Source: an uncultured Gammaproteobacteria bacterium
Lineage (GTDB): Bacteria > Patescibacteriota > Patescibacteriia > UBA2591 > UBA6264
Length of the DNA: 44,579 nt
Direction of reading: 5' to 3'
NCBI GenBank assembly: GCA_964531505.1
Contig: CAZHDT010000001.1
Coordinates: forward strand, 1-44,579
Both the position numbers and the translations under genes were made by a program. How positions within the stretch are numbered: the first letter of the stretch is position 1; each line of letters opens with the position of its first letter. This document shows positions 1-44,579 of this stretch, piece by piece. The notes under the pieces were generated by a model that was not told the origin of the DNA, did no database searches, and saw nothing but the letters and a program-made list of their open reading frames with translations.

Positions 1-292
1 AAAATTAATTCTTAGGAATAAATATTTGCGTGGCGTTCAAATTCAATAAAAAAGTAATTAAAAGGGGACAGTCCCCGAAAAATACCTCTCGCAAACCTGC
101 TTCCAGCTAAGATTTCCGAGCGGTTTTTAAAAAATAGTCGAATATCGACTACTCTTTAAAAAAAGCGTCAATTATTTTTTTGTAATGGAAAAAGGTGTTA
201 GGTATATTTCGTTTTAATACCCCATTTATTTTTTTAAAAGGGGACTACTCCCAAATTTATTTCACAAATAAAATTAAATTAATAATACAAAT

Positions 293-442
293 ATGAAAAA
301 AAGCAATTGGCTAGGATTTTTGGGTTTTCTTGGTTTTTTGGGAAAATATAATGCATGGAATTATTTAAATTTTCTTCACTTTCTTAATTTTCTCCATTTT
401 ATAAGATTTTTTTATTCCCAAGAGAATCTAAAAAATAAATAA
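293..442 (+). CDS. Possible 49-aa hydrophobic repeat peptide (below ORF-track cutoff)
   Basis: ATG 293, TAA 440-442. Translation: MKKSNWLGFLGFLGFLGKYNAWNYLNFLHFLNFLHFIRFFYSQENLKNK. Built on in-frame tandem DNA repeats (9-bp units 314-343, 18-bp unit 368-400). AATAAT lies 6 nt upstream of the ATG. Two hairpins follow. No SD. Confidence 0.3.
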   Translation: MKKSNWLGFLGFLGFLGKYNAWNYLNFLHFLNFLHFIRFFYSQENLKNK

Positions 443-475
443 AATTTTAAAAAAAGAGACTGTCTCTGAATTTTT

Positions 476-498
476 CAAGGCCATCAGGCCTTGTTTTA
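476..498 (+). terminator. Rho-independent terminator-like hairpin
   Basis: caaggcc-atca-ggccttg: 7-bp stem, 4-nt loop, followed by tttt. Confidence 0.55.
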
Positions 499-499
499 G

Positions 500-509
500 T
501 TATCCACAG
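500..509. promoter_or_regulatory. Perfect DnaA-box-like 10-mer TTATCCACAG (= CTGTGGATAA), 7 nt upstream of the lexA -35
   Basis: Exact string. The same 10-mer occurs at 9415-9424, 31094-31103 and 31126-31135, always in intergenic DNA. Confidence 0.45.
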
Positions 510-516
510 TCTATAT

Positions 517-545
517 TTGACAACTTAATATTATTTCAGTATAAT
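517..545 (+). promoter_or_regulatory. Consensus sigma70-type promoter of lexA
   Basis: TTGACA 517-522, 17-bp spacer, TATAAT 540-545. lexA ATG at 572. Confidence 0.65.
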
Positions 546-571
546 ATGAATGTTAGGTAAACAACAAAATT

Positions 572-1216
572 ATGGAAATATTAACCCCAAAACAAGAAAT
601 AATACTACAAGCCATTAAAAAGTTTTTTTCTGAAAATAGAAAAATGCCCACAATAAGAGAATTAAAAGAAGAAAGCGCTAAATTAGGATTGAGATTTAAG
701 AGCTTGCGAAGCGTGTTTTTATATCTTAACGTGTTAGAAAAAAAAGGATTTATAAAAAGGGTTTCTCGAGATAGGGGAATTGAATTAAAAAATCATGCTG
801 TAAATAATTTTATTAATGTACCTGTTTTAGGCATGGTCAATGCCGGTAGCCCAACTTTTTTTGCAGAACAAAATATAGAGGGTTATTTAAAGGTTTCTAG
901 GGCGTTATTAAAAAATAGAGAGGTTTTTGCTGTTAGGGTTTTTGGCGATTCTATGAATTTAGCCAAAATAAATGGGAAAAAAATTAAAGAAGATGATTTA
1001 ATTCTTGTTGATTATCAAGTTAAAAATTTTAACAATGGTGATAAAGTTCTGACCATTATTGATGGATTGGCCACAGTAAAGATATTTAAAAAAATAAACA
1101 AAAAAATGATTGGATTGTTTCCTGAATCGACAAACAAAAAGCATCAGCCAATTTATCTAACACCATCTGACGATTTTATCATCAATGGCAAAGTAATAGA
1201 TGTTTTGGGAGCTTAA
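572..1216 (+). CDS. lexA: LexA-type SOS repressor (winged-HTH plus S24 autopeptidase)
   Basis: N-terminal LTPKQ..IL..I / PTIRE..../ LE.KGFIKR. Ala-Gly cleavage site in VNAGSP. Ser nucleophile in GDSM. Lys in ATVKIF. Confidence 0.85.
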   Translation: MEILTPKQEIILQAIKKFFSENRKMPTIRELKEESAKLGLRFKSLRSVFLYLNVLEKKGFIKRVSRDRGIELKNHAVNNFINVPVLGMVNAGSPTFFAEQNIEGYLKVSRALLKNREVFAVRVFGDSMNLAKINGKKIKEDDLILVDYQVKNFNNGDKVLTIIDGLATVKIFKKINKKMIGLFPESTNKKHQPIYLTPSDDFIINGKVIDVLGA

Positions 1217-1297
1217 AAATTTGTTCGAAAAGAAATAGCCCGTTTAAATATAATTTGATATAATAATTAACGTGAGCAAGTCTGATAAAAATAAATT

Positions 1298-2104
1298 ATG
1301 ATTAAGGCATATTTTAAAAGAAATAATTTTACTTTATACCACAATGATTGCTTAAAAATTTTAGAGGCGATTCCTGAAAATTCAGTTGATATGATTTTTG
1401 CCGATCCCCCTTATTTTCTTTCTAATGGAGGCTTTACTTGTAAAAATGGCAGAATGGTCAGTGTTGATAAGGGAAAATGGGATGTAACGAATGGCTTAAA
1501 AAAAGATTTTGAATTTCATTTAGAATGGATAATGGCCTGCCATAGAGTTTTAAAACCAGGCGGTACGATTTGGATTTCTGGGACATATCACTCAATTTAT
1601 CAGTGCGGTTTTGCCCTGCAGGTGAATAAGTTTCATATTTTGAATGATATTGCCTGGTTTAAACCCAATGCTTCGCCAAATTTAAGCTGCCGTTTTTTTA
1701 CAGCTAGTCATGAGACTTTGATTTGGGCAAGGAAAGACAAAAAAGAAAAACACATTTTTAATTATGATTTAATGAAAAATGGCATGTGGCCGGAAGATGC
1801 TCTAAAAAAGCCGGGACTTCAAATGCGCTCTGTTTGGTCAATAGGCACCCCAAAGCCAATTGAAAAGAAATTTGGCAAACACCCAACACAAAAACCAGAG
1901 GATTTATTAAAACGTATCGTGCTTGCAAGTACCAATAAAGGCGACTTGATAATTGATCCATTTACTGGAAGCTCAACAACGGGAATTATTGCTCATCTTC
2001 TAGGGCGAAAATTTATAGGGATTGATATGGATAAAAAATATCTTGTTTTATCAAAAAAACGATTTGAAGAATTAAATAAAAATTTAAAAAGTAAATATTC
2101 TTAA
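1298..2104 (+). CDS. Type II DNA methyltransferase, beta-class (N6-adenine or N4-cytosine)
   Basis: Catalytic motif IV DPPY near the N-terminus (FADPPYF). SAM motif I DPFTGSSTTG near the C-terminus. This IV-before-I order defines the beta class. Confidence 0.9.
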   Translation: MIKAYFKRNNFTLYHNDCLKILEAIPENSVDMIFADPPYFLSNGGFTCKNGRMVSVDKGKWDVTNGLKKDFEFHLEWIMACHRVLKPGGTIWISGTYHSIYQCGFALQVNKFHILNDIAWFKPNASPNLSCRFFTASHETLIWARKDKKEKHIFNYDLMKNGMWPEDALKKPGLQMRSVWSIGTPKPIEKKFGKHPTQKPEDLLKRIVLASTNKGDLIIDPFTGSSTTGIIAHLLGRKFIGIDMDKKYLVLSKKRFEELNKNLKSKYS

Positions 2105-2122
2105 AAATAATAAATTAATTTT

Positions 2123-2647
2123 ATGAAAAAAGGTGGAGTAGGTGGGACAAATACAAAAACAGGACTTTATTTTGAAGGCAAAGTCGATTTTCTAGATTTT
2201 ATAAAATTACAGAAAAATTATACCGTTAAAGGAAATACAATTTTTTATAATGAGAAAAAAGTGGGGTTGTCTTTTAAAAAACATGGGTTATATAGATATT
2301 TGGAAAAAGAGGGTACGGATTATAAAGAATTTATTTCTAAAAAAATTTTGCCCGATGATGTGATATTTGTTATCACTAGTAATACTTTCTTTATTATCGA
2401 AATAAAGTTCCAAGAAGTTGCGGGTTCTACTGATGAAAAATTGCAAACTTGCGATTTTAAGATTAAGCAATACAGAAAACTATTGTCGCGCTTGAATGTA
2501 GAAGTACAATATATTTATATTTTAAATGATTGGTTTAAAGATCCGGGATATAAAGATGTCCTCGATTATATTATCTCAATAAATGGCTGTTCATATTATT
2601 TTAATTATCTACCGTTGCAGAAAATAGGATTACCTATGCCTAAATGA
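2123..2647 (+). CDS. Putative cognate type II restriction endonuclease (PD-(D/E)XK)
   Basis: Starts 19 nt after the methyltransferase stop. Literal PD...EIK motif (LPDDVIFVITSNTFFIIEIKFQ). Small size (174 aa) and no other family signature I recognise. Confidence 0.55.
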   Translation: MKKGGVGGTNTKTGLYFEGKVDFLDFIKLQKNYTVKGNTIFYNEKKVGLSFKKHGLYRYLEKEGTDYKEFISKKILPDDVIFVITSNTFFIIEIKFQEVAGSTDEKLQTCDFKIKQYRKLLSRLNVEVQYIYILNDWFKDPGYKDVLDYIISINGCSYYFNYLPLQKIGLPMPK

Positions 2648-2925
2648 AAAAGTCTAAAAATTAATTAATTTAACAGAGACTAGTCTATAAACAATTTAAC
2701 TGAAATAAAATCGTCTAAAAATGAAGTGATGAAGATAATCGATAATGATACGTTTAATTTTTCTAAAACGGTCTATTTAAAATTAAAAGTTGATGACCAC
2801 TATTCCTAATTTGTTAATTTCAGTACAGAGATGATATTTAAAGATTATTTAATGGAGTATTTTTTGCTTATCATTTAATAAAGATATTGATATTATTTAA
2901 ATATAATTTATTTTTAAATAGATTT

Positions 2926-3087
2926 ATGCCTAATGAGATAACGCCATCTGCTTCCAATAAAAATTTTGAGAGTATTAAAAAAGTTGATAAAAATGAAATT
3001 GAATATTGGAAAGCTCATGAATTGTGGATAACCATTTTCACCACCAATTTGATATTCAAATATTATTGTGATAATATGATTGTATGA
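2926..3087 (+). pseudogene. 5' fragment of a dinD-like gene (first ~35 codons, then out-of-family tail)
   Basis: MPNEITPSASNKNFESIKKVDKNEIEYWKAHELW resembles the E. coli DinD N-terminus (..PFEEIKLINANGAEQWSARQLG..). The internal ATG at 2926 is preferred to the TTG at 2887. Its TGA stop overlaps the next ATG (ATGA at 3084-3087). Confidence 0.45.
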
Positions 3088-3611
3088 TATATTATTCTGC
3101 CAGGAAAATTTTTAAAAAATTAGGGTATAGCCGTTGGCAAAAATTTGAGAGATTAATTCAAAGATCTTTGAATTTGATAAAAAATAGTTTAAAGGAAGGT
3201 TGTATCAAAAAAACAAAAATAGAAGTTTTTATCGGCAGCGGGGCTAAAAGAAAAATCATAGATTATTTATTAGACAAAAAAGCATTTAATCTTGTATGTG
3301 AAATGGCTCAGAGTTATAAATTGAATAAATCTCATTTATTACGGAACGAAACACTTATTTTGTCTCAACTAAAAAAATATTGTGATTTAAAAAAAATAAA
3401 ATTTGAATTTCAGTATCAATTAGGAAAATATTTTTTTGATTGTAAAATTAGAAATATTTTAATTGAATTTGATGAACCGCACCATGAAGAAAAGAAAGTT
3501 TTGATCAATGATAAAAAAAAGAATAAAATAGCGAAAGAAAGTCATTATAAACTCTTAAGATTCACATTAAAAGACGATATCATTGATATTATTTATAAAG
3601 TGTTTAGTTGA
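3084..3611 (+). CDS. DinD N-terminal domain fused to a DUF559/Vsr-like endonuclease module
   Basis: Residues 1-95 (YSARKIFKKLGYS...IGSGAKRKIIDYLL...LLRNE) parallel E. coli DinD residues ~24-150. The C-terminal part FEFQYQLGKYFFDC...ILIEFDEPHH...D..K......YKLLRF fits the DUF559 pattern F..Q...G.Y..D....E.D...H...D.R...L...G...LRF. Confidence 0.55.
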   Translation: MIYYSARKIFKKLGYSRWQKFERLIQRSLNLIKNSLKEGCIKKTKIEVFIGSGAKRKIIDYLLDKKAFNLVCEMAQSYKLNKSHLLRNETLILSQLKKYCDLKKIKFEFQYQLGKYFFDCKIRNILIEFDEPHHEEKKVLINDKKKNKIAKESHYKLLRFTLKDDIIDIIYKVFS

Positions 3612-3633
3612 TTTTAAAAAATAAAATAAAAAA

Positions 3634-4074
3634 ATGAAAAAAATTGCTATTTCAGACGAAAAGTTTTTTTCTGTGGCCAAACAAGCCGGTGTTACTAAAT
3701 TCGGGTTATTTAATGACGCTGGATATAGAGGTCTTTATGGCATGCCCCTATCAGGTGTTGAACGGAAGAAAGGAATAAAAAAGAGAGAATTATTAGATAG
3801 GGCTGGTTCTACTGAATTGGCGGCTAATTTATTTCGCATTACCCAAACCGACGAAAAGTTGAGAAAGGATAAAATAAAAGGGGATTATTCAGCCTCTCAA
3901 ACTCATTTTATGGTTGGAGGAAAGGTAAGACAAACTATTAAAGAAATTGGCGGGACAACTCCAGAACATCTACCTACAGAAAAACACATCAAAGAAGTAA
4001 AAAAAGAAATAAAAAAATTGGAGAATATAAAAAATAAAAAGATTGAAGTTAATAATAAAATTAAGTCTTTGTAG
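3634..4074 (+). CDS. dinD: DinD (DNA-damage-inducible protein D) C-terminal half as a separate ORF
   Basis: AKQAGV...F..F.NDAGYRGLYG, GSTELAANLFRITQTDEKL and HFMVGGKVRQTIKEIGGTTPEHLP closely parallel E. coli DinD (GYQGLYGG, GSTELAANLFRATQTEEKL, HFDVGRKVRQTIQELGGTMPEELP). Confidence 0.7.
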   Translation: MKKIAISDEKFFSVAKQAGVTKFGLFNDAGYRGLYGMPLSGVERKKGIKKRELLDRAGSTELAANLFRITQTDEKLRKDKIKGDYSASQTHFMVGGKVRQTIKEIGGTTPEHLPTEKHIKEVKKEIKKLENIKNKKIEVNNKIKSL

Positions 4075-4170
4075 TTAAATCAGGTATGTAAATATACTCA
4101 TTTGATTGCTGAATAACAGTTCTAACATCCCGCCAGAGGCGGACAGGCCGTTCACGATCTGGAGCCAATG

Positions 4171-4233
4171 TAATGGAAATGCATAGGTTTGACATAATTT
4201 TACAGCTGATATATAATGGAAATGCATAGGTTT
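4171..4233 (+). promoter_or_regulatory. Consensus promoter flanked and overlapped by two exact 20-bp direct repeats (candidate operators)
   Basis: TAATGGAAATGCATAGGTTT at 4171-4190 and 4214-4233. TTGACA 4189-4194, 17-bp spacer, TATAAT 4212-4217. The downstream ATG is at 4246. Confidence 0.65.
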
Positions 4234-4245
4234 AAATAAATATAT

Positions 4246-4977
4246 ATGAACTCAGAGTTAATAACAATTGGGCAAGTGTCTAAAATGATTGGGGTTTCTA
4301 TTGATACCTTACGTCGTTGGGACAAAGAGGGAAAGTTATCACCGATTCGCAGAAAAAAGGAAACAGGATATAGATATTATAAAAAAAAAGATATTGAAAG
4401 TTATAATGTGAAAAATCTGTTTAGGTTAGCAAGGTTTTGGATTGAGGATGACTCTGGCTTCGAGCCTCTCCACGATTTTTATTGTCCTGACAGTTCTGTG
4501 TTTAATGCGTGGATAAAAAGGATGGAAAATGAATTAGGAAGAGTAAAGGGATTAAATTTAATATTCCCTTTAATTTCAGCCATTGCTGCTGAAATTGGCG
4601 ATAATTCTTTCAATCATAATTTAGGCAACTGGCCGGATATTCCTGGCATAATTTTTGCATATAATTTAAATAAAAGAATAGTAGTTTTAGCGGATAGAGG
4701 GCGAGGTATATTAACAACCTTGAGAAACGTTGAACCGAATTTGGCAAATCACCAAGATGCTTTATATGTTGCTTTTACAAAACTTATTTCAGGGCGCCCG
4801 GGAGAATCAAGAGGAAATGGATTGAAATTTGTAAAGGATGTTGTGATGAAGAATGAAATAGGCTTATTTTTTCAAACGGGTGATGCATATTTTGAAATTA
4901 AAAAAAAGAATCCTAATTTCAAAATAAAAAAATCAAAGATTAATTTTCATGGATGTTTAGCTTTAATTAAATTTTAA
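4246..4977 (+). CDS. MerR-type HTH fused to a small GHKL (RsbW/SpoIIAB-like) ATPase/kinase domain
   Basis: N-terminus ITIGQVSKMIGVSIDTLRRWDKEGKL..R....GYRYY (MerR HTH). N-box-like AAEIGDNSFNH, G1-like LADRGRGI, G2-like SRGNGLKFV. Confidence 0.7.
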   Translation: MNSELITIGQVSKMIGVSIDTLRRWDKEGKLSPIRRKKETGYRYYKKKDIESYNVKNLFRLARFWIEDDSGFEPLHDFYCPDSSVFNAWIKRMENELGRVKGLNLIFPLISAIAAEIGDNSFNHNLGNWPDIPGIIFAYNLNKRIVVLADRGRGILTTLRNVEPNLANHQDALYVAFTKLISGRPGESRGNGLKFVKDVVMKNEIGLFFQTGDAYFEIKKKNPNFKIKKSKINFHGCLALIKF

Positions 4978-4984
4978 TAAACGT

Positions 4985-5425
4985 ATGATTATAGAGTTAA
5001 AAAAATTTGGAACAACCTTAGTTAGTAGGCAATTTGGAAAAGAATCTTTTGCTGCTTTTTTGCCGTCTTTAAAAAGAGTTCAAGACGACGAGATGGTTGA
5101 AGTTGATTTTTTAGGGGTTGTAACTTTTACGCCTTCTTGGGGTGATGAGTTTTTAGGTCCCTTGCTTAATAAATTTAAAGATAAGTTAGTATTAAAAAAT
5201 ACTGAAAATTTATCAGTTCAGGCGACATTATACTTATTGGAAAAAATTTATAAAAATAAATTTAAAGTAAAAAAAGAGATACGGAAAGCTGGTGTTTTAT
5301 GTGAGGGTAAAAATGCGACGTTTATAAACTGTGAAGGCGTTGGTCCTGATGCGGGAATGATAGACAAAGGGGAAAATACAACTTCGATAGATTCAAAATG
5401 GAGGGCTACTAGAAGAAATAAATAA
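4985..5425 (+). CDS. STAS-like (DUF4325-type) protein with a basic C-terminal tail
   Basis: Starts 7 nt after the GHKL gene. N-terminal ~95 aa (LVSRQFGKESFAAF...VEVDFLGVVTFTPSWGDEFLGPL) match my recollection of the DUF4325 STAS-like family, which typically partners with such ATPases. Confidence 0.55.
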   Translation: MIIELKKFGTTLVSRQFGKESFAAFLPSLKRVQDDEMVEVDFLGVVTFTPSWGDEFLGPLLNKFKDKLVLKNTENLSVQATLYLLEKIYKNKFKVKKEIRKAGVLCEGKNATFINCEGVGPDAGMIDKGENTTSIDSKWRATRRNK

Positions 5426-5594
5426 ATTATTAGATTAAATATCTCGGGTGAATGAAGATTATTTGGATATCCAGGTTCCTGCCTCGTCCCGTCGCCTGAG
5501 CGATTTTTTTTAATACCTCAGAATTTTATGTATTATACATATATATTATGGGGCTTAAAATCTAAAAATTAATATTTGCGTTATCAAAAAAAAT

Positions 5595-6182
5595 ATGAAA
5601 AAATTATCTCAAAGAGGATTTTCAGTAATAATATTAACAGTAGTCATTATTTTAGTAATTACTGGCGTAGGCATTGTAGTTTGGAAACAAGGGTGGATAT
5701 CAAAAACTCCTGTAGTGACAGGAAATTCGATATCTATCCCGATTTTGGACGAAACCGCTAATTGGGAAACTTTCGTTTCTATTAATAATGGTGTCACATT
5801 TCTTTATCCAGAAAATTTATCAACTAGCTACATCAGTCCTCAAGGATGGCCACCAGAGCTATTGATAATAGATGACGCTGGATTTTCATGCGAAGAAGGC
5901 GGACTCGGGATTGATGGGCGTCCCGGCATGACCGTACAAAAGCAAATCAATAATATTATTTATTGCATTAATAGCGTCAGCGAGGGAGCTGATGGAACTT
6001 TTTATACGAATTATACTTATACATTTATAAAAGATTTAAAACTGGTTAAACTTAGTTTTACTTTAGCATATCCACAATGCGAAAATTATAATGATCCACA
6101 AAAGACAGAATGCGAGGAGGAATACCAGATTTTTGATTTAGATACGTTAATCAATCATGTTGCAGAAAGTATACAATTTTAA
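5595..6182 (+). CDS. Secreted or membrane-anchored Cys-containing protein with a pilin-like N-terminus
   Basis: MKKLSQRGFSVIILTVVIILVI resembles a class III (prepilin) signal, G|FS followed by a hydrophobic helix, but lacks Glu5. The rest has no recognisable family. Confidence 0.55.
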   Translation: MKKLSQRGFSVIILTVVIILVITGVGIVVWKQGWISKTPVVTGNSISIPILDETANWETFVSINNGVTFLYPENLSTSYISPQGWPPELLIIDDAGFSCEEGGLGIDGRPGMTVQKQINNIIYCINSVSEGADGTFYTNYTYTFIKDLKLVKLSFTLAYPQCENYNDPQKTECEEEYQIFDLDTLINHVAESIQF

Positions 6183-6227
6183 AAATATGTTTTTAAAGGT
6201 GGGATTATTCACGAGTTTTTTTAGTTG

Positions 6228-6236
6228 TGGTATAAT
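6228..6236 (+). promoter_or_regulatory. Extended -10 element (TGGTATAAT) 6 nt upstream of the tspO ATG (leaderless geometry)
   Basis: TGgTATAAT at 6228-6236, spacer agaatt, ATG at 6243. Confidence 0.5.
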
Positions 6237-6242
6237 AGAATT

Positions 6243-6707
6243 ATGAAAATTATACCTATTATTATTTCGATATTTATTGCCCAATTAGCCGGAATTATTG
6301 GTTCAATTTTTACATTTATAAGTGTAAAAACTTGGTATGCAAATTTAATAAGACCTGGGTGGAATCCTCCCTCATGGTTGTTTGGACCGGTTTGGATAAT
6401 CCTTTATATTCTCATGGGCGTTGCTGCATATTTTGTTTGGCAAAATAAAGACATCCCACTCGCAAAATTGGCTTTATTTTTTTATGGATTGCAATTATTG
6501 TTAAATGCCTTATGGCCAATTATCTTTTTTGGGTTTAAAAATCCAGGATTGGCTTTTATTGAAATAATTATTCTTTCAATTTTTATTATTATTACTACTG
6601 TATTATTTTGGAAAATTAATACTCATGCTGGTATTTTGCTTTTACCATATATTTTATGGACATTGTTTGCCACTTTTCTTAATTACGCTATTTGGCGATT
6701 AAATTAG
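6243..6707 (+). CDS. tspO: TspO/MBR family tryptophan-rich sensory protein
   Basis: WY..L..P.WNPP.W.FGPVW..LY.LMG.A.. and five TM segments. ATG 6243 is preferred to the TTG at 6225, which lies inside the -10 element. Confidence 0.85.
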   Translation: MKIIPIIISIFIAQLAGIIGSIFTFISVKTWYANLIRPGWNPPSWLFGPVWIILYILMGVAAYFVWQNKDIPLAKLALFFYGLQLLLNALWPIIFFGFKNPGLAFIEIIILSIFIIITTVLFWKINTHAGILLLPYILWTLFATFLNYAIWRLN

Positions 6708-6827
6708 CTAAGTAAGACAGTTTTTGTTTAATATTTATTTTTATGGCTTATCTAAGCCATTTTTATATATTGACAAATAGATAAAATATGATATTATAGA
6801 TATAATCTTTAAAATACGGAGGTAAAA

Positions 6828-7352
6828 TTGAAAGTTTTGATGATTCCCGCTGGTGGAATCATCAAGCGGGATAAATTAGATTTCGATACGCTTTTGCGTA
6901 TCGAAAGGGGGGTGAAAATATTTTACTCCCGCCCGGCTTATTGGGACAAAATTTTAGTTTCCGGGGGAATATTCCTTCCTTCGGAGATTCAATCGATTTC
7001 CGCTGCTAAGCTGATGGCAACTGAGTTGATTAAAAGAGGAATTTCTTCTAAAAGAATCATATTAGAAGAAAATTCTCTTGATACGTTTCAAAATGTCGAA
7101 TTCAGCATTTTGAAGTGCGCAGAAGTTGGGATAAATCCAGAAATTACGGTTGTTACTCAGTGGCAACACGCAATTAGATTTTGGATTTGTTTTAGAGGTT
7201 ATAAACTAAAAATTTATTTAAAGCCAATAAGTTATAGAGTACCCATCATAACGTGGTTAAAAGAATGGTTTTTCATTATTTACCACGTTTATGACCGAAG
7301 AGGGGTAAGACCGTTGGCGTTAAAAAACCGAAGAGAAAGGAGGCAAAAATAA
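6828..7352 (+). CDS. DUF218 (YdcF/ElyC-like) protein
   Basis: ILVSGG....E...AAKLM...L...GI....I..EE.SLDTFQN pattern. GGAGG at 6818-6822, 5 nt before the TTG start. Confidence 0.65.
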   Translation: MKVLMIPAGGIIKRDKLDFDTLLRIERGVKIFYSRPAYWDKILVSGGIFLPSEIQSISAAKLMATELIKRGISSKRIILEENSLDTFQNVEFSILKCAEVGINPEITVVTQWQHAIRFWICFRGYKLKIYLKPISYRVPIITWLKEWFFIIYHVYDRRGVRPLALKNRRERRQK

Positions 7353-7354
7353 GG

Positions 7355-7384
7355 GAGTCCATCTTAATAGATAAGGACTCTTTT
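7355..7384 (+). terminator. Terminator-like hairpin
   Basis: gagtcc (7355-7360) pairs with ggactc (7375-7380), followed by tttt. Confidence 0.45.
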
Positions 7385-7540
7385 CTTTGTTTGGTTTGTT
7401 TTTTTATAGTTTTTTAACAAAAAGGGGGAGTTATTTTTTTAAGCCAATGTTTAGATGTTTAATAATAATTTTATTGTGATATAATTAAATCGCTTTAATC
7501 TTAACATAATAAAAATTGCTTTTGTTATAAAATAAAATTT

Positions 7541-8674
7541 ATGTTTATGTCTAAAAAATTTTGGATTTTTGTTTTAATTATCGCAATTATCATTGTCGGG
7601 GCGGTTTTGGTGATTCCATGTAAGAATGATCAGAAAAATGAAGGGTCTGTAAAGATAGGAGCAATTTTGCCGTTAACCGGCTCAATGGCGACATACGGCG
7701 AAGGATGGAGAAATTCTATTTTATTGGCAATTGAGAATAGTGGCTTAAAAAATAAAATTCAATTAATTATAGAAGACGATGCCAGTTGCGATGTAGTCCA
7801 GGATGTTACTATTGCGCAAAAATTAATTAATATAGATCAAGTAAGGGCAATAATTGGACCGGCTTGTTCGTCTTCACTTTTAGCGTTATTGCCAGTGACT
7901 GAAGAAAATAAAATTATTTTGATTTCTTCTTCAGCAACATCAAAATCATTGAGCGGATCCGGCAATTATATTTTTAGGACCATTAGTTCAGATGCGGAAA
8001 AAGCTGTCACTGTGGCAAATTTCGCTTATAATAGGAATTTTAAAAAAGCTGCTTTATTTTATGATTTAGCGAGCGACGCTTTTATCCAACAAAGAGACGA
8101 TGTTAAAAATGAATTTATTAGATTAGGAGGAGAGGTCGTCGCAGATGAATCTTTTAAAACGGGTGATACTGATTTTAGATCCCAATTAACAAAAATAAAA
8201 AGTTCTGATGCGGATTTAGTGTTCGTTGGTTTTTTTTCAACAAAAGAAGGTTTATTATTTTTGAAGCAGGCGAAAGAATTGGGAATTGAATTGCAAGTTA
8301 TTTCTTCAGCACCAGAATTAGGCACGCCCGATTTCATAAATATAGCCGGCGATTTAGCTGAAGGGATTATTTTTCCATTTACTGAGACCCCAACTAATAA
8401 AGAATATAATGATTTTGTAAATGCCTATAAAAATAATTTTAAAAAAGATTTGGCTGGCTATAGCGCAGAAACATATGATGCAGCAACGTTATTAATAAGA
8501 GCTATTATTGAAAGTAATGGTACGCCTGATGGAATTAAAGATAAACTTTATGAATTAGGACAAAATTATTATGGAGCGAGCGGAATTATTACTTTTGATA
8601 AAAATGGCGACGTTCAGAAGCCAATCATAATTAAAATCATTAAAGACGGCCAATTTGTGCCGTATGAGGAATAA
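7541..8674 (+). CDS. ABC-type branched-chain amino acid (LivJ-like, type I PBP) substrate-binding protein, with no transporter partner nearby
   Basis: N-terminal TM/signal, then KIGAILPLTGS.A.YG, GP.CSS and other Leu/Ile/Val-binding family features. No permease or ATPase gene nearby. Confidence 0.8.
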   Translation: MFMSKKFWIFVLIIAIIIVGAVLVIPCKNDQKNEGSVKIGAILPLTGSMATYGEGWRNSILLAIENSGLKNKIQLIIEDDASCDVVQDVTIAQKLINIDQVRAIIGPACSSSLLALLPVTEENKIILISSSATSKSLSGSGNYIFRTISSDAEKAVTVANFAYNRNFKKAALFYDLASDAFIQQRDDVKNEFIRLGGEVVADESFKTGDTDFRSQLTKIKSSDADLVFVGFFSTKEGLLFLKQAKELGIELQVISSAPELGTPDFINIAGDLAEGIIFPFTETPTNKEYNDFVNAYKNNFKKDLAGYSAETYDAATLLIRAIIESNGTPDGIKDKLYELGQNYYGASGIITFDKNGDVQKPIIIKIIKDGQFVPYEE

Positions 8675-8713
8675 ATAATAATAGTTTTTTGAAAGGCATT
8701 TAATATAAATTTT

Positions 8714-8739
8714 AAAAGACCCGTTCGAGCGGGTCTTTT
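8714..8739 (+). terminator. Rho-independent terminator
   Basis: aaaagacccg-ttcgag-cgggtctttt: GC stem flanked by an A-run and a T-run (bidirectional capable). Confidence 0.7.
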
Positions 8740-8824
8740 AAAAATCCAATTGTCAATTAAGTCCTGGATTTATTAAATTTAATTTGATAAAATAATCATT
8801 TGATTAATCATTAAATTAAGAATT

Positions 8825-9157
8825 ATGGAAAATAAAAAAATACAAATTTTAGGTTCGGGTTGCCCAGCATGTAAAGGTTTTTTTGAAACAGTCAAAAAAA
8901 TTGTTGAAGAATTAAAAATTGAGGCAGATGTGGAATACATCACTGACGTTGAAAAGATAATCGGCATGGGAGTGATAAGCGTGCCAGCTTTATCAATAGA
9001 CAATAAAATTGTTTTAAAAGGAGGATTTCATTCAATAAAAAAGATAAAAGAAATTTTATTACAGGCTTTTTTAAATAACAATATTATTGAAGACAAAGAT
9101 AATGATGATTGTGATTGCGACTCAGACGGTTGTTCTCGCTGTAAGGGTTGCTGTTAA
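8825..9157 (+). CDS. Thioredoxin-fold redox-active disulfide protein (MTH895/ArsE-like) with a Cys-rich C-terminal tail
   Basis: ILGSGCPACK active site and the ~77-aa fold pattern (...GVISVPALSIDNKIV). Extra tail DDCDCDSDGCSRCKGCC. Confidence 0.75.
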   Translation: MENKKIQILGSGCPACKGFFETVKKIVEELKIEADVEYITDVEKIIGMGVISVPALSIDNKIVLKGGFHSIKKIKEILLQAFLNNNIIEDKDNDDCDCDSDGCSRCKGCC

Positions 9158-9219
9158 TTAGCAAGGTTATTTTTTATTCCGTTCAAGCTTCACCTAGTTA
9201 GAAAATAAGTATGATATAA

Positions 9220-9372
9220 AGTAAAATAGCCCCGTAAAAACGGGGCTAAAAGGGGAGCTGAGGGTCGTTAGAAACGGAGACACGAAGATTCGAATACAGT
9301 TAACGCCGGGTCCAAAGGGGAACGACCCGAGGATACAACGATCCCTCAGCTATGAAACCTCCATAGAATACT
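9220..9372 (-). ncRNA. Candidate structured small RNA of unknown class (GC-rich island with nested helices, own promoter and terminator)
   Basis: Minus-strand promoter TTTAAA (9402-9407), 17-bp spacer, TATTAT (9379-9384). Long-range helix 9257-9269 with 9337-9350. Inner hairpin 9307-9312 with 9324-9329. Terminal hairpin 9227-9248 followed on the minus strand by AUUUUACUUUAU. Local GC is far above background. Strand and ends are inferred. Confidence 0.4.
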
Positions 9373-9560
9373 GCTTTTATAATAGCATACTTTCCGTTAA
9401 TTTTAAATGAGTATCTGTGGATAACTTTTTATAAATAAAATCTTATAAATTTAACCCGCCTTTGAATAGTATTATAATAAAATCTAAATGAAAAGATAAA
9501 GAGTTTACTTATTTTAATAAATGTATTAAAGTATTATTATTAAATCATTTTTTAAATAAT

Positions 9561-10628
9561 ATGGGCCTTTCTATTGGTATTGTTGGATTGCCGAATGTCG
9601 GCAAATCAACTTTTTTTCAAACTATAACAAAGAAACCGATTGACCGGGCTAATTATCCCTTTTGTACCATTGATCCTAATATTGGGGTAGTGGCGGTTCC
9701 TGATGAAAGAGTTGATCAATTGACAGAATTGTGCCATTCGTTAAAGAAAATATACACGACGATAGAATTCGTTGATATTGCCGGATTAGTAAAAGGGGCT
9801 AATAAAGGGGAGGGTTTGGGAAATAAATTTTTAGCCAATATCAGGGAAACAGACGCCATTATTTATGTTTTAAGAAGTTTTTTAAATGAGAATATTATTA
9901 ATACCCAATCTAAAGTAGATCCTTTGGACGAAAAAGAAATTTTAGACACAGAATTGATTTTAAAGGATTTAGAAATGGTAGAAAAAAGGGTAGAACATTT
10001 AAACAAAGAAATCAGAACAGGCCATAAAGAATCATTAAAAGAATTTGAGGTTTTAAAAAAAACAAGAGATTTTTTAGAAAAAGGTTTGGTTTTAATTGAA
10101 CAGGATTTTACAAAAGAAGAATTATTTTTATTAAAATCGTATCAGTTTCTGACCTTGAAACCGCGATTATATCTTTTAAATGGGAATGAGGAAGAAATCA
10201 ATTTTCAAATAAAAGAAATTTTCCAAAATCATCATTGGCAGTTTTTAACCATTGACCTTTTAAATGAGTTTGAAGCGGCGGATTTGAATAAACAGGAAAG
10301 AGTTGATTTGGGATTAGCCTCAGATTCCGGTTTTGATAAATTAATCATGGAATCTTATAAATTACTTGGTTTAATTACTTTTTTAACAACTGGCGTGGAT
10401 GAAACGCGGGCCTGGACTTTAAGACAAGGAGAAAAAGCTCCTCAAGCCGGCGGAGTGATTCATAGCGATTTTGAAAAACATTTTATCAGGGCAGAAGTAA
10501 TTAATTGGCGTGATTTAATTAACGCGGGAGGTTTTTCCAAAGCGCGAGAAAAAGGATTGGTTCGGACAGAAGGAAAAGAATATCTCGTCAAGGACGGAGA
10601 TGTTATTGAAATAAAACACGATGCTTAA
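9561..10628 (+). CDS. ychF: Ribosome-binding ATPase YchF (Obg-like)
   Basis: GIVGLPNVGKSTFF, DIAGLVKGA, and the C-terminal TGS-like RAWT...G..AP.AAG.IHSDFE..FIRAEV. Confidence 0.95.
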   Translation: MGLSIGIVGLPNVGKSTFFQTITKKPIDRANYPFCTIDPNIGVVAVPDERVDQLTELCHSLKKIYTTIEFVDIAGLVKGANKGEGLGNKFLANIRETDAIIYVLRSFLNENIINTQSKVDPLDEKEILDTELILKDLEMVEKRVEHLNKEIRTGHKESLKEFEVLKKTRDFLEKGLVLIEQDFTKEELFLLKSYQFLTLKPRLYLLNGNEEEINFQIKEIFQNHHWQFLTIDLLNEFEAADLNKQERVDLGLASDSGFDKLIMESYKLLGLITFLTTGVDETRAWTLRQGEKAPQAGGVIHSDFEKHFIRAEVINWRDLINAGGFSKAREKGLVRTEGKEYLVKDGDVIEIKHDA

Positions 10629-10647
10629 TATAAAATAAAATAAAAAT

Positions 10648-11094
10648 ATGCGAGAGATTAAATTTAAAGACTTAAAAAAAGAATACCAAAATCTTTTAAA
10701 TAAAGCGGAAAAAGCATTAAAAAATTCTTATAGCCCTTATTCTAATTTATTAGTTGGGGCAGCTTTATTGACAAAAAATAACAAAATTATTACTGGTTCA
10801 AATGTGGAGAATGCGTCTTACCGGTTGACTATTTGCGCTGAACAAGCTGTTGTGGCGAGAGCCAATGCTTTGGGTGAACGTTGTTTTACAACTATAGCCA
10901 TAATTGCCAAAACTAAAAACGGGACCGGAAATAGGAATATAATTTTTGCCCCGTGTGGTGCTTGTCGGCAAATACTTTTTGAATTTTCTAAAATATCAGG
11001 CATTGATTTAGAAATAATTACGTCCAGCGCTGATAAGAAAAAAGTTTTAATCGCTAAAATTTCTGAGCTTCTGCCATTAGCTTTTACTTTATAA
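10648..11094 (+). CDS. cdd: Cytidine deaminase
   Basis: CAEQ and PCGACRQ zinc-binding motifs. Typical ~140-aa size. Confidence 0.9.
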   Translation: MREIKFKDLKKEYQNLLNKAEKALKNSYSPYSNLLVGAALLTKNNKIITGSNVENASYRLTICAEQAVVARANALGERCFTTIAIIAKTKNGTGNRNIIFAPCGACRQILFEFSKISGIDLEIITSSADKKKVLIAKISELLPLAFTL

Positions 11095-11113
11095 TGATAA
11101 TTTATTGTTTTTT

Positions 11114-11899
11114 ATGATTGATACTCACGCCCATTTGAATTTTCAAGATTTTGATAACGATTATCAAAAAGTAATTCAAAATAATTTCCAGCAAGGCCTT
11201 AAAGCGGTAATTATTATTGGAACGGATTTTAAATCCGGGCAAAGGGCGATTAAAATTTCAAAGGAATTTGATAATTGCTATGTTTCTTTGGGTCTTCATC
11301 CAACTGAGGTTGATAGTGAAGAATTTTTTTTAAATAAATATCAAAATTTAATTTTAAAAAATCCGGAAAAAATAAAGGCGATTGGAGAAACCGGTTTGGA
11401 TTATTTTGAGGCTCAGAATAAAAAAGAAAAACAAAAAGAAATTTTTTTAAAACATCTTCAATTAGTCCAAGAATTTGGATTACCAATTATTTTACATTGC
11501 CGGGGAAGTAGGGATAACCCGAAAGATGCTTATCTTGATTTATTAAAAATTATCAGAGGATTATCTAAAATACCGGTTGGAGTTATTCATTGTTTTTCTT
11601 CTAATTGGGAAATTGCTCAAGAATTTTTGGATTTAGGTTTTTATATCGGTTTTACCGGGCCGATTACTTTTAAAAATGTTAGCCAAGATTTATTGATAGT
11701 GGGGAGGAATATCCCTTTGGAAAAAACTTTATTAGAGACTGATTGTCCATTTTTAACTCCGGAACCTCATCGCGGAAGACGAAATGAACCGATTTATATC
11801 CGTTTTATTGCTCAAAAACTCGCTTTTTTAAAAAATATTTCTTTTGAAAAAGTGGTAAATCAAACCTCAAAAAATGCCAAAGAATTATTTAAAATTTAA
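11114..11899 (+). CDS. tatD: TatD-family metal-dependent DNase/hydrolase
   Basis: MIDTHAHL start (ATG 11114 preferred over the upstream TTG). GLHP, GE.GLDY, HCR, ETD.P.L motifs. Confidence 0.9.
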   Translation: MIDTHAHLNFQDFDNDYQKVIQNNFQQGLKAVIIIGTDFKSGQRAIKISKEFDNCYVSLGLHPTEVDSEEFFLNKYQNLILKNPEKIKAIGETGLDYFEAQNKKEKQKEIFLKHLQLVQEFGLPIILHCRGSRDNPKDAYLDLLKIIRGLSKIPVGVIHCFSSNWEIAQEFLDLGFYIGFTGPITFKNVSQDLLIVGRNIPLEKTLLETDCPFLTPEPHRGRRNEPIYIRFIAQKLAFLKNISFEKVVNQTSKNAKELFKI

Positions 11900-11907
11900 T
11901 AATTATT

Positions 11908-11934
11908 AAAAAATCCTTTAAAAGGATTTTTTTT
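11908..11934 (+). terminator. Terminator-like hairpin
   Basis: aaaaaatcctt-taaa-aggatttttt. Confidence 0.55.
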
Positions 11935-11980
11935 GCAATTAACAATTAACAATGCGTTTCATTTATGTTATTATAGAAAT

Positions 11981-14900
11981 ATGGTTAATAAGCAAAAGCA
12001 AAAGGATATTAAAAACGAAATTATAAAAGACCTTAATTCTGAACAAGAAAAAGCGGTAAGCTATCACGATGGTCCTTTGTTAATCATTGCCGGAGCCGGC
12101 ACTGGCAAAACTACGGTGATTACCAGGCGAATTGCCTGGCTTATTTTGAATAATTTAGCTAAAACCGAAGAGGTTTTAGCTTTAACTTTTACTGACAAAG
12201 CCGCTCAGGAAATGGAAGAAAGAATTGACCGTTTATTGCCCTATGGCTATGTCGATTTATGGGTTTCCACTTTTCATTCTTTTTGTGAAAGAATTTTGCG
12301 TCAGCATGCTTTAGATATCGGCTTGCCTTTAAGTTTTAAAATTTTAAATGAGTCTCAACAATGTTTTTTGGTTCAAGAAAATTTAAGTAAGTTTGATTTA
12401 GATTATTATCGACCACTAGGAAATCCAACTAAATTTGTGCAAAGTCTAGTGAAACATTTTTCTCGCGCTAAGGATGAATTGATTAGTCCGGAAGAATATC
12501 TTGATTATGTGGAAAATCTTAAAATGGATCAGGATACCACTATGTCTGATGAGTCTTTAAATCAGGAAGCGAGCCGGGTTAAGGAGGTTGCTAACGCTTA
12601 CCATTTTTATCAACGGCTTTTATTGGAAAATAATGCTTTGGATTTCGGAGATTTAATTAACTATACTTTAAAAATTTTCCAAACTCGGCCGCAGATTTTA
12701 GAAAAATACCAAAAACAATTCAAATATATCTTAGTAGATGAGTTTCAAGATACTAATTGGGCGCAATATAAATTATTGCAATTATTGGCTCAGCCGAAAA
12801 ATAATCTTACCGTGGTTTCGGACGATGACCAAAGTATTTATAAATTTCGTGGCGCTTCTTATAACAATGTTATTCAATTTAGAAAAGATTATCCCAGTTC
12901 GAACCAAGTAGTTTTAATAAAAAATTATCGTTCCCAACAAGATATTTTAGATTTAGCGTATAATTTTATCCAATTAAATAATCCGGCTCGCTTGGAAGCC
13001 CAAGAAGAAAAAATCAATAAAAAATTATTGGCGGAAAAAGGAGAAAAAGGAGAAATATCTCATCTACATTTTAAAAACCAATATGATGAAGCCAGGGGGG
13101 TGATAAAAAAAATTATTGAATTAAAGAAAAATGATACTGAATCAACCTGGAATGATTTTGCCATTTTAATCAGGGCTAATAGCCAAGCGGATAATTTTAT
13201 TCAATTGCTTTCTGAATCAGGAATTCCTCATCAATTTTTAGCCAGGCGGGGATTATTTTCCAAACCAGTTATTATGGATATCCTTTCTTATTTAAAGCTT
13301 TTGGATAATTATCATGAGAGCCCAGCCGTTTATCGGATTTTAATTTCTCCTCTTTTTTTTCAAAAAATAACTAATCAAGAATTAATCAATTTTAATAATT
13401 TTGCCAATAAAAAAGCTTGGTCCCTTTACGAAGCAATGCAAAAATCTTCTTTAATTCCGGGGATTTCCGATAAGACAAAAGAATCTTTTAATATCCTATT
13501 GTCATGGGTTGAAAAACATAGTGAGTTAGCCCAAAAGGAGAGTGTTGGGAAAGTGGTTTTTTCTTTTTTAGAAGATAGTGGTTATTTGAAAATTTTAACT
13601 AAAGATAAAGAAGAAACGGAAAAAGATAATCGTGAATCAATTTTTTGGTTAAATCAATTTTTTAAGAAAGTGGAAAATTTTGAAGCGATTAATTTTGACA
13701 AAACAGTTAAAAATTTTATTCAAATGGTTGATTTAATGGTCGCGACTGGCGACACGGGAAGTATGGAAGCGGAAAATGAAGAAGGGCCGGAAGCCGTTAA
13801 GGTGAGCACGATTCATAGTGCCAAGGGATTAGAATTCAAATATGTTTTTATTGTTAATTTAGTTGATAAGCGTTTTCCCACAATTGAAAGGCATGAAGCA
13901 ATTGAGCTTCCAGAGAAACTAATCAAAGAGATTAGGCCGGAAGGAGATATTCATCTTCAAGAGGAAAGGAGACTTTTCTATGTGGCTTTAACTAGAGCAA
14001 AAAATGGGCTTTATTTGACTTCAGCAGATGATTACGGAGGAAAAACAGTTAAAAAATTATCTCGTTTTTTGTATGAGTTGGGAATGGAGGAAAAACAAGA
14101 AACATCAAAAGAAAAAAAATCAAATTTTAATTTTATTTCTTCAATTCCTGTTGCCTCAAATATTTTAAAAACAAATAAATCAGTCTTGCCATTAAGATTC
14201 AGCTTTTCTCAATTAATCGCTTTTGAAAGTTGTCCATTACAATATAAATTTTCTTTTATTTTAAAAATCCCTCGTCGGGGGCGACACGTTTTTAGTTTTG
14301 GAAAGACTTTACATTCCACTCTTTATCAATTTTGCCAAATTTGGAGAAAACAGCAGTCAACCTTACAAAAAACTCTTTTTAGCCAACAAGGCCATCAAAC
14401 AAAAGAAGATTCGAAGTTAAAAGAGCAAATTGGTTTTGAAAAATTAATGAAAATTTATCAAGAATCATGGATTGATGAATGGTATCAAAGCAGAGAGCAG
14501 AAAGAAAAATATTGGGAAAAAGGAAAAAAGGCTTTAAAAACTTTTTATCAAGATTTAAATACCACCCAGCCGAAGATAAAATATTTGGAAAAAGGATTTA
14601 ATTTTAAAATAGGGAAAGGAAAAGACAAGGAAATTATGAAAGGTTTTATAGACAGAGTTGACGAAGTTGATGGGGGATATGAAATTATTGATTATAAAAC
14701 TGGGGAAGAAGGAGAAAGAAGACTCGATTTTGAAAAAAAACAACAGCTTTTGATTTATCAATTTGCGGCTAAAGAACTTTATGAAGCTTTTGACAAGCCG
14801 GTTAATCAATTAACATTTTATTATTTGGAAACAGGCAATCGAGTTTCCTTTTTGGGCAAAGATGACGATTTAATAAAATTAGAGGAAAAAATTATTAAAA

Positions 14901-14998
14901 TTATTCAGGATATTAAAAAAGATGATTTTCCTCCTAAGCCAGGGCCGCTTTGTAAATTTTGTGATTTTTATCATATTTGCCAATATCGCCAGGAATAA
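11981..14998 (+). CDS. UvrD/PcrA-type SF1 helicase fused to a C-terminal RecB/Cas4-like PD-(D/E)XK nuclease with a 4-Cys cluster
   Basis: Walker A AGAGTGKT, DEFQDT, VSTIHSAKGLEF, YVALTRA. C-terminal FESCP...GFIDRVDE...YEIIDYKTG...CKFCDFYHIC. ATG 11981 is preferred because the upstream TTG lies inside the terminator. Confidence 0.85.
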   Translation: MVNKQKQKDIKNEIIKDLNSEQEKAVSYHDGPLLIIAGAGTGKTTVITRRIAWLILNNLAKTEEVLALTFTDKAAQEMEERIDRLLPYGYVDLWVSTFHSFCERILRQHALDIGLPLSFKILNESQQCFLVQENLSKFDLDYYRPLGNPTKFVQSLVKHFSRAKDELISPEEYLDYVENLKMDQDTTMSDESLNQEASRVKEVANAYHFYQRLLLENNALDFGDLINYTLKIFQTRPQILEKYQKQFKYILVDEFQDTNWAQYKLLQLLAQPKNNLTVVSDDDQSIYKFRGASYNNVIQFRKDYPSSNQVVLIKNYRSQQDILDLAYNFIQLNNPARLEAQEEKINKKLLAEKGEKGEISHLHFKNQYDEARGVIKKIIELKKNDTESTWNDFAILIRANSQADNFIQLLSESGIPHQFLARRGLFSKPVIMDILSYLKLLDNYHESPAVYRILISPLFFQKITNQELINFNNFANKKAWSLYEAMQKSSLIPGISDKTKESFNILLSWVEKHSELAQKESVGKVVFSFLEDSGYLKILTKDKEETEKDNRESIFWLNQFFKKVENFEAINFDKTVKNFIQMVDLMVATGDTGSMEAENEEGPEAVKVSTIHSAKGLEFKYVFIVNLVDKRFPTIERHEAIELPEKLIKEIRPEGDIHLQEERRLFYVALTRAKNGLYLTSADDYGGKTVKKLSRFLYELGMEEKQETSKEKKSNFNFISSIPVASNILKTNKSVLPLRFSFSQLIAFESCPLQYKFSFILKIPRRGRHVFSFGKTLHSTLYQFCQIWRKQQSTLQKTLFSQQGHQTKEDSKLKEQIGFEKLMKIYQESWIDEWYQSREQKEKYWEKGKKALKTFYQDLNTTQPKIKYLEKGFNFKIGKGKDKEIMKGFIDRVDEVDGGYEIIDYKTGEEGERRLDFEKKQQLLIYQFAAKELYEAFDKPVNQLTFYYLETGNRVSFLGKDDDLIKLEEKIIKIIQDIKKDDFPPKPGPLCKFCDFYHICQYRQE

Positions 14999-15071
14999 TC
15001 GGATTGTCAAAATTTGAGAAAATGGTAAGATATTAACACTTTACCAAAAAACATTTTTAAAATTATTTTTT

Positions 15072-15455
15072 ATGACCTTAAAAAGATATCTTAATTTAAT
15101 GGGATTGCTCACTTTAATTTGTTGGCTTGCCTGGATATTTGTTCTTTTTTTTATTAATCCGGACGAAACCGGGTTAATTGGTTTTATTCTCTTTTATTTC
15201 AGCCTTTTTTTGGCCATTTTGGGCAGCGTTGCGATTATTGGTTTTGTCATCAGAGCAAGGCTGAAAAAGGGACCAGTTTTCAAACAAGTAGAAAATGCTT
15301 TTCGTCAGGGAATTTGGCTGAGTATTTTTTTAATTGGAATTTTGTTATTAAAGAGTTTAGGGCTGTTAGAGTGGTGGAATGGATTAGTATTATTCTTTTT
15401 CTTGGTTTTTTTGGAATTCTTTTTTCTTTCTTCTCGTAAACAATATAAATCATGA
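15072..15455 (+). CDS. Small integral membrane protein (3-4 TM), unknown function
   Basis: Hydrophobic segments throughout. The stop overlaps the pheS start (ATGA). Confidence 0.6.
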   Translation: MTLKRYLNLMGLLTLICWLAWIFVLFFINPDETGLIGFILFYFSLFLAILGSVAIIGFVIRARLKKGPVFKQVENAFRQGIWLSIFLIGILLLKSLGLLEWWNGLVLFFFLVFLEFFFLSSRKQYKS

Positions 15456-16474
15456 AAGATAAAATTAAACAATTAAAAATTGAAGCCTTGGAAGAAATCG
15501 CCGAAATTAAAAATGAGGCTGGGGTAGAGAAAATTTGGCGCAAATATCTTGGGCGGCAGGATGGGAAATTAACCAAGATTTTAAAAGGATTAAAAGATTT
15601 ATCTGAAAAAGAAAAGCCAGAAATCGGCGGTTTGGCAAACCAAATTAAAAAAGAAATAGAAGATTCTTTAATGAAAAAGAAAAATTCTTTTTGTTATTCT
15701 TCATCTTTAGAAAAGGATTTCTTTGATTTTAGTTTACCTGGGAAAAATGTTAATTACGGGCATCTTCATCCTTTAACTCAAATTAAGAACGAATTAGGAG
15801 AAATTTTTTCTTCTATGGGTTTTAAGATTTTAGAGGGATTAGAATTGGAAAAAGATTATTATAATTTTGAAGCGTTAAATATTCCCCAAGGGCATCCAGC
15901 TCGGGATATGTGGGATACTTTTTATCTTAAAGACTCAAAAAAGACAGAACTTTTAAGAACCCATACTTCGGCGATGCAAGTTAGGGTTATGGAAAAAGAG
16001 AAGCCACCTTTAAGAATTTGTGTTATGGGAAAATGTTTTCGCAATGAAGCGACTGATGCTTCCCATGAACATACCCTTTATCAAATAGAAGGGTTCGTGG
16101 TTGATGAAAATATTACAGTCGCGAATTTAATTGATACTTTAAAATCTTTTTTAAAGGCGCTTTTTGGGAGAGAGGTTAAAATTAGGTTGCGACCAAGTTA
16201 TTTTCCGTTTACTGAACCGAGCTTTGAAGTTGATTTTGCTTGTTTAAATTGTCAAGGAAAAGGATGTCAGGTTTGTAAAAAAACCGGTTGGGTGGAAATT
16301 TTGGGCTCAGGAATGATCCATCCTAAAGTTTTTGAATTTGCCGGTTATCCAAAAGGAAAATATACCGGTTTTGCTTTTGGGGTGGGAATAGACCGTCTAG
16401 CTATGATGCGTTATAAAATCGATGATATTCGTTGGTTTCATTCAGGAGATTTAAGATTTATTAGGCAATTTTAG
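15452..16474 (+). CDS. pheS: Phenylalanine--tRNA ligase alpha subunit
   Basis: HPARDMWDTFY, LRTHTS, FRNE, the GFAFG.G.DR class II motifs. Confidence 0.95.
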   Translation: MKDKIKQLKIEALEEIAEIKNEAGVEKIWRKYLGRQDGKLTKILKGLKDLSEKEKPEIGGLANQIKKEIEDSLMKKKNSFCYSSSLEKDFFDFSLPGKNVNYGHLHPLTQIKNELGEIFSSMGFKILEGLELEKDYYNFEALNIPQGHPARDMWDTFYLKDSKKTELLRTHTSAMQVRVMEKEKPPLRICVMGKCFRNEATDASHEHTLYQIEGFVVDENITVANLIDTLKSFLKALFGREVKIRLRPSYFPFTEPSFEVDFACLNCQGKGCQVCKKTGWVEILGSGMIHPKVFEFAGYPKGKYTGFAFGVGIDRLAMMRYKIDDIRWFHSGDLRFIRQF

Positions 16475-16486
16475 TTTATATTTATT

Positions 16487-18847
16487 ATGAAATTATCTTT
16501 TCAATGGTTAAAACAACTTATTCCCGACTTAGAAATTTCTCCTGAAAAATTAGGGGAAATTTTAAGCGTAAAAACAGCGGAGATTGAAGATATTAATTAT
16601 CTTGGATTAGGTTTAGATAAGGTGGTGGTGGGAGAAATTTTAGAAATAAGACCCCATCCCAATGCGGATAAACTTCAAATTGTCTTGATGGGTTTAGGCA
16701 AGAAAAAATTAGAAATCGTTTGTGGCGCGTCAAATATTCGGGTAGGGCAAAAAGTTCCTTTGGCTTTGGAGGGAGCTAAATTACCCAATGGTTTAGAGAT
16801 AAAAAAAGCAATGATCAGGGGAGTAGAATCTACTGGTATGCTTTGCGCCGAGGATGAATTAGGTTTAGGTTTAGACCATCAGGGTATTATGATTTTATCT
16901 CAGGAATGCGTGTCAGGAGATAAATTAACTAAAGCTTTAGGTTTAGATGATATTATTTTAGCTGTGGAAAATAAATCTCTTACTCATCGTCCAGATTTAT
17001 TTAATCATTTTGGTTTTGCTAGAGAAATTAGCGCAATTTTAGGATTAAAAATAAATTTTAAAAAACCATTGCTTAAAAGTGGTCCAAAATTATTTGAAAA
17101 TCTGGCAATTGAAGTAAAAAATCAAGAAATTTGTCCCCGTTATATGGCGGTAATAATAGATGGAGTTAAAATTGGACCATCGCCTTTTTGGTTAAAAAAC
17201 CGTTTAAATAATTTAGGTGTTAAATCAATCAATAATGTAGTTGATATCACCAATTATGTTTTATTGGAAATCGGACAACCTTTACACGCTTTTGACGCAG
17301 ATAAAATCCAGGGCAATAAAATTATTATTAGGATGGGAAAAGAAAAAGAGAAGATTATCGCTTTAGACGAACAAGAATATGAATTGTCAAAAAGTGATTT
17401 AATAATCGCCGATGAGAAAAAACCTATTGCCATAGCGGGAATAATTGGCGGTCAAAATTCCGCTATTTCTTTCCAAACAAAAAGAGTCATTATTGAAGCG
17501 GCGAATTTTGATGCCATTAATATTCGACGTAGCGCTTGGCGTTTAGGATTGAGAACGGAAGCAGTCATTCGTTTTGAAAAGGGTCTACCATTATCTTTTA
17601 CTGATTTAGGTTTGGCTAGAGCGATAGAATTAATTAAAGAAATCGCATCTGGAAAAGTGCTTAGCCAAATTTATGATTTTAAAAGCGTTTCGGCAAAAAA
17701 ATCATTAGAAAATAAAAAAGAAATTATTTTTTCTCCTGATAAAGCTAGACGTTTTATCGGTCTGGAAATAAAGGACCGAATAATGAAAGAATTGCTTATT
17801 AAATTGGGGGCAGAAATTAAAGATAATCGTCAGGATTGGAGGGTAATTATTCCTAAACATCGTCCAGATTTGGATTATTTTGAAGATTTAATTGAGGAAA
17901 TCGTCAGAGTTTATGGCGCGGAAGAAATTATTTCTCAGCCAATTTTAGCAAAATTAGAGCCAGTTATTCAAGAAAATAATTATCTTTTGGAAAAAAAGAT
18001 AAAAAATATTTTAATTGGATTGGGATTTGACGAGGTTTATAATTATGCCTTTGCCAGAGAACAAGGAACCGAATTTTTCAATTCAAGTAAAGGGGCAAGG
18101 GAAATAGAAAATCCTTTAAATAAAGAACAACGTTATTTACGAGCGAATTTAATTTTTGGCTTGATTAATAACGCAGAAAAGAATGCTCCAAATTTTTCTG
18201 ATTTTAAAATTTTTGAAATTGGAAAGGTTTTCCAACTAGAGGAAAAGAAAAAAATCGCCGGTTTAGTTTTTAATCGGGAAATAAAAAAAGAAATAGAGGA
18301 GGACAAAAATAATATTTATAAATTTATTTGTGGCAAAAAATGTTTTTTTGTTAAAAGCATTATTGATGTGATTTTAAAAGAAGTCGGATTAAAAGAGGAT
18401 GAAATAATTTACCCTAAGCATATTTCCGTCAAGGAAGAAATTAAATACCAAAATAAGATAATCGGATTTTTAGGCAAAAAAAATGAAAATATTTCTTATT
18501 TTGAATTAGATTTCGAAGTTTTATTAAAATTACCCAAAAAAGAACAAAAATACCAAAAAATTATCACTTTTCCGCCCGTTAAAAGAGATTTGGCATTTTT
18601 AATTGATAAAAAGTTTTCTTGGAAAGAAATTTCTCAATCTTTAAATAATCTGGATGAAATAATTATAAGTTTAGAGCCATTTGATTTATTTCAAGATAAA
18701 GATTTTGGAGAGAAATATAATTTAGGTTTTCATATTATTTATCAATCAGGACAAAGGACATTAAAAATGGAAGAAGTTGAGGCGGTAGAAAAAAGGATTA
18801 TTAAATCCCTGCAGGAAAAGTTCGGGGCAAAATTACGAAATTATTAA
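16487..18847 (+). CDS. pheT: Phenylalanine--tRNA ligase beta subunit
   Basis: N-terminal tRNA-binding domain (HPNADKL..C....G), B3/4 and B5 domains. Immediately follows pheS. Confidence 0.95.
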   Translation: MKLSFQWLKQLIPDLEISPEKLGEILSVKTAEIEDINYLGLGLDKVVVGEILEIRPHPNADKLQIVLMGLGKKKLEIVCGASNIRVGQKVPLALEGAKLPNGLEIKKAMIRGVESTGMLCAEDELGLGLDHQGIMILSQECVSGDKLTKALGLDDIILAVENKSLTHRPDLFNHFGFAREISAILGLKINFKKPLLKSGPKLFENLAIEVKNQEICPRYMAVIIDGVKIGPSPFWLKNRLNNLGVKSINNVVDITNYVLLEIGQPLHAFDADKIQGNKIIIRMGKEKEKIIALDEQEYELSKSDLIIADEKKPIAIAGIIGGQNSAISFQTKRVIIEAANFDAINIRRSAWRLGLRTEAVIRFEKGLPLSFTDLGLARAIELIKEIASGKVLSQIYDFKSVSAKKSLENKKEIIFSPDKARRFIGLEIKDRIMKELLIKLGAEIKDNRQDWRVIIPKHRPDLDYFEDLIEEIVRVYGAEEIISQPILAKLEPVIQENNYLLEKKIKNILIGLGFDEVYNYAFAREQGTEFFNSSKGAREIENPLNKEQRYLRANLIFGLINNAEKNAPNFSDFKIFEIGKVFQLEEKKKIAGLVFNREIKKEIEEDKNNIYKFICGKKCFFVKSIIDVILKEVGLKEDEIIYPKHISVKEEIKYQNKIIGFLGKKNENISYFELDFEVLLKLPKKEQKYQKIITFPPVKRDLAFLIDKKFSWKEISQSLNNLDEIIISLEPFDLFQDKDFGEKYNLGFHIIYQSGQRTLKMEEVEAVEKRIIKSLQEKFGAKLRNY

Positions 18848-18864
18848 CAATAAATTTATTTTAT

Positions 18865-19863
18865 ATGAATTATGATATTCTTACGGTTGGCGGAATTATG
18901 AGGGATATTATTTTCCTTACTAAGGAAGGAACTATTACAGAAAGTCCGGAAAATCCTCTTTGTCAAAGAATGATTAGTTTTGAATTGGGGGCAAAAGTTT
19001 ATGTTAAAAAAGTTTATTTTGAACCAGGGGGTGGTGCCAGTAATACGGCCGTCGGTTTTTCAAAAATGGGTTTAAAAACAGCGATTATGGGAAGGGTTGG
19101 TCAGGATCGAGAAGGAGACCAGCTGATTAAAAGTTTAAAAAATGATAAAGTTGACGTTCATTTAGTTCAAATTGATAAAAAAGTCAGCACCGGTTTTGCT
19201 TTTATTTTAAGTTTAAAAAATAGAAAAAGGGCGCACGCGATTTTTGCTTATCGAGGCACTAATGATGAATTGGTTTTTAATATCAAGAACAAAAATAAGT
19301 TAAAAGGAATTAAATGGATATATATTTCTTCTTTGAGTTCTAATAATTGGCCGTTAATTTTAAATCAAGCTTTTAATTTTAAAGAAAAGGAAAAAATTAA
19401 AGTTGCTTGGAACCCCTCCAATGTTCAATTAAAATCAGATTTTAAAAAATTAAAAGACCATTTAAAAAGGACTGAGGCATTGATTTTAAATGAAGATGAG
19501 GCTAAAGAATTAGTTTTATCAAGAAAAAAAATAAATGATTTTAGAATAAAAACTCTTTTAAAAGAGATTGCTGTTATGGGACCGAAAATTGTTATCATTA
19601 CCCAGGGTAAATACGGAGTTTCCGCTTGGTGGGAAAATAAATTCTATTTTCAAAAACCGGCGCCGGCCGAAGTAATTAATACCACTGGAGCCGGAGATTC
19701 CTTTTCCGCCGCTTTTGTTTCCAGCCTTTTTTATCAACCGGGAAATTTAAAACAAGCTTTAAAATGGGGAGTGACTAACAGCGCTTCTGTTATTGATCAG
19801 ATTGGCGCGCAAAAAGGATTATTAACCAAAAATCAAGTTATTAAAAAAAGCCGTTATGTTTAA
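18865..19863 (+). CDS. PfkB-family carbohydrate/ribokinase-like kinase
   Basis: GGGASN near the N-terminus and the TGAGDSF anion-hole motif near the C-terminus. Confidence 0.85.
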   Translation: MNYDILTVGGIMRDIIFLTKEGTITESPENPLCQRMISFELGAKVYVKKVYFEPGGGASNTAVGFSKMGLKTAIMGRVGQDREGDQLIKSLKNDKVDVHLVQIDKKVSTGFAFILSLKNRKRAHAIFAYRGTNDELVFNIKNKNKLKGIKWIYISSLSSNNWPLILNQAFNFKEKEKIKVAWNPSNVQLKSDFKKLKDHLKRTEALILNEDEAKELVLSRKKINDFRIKTLLKEIAVMGPKIVIITQGKYGVSAWWENKFYFQKPAPAEVINTTGAGDSFSAAFVSSLFYQPGNLKQALKWGVTNSASVIDQIGAQKGLLTKNQVIKKSRYV

Positions 19864-20437
19864 AATATTGGCAGAAATATCAGCTCGCCATATTCATTTA
19901 GAAAAAGAGCATTTTGAGATTCTTTTTGGTTCTGGGGTTAAATTAAAAAAAATAAGAGATGTTTCCCAGCCGGGAGAGTTTGCCGCTGAGCAGACCCTGA
20001 TTTTTAAAACTCCAAAATCAGAAATAAAAAGAATAAGAGTAGTTGGACCATTAAGAAAACAGACCCAAGTTGAAATTTCTAAAACTGATGCGAGAAAATT
20101 AGGTCTTAATCCGCCGATTAGAGTTTCTGGCGATTTGGATAAATCTGAGAAATGTCAATTAATTGGCCCAATGGGAAAAGTTGATTTACTTCAAGGAGTG
20201 ATTATTGCTCAACGGCATTTGCATTTAGAAGTTGAATCAGCTTTAAAAAATAATTTAAAAGACCAAGAAATTGTTTCTGTCAGAATTGGTTCTAAAAATA
20301 GATTAATTACTTTTCATCAAGTAGTGGCGCGAGTTTCATCTGAGTTTAAAAATAGTTTCCATTTAGACACGGATGAAAGCAACGCCGCCGGTTTAATTGG
20401 CGGAGAAGAGGGGATTGTTATTAAAAATGATGAATAG
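19856..20437 (+). CDS. pduL: PduL-type phosphate acyltransferase (phosphotransacetylase analogue)
   Basis: Two PduL signature repeats: ISARHIHL and AQRHLHL. ~190 aa. Overlaps the preceding kinase gene by 8 nt. Confidence 0.8.
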   Translation: MFKILAEISARHIHLEKEHFEILFGSGVKLKKIRDVSQPGEFAAEQTLIFKTPKSEIKRIRVVGPLRKQTQVEISKTDARKLGLNPPIRVSGDLDKSEKCQLIGPMGKVDLLQGVIIAQRHLHLEVESALKNNLKDQEIVSVRIGSKNRLITFHQVVARVSSEFKNSFHLDTDESNAAGLIGGEEGIVIKNDE

Positions 20438-21494
20438 AGATTTAAAAATTTCCGTAGTTGTTGTCACATATAACGGTCGGGAGTATCTTCCCGATTGTTT
20501 TAATAGCTTAAAAAGGCAAACATTTTTACCAAATCAGATTATTGTGATAGATAATGCTTCAAAAGACGGTTCAATAAAGTATTTGGAAAAAGTTTTTCCA
20601 GAAGTTGATTTAATTATTAATAAAAAAAATGTTTTTTTCGCTCCGGCGAATAATCAAGGAATAGAAATTGCTTTTCAAAATCAAGCAGATTACATTTTTC
20701 TTTTAAATCAGGATACGGTTTTAGAAAATAATTGTTTAGAAAAGTTAGCGCAAGTTGCGGAAGAACAAAAATCAAATAATATTTTCGCTTGGCAACCGTT
20801 AATTTTATGTTGGCCCAAAAAAGATTTAATTCAGACGGCTGGTGATAAAATGCATTTTTTGGGTTTTGGATTTTGTGGTGATTATAAAAAACCAGTTTCC
20901 CATTTTTTAAAAAATTTAATTGATCCGTATCCGCGACTTACTTATGGTTCCGGCGCCGGGCTTTTTATAAAAGCAGATATTTTAAAAAAAATTGGTTTTT
21001 TTGATAAAGATTTATTTTTATATCACGAAGATTTAGATTTGTGCTTGCGGGCCAGAATGATGGGTTATCAGATAAAGTTAAATTCCCAAGCTTGCCTTTA
21101 TCATAAATATACGGAGGGGATTCCTAAATACCGTTGGTATTGGTCGGAAAGAAACCGTCTTTTAACTTTAATAAAATTCTATAAATTGCCGACCTTAATT
21201 TTAATTTTTCCCGCTTGGTTATTTATGGAATTTGGCGTTTTAGCTTTTAGTTTAGTAACCGGTTGGTTTCATTTAAAAATAAAAAGCTACATTTCTTTTT
21301 TTATTGAATTGCCCAGAACTTTAAATAAAAGAATGAAAATTCAAAGAAAAAGAAAAATTACGGATAAAGAGTTGGCAAAATCATTAGAAGAGAGATTTGA
21401 TTTTGTTGGTTTTACTCATCCGTTAATAAAAAATATTGTTAATCCAGTTTTGGGCTTTTATTGGAGATGGGTGAAAAAAATAATTTTTTGGTAG
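20427..21494 (+). CDS. Family 2 glycosyltransferase with a C-terminal membrane segment
   Basis: ISVVVVTYNG, IDNAS.DGS, the DxD-type region HEDLDLC. ATG 20427 preferred to the TTG at 20397. Confidence 0.85.
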   Translation: MMNRDLKISVVVVTYNGREYLPDCFNSLKRQTFLPNQIIVIDNASKDGSIKYLEKVFPEVDLIINKKNVFFAPANNQGIEIAFQNQADYIFLLNQDTVLENNCLEKLAQVAEEQKSNNIFAWQPLILCWPKKDLIQTAGDKMHFLGFGFCGDYKKPVSHFLKNLIDPYPRLTYGSGAGLFIKADILKKIGFFDKDLFLYHEDLDLCLRARMMGYQIKLNSQACLYHKYTEGIPKYRWYWSERNRLLTLIKFYKLPTLILIFPAWLFMEFGVLAFSLVTGWFHLKIKSYISFFIELPRTLNKRMKIQRKRKITDKELAKSLEERFDFVGFTHPLIKNIVNPVLGFYWRWVKKIIFW

Positions 21495-21520
21495 AATTAT
21501 TTTTTAATATAATCTTTTAA

Positions 21521-21656
21521 CTTCCTCACAGGTTCGACCTGCGAGGAAGTTTTTTTATAGAGTTTTTTATGGAGGTCTGACCTCCATAAGTTTTCTTCAC
21601 AAGTTTCAAACCAGGTTTCACTTGGTAACAAACAGACAAGGTTTAACCTCGTCTGT
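21521..21656. repeat. Four tandem related stem-loops sharing an AGGT-NNN-ACCT (one ACTT) apex
   Basis: H1 21521-21549 (12-bp stem, 1 mismatch, then ttttttt). H2 21568-21588 (9-bp perfect). H3 21611-21625 (6 bp, one GU). H4 21632-21656 (11 bp, 1 mismatch). Apices: aggttcgacct, aggtctgacct, aggtttcactt, aggtttaacct. Confidence 0.6.
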
Positions 21657-21699
21657 TTTCTTATATTTTCATCATCCTATCTATTATGTTTTAATGTTT

Positions 21700-22146
21700 T
21701 TATTCTTTAATCTTTTTTGCGATTTTTTTTAATTCTTCAAAATCAGCTTGAGGTCCCATTTGAGTGGTCAAATAGCCGGGATAATTTTTAAAAAATACAT
21801 TTTCCGGAAAATGTATTCCTTTGAATTTTTTGCTTAAGCCATGTAAAGGATAAAGTTTTAAATGAACATGATTTACTCCCATTCCCTCCATTACTAAGGC
21901 CGTTCGTTGAGTGCCCAATTTTTTATCTAAAAGTTTGCCTATTCTTTTCCCCGCAAGTAAAAATTTTTGGTAAATTTTTTCTGGCATTTCAAAAGCGTAG
22001 GAATCATAATGTTTTTTGGGCATTACCAATGTCATCCCCTTAGTATTAGGAAAAGCATCCAAAATAGCCAAGAATTTATTGTCTTCCCAAATTTTAGTTG
22101 AAGGGATTTCTCCTTTAATAATTTTACAAAAAATACAATCAGACAT
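21700..22146 (-). CDS. HIT (histidine triad) family nucleotide hydrolase
   Basis: MSDCIFCKII.GEIP...... N-terminus and the histidine-triad region GVNHVHLKLYP. Confidence 0.85.
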   Translation of the reverse strand: MSDCIFCKIIKGEIPSTKIWEDNKFLAILDAFPNTKGMTLVMPKKHYDSYAFEMPEKIYQKFLLAGKRIGKLLDKKLGTQRTALVMEGMGVNHVHLKLYPLHGLSKKFKGIHFPENVFFKNYPGYLTTQMGPQADFEELKKIAKKIKE

Positions 22147-22302
22147 ATTTTTATATTATAATAATTATTTATTATATTATAATTTTAGCATAAAAAAAGA
22201 AAAAAGAAAATTTTATAATTTTGTTTTCTTGTTATTTAATTCATTATTTAATATAATGATATTTAGAGAATATTATTATATTTTAGTTGTATTTTATAAA
22301 TT

Positions 22303-23448
22303 ATGAAAATTGCGCATTTAGTTTCCACTTTTCCTCCTTATCACGGCGGGATGGGTAATGTTTGTTTTGTTCAAGCTGAAGAATTAGCTAAATTGGGGCA
22401 TCAAGTGATTGTCTTTGTCCCTGGTAATCCCCAAAATAATAGAAAAGAAAAAGGTTTTGAGATTAGATATTTAAAACCGTTATTCAGTTATGGCAATGCC
22501 TCTTTTATTCCGCAAATAATTAAAGATTTGAATAACTTTGATTTAATTCACCTTCATTGGCCGTTTTTGGGCGGGGCGGAAGCAGTTTTAATTCAACGGG
22601 TTTTTAAAAAACAAAAATCAAAATTGGTTATTCAATATCACATGGATTTAATTGCTTCTGGGTTTAGGGGTTTTATTTTTAAATTAGACTCTTTTTTGTT
22701 TCATTCTCTTTTGTTTAAAAAAGCGGATAAAATTTTAGTTTCTTCTTTAGACTACCTCCGACATTCTGATTTAAATAAATATTGGCAAAAAGATAAAAAT
22801 AAATTTTTAATCAGTCCTTTTGGCGTTAATTGGCAAAGATTTTATCCGCAAGTAAAAAAGCAACAATTATTAGATAAATATCATTTTAATCAAGGAAATA
22901 AGATCATTTTATCAGTCGGCGGTTTGGATAAAGCCCATTATTTTAAGGGGGTTAGTATTTTGATAAGGGTGATGGATAAATTAAAAGAAGAATTGTTAAA
23001 TTTAAAACTTTTGTTAGTTGGCGAGGGAGATTTGAAAAAAGATTATCAGAAATTGGTTTCTGATTTAGGAATAGAAAATAAAGTTGTTTTTACAGGAAGA
23101 ATTGAAGATTTTGAACTTCCTGATTATTATAATTTGTCCGATGTTTTTGTTTTTCCCTCATTTACTAAATCAGAAGCGTTTGGCTTGGTTTCTTTGGAGG
23201 CAATGGCTTGCGCTAAACCGATTATTGTTTCCAATCTTCCAGGACCGAGAAGTTTAGTGGAAGAAAATGGTTTTATTGTTGAAGTAAATGATATTGATGA
23301 TTTAAGCGAGAAAATCAAAAATATTTTTAAAGATAAAGAAAGATTAGAAAAATTTGGGCAAAAAAGTTTTAAATTAGTCAAGGAAAAATATTCTTGGCCG
23401 CAAATTGTCAAGGAAATAGAAAAAATTTATGAAAGGATTATTGGTTAA
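22303..23448 (+). CDS. Family 4 (GT-B) glycosyltransferase
   Basis: N-terminal P..GG.G, C-terminal FPS..EAFGLV.LEAMA.G.P motif. Confidence 0.9.
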   Translation: MKIAHLVSTFPPYHGGMGNVCFVQAEELAKLGHQVIVFVPGNPQNNRKEKGFEIRYLKPLFSYGNASFIPQIIKDLNNFDLIHLHWPFLGGAEAVLIQRVFKKQKSKLVIQYHMDLIASGFRGFIFKLDSFLFHSLLFKKADKILVSSLDYLRHSDLNKYWQKDKNKFLISPFGVNWQRFYPQVKKQQLLDKYHFNQGNKIILSVGGLDKAHYFKGVSILIRVMDKLKEELLNLKLLLVGEGDLKKDYQKLVSDLGIENKVVFTGRIEDFELPDYYNLSDVFVFPSFTKSEAFGLVSLEAMACAKPIIVSNLPGPRSLVEENGFIVEVNDIDDLSEKIKNIFKDKERLEKFGQKSFKLVKEKYSWPQIVKEIEKIYERIIG

Positions 23449-25690
23449 AAAAATAAAAGAAAATAAAAACTTTTTTTTCAGCTTAATAAGCGGGTTAGCG
23501 GTTGTCATTTGGTATTTGAATTTTTCATTTTTAAAAAGCTTTTTATTTTTAAACATTTTTTGCTTTATAATTTATTTTATTCTCAATTCTCTTTGGTTGG
23601 GAAAAATTTTAAAGAAAAGGGGATTTGAAAAGGAAACCCAATTTATTTTTGGTGGATTTTCCCTCGTTTATTTAATCGCTTTTGGAATGGCAATTCCGAT
23701 TGTGGTCTATAATGTAAGGCCATTTTATCTTTTTATTTGGCTTCTTCTTTTGACTTTAATAATTTCATTTTGGGCAAAAAAAATAAAACAAGATTTGCCG
23801 GAAAAAAAATTGTTTGAAGAAATAGAGAAAAAACAAGAAGGCGGGGGAGTAAAAAAAATAGTCTATTTTATTTTTTGGGCTTTATTTTTTATTGGTTGGC
23901 TTTTGTTGTTTTATAGCCGAACTGGAGAGTTCATCCGTTCTCCTTGGGAAGTAATCCATCCGCTTTATCTTTACGCTTGGCTTGGCATAATTTTTATTAT
24001 GGGTTGGCTGGCATTTTCAAGAATAAGGTTCAAAAACTTTTTATTTTTGATTATTTTAATTTCTTTTCTTTGCCATGCTTATTTAATAATTCCTTATCAG
24101 GCTGGGTTTGGTGGTGATAAATGGCGGCATCTTGGCGCTGAAAAATGGCTGATGCAAGGAAATGTTTACGCTCCAACCCTGATTGGAGAAAAAGCTGCTT
24201 TAACAAATGTTGGGCCGTTAAAAGTGCCGGAAGTTTTAGTGGCGGGAAATAAAACTTCTTATGCCAATATGTGGGGATTGGTTATTGCTTTATCATGGCT
24301 TACCGGAATCGATGTTTTTTATTTGGATTTATTAATCGGTTTTTTATTATTTTCCATATTTTTGCCCTTTCTCCTTTTAAAATTAGGTTTGTTTTTTTCG
24401 CGAAAAAAGGAGTTTTTAGCTTTGCTTTTATTAATACCGTTTTGTTTTTATCCATTCCAAGCCTACGCCAGCATTACTGTACCCATGACATTTTCTTTTT
24501 TACCGTTTTTATTTAGTTTAATTTTTATCGGGCGATATCTGACAGAAAAGAAATTTTCTTTAAAAATATTTTATTCATTGATTTTTTTAATTCCCTTTTT
24601 GTATTTTAATTATTTAATTTATTTGATTTTATTCTTGGAAATTTTTGTTTTAGCCATTATTTTTAAAAATTTTTACTTAAAAAAGAAATTGTTTTTGCCA
24701 TTAATTGTTTTTTGCACTGTAGTAATGGTTATTTTTATTCCCGCTTTAGAAACCTATAATCAATATTCATGGTTAAAAAATGACCCTCCTCCTAAAAGTA
24801 ATTTTATTGAGATGGTAAATGATTTTCCTGTTAAGTTGTTTTTTTCTCAAGCTGTTTTTCCAAGAATCTATGGTTTAGAACAAGATAATTGGCTTTATGC
24901 GACCACTGATAAAGGTTTATCCCGCTCAGTTATTTTTGAATTATTGCCCTGGGTTTTTATTTTAACACCATTAGTCTGGCTTTTGTTTTTTTATGGCTTG
25001 AAGCAAATTAAGAAATTAAAGCACCCAGAATGGGGAAAACTTTTTGTCATAGTGTTTTTAATTGTTTTTTTAAATCAAGCCATTTCTTTTTATTTTTTAG
25101 ACGGCAATCATTTATTGAGTAAACGTTTGGTGGTTTTTACTTCTTTTTTATTTTTTTTCCCATTAAGCGCGGGAATTTATTTTTTTGTTAAAAATTTGGA
25201 AAATGTTTTTTCTCAAAAAGCCCTTATTTTTTGCACGGCTTCATTTTTAGCTCTTTTATCAGTGACGGTTTATGTTTCCGGTCCAAAATTTCAGGTGGTA
25301 ACCGGAGATGAGTTTAAAGCGGCAAAATATCTTTGGGAAAAAATTGAAAAAAATGTAGGTCAAAACTATTGTGTTTTAGCAAACACTTGGCCATTGTTGT
25401 CTTTAGAAGGGGTTTCCGGTCGACAGATTATTGCTGGAGGATTTCCGTATTATTATGAATATCGCCAGCCGGAAAGAGTCCAGCTTTTTGATAATCTTAA
25501 TAAAAATCCGTCTTTGCGCGATTTGAATAAAGCATTAGAAATCACTAAATCAAAAGAATGTTATTTTATGACTGAAGAGCGTTGGCTTTATTTTGATAAG
25601 AGAAAGGAAAATATTGAACAATTAGATAAAATACTGGGGCCGAGAAAAGAAATTGGCAAAGTGATGATATGGCATTATCAGCCAGATTAA
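23429..25690 (+). CDS. Large polytopic membrane protein (more than 15 TM) with a C-terminal soluble domain; possibly a GT-C-type glycosyltransferase or polymerase
   Basis: Strongly hydrophobic along ~600 aa. Overlaps the GT4 gene by 20 nt. Function is inferred from context only. Confidence 0.6.
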   Translation: MKGLLVKKIKENKNFFFSLISGLAVVIWYLNFSFLKSFLFLNIFCFIIYFILNSLWLGKILKKRGFEKETQFIFGGFSLVYLIAFGMAIPIVVYNVRPFYLFIWLLLLTLIISFWAKKIKQDLPEKKLFEEIEKKQEGGGVKKIVYFIFWALFFIGWLLLFYSRTGEFIRSPWEVIHPLYLYAWLGIIFIMGWLAFSRIRFKNFLFLIILISFLCHAYLIIPYQAGFGGDKWRHLGAEKWLMQGNVYAPTLIGEKAALTNVGPLKVPEVLVAGNKTSYANMWGLVIALSWLTGIDVFYLDLLIGFLLFSIFLPFLLLKLGLFFSRKKEFLALLLLIPFCFYPFQAYASITVPMTFSFLPFLFSLIFIGRYLTEKKFSLKIFYSLIFLIPFLYFNYLIYLILFLEIFVLAIIFKNFYLKKKLFLPLIVFCTVVMVIFIPALETYNQYSWLKNDPPPKSNFIEMVNDFPVKLFFSQAVFPRIYGLEQDNWLYATTDKGLSRSVIFELLPWVFILTPLVWLLFFYGLKQIKKLKHPEWGKLFVIVFLIVFLNQAISFYFLDGNHLLSKRLVVFTSFLFFFPLSAGIYFFVKNLENVFSQKALIFCTASFLALLSVTVYVSGPKFQVVTGDEFKAAKYLWEKIEKNVGQNYCVLANTWPLLSLEGVSGRQIIAGGFPYYYEYRQPERVQLFDNLNKNPSLRDLNKALEITKSKECYFMTEERWLYFDKRKENIEQLDKILGPRKEIGKVMIWHYQPD

Positions 25691-25725
25691 ATTTAATTTT
25701 TGGTTTAATTTTTTAAAAAAAAGAC

Positions 25726-26589
25726 GTGAAAAGAATATTTTTAAAAATTTATCGTTTATTTGTATTGGTTAGTATTTTAGTTTTATTATTTTGGCTTTGC
25801 CAAAAGAATGTGGTGACGGGGGGAAAACTTTTTATTGAACGAGATTTTTGTAATCAATCCCGTTTTATTAGCAATTTTTATCCAGAAGAAAGAGTTGGGG
25901 AAACAGAGAAGGAGAGGGGTGAATGTTTTCAAAAAGTTTTTGTTGAACCGGCTTATTTTAAGATTAAGATACCGAGAACTTTTGAACGGGCAAAAATTAG
26001 AATATTTTTTCAAAATTTTGATCAAGAAAATTTACAATTAGGATTGATAAAGAAAAGGGAATTTCCTTTGGATTGGCGATTTACTTTAAAACCATTAGAA
26101 AATAAAACCTTAGATTATTTGAACTGGTTTAGATTGTCAGAACAGGGGATTACTCTATGGCAAAAAGAAAAAGAGTTTGACCGCATTTATGATTTTGTAA
26201 ACAATCTTCCTAAAGATAAAAAAATTGGCACATTTTTTTATGATTTTAGTCCGGAAATAAAAAATGGTTTTGATAATATAAAAAAATGGAATTTACAAGA
26301 TTCGATTAACAATTTTGATTATTTAATCGCCGACTATCAGTCTCCTCAGCAAGAAAATAACTGGAAAATGTCAGAAATAGATTTTTTAGTAGGAAAAGAA
26401 TATTTAAACGAACATGCTTTAGAATTTATGATTTCCGCTCCGGGCTTAACGGACCATCGTTATGAGATAAAAATTAAGAAAATTGAAGTGGAATTAATTA
26501 GGCCGGAAGCGAATTGGCAAAGCTTCATTTTTGATTTAAAAGACTATTTATTAAGAAAAATACAAAATGTTAAAGAAAAAATCAGTTAA
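25726..26589 (+). CDS. N-terminally anchored extracytoplasmic protein, unknown function
   Basis: GTG start, one N-terminal TM segment, no recognisable family. Same operon. Confidence 0.55.
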   Translation: MKRIFLKIYRLFVLVSILVLLFWLCQKNVVTGGKLFIERDFCNQSRFISNFYPEERVGETEKERGECFQKVFVEPAYFKIKIPRTFERAKIRIFFQNFDQENLQLGLIKKREFPLDWRFTLKPLENKTLDYLNWFRLSEQGITLWQKEKEFDRIYDFVNNLPKDKKIGTFFYDFSPEIKNGFDNIKKWNLQDSINNFDYLIADYQSPQQENNWKMSEIDFLVGKEYLNEHALEFMISAPGLTDHRYEIKIKKIEVELIRPEANWQSFIFDLKDYLLRKIQNVKEKIS

Positions 26590-26788
26590 ATTTGTTTATT
26601 ATTTTTTTCGCGATTTGTTTTTTGCTTCCGGATTTTGTTTTTTGCTTCTTTTAATAGTTGAGGATATTCAACCCGGTTTTGTCAGCTTTTGGTTGGATTT
26701 TAAATATTTTTTAATATTTTGTTTTTTAACCGGCATTTTGGCTTTATTTACATCTAAAGAAAAAAATGTTATAATTAAAAAAATATGA
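26567..26788 (+). CDS. Small 2-TM membrane protein, unknown function
   Basis: Overlaps the upstream gene by 23 nt and rmuC by 4 nt. Two hydrophobic helices. Confidence 0.45.
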   Translation: MLKKKSVKFVYYFFRDLFFASGFCFLLLLIVEDIQPGFVSFWLDFKYFLIFCFLTGILALFTSKEKNVIIKKI

Positions 26789-27837
26789 ATAGCCTGCAAT
26801 TTTTTATTTTAATTTTTATTTTTATCGGCGGTCTTTTAATAATCGCTTATTTTTTGAATAAAAAATTTAAACAGTTTGAGGGTGGGAAAGAAGAGCAACA
26901 AAATCAGGGAATTATGATGTTGCAAAATCAATTAGGGGAAATTAGGCAAAGTGTAGAGTCGCAATATAAACAAAGTGTTGAGTTAACTAGAAATTTTACT
27001 GAAAAGTTAAGCAAGCTCGACCAAACTAATCAGCAGGTAGTTAATTTTGCCGACCAATTGCAAAACCTTCAGGATATTTTAAAAAATCCAAAACAAAGGG
27101 GAATTTTAGGCGAGTATTTATTGGAATCAGTTTTAAAAAATGTTTTACCCCCTAAAATTTATCAAATGCAATATAATCTTGGCCGAGATGAAAAAGGGGA
27201 AAAAGATTTAATTGTTGATGCGGTTATTTTTATCAAGGACAAGATTTTACCAATTGATTCAAAATTTTCTTTGGAAAATTATAACCGCTTAGTCAATGAA
27301 CATGATTTAGAAAAGCAAAAACAATTGGAAAAGTTATTCAAGCAAGATTTAAAGAATCGGATTGACGAAACAGCAAAATATATTCAACCCTCAAAAAATA
27401 CTTTTGAATTTGCTTTTATGTTTATTCCTTCTGAAACAATTTATTATGATTTATTGGTGAGTCAAATCGGCGCGATTAAAACCGTTTCCCATGATTTGAT
27501 TGAATATGCTTTTAAGAAAAAAAAGGTAATTATCGTTTCTCCCACTACTCTTTTAGCTTATTTACAAATGGTTTTACAGGGTTTGCGTTCGTTGCAGATT
27601 GAGGAATCTACCAAAGAGATTCAAAAAAATGTGGAAGAACTCGGCCGGCATATTATTAAATATGATATTTTTCTCCAGAAATTGGGCAATAATTTAGGAA
27701 CAACAGTTAATGCTTTTAATGCGGCGCATCAGGAATTTAAAAAAATAGATAAAGATGTATTTAGAATTGCTGGTAAAGGTAAAAGTGAAATTGAACCGCT
27801 TTCTATTGCCAGGCCTAAAATAATTGATGGAAAATAA
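26785..27837 (+). CDS. rmuC: DNA recombination protein RmuC
   Basis: N-terminal TM, coiled coil, then RG..GE..LE..L, D..I.......PIDSKF and FMFIPSE family blocks. Confidence 0.88.
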   Translation: MNSLQFFILIFIFIGGLLIIAYFLNKKFKQFEGGKEEQQNQGIMMLQNQLGEIRQSVESQYKQSVELTRNFTEKLSKLDQTNQQVVNFADQLQNLQDILKNPKQRGILGEYLLESVLKNVLPPKIYQMQYNLGRDEKGEKDLIVDAVIFIKDKILPIDSKFSLENYNRLVNEHDLEKQKQLEKLFKQDLKNRIDETAKYIQPSKNTFEFAFMFIPSETIYYDLLVSQIGAIKTVSHDLIEYAFKKKKVIIVSPTTLLAYLQMVLQGLRSLQIEESTKEIQKNVEELGRHIIKYDIFLQKLGNNLGTTVNAFNAAHQEFKKIDKDVFRIAGKGKSEIEPLSIARPKIIDGK

Positions 27838-27842
27838 TTTTT

Positions 27843-28982
27843 ATGAAAAAGACAGATTTTAGTTTTATTAAAGCGACATCAATTTTAATCGGCACCATTG
27901 TAGGTGCCGGTATTTTTAGTTTGCCTTATGCTTTTTCAAAAAGCGGTTTTATAGTAGGGATAGTTTACCTCTTATTATTATCTTTAGTTTTCTTAATTAT
28001 TAAAAATTGTTATGCTGAAGTCATTTTAAGGACCAATCAGGAGTTAGAAATGGCTGGTTATGTGGAAAAATATTTAGGCCGTAAGGGGAAGATTTTAATT
28101 ACTCTTTCTTTGATTTTAGGAATTTACGGGGCTTTGGTCGCTTATGTCATCGGAGTGGGAGGATTTCTTCATTCTTTACTTAATCCTGTTTTAGGAGGCA
28201 GTCAAATTTTTTGGTCAGTTCTTTTTTGGGGATTAGCAAGTTTGCTGGTTTTAAAAGGCATTGGCATTATTGGCAGTTTAGAAGTAATAATGGCATTGGG
28301 ATTAAGTTTTATGGTTTTTTTTGTTTTAGGGTTGGCGTTTCCATATCTTAATTTTGATAATTTAAAAACCTTTGAATTAAACAATTTATTTTTTCCATAT
28401 GGCGTAGTGCTTTTTGCTTTGGGTGGCGCTTCGGCCATTCCTACGGTAAGAAGAGTTTTGGGAGATAAAGTTCATTTATTAAGAAAATTGATGGCTTTGG
28501 GAGTATTTATTCCTGTTTTAATTTATCTTATTTTTTGTTTTGTTGTGGTTGGGGTGAGCGGATTAAATACAACCGAAACAGCATTGGTCGGGCTGGCTAA
28601 TTTTACAAACGGGAAAATTTTATTAATTGGCGGTTTATTCGGTATTATGGCAATGACGACTTCTTTTCTTTCATTGGGTTATATTTTAAGAGAGCTTTTT
28701 CATCGAGATTATAAAATTCCTTTGCTACCTGCTTGGATTTTAACTGTTTTTATTCCTTTAATTTTTTATCTTTTAGGTTTGAGAAATTTTATTATCGTGG
28801 TTAGTTTTGCAGGAGGGGTTTTATCAGGATTACAAGGAATTATTCTAATTCTTACTTATTATCAAGCCAAAAAAAAGGGAGACCGCAAACCAGAAATAAG
28901 TTTTAATTTGCCGAAGTCCCTTGCTTATATCATTTATTTGATTTTTATTTTTGGCATTATTTATCAATTTATTTATGTTTAA
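27843..28982 (+). CDS. Amino acid permease (aromatic/Trp-Tyr permease-like, ~11 TM)
   Basis: GT.VGAGIF.LPYA N-terminal signature and the hydrophobic profile. Confidence 0.7.
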   Translation: MKKTDFSFIKATSILIGTIVGAGIFSLPYAFSKSGFIVGIVYLLLLSLVFLIIKNCYAEVILRTNQELEMAGYVEKYLGRKGKILITLSLILGIYGALVAYVIGVGGFLHSLLNPVLGGSQIFWSVLFWGLASLLVLKGIGIIGSLEVIMALGLSFMVFFVLGLAFPYLNFDNLKTFELNNLFFPYGVVLFALGGASAIPTVRRVLGDKVHLLRKLMALGVFIPVLIYLIFCFVVVGVSGLNTTETALVGLANFTNGKILLIGGLFGIMAMTTSFLSLGYILRELFHRDYKIPLLPAWILTVFIPLIFYLLGLRNFIIVVSFAGGVLSGLQGIILILTYYQAKKKGDRKPEISFNLPKSLAYIIYLIFIFGIIYQFIYV

Positions 28983-30051
28983 ACAAAAAACAATTTTAGT
29001 TTTTAATGCCGGGAGCACTTCCTTGAAGTATCAAATTTTTCAAGAGAAAACTTTGCGAGTTTTAGCAAAGAAAGATTTTTCTAATTTGAATTATAAAAAG
29101 AATGACCACTTAACAGTTTTTAATAAAATATTGCAAGAAATAGGAGATTTAGATTTAATAAAAATTGTCGGACATCGCATTGTTCATGGGGGGACAAAGT
29201 TTAATCAGTCGACCCTGCTAATTTCTCGAACAGTTAAAGAAATTTCAAAATTCAATCATTTAGCCCCATTGCATAATCCTTATGCTTTGAAAATTTTAGC
29301 TCTGGCGCAAAAATATTTTTTAAAAACTCCTCACTTAGGAGTTTTTGATACTTCCTTTTTCTCTTCTTTGCCCGATAAGGCAAAAATTTATGCCATACCT
29401 TTAAAATATTATCAAAAGGAAGGAATTCAAAGATTCGGTTTTCATGGCATTTCTCATTATTATTTAGCAGAACAAGCGGCAAAGAAATTAAATAAAAAGC
29501 TCACTGAAATAAATTTAATCACTTGTCATTTGGGAGGGGGAGCCAGTATTACCGCCATTAAAAATGGAAAAGCGGTTGATACCAGTATGGGCATGACACC
29601 CTTGGAAGGTTTAGTAATGATGACGCGCGCTGGCGATATTGATCCTGGTTTAATTTTTCATTTAATTAAAGAAAATAAATTATCCCAAGAAAAGGTTTAT
29701 GATTTACTTAATTATGAGTCGGGAATTAAAGGTTTATCAAATCAAACAAATTTTTTAAACCTTTTAACCAAGGTTAAACAAGGGGAAGCTAAATCAAAAT
29801 TGGCATTGGAAATATTTATTTATCGAATCCAAAAATATATTGGCGCTTATTTTGGCATTTTAGGAAAAGTAGACGCGATTGTTTTTTCCGGGGCTATCGG
29901 CGCTGGTGATTATTATACTGTGCGGAAAATTAAAAAAGGATTTAAGATTTTAGACCAAGTAAAAATTTTAAGAATAAAAACGGATGAAGAAAGGGCAATT
30001 GCTAAAGAATGCGAGATTTTTTTAAATAAAAAAATATTTTCTAAAAATTAA
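28975..30051 (+). CDS. ackA: Acetate kinase
   Basis: ILVFNAGSTSLKY, HRIVHGG, FGFHG.SH, HLG.G.S...I..G...DTSMG.TPLEG..M..R.GDIDP. ATG 28975 preferred over the TTG at 28951. Confidence 0.9.
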   Translation: MFKQKTILVFNAGSTSLKYQIFQEKTLRVLAKKDFSNLNYKKNDHLTVFNKILQEIGDLDLIKIVGHRIVHGGTKFNQSTLLISRTVKEISKFNHLAPLHNPYALKILALAQKYFLKTPHLGVFDTSFFSSLPDKAKIYAIPLKYYQKEGIQRFGFHGISHYYLAEQAAKKLNKKLTEINLITCHLGGGASITAIKNGKAVDTSMGMTPLEGLVMMTRAGDIDPGLIFHLIKENKLSQEKVYDLLNYESGIKGLSNQTNFLNLLTKVKQGEAKSKLALEIFIYRIQKYIGAYFGILGKVDAIVFSGAIGAGDYYTVRKIKKGFKILDQVKILRIKTDEERAIAKECEIFLNKKIFSKN

Positions 30052-30080
30052 TTGGCAAGAGATTTTAATTTAAATTAACA

Positions 30081-30947
30081 ATGAAATTGTTGGAAAATTT
30101 TGATTATTATAAAAATAAAGCGAGAGACTTAATGGAAGAGTCAATTATTCTAAATATCCGCCCTTTGGACAAGGTGGAAACGGGCAAATTGGAAGCCTTT
30201 TTTAATTTAACAAAAAGCGAAAAATTTTTAGAAGTTTTATCTTTAATAAAAGATATTTTACCGAAAGATTTTTTGAATAAATTAAATTGTCGGGAGAAAA
30301 TATATGATTCAAGCGAATTGCCGTTTGACCCTGAAAAATTTAGTTTTGAAGGCTTAAAAAGTTATGGCGGGGCAGTAAGAGTTTATCTTTTAAAAAGTTT
30401 GGAAAATAGATTGCCGTCTTACGCCTTAAAAATATTTAGGGACAGTTATATTAAGAAGTTTTTTGAAAATTCCGATGAAGCGGCTAAATTGTTTAAAGAG
30501 GAAGTGGAGGAAATTAAAAAATGGTATTCAGATGATTTACATGATATTTTTCTTCCCGAATACATTATTAAATTAAAGAGTCCATCAAGCAAGAAAGAAT
30601 CTTTAGCCATTCTCCAACCTTATCAAACGGGCGAGATTATTGATGTTTTCGAAGAAATTAAAAAAGAAGATTTAATTAAATTATTAAAAGAAAACTTGGA
30701 TTTTCAAAAAACTTTTTTAAATTTTATTACTCAGACCGTAAAGCATGTTGAGAAGACTGAAGAAATTCTTGATTTTTTGGGCAATAAAAATTTATCAATT
30801 ATTATTAATCAGGAGAAAAAACCGAAGTTGATAGTATTGGACCCGCATCATATTTTTAAAACCAGCGATAAACAAAATCATTGTGGAGAAAGATGCGCAA
30901 AAAGAATAGACTATCTTAAAAGTGTTGCTCAAGAATTATTAAAATAA
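30081..30947 (+). CDS. Hypothetical protein with weak protein-kinase-like motif order
   Basis: YGGAVRVY...YALKIF...EEVEEIK...ILQPY...LDFLGNKNL...LIVLDPHH. Last gene of the operon. Confidence 0.55.
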   Translation: MKLLENFDYYKNKARDLMEESIILNIRPLDKVETGKLEAFFNLTKSEKFLEVLSLIKDILPKDFLNKLNCREKIYDSSELPFDPEKFSFEGLKSYGGAVRVYLLKSLENRLPSYALKIFRDSYIKKFFENSDEAAKLFKEEVEEIKKWYSDDLHDIFLPEYIIKLKSPSSKKESLAILQPYQTGEIIDVFEEIKKEDLIKLLKENLDFQKTFLNFITQTVKHVEKTEEILDFLGNKNLSIIINQEKKPKLIVLDPHHIFKTSDKQNHCGERCAKRIDYLKSVAQELLK

Positions 30948-30992
30948 ATTTTTATATTTTTTGAAAAAGATATAAAGAAATCTATTAGACAG

Positions 30993-31020
30993 AATCGCTT
31001 AATATAATTAAGCGATTTTT
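30993..31020 (+). terminator. Rho-independent terminator
   Basis: aatcgcttaat-ata-attaagcgatt perfect palindrome followed by ttt. Confidence 0.65.
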
Positions 31021-31054
31021 GCATTAAAAGTTTTCCACAGCCTTTATTTGCTTT

Positions 31055-31135
31055 GTGGGAAGAAATGGTATATAATATATTTGTTGTGGACACCTGTGGA
31101 TAAAAGTGGGGAAAAGTTAAGCAACCTGTGGATAA
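31055..31135 (+). promoter_or_regulatory. mraZ promoter with a GTGG direct-repeat operator array
   Basis: TGgTATATAAT at 31066-31076. GTGG at 31086, 31096 and 31106 with exact 10-bp phasing, plus 31055 and 31128. Consistent with MraZ autoregulatory repeats. Confidence 0.6.
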
Positions 31136-31155
31136 CTAAATTTAAGCAATTTTAT

Positions 31156-31587
31156 ATGTTTATCGGCGAATATCACTATTCAATAGATGATAAAAATAGA
31201 CTGGGAATTCCGGTTAAATTTCGATCAGAGCTTTTAAAAGGAGCAGTGGTCACTCGCGGAATAGATACCTGTCTTTTTTTATTTTCTCAAAAAGAATGGG
31301 AAAAGTTAGCTGCTAAATTAGCGGAAATGCCAATTAGTCAATCAAAACCAAGGGCCTTTGCCAGATTAATGTTGGCTGGAGCAATGGATGTTGCTCCTGA
31401 TAAACAAGGAAGAATTAATCTGCCAGATTATCTTCGCCAATATGCCGGAGTAGGAAAAAAGGTGGTAGTTGCTGGTTTATATAATCGTTTGGAAATTTGG
31501 GATGAAAATAAATGGGAACAATATAAAAAAGAATCAGAAAAGGATAGTTCAAATATTGCGGAAACCTTAGGCGAATTGGGTGTTTAA
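31156..31587 (+). CDS. mraZ: Transcriptional regulator MraZ
   Basis: MFIGEYHYSIDDKNRLGIPVKFR and a second DxxGR repeat (DKQGRINLP). The internal ATG 31156 gives the canonical 143-aa protein. The track start at 31048 would translate the operator array. Confidence 0.9.
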   Translation: MFIGEYHYSIDDKNRLGIPVKFRSELLKGAVVTRGIDTCLFLFSQKEWEKLAAKLAEMPISQSKPRAFARLMLAGAMDVAPDKQGRINLPDYLRQYAGVGKKVVVAGLYNRLEIWDENKWEQYKKESEKDSSNIAETLGELGV

Positions 31588-31613
31588 TTTTAATTGATTA
31601 ACCACTTTAAAAT

Positions 31614-32486
31614 ATGCACATACCGGTTCTTTTAAAAGAAACCTTAGAATATCTTAACCCGCAAAAGGGGAAGAATTTTATCGATGCCACGGTCGGAGAA
31701 GGGGGACATAGTTTTGCTATTTTAGAAAAGATTAGACCGGACGGAAAAATTTTAGGCATTGAAGCCGACCCCAAAGCAAAACAAATTTTGGAAGAAAAAA
31801 TAAAAGAAAGGGGATTGGAAAATAATTTTATTTTAATAAATAATAATTTTGCTCATTTAAAGAAAATCGTTCAGGAAAACAATTTTTTTCCTATTGATGG
31901 CGTTTTATTTGATTTAGGATTATCTTCAAATTTAATTGAAGAAAGTGGCCGCGGTTTTAGCTTTATGCGTCAAGAAATTTTGGATATGAGGTTTAATCCT
32001 CTTCAACAAGATTTAACGGCGGCCCAAATCCTAAGTCAGTATTCCAGCGATGAATTAAGAGATATTTTTAAAAATTATGGCGGAGAAAGGTTTAGTGGAA
32101 GAATTGCTAAAATGATTATTCATAAAAGAAAAAAGGAAAAGATATTATTTACTGATCAATTGGTGAAAATTATTAAAGAATCATTGGGAGGACACTATCA
32201 CATTAAAAGTTTAGCTCGGGTGTTTCAATCTTTACGTATTGTTGTTAATCAGGAACTGGAAAATTTTAAAACCGCTTTGCATGACAGTTTGGACATTTTA
32301 AATCCAGGAGGAATAATCGTTGTTTTGAGTTATCATTCAGAAGAAGACCGGATTGTTAAAAGATTTTTTAAAGAAGAAAAAGATTTAACAATCATAACTA
32401 AAAAACCAGTTATTCCTTGTTTAAACGAGATTAAAAGGAATAGAAGGTCCCGTAGCGCAAAATTAAGGGCGGCGATTAAGAATTAA
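31614..32486 (+). CDS. rsmH: 16S rRNA (cytosine1402-N4)-methyltransferase RsmH
   Basis: HIPVLL.E.L, DAT.G.GGHS, FDLG.SS, the GF.F motif as GFSFM, SYHS.EDR.VK. Confidence 0.95.
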   Translation: MHIPVLLKETLEYLNPQKGKNFIDATVGEGGHSFAILEKIRPDGKILGIEADPKAKQILEEKIKERGLENNFILINNNFAHLKKIVQENNFFPIDGVLFDLGLSSNLIEESGRGFSFMRQEILDMRFNPLQQDLTAAQILSQYSSDELRDIFKNYGGERFSGRIAKMIIHKRKKEKILFTDQLVKIIKESLGGHYHIKSLARVFQSLRIVVNQELENFKTALHDSLDILNPGGIIVVLSYHSEEDRIVKRFFKEEKDLTIITKKPVIPCLNEIKRNRRSRSAKLRAAIKN

Positions 32487-32532
32487 TTAAAAAATATTTT
32501 TATATTTTATCCTATTTTAAAAAAAATAAATT

Positions 32533-32865
32533 ATGACCTTCGCGCAAAAGTTTTTTCAATCAGTAGTTGGCAATGATGCCAAGAAAAAGAGAATATTTTT
32601 TAATGCTTTGGGCCTTTCGTTTTTTTCTCTTTTAATGGTTGTTTATTTATGGCAGATTAATGCCGGAGTAAATAATTGTTTGAAAATAGAGGAAATGGGG
32701 AATAGACTTGAATCATTAAAAAAGGAAAATGAGGAATTAATTAAAAAAACCAGTACTTTAGGTTCAATGACAAATGTCTATGAATTAGTTCAAAGTTTAA
32801 AAATGGTAAAAATAGATCAAATTGATTATCTTTTTGCCACCCAAGAAAGATTTGCTTTGAAATAG
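32533..32865 (+). CDS. FtsL-like cell division protein (single TM plus coiled coil)
   Basis: Position between rsmH and ftsI. One TM helix followed by a heptad-like segment. Confidence 0.55.
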   Translation: MTFAQKFFQSVVGNDAKKKRIFFNALGLSFFSLLMVVYLWQINAGVNNCLKIEEMGNRLESLKKENEELIKKTSTLGSMTNVYELVQSLKMVKIDQIDYLFATQERFALK

Positions 32866-32871
32866 TTTCTT

Positions 32872-34656
32872 ATGAACTGGCGTTTTAAATCAATTTTAGG
32901 GGTTGTTTTTGTTTTAGGTTTTTGTATTATTGCGCGTCTTTTTGAACTTCAAGTTTTAGGCCATAATTTTTTAGGAAATACTGTATATCAAAAAAATATT
33001 ACTCAAGAATTAATTCCGGCAGAACGCGGGAGAATTTTTATTTCTGAAGGAACAAGTCTTTTACCACTGGCAATCAATATTAAAAATTATAATTTAATTG
33101 TTTCACCCAATGAAATTGTTTCTTCGGATATAAAAGTAGAGGATTGGTTAGAAAAAGTTTCCCCTTTTTTGGATATTAAGCATTGGCAGAATCTTTCTCA
33201 AGAACCTTTATTTATTGAGGAGGATGAAGAAACGACTGAGTTTAAAGAAATGTTGAATCGGCTTTCAAAAAAAGATGATTTCTATGAAATTATTAAAAAG
33301 GATTTAATTTTTGAACAAAAAGAGGAAATAGAACAATTAAATTTACCAGGTTTAAGATTTGAAACGATTACCAAACGTTATTATCCGGAAAATAATTTAT
33401 TTAGTCATATAACTGGATTTGTCCGGTCTGAAGAAAATTGCCAAGATGAAGATTGTTTAGGGGGACAAGGACAATACGGTTTAGAAGAATTTTTTAATCA
33501 GGAATTAGCGGGCGAACCAGGGGAAAAAATTGGTGAAAAAGGGAAAAATTTAACTGGACCTACTGATAATTTTATTAAGCTTCCTGAGCGGGGCGTGGAT
33601 TTAGTTTTGACTATTGACCGGACAATTCAGTTTTTTGTATGCCAAACTTTACGTGAGACAATTAAAGAATATCAGGCGGATTCAGGTTCAATTATTATTT
33701 TAAATCCTAAAAGTGGAGAAATAATCGCTTTATGTAATTATCCGGATTTTGACCCGAATAATTATTCTAAAGTAAAAGATTATGCGGTTTATAAAAACGA
33801 AGCAGTTTCTTCCGCTTTTGAACCGGGATCAATCTTTAAAGTAATCACCATGGCGAGTGGGATAGATTCAAAAAAGGTAAGTCCGGAAACTGTTTATTTG
33901 GATAAAGGGCAATTAATTATTAGTGGAGAAAAGATTAGCAATTCTGATAATCGAATTTTTGGTTTACAGAATATGACAGAAGTTTTAGAAAAATCAATCA
34001 ATACCGGCGCTATTTTTGTGGCGCAAAAATTAGGCCGTTCTGGATTTAGAAATTATTTAAAAAAGTTTGGATTCGGCAGTTTGACCCAAATGGAAATTCC
34101 TGATGAATCATCCGGCGATATATCTAATCTTGATGAAAAACAAGAAATATATTTAGCTACTGCTTCTTTCGGCCAGGGAATTATCGTTACTCCGATTCAA
34201 ATGATTAATGCGGTTGCGGCAATTGCTAATCAAGGAAAATTAATGAAACCGCATTTAGTAAAAATGATTATTAAAAATGGTGAAGAGATTCCGATTTCTC
34301 CAAACTTTGTTCGTCAGGTAATATCTCCTTCAAGCGCCGCTACTTTAAAAGCAATGATGACTTCTGTTTGTGAAAATGGATATGGTAGTCGAGCCCGGGT
34401 TAATAATTATTATGTGGGTGGAAAAACTGGCACTGCTCAGGTTCCTCAAGAAAATAGCGCTGGCTATTCTGAAAAAGTAATTCATTCTTTTGTTGGATTC
34501 GCTCCGTCTACTGATCCTCGTTTTGTTGTTTTAATAAAATTTGACAATCCTCAAAACGGTCGTTTTGCCGATTCAACAGCCGCACCAACTTTTAGTAAAA
34601 TTACTGAATTTATTTTAAAGTATTATAACATTCCACCCGACAAAATGAATAAATAA
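32872..34656 (+). CDS. ftsI: Penicillin-binding protein 2B/FtsI-type transpeptidase
   Basis: SxxK (SIFK), SxN (SIN), KTGT motifs. N-terminal TM and PBP dimerisation domain. Confidence 0.9.
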   Translation: MNWRFKSILGVVFVLGFCIIARLFELQVLGHNFLGNTVYQKNITQELIPAERGRIFISEGTSLLPLAINIKNYNLIVSPNEIVSSDIKVEDWLEKVSPFLDIKHWQNLSQEPLFIEEDEETTEFKEMLNRLSKKDDFYEIIKKDLIFEQKEEIEQLNLPGLRFETITKRYYPENNLFSHITGFVRSEENCQDEDCLGGQGQYGLEEFFNQELAGEPGEKIGEKGKNLTGPTDNFIKLPERGVDLVLTIDRTIQFFVCQTLRETIKEYQADSGSIIILNPKSGEIIALCNYPDFDPNNYSKVKDYAVYKNEAVSSAFEPGSIFKVITMASGIDSKKVSPETVYLDKGQLIISGEKISNSDNRIFGLQNMTEVLEKSINTGAIFVAQKLGRSGFRNYLKKFGFGSLTQMEIPDESSGDISNLDEKQEIYLATASFGQGIIVTPIQMINAVAAIANQGKLMKPHLVKMIIKNGEEIPISPNFVRQVISPSSAATLKAMMTSVCENGYGSRARVNNYYVGGKTGTAQVPQENSAGYSEKVIHSFVGFAPSTDPRFVVLIKFDNPQNGRFADSTAAPTFSKITEFILKYYNIPPDKMNK

Positions 34657-34677
34657 TCTTATTATATTTTAAATTAT

Positions 34678-35976
34678 ATGTTATTAAAATTTTTACAAAG
34701 ACTTTTAGCTTTTTTAGCAAAGGGGATTATAAAAAAACAAAAACCGTTAGTAATCGGCATTACTGGCAGTGTTGGTAAGTCGTCAGCTAAACAAGCGATT
34801 AATTTTGTTTTGAAAGAAAAGTTTAATGTAAGGGAAAGTAATGGCAATTATAATAATGAAATCGGTTTGCCGTTAACTATAATTGGTAAAAAATCATTTG
34901 GGAAAAATATTTTTGGCTGGCTTTTAGTTTTTTTTATCGGTTTTATGAAAATGTTTTTTAAAATGAAATTTTATCCGAAAGTTTTGGTTTTAGAAATGGC
35001 TGCGGATAGACCGGGAGATATAGGTTATTTAATTAAAATTGCTCCTTGTCAAATTGCGGTCTTAACGGCCATCAGCGTATCGCATACGGAATTTTTTAAT
35101 AATATTCAAGGAATTATTAAGGAAAAACAAGAAATTATTACTCATCTACTTTCTGATAATTGGGCGATTTTAAATCAGGACGACAAAAATATTGCGAGTT
35201 TAAAAAATAAAACTCAGGGGAAGATATTAACTTATGGTCTTTCTGAAAAATCGGATATTAGAGCTTTAGAAATTGCGATTGAACAAGAAATAAAAGAAAA
35301 TCGCGTAGAAATAAGAGGTTTAAAATTTAAAATTAGTTATCAGGGAAGTGTTGTTCCAGTTTTTTTGTCAAATGTTATTTCTTTGGCTCAAGTTTATTCT
35401 ATTTTGGCCGCGGTTGCTGTAGGAATTTCTTTTGAAATGAATTTATTGGAAATCGTTCAAAATTTTAAAAGCTATGAACTTCTTCCCGGCCGTTTAGCAG
35501 TTTTAAAAGGCATTAAAGATACTTTAATTTTAGATGATACTTATAATTCTTCGCCTCGAGCATTGGACTTCGCTTTAGAGACGATAAAAGAGATAAAAAT
35601 ACCATTAATTTCAAGAAAATGGGCGGTTTTGGGTGATATGTTAGAATTGGGTAGTTTGAGCCAGATAAGTCATTTTCGGGCCGGAGAAAAAGTATTTTTA
35701 GCGGATTTGGATTTTTTAATTACTATTGGTTTAGAAGCTAAAGAAATAGCCAAAGGCGCATTAGAAAAAGGGATGTCAAATGAAAAAGTTTTTAGTTTTG
35801 AAAATTCATTAGGAGTAATTGATTTTTTAAAATCAAGAATCAAGGTTGGCGATTTAATTTTAGTTAAGGGCTCGCAGGGAATGAGAATGGAAAAAATTGT
35901 TAAGGAAATTATGGCTAAACCAAATTTAGCGGGTAAATATTTAGTTCGGCAAAGTAAAAAATGGCTTAGATTTTAA
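34678..35976 (+). CDS. murF: UDP-N-acetylmuramoyl-tripeptide--D-alanyl-D-alanine ligase
   Basis: GITGSVGKSS P-loop, DDTYNSSP, GDMLELG. Confidence 0.85.
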   Translation: MLLKFLQRLLAFLAKGIIKKQKPLVIGITGSVGKSSAKQAINFVLKEKFNVRESNGNYNNEIGLPLTIIGKKSFGKNIFGWLLVFFIGFMKMFFKMKFYPKVLVLEMAADRPGDIGYLIKIAPCQIAVLTAISVSHTEFFNNIQGIIKEKQEIITHLLSDNWAILNQDDKNIASLKNKTQGKILTYGLSEKSDIRALEIAIEQEIKENRVEIRGLKFKISYQGSVVPVFLSNVISLAQVYSILAAVAVGISFEMNLLEIVQNFKSYELLPGRLAVLKGIKDTLILDDTYNSSPRALDFALETIKEIKIPLISRKWAVLGDMLELGSLSQISHFRAGEKVFLADLDFLITIGLEAKEIAKGALEKGMSNEKVFSFENSLGVIDFLKSRIKVGDLILVKGSQGMRMEKIVKEIMAKPNLAGKYLVRQSKKWLRF

Positions 35977-36000
35977 TTTTTTTATCGCAAGATAATTTAT

Positions 36001-37593
36001 TTATATTTTTTTAACTAGATAGGTTTTTTTCAAGCGGTATCCTAAATGACGATAATATTCTCTTACCCCAATTCCGGAAATAACCGCGATTTTTTGAAAC
36101 CCTTGGTTTTTTGCAATTTGTTCCGCCCTTTCAATTAATTTTTTTCCAAAGCCAAAATGCTGAGTGGCTTTTAGTTTTTTATTTTTGATTTCTACTAATT
36201 GTCCATAAGTATGAAGCTCTCTAATAAGGGCTGCATTTTGCAGAACAGGAAGAATCTCTTTTTCTTCTAAATCCGGCAATCTAAGGCGAAGAAAAGCGGC
36301 CAATTTATTTTTTTCTTTATTTTCAAAAGATAAAAATATTTCTTGGCCATTAGAAGCCGAATATCTATTTTCTTTTAATTTAAAATCTTTTAAATTAATC
36401 TTTTGACCCTTAACTTCCCGACAGCGAATACATTGGCAAAAGATATTTTTTTCTTTCATAATCTTTTGTATTATTTCTCTTAAGTTTGAAATTTTGCTGC
36501 CGGCTTGAATTTGATAGGCTGGAATATCTCTAATTAAACGGTTAATTCTAACATAAGGAGGAATAATTAATTTTATTTTAATTATGAGTTCAATTAGTTG
36601 TTGACTGGAATATGGGCGATATTGTCCTTTTTTCCATGATTGGTAAAGGGGTGAGCCTTTAGCAACCACGCAAGGATATATTTTAAGCATATCTGGTTGG
36701 AAGTCGGAATTCGAAAAAAGGTCTTGAAACATTTCAAAATCTTTTTTTAAAGTAGAACCAGCCAAGCCGGGCATTAAATGATAGCAAATTTTAAACCCGG
36801 CATTTTTTAAAAGACGAGTAGCTCTAATCGTTTCTTTGGTTCCATGCCCTCGCCGATTTTTTTTTAAAATTTTATTATCAAGCGATTGAACGCCAATTTC
36901 CACCCTGGTTGCTCCCAAATCTCTCATTCTTTTAATTTCATTTAAATCAAGATAGTCAGGGCGGGTTTCTAAAGTGAGACCGACAATGCGGTTTTTCGCT
37001 TTTTCATTTTTTTTCTGAGCTTGCGCTAAATTTTTACTAATTGATTTATTAGCGCCGTCAAAACATCTTTTAATAAACCAACTTTGGTATTGTTTAGGAA
37101 GATAAGACCAGGTTCCGCCAATCACAATTAATTCTATTTTATCTGTTGGGTGACCATTCCTTTCTAAGATTTGGATTCTGGATTTAGTTTGAAAATAGGG
37201 ATTGTATTTGAGAATTTTTGCTCTTTCTACCGCCGGTTCCCCGGATAAATAACTTTTTGGGACGCCTTTTTCTAATGGGCAATAAAAGCATTTTCCCGGA
37301 CACGGCCATGGTTTAGTTAAAACCGCCACTACGGCTACGCCAGACAATGAACGAATTGGTCTTTTTTTTAAATCATGTTCCAAAAAATAACTTTCTTTTA
37401 TTTTGTTTTTTCTTTTTAAATCGTAATAAATTTCTAAAATATCATTATTGGCAGGCAGGCTAATCTTAAATTCAGAAGATAGTTTTTGTTTGATTTTTGA
37501 AAAATTTTTAAAAGAAGTTAATTTTGTTTTAACCAATTTTTGAACCAAATCATTAAGTTTTTCGGATTTTTCTTTTTCCATTTTTATCATCAT
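36001..37593 (-). CDS. elp3: Elp3-family radical-SAM/GNAT protein (tRNA U34 carboxymethylation type)
   Basis: CPGKCFYCP (CX3CX2C) in the N-half, GGTWS, RVEIGVQS. C-terminal GNAT block ELHTYG....QHFGFGKKLIERAE. Length 530 aa. Confidence 0.85.
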   Translation of the reverse strand: MMIKMEKEKSEKLNDLVQKLVKTKLTSFKNFSKIKQKLSSEFKISLPANNDILEIYYDLKRKNKIKESYFLEHDLKKRPIRSLSGVAVVAVLTKPWPCPGKCFYCPLEKGVPKSYLSGEPAVERAKILKYNPYFQTKSRIQILERNGHPTDKIELIVIGGTWSYLPKQYQSWFIKRCFDGANKSISKNLAQAQKKNEKAKNRIVGLTLETRPDYLDLNEIKRMRDLGATRVEIGVQSLDNKILKKNRRGHGTKETIRATRLLKNAGFKICYHLMPGLAGSTLKKDFEMFQDLFSNSDFQPDMLKIYPCVVAKGSPLYQSWKKGQYRPYSSQQLIELIIKIKLIIPPYVRINRLIRDIPAYQIQAGSKISNLREIIQKIMKEKNIFCQCIRCREVKGQKINLKDFKLKENRYSASNGQEIFLSFENKEKNKLAAFLRLRLPDLEEKEILPVLQNAALIRELHTYGQLVEIKNKKLKATQHFGFGKKLIERAEQIAKNQGFQKIAVISGIGVREYYRHLGYRLKKTYLVKKI

Positions 37594-37663
37594 ATCATTT
37601 TTAGGGCAAAATATAAAGCTTTTCTTGTTTTTAAATTAAATTTTAGTTAAAATAAGATTTATT

Positions 37664-38374
37664 ATGAATAAAAAAAAGATAATTAAAATTTTAAAAAAGA
37701 ATCAAGAGGATTGGGAAAGGATCGCTGTTTCTTTTTCCCACACGCGTCAGAATCTTTGGCTTGAATTCAAAGATTTGGTTAAATATGTTAAGAAAGGGGA
37801 CCGAGTTTTGGATTTGGGTTGCGGTAATGGCCGCCTTTTTCAGATTTTAAAAGAAAAAGAAGTTAATTATTTAGGGATTGATCAGTCGGAGAAATTAATT
37901 TGTCTAGCTAAAGAGAAATTTCCTCAAACAAATTTTATTAAAACCAACCTTATTGAAACATTTTCAAATTATTGTTCGGAAAAATTGCTTTCTAATGAAG
38001 TAGATATTATTTTTTCCATTGCGCTTTTACATCATTTGCCCAGTAAAGGGCTAAGAAGAGAATTTTTTGAGAAATGTTTTTCCTTGTTAAAAAAAGACGG
38101 TTTTTTAATTTTAACTGTTTGGAATTTTTTTCAACCCCGTCTCATTAAAAAATATAGAATAAGAAAAATTATTTTTGGTTTTAAAAATATTTTAATCCCA
38201 TTTAAAGAAAAAGAAAAAATTACATATCGATATTATTATGCCTTTAGGAAAAGGGAATTGGAAAAGATTTTTAATGGGGCCGGATTTCAAATAAAGGAAA
38301 GTTATTATGTTCGTCAAGGAAAAAAAGTTGGGCTAAAAGAGGGATATAATTTAGTAATAGTGGCAAAAAAATAA
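37664..38374 (+). CDS. Trm9-like class I SAM-dependent methyltransferase
   Basis: IAVSFSHTRQNLW, VLDLGCGNGR, FSIALLHHLPS, YRYYYAFRKRELE, NLVIVAKK. These parallel yeast Trm9 blocks IAPHFSQTRYKPW, IDVGCGNGK, ISIAVVHHWST, YRYYHLYREGELA, WWVVAQK. Confidence 0.7.
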   Translation: MNKKKIIKILKKNQEDWERIAVSFSHTRQNLWLEFKDLVKYVKKGDRVLDLGCGNGRLFQILKEKEVNYLGIDQSEKLICLAKEKFPQTNFIKTNLIETFSNYCSEKLLSNEVDIIFSIALLHHLPSKGLRREFFEKCFSLLKKDGFLILTVWNFFQPRLIKKYRIRKIIFGFKNILIPFKEKEKITYRYYYAFRKRELEKIFNGAGFQIKESYYVRQGKKVGLKEGYNLVIVAKK

Positions 38375-38422
38375 CCAACATATATCAAAGCGGTTATTTT
38401 TTATTTCTATTTCTATTTTGAG

Positions 38423-39406
38423 TTAAATCAAACCCATTTTTTGTTTAACTTCTTTAATAGTTTTTTGAGCAATTTCTCTTGCTTGTTTAGTTCCCTTTTC
38501 GAGGATTTTTTTTATTTTTTCAGGATGTTGTTCTAAATACTCTTTTTTTTCTTGAATCGGTTTTAATTCTTTAATTAAATTTTTTGCCAGAAGATGCTTG
38601 CATTCCAGACATCCTATTTTGGCCTGAGTGCATCCTTTAACCACATAATTTAAATCTTTTTTGTCAGAGACGAGTTGATGGAGGTGATATAGGTTGCATT
38701 TTTCCGGGGTGCCAGGGTCAGTTCTTTTTTGTCTAGCCGGATCAGTAACAGCTGGCGCGAGTTTTTTAAGAATAATTTCAAAAGAGTCTGACATAGCAAT
38801 ATAACTTTCCACGCCGTGCGATTTGCTCATTTTTTTTCTAGGATTGTTTAAACTCATAATTCTAGCTCCGGAAGTTAGAATTGGTTTTGGTTCCGGGAAT
38901 GTTTTACCGAAGGTTTTATTGAATTTTCTAGCTATTTCTCTAGCAAGTTCCAAATGTTGAACTTGATCTTCACCAACCGGAACAATTTCTGATTTATAAA
39001 GTAAAATGTCTGCCGCCATTAAAACCGGATAATTAAAAAGGCCAGCATTAATATTTTCCGCGTTTTCTTTTGATTTTTCTTTAAATTGAGTCATGCGATT
39101 TAAATCGCCAATTGGGGTAATGGTATTTAAAATCCAAGCAAGTTCAGTATGTTCTGGAACGGTTGATTGGACAAAGATAATTGATTTATCAGGATTAATT
39201 CCGGCTGAAATAATATCTATGGTCGCCTCCAAAATTCTTTTTGGCATTTGCTTTGGTTGATAAGAAACCGTAATGGCATGGTAATCAACAATAGAGAAAA
39301 GACTGGGGTATTTTTCTTGAAGTTGAACCCAGTTTTTGATTGCTCCGAAGTAATTTCCAATGTGGAGCAAGCCGGTTGGTTGAACGCCGCTAAAAAGTTT
39401 CATCAT
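38423..39406 (-). CDS. trpS: Tryptophan--tRNA ligase (with a C-terminal 4-Cys motif)
   Basis: GVQPTG..HIGNY (HIGH), KMSKS. C-x21-C-x6-C-x2-C in EKCNLYH...KGCTQAKIGCLEC. Confidence 0.95.
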   Translation of the reverse strand: MMKLFSGVQPTGLLHIGNYFGAIKNWVQLQEKYPSLFSIVDYHAITVSYQPKQMPKRILEATIDIISAGINPDKSIIFVQSTVPEHTELAWILNTITPIGDLNRMTQFKEKSKENAENINAGLFNYPVLMAADILLYKSEIVPVGEDQVQHLELAREIARKFNKTFGKTFPEPKPILTSGARIMSLNNPRKKMSKSHGVESYIAMSDSFEIILKKLAPAVTDPARQKRTDPGTPEKCNLYHLHQLVSDKKDLNYVVKGCTQAKIGCLECKHLLAKNLIKELKPIQEKKEYLEQHPEKIKKILEKGTKQAREIAQKTIKEVKQKMGLI

Positions 39407-39574
39407 AGAAATAGGTGATATTTTTTAAACTATTTATATCATAACAGATTGTTTTTAGAAGACAAGATAGTTTAAGAATATTATGGCATTGGGACGCGGA
39501 GATTTAGTGAGATTTCATTATAAAAAGTTGTTATTTTTTAAATTTATGCTATCCTGAGAATAATTCAAACTATT

Positions 39575-39991
39575 ATGGCAAAAGAAAAAAATAAAAAAAA
39601 TATTTTTTCAATAATAATTATTCTTTTAATTTTGTTTTTTTTACCTTTTCTTTTTAAAAAACAGGAAATAAAAATGGATATGGGTAAATTGGAAAAAAAG
39701 ATTTTAGACTGTCTACCCATGGCTAAATTAATTTCAGAAACCAAAAGCGAATTTTCTTATCAGGTTAGTTATTTAAATCAGGGAAATAGTGATTATTCTC
39801 AAGTTATTTTTAAAGAATTGAAGAAAATTTTTTTAAATTCAGGCTGGAGAATTAAACAAAAAGAATTAAAAGAAGATTATCGGTTAATTAGTTTTCAACC
39901 AAGAAAAAAAGAGAAGAGAGAACTTTTAAACGTGGCAATTAGTTATCAAAATAATCAGGGAACTTTTTTCGGTATTGATTATCATTGGTAA
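39575..39991 (+). CDS. N-terminally anchored hypothetical protein
   Basis: Lys-rich start, one TM helix, no recognisable family. Confidence 0.5.
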   Translation: MAKEKNKKNIFSIIIILLILFFLPFLFKKQEIKMDMGKLEKKILDCLPMAKLISETKSEFSYQVSYLNQGNSDYSQVIFKELKKIFLNSGWRIKQKELKEDYRLISFQPRKKEKRELLNVAISYQNNQGTFFGIDYHW

Positions 39992-40023
39992 ATATTAGTA
40001 AATAATTTTGGTTAATGAAAAGT

Positions 40024-40050
40024 AAAAAAACGCGATTCATGCGTTTTTTT
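40024..40050. terminator. Bidirectional terminator hairpin
   Basis: aaaaaaacgc-gattcat-gcgttttttt, between the convergent 39575-39991 gene and tRNA-Leu. Confidence 0.6.
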
Positions 40051-40064
40051 ATTATTTTGAATTA

Positions 40065-40150
40065 TGGTGCCAGAGGTGGGACTCGAACCCACAAGCCTTT
40101 CGGCATACGGCTCTGAACCGTACGTGTTTACCAAATTTCACCACTCTGGC
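40065..40150 (-). tRNA. tRNA-Leu (anticodon CAG), class II long variable arm, CCA encoded
   Basis: Reverse complement folds as GCCAGAG/CUCUGGC acceptor, GUG/CAC D-stem, UACGG-UUCAGAG-CCGUA anticodon arm, GCC-GAAA-GGC variable arm, GUGGG-UUCGAGU-CCCAC T-arm, A-CCA. Confidence 0.92.
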
Positions 40151-41913
40151 TATTTTGAAATTTTTCTTTTAGTTTGATAATACCAATTTTCAATTTCATT
40201 AAAACGGTCAGCTGGGTGGGTGATTTGATTAATATTAACTCCTTTTATCTTTTCGTCAATTAAATAAGAATAACTGGCATTATAAAGGAAAATGGCCGGT
40301 AGATTGTTAGCAATAATTTCTTGAAATTCGCGGTAATTTATCTTTTTTTCTTCCAAATTGTTTGTTAAAGAGGCCTTTTCTAAAAGTTCATCGCTTCTCC
40401 GGAAGCTGAAACCAGTAAGATTTAAACCCGGTGTTTCACTTTGAGATGAATGCCAAAGTGAAAAAGGATCTGAGTTAAAGTCATCAAGAATGCCATATAA
40501 AAAAGCCTGAAAATTTCTTTTTTTAATAACTTCTTTTATTTTATCAGTAGGAATAACGATTAACTTTACTTTCAGGCCGATATTTTGCCATGATTTTTGG
40601 ATCAATTCGGCAATTTTTTCAAATTCTGATTGATTTACCGTAGTTAATTCTATTTCTAGAATTTGTTTATTCTTTTCATAAAATCCGTTTTCGTTTTTTT
40701 TCCAGCCGGCTTGGGTTAAAATATTTTCAGCTGCTGTTGGGTCATAAGAATAAGTCTTTATTTCCGAGTTAAAGAAAGCGGAAGAGGGGAGAATCGGCCC
40801 GTTAATGATAGTTCCCTGTTTATTAAAAACTTTTTCAAAAATTTCGTCTTTCGGAGTTAAATAAGAAAGAGCTTGACGAATAGACTTTTCTGTCAAATAG
40901 TTTTCTTTTCCCTCTGTTTCTGATTGGCGAAGGTTTAAAAATACGGCGTTATAATAAGGAAAATTTAAGCGATAATTTTTAAATCCTTTAATTTCCGCTT
41001 GCTGTTCATTTATTTGTCCGGGTGGAATAATCAGGCCGTTAATTTCTTGATTTTTTAGCGCAAGAAACGCTTGGTTGAAATCCGGATAAAAATGAAAGTT
41101 AATTTCTTTCAGAAATGGACTACTTTGATAATAAAAATTATTTCTTAACAAAGAATAAATAATTATTTTATCGTCCTTGTCTCTAGCCAATAGGTTAAAC
41201 TGATATGGTCCACTGCCAATTGGTTTTAAGTTAAAATTAGATTGGGAAATTTCTTCCGGTTTAATATTTTCCCAGATTGATTTAGGTAGGATACCTAATG
41301 TTAAAATAGAAAAAATATCAGGATTATTTTTCTCTATTTTTATTTTTAAACATTTTTCCGCAGTTTTTTCAAATTGTAGGTTTTTCAGTTTTTCTAACCG
41401 AGGATTTTTAAAAATATCATTTTGGCCAAGAGTGTAAGTAAAAAGAATGTCATCAATGGTTATTTTTTCTTCATTATGCCAAAAAAGATTTTCTTTTAGG
41501 CAAAATTCGTATTCTAATTGTTCGGGATTATAAATAAATTCTTGAACTAAATCGGGTATTAAATTAAAATCAGAGTCATATTTTAAAAGCCCGGAATAAA
41601 CTAAATTAACCAGGCTTAAATCAACTTCATCTACCGCTAAAAAAGGATTGATATTTTTCGGTTGGCCAATTGTGCCTTCATGATAATTTCCTCCGATATT
41701 GGGAACTATTTCTGAAGACGAAAAATAGAATTGGAAAAATAGAATGAGACAAGAAAAAAGAATACAACCCAAAAAAAGTTTAATCAAGTTTTTTTCCTTT
41801 AATGATAAAACTTCATTTAAATATTTTAATTGATGAAAAGAGGGGATTCTTTTTTTACCCTCCTTCGGTTTATTTTTTCTCGAAAAAGGATTTTTTTTAA
41901 AAGATAAGAACAT
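40150..41913 (-). CDS. ABC-type family 5 (OppA/DppA-like) substrate-binding protein, with no transporter partner nearby
   Basis: N-terminal TM anchor, SBP_bac_5-like length and blocks (GSGPY.F, NP..L..Y.G). No permease genes adjacent. Confidence 0.75.
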   Translation of the reverse strand: MFLSFKKNPFSRKNKPKEGKKRIPSFHQLKYLNEVLSLKEKNLIKLFLGCILFSCLILFFQFYFSSSEIVPNIGGNYHEGTIGQPKNINPFLAVDEVDLSLVNLVYSGLLKYDSDFNLIPDLVQEFIYNPEQLEYEFCLKENLFWHNEEKITIDDILFTYTLGQNDIFKNPRLEKLKNLQFEKTAEKCLKIKIEKNNPDIFSILTLGILPKSIWENIKPEEISQSNFNLKPIGSGPYQFNLLARDKDDKIIIYSLLRNNFYYQSSPFLKEINFHFYPDFNQAFLALKNQEINGLIIPPGQINEQQAEIKGFKNYRLNFPYYNAVFLNLRQSETEGKENYLTEKSIRQALSYLTPKDEIFEKVFNKQGTIINGPILPSSAFFNSEIKTYSYDPTAAENILTQAGWKKNENGFYEKNKQILEIELTTVNQSEFEKIAELIQKSWQNIGLKVKLIVIPTDKIKEVIKKRNFQAFLYGILDDFNSDPFSLWHSSQSETPGLNLTGFSFRRSDELLEKASLTNNLEEKKINYREFQEIIANNLPAIFLYNASYSYLIDEKIKGVNINQITHPADRFNEIENWYYQTKRKISK

Positions 41914-41920
41914 AAAAAGT

Positions 41921-42142
41921 TTATTGTTGGGTAATCAAACGAAAGCCTCCTAAAGCCAAAAATAGAACAATTAAAACAATAGTGGAGATAAAAATCGTCT
42001 TTTCCAAACCCCTTTTAGTATGGTAACCCTCTCCACTCCCGCCGAAAATTCCTGATAATCCACTACCCCTTTGTTGAAGAAGAACAGTAATAATCAAGAG
42101 ACAAGAGATAACAATTTGAACAATGTTTAATATTCTTTGCAT
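41921..42142 (-). CDS. secG: Preprotein translocase subunit SecG
   Basis: 73 aa, two TM segments, LLQQRGSGLSGIFGG signature. Confidence 0.85.
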   Translation of the reverse strand: MQRILNIVQIVISCLLIITVLLQQRGSGLSGIFGGSGEGYHTKRGLEKTIFISTIVLIVLFLALGGFRLITQQ

Positions 42143-42152
42143 AAATTTTATA

Positions 42153-42968
42153 TTAATTTTTATTTTTAGAAGATAAATAAACGTTTTTAAGAAGATAGGC
42201 GACGGTTAAGGGTCCAACCCCTCCGGGAACTGGAGAAAGATAGGGAGTTTTTTTTCTTATTTTTTCATCTGCGTCCCCAACCGCTTTTCCCTTTATTCTA
42301 TTATATCCAATGTCGATGACAACGGCGTTTTTTTTAATCATTTCCGGCTTGATGAATTTTGGTTTTCCTATTGCAATAACAATTAAATCAGCTGTTTTTA
42401 TTTGATTTTTTTCTAATAAGGAAAAACTTTTTTTTAAATAAATGATTTCTGTTTTTATTTGATTTTTTTCTAAAAATTTTTTTAAAGGTTCAGCAAAAAT
42501 TTCGTTTTTACTCAAAATAACCGTTTTTTTATTTTTTAAGTTTATTTTAGTTTCTTTAATCAATTTGAGGGTGGCTTGATAAACCGGGGAAATAAATTTT
42601 GTTGCGGGATTAAATCCATCTACATCTTTTAAAGGAGAGATATTTTTTACTAATTTATTTGAATTTAAATGTTTTGGCAAGGGAAGTTGAAGAATTACGC
42701 CATTGATTGATTTATCTTTGTTTATTTTTTTAATTAATTCAATTATCTTTTTGTTTGAAGTTTTATTAGCGAGTGCGAATTTTTTGAATTTAATTCCCAT
42801 TTTCTTTGCCGCCTTTTCTTTTAAACTTACATAAATTAGAGAGCTGGGTTCTTTGCCGACCAAAATGGCGGCTAAGCCGGGTTTTAGGTTTCTTTTTTTA
42901 ATTTCTTTTCTAATGTCTTCTTTTATTTTTTCCGCAATTTTTTTTCCATTCAGGATAATTTTTTCCAT
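42153..42968 (-). CDS. folD: Bifunctional methylenetetrahydrofolate dehydrogenase/cyclohydrolase
   Basis: LAAILVG..P.S..YV..K, GVILQLPLP, PVPGGVGP.T.A.LL. Confidence 0.9.
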   Translation of the reverse strand: MEKIILNGKKIAEKIKEDIRKEIKKRNLKPGLAAILVGKEPSSLIYVSLKEKAAKKMGIKFKKFALANKTSNKKIIELIKKINKDKSINGVILQLPLPKHLNSNKLVKNISPLKDVDGFNPATKFISPVYQATLKLIKETKINLKNKKTVILSKNEIFAEPLKKFLEKNQIKTEIIYLKKSFSLLEKNQIKTADLIVIAIGKPKFIKPEMIKKNAVVIDIGYNRIKGKAVGDADEKIRKKTPYLSPVPGGVGPLTVAYLLKNVYLSSKNKN

Positions 42969-42971
42969 ATT

Positions 42972-44216
42972 TTAGATTTTAAAGTTTTGGTAAATGGGAT
43001 GCTTTAAAGCTAATCGTTTGGTAGCCGTTTTTATTTTTTTTATTATTTTTTCATTATCAAAATGATAAATTATTTCAGCTATCAACTGGCCGATAATTTC
43101 CATTTCTTTTTCTTTAAATCCGCGAGTGGTTAATGCCGGGGTTCCTAGCCGAATACCAGAGGGATTAAAGGGGGTGCGGGAATCATAAGGAATCATATTC
43201 TTATTAACATAAATGCAGGCTTTTTCCAAGGCTCTTTCTCCTTGTTTGCCAGTTATTCCGGTTTTAGTCAAATCAATCAAAATTAGATGGTTGTCAGTGC
43301 CATGAGAAATTAATTCTAATCCTTGTTTTTTTAAAGATAGCGCCAAAGCTTTGGCATTTTTAACAATTTGTTGAGCATATTTTTGAAAGTTTTTTTGAGA
43401 GGCTTCTTTTAGCGCGACAGCAATTGCCGCGGTGGTGTGGTTGTGAGGTCCGCCTTGCATGCCAGGAAAAACGCCTTTGTCAATGACTTCCGCATATTCT
43501 TTTTTACACATAATCATTGCCCCCCTTGGCCCTCGCAAAGTTTTATGAGTGGTAGTGGTGACAATGTCAATAAAAGGGAATGGCTGGGGGTGCATTTTTC
43601 CAATGATTAACCCGGCAATATGAGCGATGTCTGCCATGCTAATCGCTTTTACTTTTTTAGCGATTTCTGCAAATTTTTTAAATTTGATAATTCTAGGATA
43701 AGCAGTGGCGCCACAAAGAATTATTTTAGGTTTATGCTTCTTTGCTAATTTTTCTACTTCATTATAATCAATTAAATGATTTTTAGGGTCAACGCCATAT
43801 TGAATAAAATTAAAAATTTTACCGGATAAATTTACTTTATGTCCATGAGTTAAATGTCCGCCGTGAGCCAAATTCATACCCATAATTGTATCGCCAGGTT
43901 GTAATAAAGAAAAATATACTTCTAAATTTGCCGGCGAGCCGGAATAAGGCTGGATATTAACATGTTCAGCATGGAATAATTTTTTTGCTCTTTCAATCGC
44001 TAAAGTTTCTATCTCATCAATAAATTCGTTTCCGCCGTAATATCTTTTTCCAGGATATCCTTCAGAATATTTATTGGTTAAGGGAGACCCCATGGCTTTT
44101 AGAACCGCTTCAGAAACAAAATTTTCTGATGGAATTAGTTCCAGGCCTTGTTGTTGTCTGATAATTTCTTTTTTTAAAAATCCGGCAATTTGCGGATCTG
44201 TTTTTATTAAATTCAT
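42972..44216 (-). CDS. glyA: Serine hydroxymethyltransferase
   Basis: LELIPSENF, SEGYPGKRYYGG, VTTTTHKTLRGPRG (PLP Lys). Confidence 0.97.
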   Translation of the reverse strand: MNLIKTDPQIAGFLKKEIIRQQQGLELIPSENFVSEAVLKAMGSPLTNKYSEGYPGKRYYGGNEFIDEIETLAIERAKKLFHAEHVNIQPYSGSPANLEVYFSLLQPGDTIMGMNLAHGGHLTHGHKVNLSGKIFNFIQYGVDPKNHLIDYNEVEKLAKKHKPKIILCGATAYPRIIKFKKFAEIAKKVKAISMADIAHIAGLIIGKMHPQPFPFIDIVTTTTHKTLRGPRGAMIMCKKEYAEVIDKGVFPGMQGGPHNHTTAAIAVALKEASQKNFQKYAQQIVKNAKALALSLKKQGLELISHGTDNHLILIDLTKTGITGKQGERALEKACIYVNKNMIPYDSRTPFNPSGIRLGTPALTTRGFKEKEMEIIGQLIAEIIYHFDNEKIIKKIKTATKRLALKHPIYQNFKI

Positions 44217-44451
44217 ATTATAATTTTATCTGATTCAGAAGATTTGTCAATTTAAATGTTAATATTTGGTCGGGTGCTTGGGTAATTGGGCATTAAGGTA
44301 ATCAGGAAATTTGGTGCTCGAATACTTAAATTTAAATGTTTTGAATTATTTAGGAACTTAAAAAAGTATCAAAAAAAATGGTGTTTTGTAAAAATTTAGT
44401 GGATAAAAAATCCGCTCGGAAACGAAGATTAGGAGCGGGTTAGGGAATGGT

Positions 44452-44482
44452 AAAAGTTTGGTGGCTGAGCCACCAAACTTTT
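44452..44482 (+). terminator. Strong terminator-like hairpin with no CDS upstream on either strand
   Basis: aaaagtttggtgg-ctgag-ccaccaaactttt. 11-bp perfect core stem extended by A/T pairs. Confidence 0.5.
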
Positions 44483-44579
44483 AGCTTCGGGGTATAGGGG
44501 TTTGATCTTTTAAAAAATTGACAATTGACAAAAAAATAATTTTTTGCTATCTTTTAATTAAATTAAGTAAAAAAACTTC

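Follow-up and report, generated by a model that had tools for sequence, protein, structure and literature searches.

The two genes at positions 4171-5425 of the 44.6-kb stretch of DNA analysed here (the window) form a real self-repressing switch, composed of a kinase with a DNA-binding head and a small STAS partner, and this switch is common in Patescibacteria (CPR). It is a variant of the CapK/CapS kinase-STAS switch published in 2026 (Chambers et al., EMBO J 2026, PMC13373217), with the DNA-binding domain on the kinase in place of the STAS protein. For the region as a whole, we give the explanation as a self-contained, negatively autoregulated transcriptional switch a probability of about 0.6. 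Autorepression of the pair by the ORF1 protein is well supported by the in silico data, and we infer phosphorylation of Ser51 of the ORF2 protein, a signal and an output for the switch. Both open reading frames were found where the first-pass annotation of this DNA had placed them, on the same strand (Table 1).

Table 1 Features of the two-gene operon and its promoter region
Feature	Position	Strand	Basis or remark
Operator copy A	4168..4190	+	Extended repeat; 11-nt core TGCATAGGTTT at 4180-4190
Sigma-70-type promoter	4189..4217	+	TTGACA 4189-4194, 17 nt, TATAAT 4212-4217; 12/12 consensus
Operator copy B	4211..4233	+	Extended repeat; conserved core 4223-4233
ORF1	4246-4977	+	243 aa
ORF1 aa 1-55, MerR/BldC-like winged HTH without coiled-coil helix	4246..4410	+	PF00376, HTH_17, AF2
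ORF1 aa 56-106, family-specific helical linker	4411..4563	+	Alignment A1, AF2 helices 58-67 and 83-98
ORF1 aa 107-243 and stop, divergent GHKL (Bergerat-fold) kinase/ATPase domain	4564..4977	+	Motifs, Foldseek, hhalign
ORF2	4985-5425	+	146 aa, starts 7 nt after ORF1
ORF2 aa 1-97, DUF4325/STAS domain	4985..5275	+	PF14213, alignment A2, AF2, Foldseek
ORF2 aa 98-146 and stop, predicted-disordered C-terminal tail	5276..5425	+	Alignment A2, pLDDT <50
Terminator-like hairpin and T-run closing the two-gene operon	5491..5513	+	Consensus scan; putative

The ORF1 protein starts with a MerR-type HTH, as had been read from the sequence before. The check with the MerR_1 profile was positive (PF00376, E 6.8e-14, residues 7-45), and the Pfam search also matched PF13411 (E 3.7e-12). 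The BldC structures 6AMA and 6AMK were matched by the HTH profile, and the match to the NCBIfam BldC model fell below the cut-off of that model. No long helix follows the wing of the HTH in the AF2 model. The recognition helix SIDTLRRW begins with Asp20 (codon 4303-4305). The linker between the HTH and the GHKL domain comprises 51 residues in two helices and is too short for a STAS domain. Its aromatic residues W65, F78, Y79 and F86 are invariant in alignment A1 (motif W..DD...DFYC.DSSVF.A), and the aromatic segment is also retained in HTH-less relatives.

All three motifs that had suggested a GHKL ATPase (EIGDNSFNH, DRGRGI and RGNGLKF) were found in ORF1. The N-box (E116-x3-N120-x3-H124), the G1 motif (D150-x-G152-x-G154) and the G2 motif (R189-G-x-G192-L) are invariant in the 35 homologues of alignment A1 as well as in the HTH-less relatives; G2 spans R189-L193, and the ATP-lid loop lies at about 183-190. 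The leading Foldseek matches listed for the AF2 model (pLDDT 78) were all GHKL proteins, namely GyrB, Hsp90, Topo II and CheA P4, with probabilities of 0.9-1.0 and modest E values of 1e-4 to 1e-3. Comparison of the ORF1 family with CapK by hhalign gave a probability of 76% over 107 columns (E 2.2e-5). PDB sequence searches with ORF1 matched the HTH alone and did not detect the GHKL domain, nor did any Pfam, NCBIfam or PADLOC profile; the HATPase_c_2 search was blank, with 0 of the 35 family members matching a HATPase model. The GHKL assignment is therefore drawn from the motifs, the predicted fold and the hhalign match to CapK, and not from curated profiles.

For ORF2 the expected STAS-like DUF4325 domain was confirmed by a profile match above the Pfam cut-off (PF14213, residues 33-75, 27.0 bits compared to 23). 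Nearly all ORF2 homologues carry a precomputed PF14213 assignment, and Foldseek identified a STAS fold, with RsbS, stressosome and RsbV-like STAS proteins as top matches (AF2 pLDDT >90 for residues 1-97). VapS (PDB 9Z7O) is the sole solved structure matched by the ORF2 sequence, and this match is weak (E 0.02-0.04). The predicted phospho-acceptor, Ser51 (codon 5135-5137), is invariant in alignment A2 and is part of the sequence TFTPSWGDEF, where the second long helix begins. The residue aligns with S54 of CapS and S48 of VapS. Apart from the window protein, a single relative with 86% identity has the C-terminal tail; the remaining homologues comprise 94-105 residues. That this tail might be a functional domain, in the manner of the CapS wHTH or the C-terminus of VapS, was rejected because it is lineage-confined and predicted to be disordered; judged by the alignment, it lies outside the conserved module.

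The promoter upstream of ORF1 matches the sigma-70 consensus perfectly, as claimed before, and the promoters of homologous loci (34 loci in all) likewise score 11-12 of 12 positions. From the position of the -10 hexamer, transcription is predicted to start near 4224. An exact 20-mer occurs only at 4171-4190 and 4214-4233, and its two copies lie 43 bp, i.e. four helical turns, apart. The initial view that such a repeat is unlikely to arise by chance proved correct, with 0.02 expected and none of 100 shuffles reaching two. With one mismatch the repeat extends to 23 nt. The repeats had been described as covering the -35 and -10 regions; they do overlap them partially, but rather bracket the promoter than cover its hexamers. 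Copy A shares 2 nt with the -35 hexamer, the last two T of its core being the first two bases of this hexamer, and copy B takes in the last 4 nt of the -10 hexamer before it crosses the predicted start site and covers the early leader. An RNA element was rejected as an explanation of the repeats: Rfam and tRNA scans of the region were blank, and copy A lies upstream of the -35 and is therefore untranscribed. Further operator copies within the window were limited to one-mismatch matches at chance level, and no regulated output beyond the pair itself was seen there.

An 11-nt operator, TGYATAGRTTT, is contained in the repeat and is conserved across the family. In 79 homologous loci, 105 forward and 2 reverse sites were counted in 15.7 kb upstream of kinase genes, compared to 7 sites in 843 kb elsewhere. 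The enrichment of the operator upstream of homologues exceeds 1000-fold. Spacings of 21, 30, 43 and 53 bp dominate in these loci, 21 bp being the most frequent, and represent helical multiples. Relative to the start of the -35 hexamer, an operator at -9 (site -44 to -34) was found in 17 of 34 loci and one at +34/35 in 21 of 34; the latter is the most conserved site and lies on the transcription start. A position at +55/56 also recurs, and other sites are located in the spacer or the leader. The flanks outside the 11-nt core carry little information family-wide, and the additional 9-12 nt of identity within the 20-23-mer of the window were not accepted as part of the operator since they are not conserved in the family. 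A blind search of metagenomes yielded 120 operator dimers, 77 of which are directly upstream of a kinase homologue, while 40 have no kinase gene after them and for the other 3 the contig ends first. Several of the 40 were left uncounted as targets, because they are tandem repeats or lie inside coding sequence or high-GC DNA.

The identity of HTH residue 20 (Q or M vs. D) tracks base 3 of the operator (T vs. C) in 111 of 114 loci, and on a tree from which the HTH was left out the two switched together at least five times independently. The window represents a D20/TGC lineage nested in a Q20/TGT clade. According to this co-variation, it is the kinase's own HTH that reads the operator. Asp20 is predicted to read C3 (TGCATAGGTTT), and Gln or Met to read T3 (TGTATAGGTTT for Gln); the co-variation also points to binding of the HTH to the direct repeats. 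HTH-less variant loci have no operator, and a variant with a different wHTH has a palindrome in its place. Autoregulation via the repeats, as proposed from the window alone, is thus supported by the operator enrichment, the fixed positions relative to the promoter and the co-evolution with HTH residue 20.

The kinase-STAS family was found in CPR/Patescibacteria metagenome assemblies. It is present across Parcubacteria, Microgenomates, Gracilibacteria and Peregrinibacteria, and the two genes form an invariant pair in at least 453 CPR species genomes. Complete CPR genomes, OY970195.1 for example, carry the module as well. The first-pass annotation had made its reading dependent on a conserved pairing in other genomes, and indeed the partner gene lies directly downstream of the kinase gene in essentially every locus, mostly with a gap of 1-25 nt (7 nt in the window) and with few short overlaps. 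An association with defence islands or with the R-M and SOS genes nearby, which had also been suggested, was not borne out by the neighbourhood survey. The 472 neighbouring ORFs fall into 407 clusters and are hence not conserved, and among the 134 immediate neighbours neither an enrichment of any Pfam or PADLOC family nor a defence-island bias was detected. On these results, such an association was dismissed as a family-wide trait. A phage origin of the module was likewise rejected, as no homologue was found among the IMG/VR viral contigs.

This distribution also bears on the possibility of an addiction module similar to toxin-antitoxin (TA) or abortive-infection systems, in which the kinase or the STAS protein would inhibit growth, the partner would neutralise it and the HTH would autorepress in TA style. 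The compact organisation as two closely spaced genes under strong autorepression would fit such a module, as would the variable genomic context without conserved neighbours and the presence of two copies in one MAG (L016 and L020). Moreover, some of the operator-bearing promoters elsewhere precede MazE-like, NYN or nuclease genes, and the related VapKSC is a TA system with the PIN toxin VapC (PMC13373217). In VapK/VapS, too, the partner of a GHKL kinase is a small STAS protein without a DNA-binding domain. VapK differs from the window kinase in possessing a STAS domain and no HTH. VapKSC needs its PIN toxin, but neither in the window nor, as a rule, at other loci does a PIN/VapC gene come after the pair; the single exception is locus L123, where an NYN (PIN-like) gene under operator control comes next. 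No toxin domain is recognisable in the pair, sequence identity remains as high as 50-70% across deep CPR lineages, the contexts are mostly housekeeping, and the module is absent from viral contigs. We therefore regard an addiction module as unlikely.

The description of the kinase as RsbW-like holds at the level of motifs. The E-x3-N-x3-H, DxGxG and RGxGL motifs of ORF1 match the N-box, G1 and G2 of SpoIIAB and RsbW, and the pair shares with SpoIIAB/SpoIIAA and RsbW/RsbV a single-domain STAS antagonist with a (here predicted) phospho-Ser as well as adjacent, co-transcribed genes. This logic would also fit classical partner switching, with the GHKL protein sequestering an unlinked sigma factor, the STAS protein as antagonist and the HTH for autoregulation only. 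Such a circuit is quite unlikely, however: a gene for a sigma factor or a PP2C phosphatase was neither found in the window, i.e. within about 40 kb, nor recurrent near the pair in 80 loci, the HATPase_c_2 profile was not matched, and the closest detectable GHKL relative is CapK, which acts on a repressor and not on a sigma factor. Since the window kinase is fused to a DNA-binding domain, its output would be direct DNA binding instead of sigma sequestration.

CapK is activated by ssDNA through the conserved aromatic residue W68 and phosphorylates the CapS Ser equivalent to S51, thereby releasing repression (PMC13373217). In both systems the gene for an HTH-bearing GHKL kinase immediately precedes the gene for a STAS protein in which helix 2 of the STAS domain has a conserved Ser at its start (S51 in the window, S54 in CapS). 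The GHKL cores are homologous, sharing E.IGN..DH, D.G.GI..TLK and RG.GLK, and the own promoter is autoregulated in both. Furthermore, an R-M system is located upstream of the window pair, as in 88 of 443 capKS loci. The two systems differ in their architecture. CapK comprises 368 residues arranged as wHTH-STAS-GHKL with the N-box Asn at N218, whereas the window kinase has 243 residues, a MerR-type HTH, no internal STAS domain and the N-box Asn at N120. CapS itself is the repressor and acts on palindromes via its C-terminal wHTH, whereas here the kinase HTH would act on direct repeats and the family partner is a bare STAS protein of about 96 residues without a wHTH. An immune operon follows capKS in 348 of 443 cases, but the window family has no conserved downstream gene. 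Pfam does not recognise CapS as DUF4325, and the window family occurs in CPR/Patescibacteria, a group absent from the CapK paper.

Alignment A2 of the ORF2 family and CapS gave no significant hhalign match (probability 1.7%), so that only fold, register and context argue for homology of the STAS proteins. Deletion of the CapK HTH had no phenotype (PMC13373217), and therefore the CapK analogy does not cover the DNA-binding role. The GHKL (anti-sigma-kinase-like) and STAS pair wired to a DNA-binding domain, which formed the core of the first-pass annotation, is supported by the motifs, the predicted fold and the hhalign match to CapK. Its description as an undescribed type has to be narrowed, as kinase-STAS switches are known from CapK/CapS and VapK/VapS (PMC13373217). 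The architecture itself, a MerR HTH directly on the kinase together with a bare STAS protein and no effector operon, is described neither in PMC13373217 nor elsewhere in the searchable literature.

A further reading regards the GHKL domain as a regulatory ATPase or nucleotide sensor lacking protein-kinase activity and the STAS protein as a non-phosphorylated, ligand-binding or clamp-like co-regulator. The best Foldseek matches of ORF1 are indeed ATPases (GyrB, Hsp90, Topo II) and not SpoIIAB, and a function of DUF4325 has never been tested in the searchable literature. This reading is distinctly improbable, as the invariant Ser51 lies exactly at the STAS phospho-site position shared with CapS and VapS, and ORF1 has the N-box His and the general spacing of motifs seen in anti-sigma kinases and CapK.

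On direct repeats, BldC molecules are arranged head-to-tail along one face of the DNA, and their number varies (Schumacher et al. 2018, PMC5859096). The winged HTH of BldC is of the MerR type and, as in ORF1, lacks the coiled-coil dimerisation helix, and the uniform orientation of the operators in the window family (105 vs. 2) suggests a similar mode of binding. BldC is a stand-alone protein of 68 residues recognising an AATT-type repeat, whereas here the HTH forms the N-terminal head of a kinase and TGYATAGRTTT is phased by 21 bp. Classical MerR proteins share the N-terminal wHTH with ORF1, but they have a long coiled-coil dimerisation helix and a palindrome in a 19-20-bp spacer, whereas the promoter in the window has a 17-bp spacer with direct repeats outside of it. 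An activating or dual role of the HTH-GHKL protein, with the -35-abutting copy recruiting RNA polymerase in a class-II-like manner, is very unlikely. Activators are what the MerR family is mainly known for, and half of the 34 loci have the -44 to -34 site. However, the promoters already match the consensus perfectly and have a spacer of 17 bp where MerR-type activation needs 19-20 bp, the most conserved site is on the transcription start with others in the spacer or leader, and the sites are direct repeats and not a palindrome centred in the spacer.

In the self-repressing switch favoured here, the 243-aa ORF1 protein would be both repressor and kinase. Its BldC-like winged HTH would bind head-to-tail to the TGYATAGRTTT repeats, phased by whole helical turns. 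One repeat abuts the -35 and the other lies on the transcription start of the consensus promoter, so that ORF1 binding would shut off the operon; for this part of the model the in silico support is strong. The C-terminal anti-sigma-type GHKL domain would bind the co-transcribed DUF4325/STAS protein and phosphorylate Ser51, which we infer from the invariant catalytic motifs and from CapK/CapS and SpoIIAB/SpoIIAA as precedents. The STAS partner, when bound or phosphorylated, may in turn alter the oligomeric or DNA-binding state of the kinase, and a signal could thereby de-repress the operon. In some genomes de-repression might extend to operator-bearing promoters of nuclease, RadC, antitoxin-like and orphan-STAS genes. 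As to the signal, ssDNA or another nucleic-acid or energy cue, perceived via the aromatic linker and the GHKL unit, is suggested by analogy with CapK and with low confidence; the sole basis of the ssDNA idea is a weak, non-significant register match (-1.2 bits) between the linker and CapK residues 48-80, which include W68.

Members of the CPR/Patescibacteria have tiny genomes with few regulators, and to our knowledge almost none of their signalling has been studied experimentally. The module is one of few conserved regulatory units across CPR lineages, and with the 11-nt operator, the specificity residue 20, the predicted phospho-site Ser51 and the catalytic residues a testable system is in hand. 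The logic of CapK/CapS, a kinase and a STAS protein controlling transcription, appears to exist in a second wiring with DNA binding on the kinase, which helps to explain the HTH of CapK, a domain with no role assigned to it so far, and illustrates the recombination of partner-switching parts. A more far-reaching view would see an anti-sigma-type kinase turned repressor, acting as a CPR-wide sensor-kinase-repressor with a STAS co-factor, that binds incoming phage promoters (transcriptional immunity) or that phages use to read the host state, and that controls a small nuclease/RadC/orphan-STAS regulon in some genomes; we consider this doubtful. The operator is carried by 26 viral contigs which encode no cognate HTH, compared to 1 for the matched control, which is a hint of regulatory cross-talk between hosts and phages in CPR.

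Comparison of homologous loci strongly suggests, with a probability of about 0.85, that the kinase-like protein ORF1 would bind direct repeats of the core TGYATAGRTTT through its HTH and thereby autoregulate, most likely repress, the operon it forms with its DUF4325/STAS partner ORF2. Both ORFs, the promoter and an exact 20-bp repeat are present in the sequence as the first-pass annotation described them. The 20-mer TAATGGAAATGCATAGGTTT starts at 4171 and 4214 only (0.02 expected by chance; two copies in 0 of 100 shuffles) and lengthens to 23 nt with one mismatch. It does lie at the promoter, but brackets it and does not cover it as had been claimed: copy A ends inside the −35, and copy B extends from within the −10 across the predicted start site. 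Just upstream of copy A the AT-rich spacer contains a GC-rich patch (4126-4165). This patch includes, at about 4129-4141, a perfect hairpin, CCGCC-aga-GGCGG, that lacks a T-run.

Features of the window (no prefix) and of homologous or operator-bearing loci (L numbers)
Feature	Position	Strand	Remarks
lexA	572-1216		LexA_DNA_bind + Peptidase_S24
N6/N4 DNA methyltransferase	1298-2104		between lexA and DinD-like genes
Putative PD-(D/E)XK partner	2123-2647		174-aa ORF; sub-threshold profile match
DinD-like N-terminal part (aa 3-77)	3084-3611		fused to DUF559/Vsr-like endonuclease domain
DinD-like C-terminal part	3634-4074		PRK11525 positions 148-283; PADLOC PDC-S13
Sigma-70 promoter	4189-4217	+	TTGACA-17-TATAAT; 12/12 consensus match
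ORF1	4246-4977	+	243 aa
ORF2	4985-5425	+	146 aa; gap to ORF1 7 nt
HTH-less variant	L210:4001-4873		194-aa linker-GHKL protein + DUF4325
Alternative-wHTH variant	L212:3445-4548		276-aa protein, different winged HTH, + DUF4325
Operator array	L119		before MazE/AbrB-like gene + RadC
Kinase; STAS; operator; NYN gene	L123:379-1095; 1122-1409; 1978; 2084-2629	−	
Orphan STAS/DUF4325 paralogues	L144:1665-2791; L190:812-1185		directly behind 3-copy operator arrays; no kinase gene upstream
Operator array	L117		before Vsr/NUMOD3 endonuclease
4-5 operator-like repeats	L114:30-130; L132		21-bp phasing; ~110 nt upstream of rpoB promoter
Operator dimer	L227:6778-6809		upstream of head-tail adaptor gene
Operator dimer	L219	−	abutting start codon of phrog_7999 gene (phage-only family)

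About 3000 homologues of the kinase are detectable, nearly all without annotation or called 'MerR family'. One genome per species was scanned by pattern, which gave 453 species with a relative; these carry labels of many CPR/Patescibacteria groups including Parcubacteria and Microgenomates lineages, Gracilibacteria and Peregrinibacteria. In one MAG (CAYXST01; L016, L020) the whole module is present twice, in copies that have diverged and are about 60% identical to the window protein. The gene pairing is conserved: wherever the contig reaches far enough, at the 80 genome loci and in the window's own contigs, the kinase gene is immediately followed by a co-oriented partner gene, mostly with a gap of 1-25 nt and in a few cases with a short overlap. 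With the GHKL domain alone as profile, an exhaustive search of 1.84 billion representatives recovered no more than 348 clusters (50% identity), among them a class of 188-208 aa without HTH that keeps the aromatic linker; another family member, P0254, has a different winged HTH. Because a DUF4325 gene follows in both variants, linker-GHKL plus DUF4325 is, judged from these sequences, the invariant unit and the DNA-binding head is exchangeable. Such a compact pair might be taken for a TA-like module; we consider this improbable.

A link to defence islands and the SOS response had been proposed from the window, where lexA, the methyltransferase with its putative partner and the split DinD-like gene precede the kinase pair in this order and the remainder is housekeeping. 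The methyltransferase and PD-(D/E)XK ORF (1298-2647) form a putative type II R-M pair, and the split gene (3084-4074) may reflect insertion of an endonuclease into dinD. The lexA promoter (517-545) matches the consensus at 12/12 positions, the only one in the first 8 kb to do so besides that of the kinase operon; both transcription units are of like design, a perfect promoter and a repressor. Across loci the context is not conserved. The 472 flanking ORFs from 80 loci fell into 407 clusters, the largest with 5 members, no family was enriched among 134 immediate neighbours (Pfam ≤4 members, PADLOC ≤2), three long contigs with the module have unrelated neighbourhoods, and module homologues were not found in IMG/VR. 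The proposed link is therefore a local coincidence and not a trait of the family. A classical module sequestering a sigma factor would suit a kinase-STAS pair; genes for a sigma factor or a PP2C phosphatase were not found in the window, and we regard this reading as unlikely.

The MerR HTH of ORF1 was recovered by Pfam search (PF00376, E 6.8e-14, aa 7-45). Residues 1-55 make up a winged HTH that is not followed by a long coiled-coil, and residues 56-106 form two helices with the invariant aromatics W65, F78, Y79 and F86. The GHKL domain escaped Pfam, NCBIfam and PADLOC profiles, and HATPase models matched 0 of 35 homologues. Its assignment finds support in motifs, predicted fold and an hhalign comparison to CapK, a wHTH-STAS-GHKL kinase whose activator is ssDNA and whose target is Ser54 of CapS (PMC13373217). 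Invariant in the 35 homologues are E116-x3-N120-x3-H124, D150-x-G152-x-G154 and R189-G-x-G192-L, with the same spacing of N-box, G1 and G2 as in SpoIIAB/RsbW-type kinases. The AlphaFold2 model (pLDDT 78, pTM 0.75; lid disordered at 183-190) matched as leading PDB entries the GHKL ATPases GyrB, Hsp90, Topo II and CheA P4 (probability 0.9-1.0, E 1e-4 to 1e-3). Alignment to CapK, whose sequence was taken from the supplement of PMC13373217 with numbering verified, spans 107 columns from the N-box to past G2 (probability 76%, E 2.2e-5) with the common motifs E.IGN..DH, D.G.GI..TLK and RG.GLK. A non-kinase ATPase could be read from the fold matches; next to the kinase-type spacing and the likeness to CapK it appears rather unlikely.

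For ORF2 the predicted STAS-like DUF4325 domain was verified with Pfam (27.0 bits vs. a 23-bit cut-off, aa 33-75). Its core (aa 1-97) is modelled with pLDDT >90 and structurally best matches STAS proteins (RsbS, stressosome components, RsbV-like antagonists); VapS (PDB 9Z7O) is the only solved structure matched by sequence (E 0.02-0.04). Nearly all homologues have 94-105 aa. The C-terminal 50 residues, predicted to be disordered, are restricted to the window protein and a single relative with 86% identity and may be a read-through extension past the usual stop; the stretch encoding the 49-aa tail (5276-5422) is relatively GC-rich. Ser51, part of the invariant TFTPSWGDEF and located where the second long helix begins, lines up with the phospho-acceptor S54 of CapS. 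We favour, with some reserve, a mechanism in which the GHKL domain would phosphorylate Ser51 and the ORF1-ORF2 interaction would toggle DNA binding by ORF1.

Direct repeats of TGYATAGRTTT are found upstream of kinase homologues. At 79 loci, 15.7 kb of kinase upstream regions contained 105 forward and 2 reverse copies, compared to 7 copies in 843 kb elsewhere. Copies are spaced by 21 bp (26 cases), also by 30, 43 or 53 bp. Since flanks of the core carry little information, the window 20-mer is best read as 9 lineage-specific bases plus an 11-nt operator. As a blind prediction, metagenomes were scanned for two cores 21 bp apart, and 77 of 120 stretches were located directly upstream of a kinase homologue. 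Residue 20 of the HTH, the first of the recognition helix SI[Q/M/D]TLRRW, co-varies with operator base 3 (Gln/Met with T, Asp with C) in 111 of 114 distinct loci. A tree based on residues 56-243 alone shows that the two switched together at least 5 times independently. One of these joint switches is that of the window lineage: it carries D20/TGCATAG and branches within Q20/TGTATAG relatives that are about 70% identical. At the single locus of each variant, the operator motif was not found at the promoter of the HTH-less form (L210), and a palindrome, TTGACTttgtAGTCAA, lies over the −35 in place of the operator in the alternative-wHTH form (L212). The HTH profile also matches structures of BldC, a MerR-like wHTH protein that lacks a coiled coil and sits head-to-tail on direct repeats (PMC5859096). 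In 34 loci with an 11-12/12 promoter, sites lie relative to the −35 start at −9 (17 loci), at +34/35, the predicted transcription start site (21), and at +55/56 (8); the window has −9 and +34. A consensus promoter with an operator on the predicted start site points to a repressor layout, start position and direction of regulation being inferred, and an activator role of ORF1 is very unlikely.

The closest known system is CapK/CapS. It, too, is autoregulated and has the kinase gene ahead of the STAS gene; the GHKL cores are homologous, and Ser51 corresponds in position to the phospho-Ser of CapS. CapS is a STAS-wHTH protein; phosphorylation of Ser54 dissolves the repressor dimer and de-represses the downstream immune operon, and VapK/VapS/VapC apply this logic to a PIN toxin (PMC13373217). 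In contrast, the ORF1 family lacks a STAS domain, its partner lacks a wHTH, no effector operon follows the pair, and it is the kinase that takes over DNA binding, with a MerR/BldC-type head on direct repeats. MerR, DUF4325 or Patescibacteria are not mentioned in this connection in PMC13373217 or other searchable literature. The suggestion of an undescribed type thus holds for the architecture but not for the logic, and we rate the pair as a new version of a known, CapK/CapS-like kind. By analogy to CapK, ssDNA or DNA damage is a tentative candidate for the cue; this speculation also draws on the conserved aromatic linker, which matches CapK 48-80 in register only and non-significantly, and on the nuclease/repair flavour of candidate extra targets.

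In the window no operator copies were found beyond A and B. Outside it, clean arrays precede other genes at L119, L123, L144, L190, L117, L114 and L132. At L123 the kinase/STAS pair is followed by an IS200-like gene and then by a NYN (PIN-like) nuclease gene with its own operator-bearing promoter, a layout reminiscent of VapKSC. At L144 an AbiEii toxin gene and a putative AbiEi-like gene come before the STAS gene, and a gene for a Cas4-like PD-(D/E)XK nuclease comes after it. The operator dimer (two cores 21 bp apart) occurred as an exact match in 26 viral contigs of IMG/VR (L214-L239, e.g. L227, L219, L235, L231, L233) vs. 1 with a reversed-motif control, and several dimers lie between genes and close to promoters in AT-rich phages; neither the kinase nor a homologous HTH was found near them. 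These promoters are leads to candidate targets, in a small regulon or in phage cross-talk. In the high-GC phage contigs L216, L221, L228, L239 and L093 the dimer is contained in a conserved element, GGAAGGGACGAAATGTATAGATTTGGAnTnCAAATGTATAGATTTCG, which probably serves a different regulator.

Follow-up and report, generated by a model that had tools for sequence, protein, structure and literature searches.

We have found a divergent gene pair that, judging from homology and gene linkage, probably constitutes a self-contained two-step pathway to the wobble nucleoside mcm5U34, which could possibly be further thiolated, in a bacterium. In the window (the whole stretch of 44,579 nucleotides that was analyzed), the pair is formed by an ORF of 530 amino acids on the minus strand (positions 36001 to 37593), whose product is, as far as its sequence can tell, a full-length Elp3 and the predicted radical-SAM/GNAT synthase of cm5U at tRNA U34, and by an ORF of 236 amino acids on the plus strand (37664 to 38374) encoding a class I SAM methyltransferase. 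This second protein behaves as a Trm9 orthologue in profile and profile–profile searches, in its essential residues and in the top match of its predicted fold, and we predict it to be a tRNA (carboxymethyluridine34-5-O)-methyltransferase, a function to which its linkage to Elp3 also points. These data indicate that a bacterial Trm9 has gone unrecognized, as a large family that is concealed by generic annotation and tightly coupled to Elp3. The interpretation offered in the initial annotation is largely supported, those of its proposed checks that we ran having all agreed with it, with mcm5U as the product that we infer.

Reading of the sequence placed both ORFs where they had been annotated, in divergent orientation and separated by exactly 70 bp (37594 to 37663), and all of the motifs quoted for them were found: CPGKCFYC (residues 98–105, a CX3CX2C motif) and QHFGFGKKL (478–486) in Elp3, and FSHTR (24–28), SIALLHH (118–124), YRYYYAFRKRELE (188–200) and NLVIVAKK (229–236) in the methyltransferase. 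The host is a bacterium, as shown by the MraZ, RsmH, PBP transpeptidase, MurF, SecG and LexA proteins encoded in the window, which has a G+C content of about 31% and whose proteins have relatives labelled as Patescibacteria. An assembly artefact can be discarded for this locus, since the assemblies of at least four independent samples yielded 21 contigs with the same order of genes. The A+T-rich spacer lies between both start codons and presumably contains the promoters of the two genes, and the conserved divergent geometry points to it as a putative shared control region. Promoter-like hexamers were located at the spacer on the minus strand (37668–37640 and 37617–37589), and the promoter scan of the spacer gave a count of 15, which is not clearly above the background of shuffled sequences (9.8 ± 2.9).

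The Elp3 architecture that had been proposed from the radical-SAM and GNAT motifs, both of which are present, was corroborated by the curated ELP3 model TIGR01211, whose threshold was passed over the full length of the protein (592.1 bits against a cutoff of 350, with residues 16–530 aligned to positions 2–522 of the 522 in the model). Pfam detected the Radical_SAM (6e-18) and Radical_SAM_C (2.7e-22) domains, together with a weak GNAT match (Acetyltransf_1, 19.4 bits) that fell just under the cutoff of 20.7. [quoted passage not shown] The CPGKCFYC motif aligned with the cluster loop of M. infernus Elp3, the acetyl-CoA motif QHFGFGKKL with QHMGYGRML of 6ia8, and the zinc motif CxCxxC (CQCIRC, 386–391) with CRCIRC of M. 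infernus Elp3. Furthermore, the protein carries a basic N-terminal extension with 20 K/R among residues 1–80. Both a Zn-binding cysteine triad of prokaryotic type, placed in the linker between the domains, and a basic N-terminal extension that binds tRNA are described features of Elp3 (PMC6367351).

The second protein carries no such clear label in the databases, and the curated libraries speak neither for nor against the Trm9 assignment. Pfam, which lacks a Trm9 family of its own, reported generic methyltransferase domains only for the 236-residue protein, no NCBIfam model scored at or above its cutoff and the NCBIfam prokaryote set returned no Trm9 model; its relatives are publicly named "class I SAM-dependent methyltransferase" or "UbiE". 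These relatives are numerous, as an exhaustive HMMER search returned a bacterial family of about 2,242 clusters at 50% identity (E <= 1e-30), the best 150 matches listed being close CPR-type relatives only. When solved structures were searched with the single sequence, the top match was Yarrowia Trm9 (5cm2_Z, 7e-13), and a profile built from 49 family members matched the same structure with 6e-33 and 117 bits over positions 26–233, the next solved methyltransferase being about 30 bits behind (87 bits) and split over two domains. In the profile–profile comparison, hhalign of the family against 20 named fungal Trm9 sequences, obtained by reciprocal search from Yarrowia Trm9, aligned 207 columns with E = 5e-47 and a probability of 100%, covering both the IA..FS.TR..W helix at the N-terminus and the RYYH...N elements at the C-terminus. 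With Trm9 as the best solved relative of the profile, there was no clustering with UbiE, SmtA or other generic class I enzymes, the outcome that would have spoken against the Trm9 assignment.

The functional residues point in the same direction. The alanine mutants that abolish the activity of yeast Trm9 (ScTrm9) are those of R29, D72, H116, W145, W168, R241, Y243 and N271 (PMC4678810, Table 2), and these positions map to R28, D73, H124, W153, F180, R189, Y191 and N229 of the window protein, seven of the eight being identical; together with H123, they make up its signature. The exception is W168, whose mutation to alanine inactivates yeast Trm9 (PMC4678810) and whose equivalent is a phenylalanine here; across the family this position is W in 35 of 49 members and F in 13. 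R28, D73, W153 and N229 are invariant (49/49), and H124 (48/49), R189 (45/49) and Y191 (35/49) are conserved to varying degrees, whereas the residues K31, R122, E148 and D270, dispensable in yeast, are not conserved in the family. The CPR clade, including the window protein, has kept all of the residues to which recognition of the carboxylate of cm5U and of the uracil ring is attributed. In a subgroup of the family from Chloroflexota, the equivalents of Y243 and N271 are replaced. The AlphaFold2 model of the methyltransferase (pLDDT 92.9, pTM 0.90) had Trm9 as its top Foldseek match in the PDB (5cm2_Z, E = 1.4e-15, target TM-score 0.80), in agreement with the Trm9 fold, a class I Rossmann core to which the N-terminal helix and an inserted beta-hairpin bearing the RYY motif are added. 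Dozens of other class I methyltransferases trail it by at most one or two orders of magnitude; thus, the predicted fold puts Trm9 only marginally ahead and would not discriminate it by itself. A comparison with PDB 6F5Z as a Haloferax Trm9–Trm112 complex was dropped, as that structure is Hvo_0019–Trm112.

The linkage of the two genes was analyzed in 80 loci encoding a relative of the methyltransferase, 74 of which had enough upstream sequence. An Elp3 gene was present in the flanks of 64 of the 80 loci, that is, 64 of the 74 testable ones, and it was divergent and upstream of the methyltransferase in 61; the gap between maximal ORFs was no longer than 300 bp in 54 of the 60 loci where it was measured. 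The linked loci come from Patescibacteria, Chloroflexota, Fermentibacteria, WWE3, Dojkabacteria and other groups, and one crenarchaeal locus also has both genes adjacent, so that the pairing, the conservation of which in relatives had been posed as a check on the proposal, is kept across phyla. Ten loci with room for an adjacent Elp3 lack it, including that of the closest genome relative. The other neighbours in the window recur rarely (MurF in 12 loci and TrpRS in 4), and since Elp3 is found near 64 of the 80 loci the pairing is far beyond chance. No conserved third gene family was found in the neighbourhood of the 80 related loci: two recurrent clusters of short ORFs were discarded, as they lie on the opposite strand inside the Elp3 coordinates and were taken as antisense shadows of Elp3. 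A small Peptidase_U32_C-like gene occurs in 16 loci only and is absent from the window. The initial annotation knew of no bacterial operon with this linkage, and in the literature we have found no description of Elp3–Trm9 clustering in bacteria, nor anything relevant on Elp3 or MnmG together with Patescibacteria; there is, though, an archaeal precedent in Sulfolobus solfataricus, where clustering of the two genes has been noted (PMC2584109).

Taken together, the pair would operate as follows. By homology, Elp3 would use acetyl-CoA and a 5'-deoxyadenosyl radical generated by its radical-SAM domain to place a carboxymethyl group on C5 of U34, yielding cm5U, a chemistry established for archaeal, bacterial and eukaryotic Elp3. 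The Trm9 orthologue would then methylate the carboxylate of cm5 with SAM as the donor, yielding the methyl ester mcm5U. On the model of the yeast enzyme, its active site would hold the carboxylate in place through R28 and H124 and recognize the edge of the uracil through N229, with W153 and F180 stacked on bases and SAM bound by D73. That the genes are kept head to head around a short spacer suggests a coordinated expression of the pair. Eukaryotic and archaeal Trm9 need Trm112 as a partner, and no YcaR/Trm112-like ORF was detected in the window or in the 80 related loci (1.2 Mb) when E. coli YcaR was used as the only phmmer query. Moreover, of the central hydrophobic Trm112 contacts of Yarrowia Trm9, V59 is replaced by R/K and F78 by E/N/D in the family (41/49 in both cases), while the interface residues F116 and D117 are kept. 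The missing linked gene and the polar contact residues suggest that the bacterial methyltransferase may work without the Trm112 activator, although this is the least certain step of our explanation. With respect to the usual bacterial route, tblastn searches with MnmE, MnmG and MnmA over 1.24 Mb gave matches to the GTPase domain only, in a sample where, as a rough estimate, about one or two co-locations would be expected by chance.

Several other explanations have to be weighed against this pathway. One of them takes the methyltransferase for an unrelated generic class I enzyme, UbiE-, SmtA- or BioC-like, that would methylate a small molecule or a protein and whose adjacency to Elp3 would be meaningless. 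The public names of its relatives, the generic or sub-threshold Pfam and NCBIfam matches and the many class I methyltransferases with similar Foldseek E-values would fit such an enzyme, but they do not account for a divergent adjacency kept in 61 loci of several phyla where no other neighbour is conserved, nor for a full-length match to Trm9 well ahead of any other solved methyltransferase or for the selective conservation of Trm9-specific functional residues, and the UbiE-type NCBIfam models reached just 27–30 bits against cutoffs of 158–216, which makes this explanation very improbable. The pair could also be a version of a known bacterial wobble route. MnmL (YtqA) is an Elp3-like radical-SAM protein that often adjoins a methyltransferase, and with MnmM it would lead to mnm5(s2)U; the MnmL/YtqA model TIGR01212 does match part of the radical-SAM protein (2e-25), but the match is confined to residues 200–381 and its 89.4 bits fall short of the cutoff of 180; the protein has a GNAT domain at its C-terminus and exceeds the cutoff of the Elp3 model over its whole length. 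A CmoM-like enzyme leading to mcmo5U would be chemically analogous, as it also methyl-esterifies a carboxyl group at U34, and weak matches to it exist (NF008264, 2.6e-5; structure 8joz, 4.5e-10); however, NF008264 scored 23.8 bits against a cutoff of 366 and 8joz is 23 orders of magnitude behind Trm9 (6e-33) in the profile search. Both the MnmL/MnmM and the CmoM identities were rejected on the curated scores, and we regard such a route as extremely improbable.

The remaining explanation concerns the product, and we consider it unlikely, less remote as it is than a misidentified enzyme: the pair would modify U34 but the end product would differ from mcm5U, either because the methyl ester is an intermediate (towards an ncm5U-like, mchm5U-like or unknown bacterial variant) or because the methyltransferase acts elsewhere on the side chain derived from Elp3. 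The relation among cm5U, mcm5U and ncm5U in yeast is not fully resolved, and trm9 mutants accumulate ncm5U (PMC3110198); in addition, Elp3-bearing archaea contain U34 derivatives described as similar but not identical to mcm5s2U (PMC2584109), and the replaced Y243 and N271 equivalents of the Chloroflexota subgroup hint at functional drift. Against this, the CPR clade retains its complete set of carboxylate and uracil recognition residues and no conserved third gene, such as an amidase or a hydroxylase, accompanies the pair.

A broader reading can be put forward, tentatively and as something we consider rather doubtful: much of the Candidate Phyla Radiation, along with lineages of Chloroflexota and other phyla, might decode with eukaryote-type mcm5(s2)U34 through a minimal, mobile and Trm112-free two-gene Elp3–Trm9 module that replaces, rather than supplements, MnmE/MnmG. 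As part of that reading, eukaryotic Trm9 could trace to such bacterial enzymes and not to archaea, since archaeal Trm9 orthologues are reported to be scarce, in contrast to the large size of the bacterial family and its closeness to eukaryotic Trm9. As far as we know, wobble bases of the mcm5U type are considered a eukaryotic and partly archaeal feature. Confirmation of the pathway would extend the Elongator-type wobble modification to a major bacterial radiation, and the pair would serve as a minimal system of natural origin, made up of two proteins and possibly independent of Trm112, for the reconstitution of mcm5U and for structures of tRNA recognition by Trm9. It would also open thousands of "class I SAM-dependent methyltransferase" or "UbiE" database entries to re-annotation, and it bears on how split codon boxes continue to be decoded in reduced genomes and how the eukaryotic mcm5U pathway arose in evolution.

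Among the known systems, the eukaryotic one, in which Elongator (Elp3) and Trm9–Trm112 (in yeast; ALKBH8–TRMT112 in humans) make mcm5U/mcm5s2U34, has the same two catalytic proteins. The window Elp3 shares with eukaryotic Elp3 the rSAM and KAT domains, and the methyltransferase shares with Trm9 the N-terminal helix motif, the SAM motif, the HH motif, the RYY strand and the terminal Asn. In contrast to the eukaryotic pathway, no Elp1, Elp2 or Elp4–6 subunits would be expected, the genes are paired and divergent, no Trm112 was detected nearby and the hydrophobic Trm112 contacts are replaced by charged or polar residues. The MnmE/MnmG(/MnmC) and MnmL/MnmM routes to (c)mnm5U34 act on the same position, C5 of the wobble U34, in the same tRNA class, but with different chemistry and proteins, and the window protein fails the MnmL model while passing that of Elp3. 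Elp3 is a stand-alone protein in both archaea and bacteria (PMC6367351). This is the case of the characterized bacterial enzyme from Dehalococcoides mccartyi (DmcElp3), which has the domain architecture of the window Elp3 (402 bits); Chloroflexota loci among those analyzed also pair Elp3 with the methyltransferase, and in the papers available to us no partner methyltransferase was discussed for DmcElp3. DmcElp3 lacks the basic N-terminal ~75 residues (PMC6367351), whereas the extension is present in the window Elp3 and in its relatives from the CPR; in tblastn searches with the window Elp3 the matches started at query residues 13–30 in the CPR loci and at 48–75 in the Chloroflexota loci. The archaeal proteins are the closest in the case of Elp3: M. 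infernus Elp3 (475 bits) is likewise stand-alone and shares the basic extension at the N-terminus and the Cys triad that binds zinc, although the cluster motif of the window protein, CX3CX2C, is one residue shorter. As for Trm9, archaeal orthologues have been reported in Sulfolobales and Halobacteriales only, that of Haloferax volcanii (HvoTrm9) working with Trm112 (PMC5372719, PMC6144793). The pair described here resembles the clustered Elp3 and Trm9 genes of Sulfolobus solfataricus (PMC2584109), from which it differs in its bacterial host, in the large size of the Trm9 family and in having the two genes divergent instead of co-directional.

The two ORFs of the pair, of 530 aa (36001-37593, minus strand) and 236 aa (37664-38374, plus strand), are divergent, with 70 bp of A+T-rich DNA separating their start codons. 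The ORF listing bears out the coordinates, strands and gap of the head-to-head arrangement proposed in the initial annotation, and all the motifs quoted there for both proteins were found, each at a defined position. The window (G+C ~31%) is a bacterial segment in which the neighbours of the pair are ordinary housekeeping genes, with MraZ, RsmH, a PBP transpeptidase and MurF upstream and TrpRS, tRNA-Leu(CAG), a solute-binding protein, SecG, FolD and SHMT downstream. Because the relatives of the window proteins are named Patescibacteria, the host is placed in the Candidate Phyla Radiation (CPR). Furthermore, the juxtaposition is no chimera, since assemblies of at least four independent samples gave 21 contigs with the same order of genes.

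The radical-SAM protein is Elp3. It scores 592 bits against the NCBIfam Elp3 model TIGR01211 (curated cutoff 350) over the entire model, and it matches solved Elp3 proteins of archaea (6ia8, 2e-141), bacteria (5l7j, 2e-119) and eukaryotes (8ptx, 1e-108) end to end. All the expected features are present, including the CPGKCFYC cluster motif and the prokaryote-type CxCxxC zinc motif, together with the GNAT acetyl-CoA motif QHFGFGKKL and a lysine-rich N-terminal extension. This extension occurs in archaeal and eukaryotic Elp3 but is missing from DmcElp3, the characterised enzyme of Dehalococcoides mccartyi (PMC6367351), from which the window protein differs in this respect. MnmL/YtqA (TIGR01212) was considered and rejected, as this model gives just 89 bits, on the radical-SAM core, and its cutoff is 180.

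The METHYLTRANSFERASE is a Trm9 orthologue. Five independent lines of evidence point to Trm9 for the 236-aa protein, though the curated libraries are silent: Pfam returned generic methyltransferase domains only, no NCBIfam model reached its threshold, and the relatives are publicly annotated as "class I SAM-dependent methyltransferase" or "UbiE". Among all PDB sequences its best match is 5CM2 chain Z, Yarrowia lipolytica Trm9 in the Trm9-Trm112 complex (7e-13, residues 26-225), the runner-up reaching 7e-9 over the Rossmann core only. A profile of 49 relatives (A1) found Yarrowia Trm9 at 6e-33 and 117 bits (positions 26-233); the two domain matches of the runner-up add up to 87 bits. The reciprocal search with Yarrowia Trm9 as query led to named fungal Trm9 proteins. 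CmoM, a chemically analogous cmo5U esterase, was rejected at 4.5e-10 with A1, compared with the value for Trm9. When A1 was aligned with a profile of 20 fungal Trm9 proteins (A2), the match had a probability of 100% and spanned 207 columns at E = 5e-47. It takes in elements beyond the generic methyltransferase core: the IA..FS.TR..W helix at the N-terminus, and RYYH and the terminal Asn at the C-terminal end. The AlphaFold2 model (pLDDT 92.9) also had Trm9 as its best Foldseek PDB match (target TM-score 0.80), but the fold alone barely sets Trm9 apart from other class I enzymes.

The essential residues favour Trm9 as well. Alanine mutants of ScTrm9 at R29, D72, H116, W145, W168, R241, Y243 and N271 have abolished or strongly reduced activity, while the conserved-patch residues K31, R122, E148, Q149 and D270 are dispensable (Létoquart et al., PMC4678810, Table 2). 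Transferred through Yarrowia numbering, the eight essential positions correspond to R28, D73, H124, W153, F180, R189, Y191 and N229 of the window protein, and they are kept among the 49 relatives (R 49/49, D 49/49, H 48/49, W 49/49, W/F 48/49, R 45/49, Y 35/49 and N 49/49), whereas the dispensable ones are variable; conservation thus tracks function, as expected of an enzyme with the same job. A Chloroflexota subgroup (Anaerolineae/Chloroflexota loci L047-L078) keeps the equivalents of R29, D72, H116, W145, W168 and R241 and has V/A/C for Y243 and G/S/A for N271. It is still paired with Elp3, in this case without the N-terminal extension, and the changes may represent a functional sub-variant or a C-terminal misalignment.

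The pairing is conserved in relatives from several phyla. A genome scan for methyltransferase relatives, with one genome per species, yielded 80 loci, 64 of them with an Elp3 gene (tblastn, window Elp3 as query). Six of the 16 negative loci have the methyltransferase less than 1 kb from a contig end and were set aside, leaving 64 positives among 74 testable loci (86%). Elp3 lies directly upstream on the opposite strand, as in the window, in 61 loci, and the maximal ORFs are at most 300 bp apart in 54 of the 60 loci measured; the pair is adjacent and co-directional in L020 (Gracilibacteria) and L055 (a crenarchaeon), and in one locus Elp3 is 5.5 kb distant. Positive loci come from many lineages of Patescibacteria, from Chloroflexota (Anaerolineae and others), and from Fermentibacteria, WWE3 and Dojkabacteria; one record each is labelled Thermoanaerobaculia and Myxococcales. 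When all ORFs of the loci were clustered all against all, Elp3 was the sole conserved neighbour. The genuine families that come next, among them a small beta-barrel protein and MurF, are present in at most 16 loci, so it is the Elp3-Trm9 adjacency that is conserved and not synteny as such. Loci without an adjacent Elp3 retain the full Trm9 signature and are presumably orthologues with Elp3 elsewhere. The family comprises ~2,242 clusters at 50% identity with E <= 1e-30 to the profile.

In the closest relative from the genome collection (L001:120-3471, 44% identity), MurF and two small membrane/secreted ORFs precede the Trm9-like gene and there is no Elp3 where the window has it; Elp3 is moved or lost in that lineage. 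The small beta-barrel protein (84-190 aa, Peptidase_U32_C/EF-Tu-domain-2-like, in some loci with a lysine-rich N-terminal tail) is found in 16 CPR loci (L011, at 3222-3491, plus strand, L004, L009, L012, L013, L016, L017, L019, L022, L026, L029, L031, L032, L037, L039 and L043), mostly 0.1-2.5 kb beyond the 3' end of the Trm9-like gene and in its orientation, but upstream of it in L009, L013 and L026. It is absent from the window. A role as an RNA-binding accessory is possible, given that tRNA/rRNA hydroxylases are found in the U32 family.

Elsewhere in the window, a PduL-type phosphate acyltransferase (PTAC, 19856-20437) and an acetate kinase (28951-30051), ~9 kb apart, form the ATP-yielding acetyl-CoA/acetate pair typical of fermentative CPR bacteria; acetyl-CoA is also the Elp3 co-substrate. 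At 572-2647, the gene next after a LexA-like repressor (S24 peptidase and LexA DNA-binding domain) encodes an N6/N4 DNA methylase, and several ORFs without Pfam match come after it (2123-2647, 3084-4074); this could be an orphan methylase or a restriction-modification or prophage remnant. An AddA-like fusion protein of 1021 aa (11933-14998) joins a UvrD/Rep helicase to a C-terminal PD-(D/E)XK nuclease domain, and consecutive ORFs of 753 and 287 aa (23429-26589), downstream of glycosyltransferase genes, have no Pfam match at E <= 1e-6. Compositional strand asymmetry is marked and tracks gene orientation: GC skew is strongly positive (0.12-0.25) over 1-36000, a stretch with almost every gene on the plus strand, and falls to 0.02-0.15 over 36001-44579, where genes turn to the minus strand. 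There, tRNA-Leu(CAG) (40065-40150, minus strand) lies immediately downstream of the 587-aa solute-binding-protein ORF (40150-41913, same strand), overlapping its stop-codon end (40150) by 1 base. Just past the 3' end, a longer JGI contig of the same organism (L085:19047-20711) encodes, beyond SHMT, a coupling protein of the VirD4/TraG type (T4SS-DNA_transf, DUF87) as well as three small ORFs without annotation, which suggests a conjugative or type-IV-secretion element nearby.

M. infernus Elp3 forms cm5U34 from acetyl-CoA by radical-SAM chemistry in vitro, and tRNA-triggered acetyl-CoA hydrolysis is known for bacterial, archaeal and eukaryotic Elp3 (PMC6367351, PMC13315578), while Trm9 methyl-esterifies cm5U to mcm5U (PMC4678810). 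The window Elp3 would then make cm5U34 on U34 tRNAs and the Trm9-like enzyme would convert it to mcm5U, the divergent layout around the spacer possibly allowing co-ordinated expression; a promoter scan of the spacer gave nothing above background in this A+T-rich DNA. The pair probably makes an Elp3-dependent, Trm9-methylated U34 derivative, either mcm5U or a thiolated form. Neither MnmE nor MnmG is encoded in the window, and tblastn over all loci, a small part of each genome, gave MnmE GTPase-domain matches only and none for MnmG or MnmA. The gene pair of the initial annotation is confirmed as an observation, and its reading as an Elp3/Trm9 wobble pathway is supported.

Trm9 of eukaryotes and archaea depends on Trm112, a partner that covers a patch of hydrophobic residues (V59, F78, V102, A110, P112 and F116 in Yarrowia). 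In contrast, the bacterial family has R/K at the V59 position and E/N/D at the F78 position, each in 41 of 49 sequences, and a search of the window and of related loci totalling 1.2 Mb found no Trm112/YcaR-like ORF; together these suggest a stand-alone enzyme that may work without Trm112.

Elp3 is known from "some bacterial clades" or "numerous bacteria" (PMC6367351, PMC13315578) and is already named by an NCBI model. A Trm112 review states that bacteria have no detectable genes significantly similar to those for the methyltransferases that partner Trm112 in eukaryotes, names MnmE/MnmG/MnmC as the bacterial U34-modifying proteins and reports archaeal Trm9 orthologues from Sulfolobales and Halobacteriales only (PMC5372719). 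Full-text searches for Elp3 or MnmG in connection with Patescibacteria gave nothing relevant. Within the literature covered, neither the bacterial Trm9 family nor its near-obligate pairing with Elp3 seems to have been described. The wide phyletic spread of the pair had gone unnoticed, and independence from Trm112 is its possible novelty. The pair is nevertheless a bacterial member of a known two-enzyme pathway and no new kind of system: clustering of Elp3 and Trm9 genes was noted for Sulfolobus solfataricus in 2008 (PMC2584109; repeated in PMC6144793 and PMC5372719), and the co-directional crenarchaeal pair among our loci echoes that cluster.
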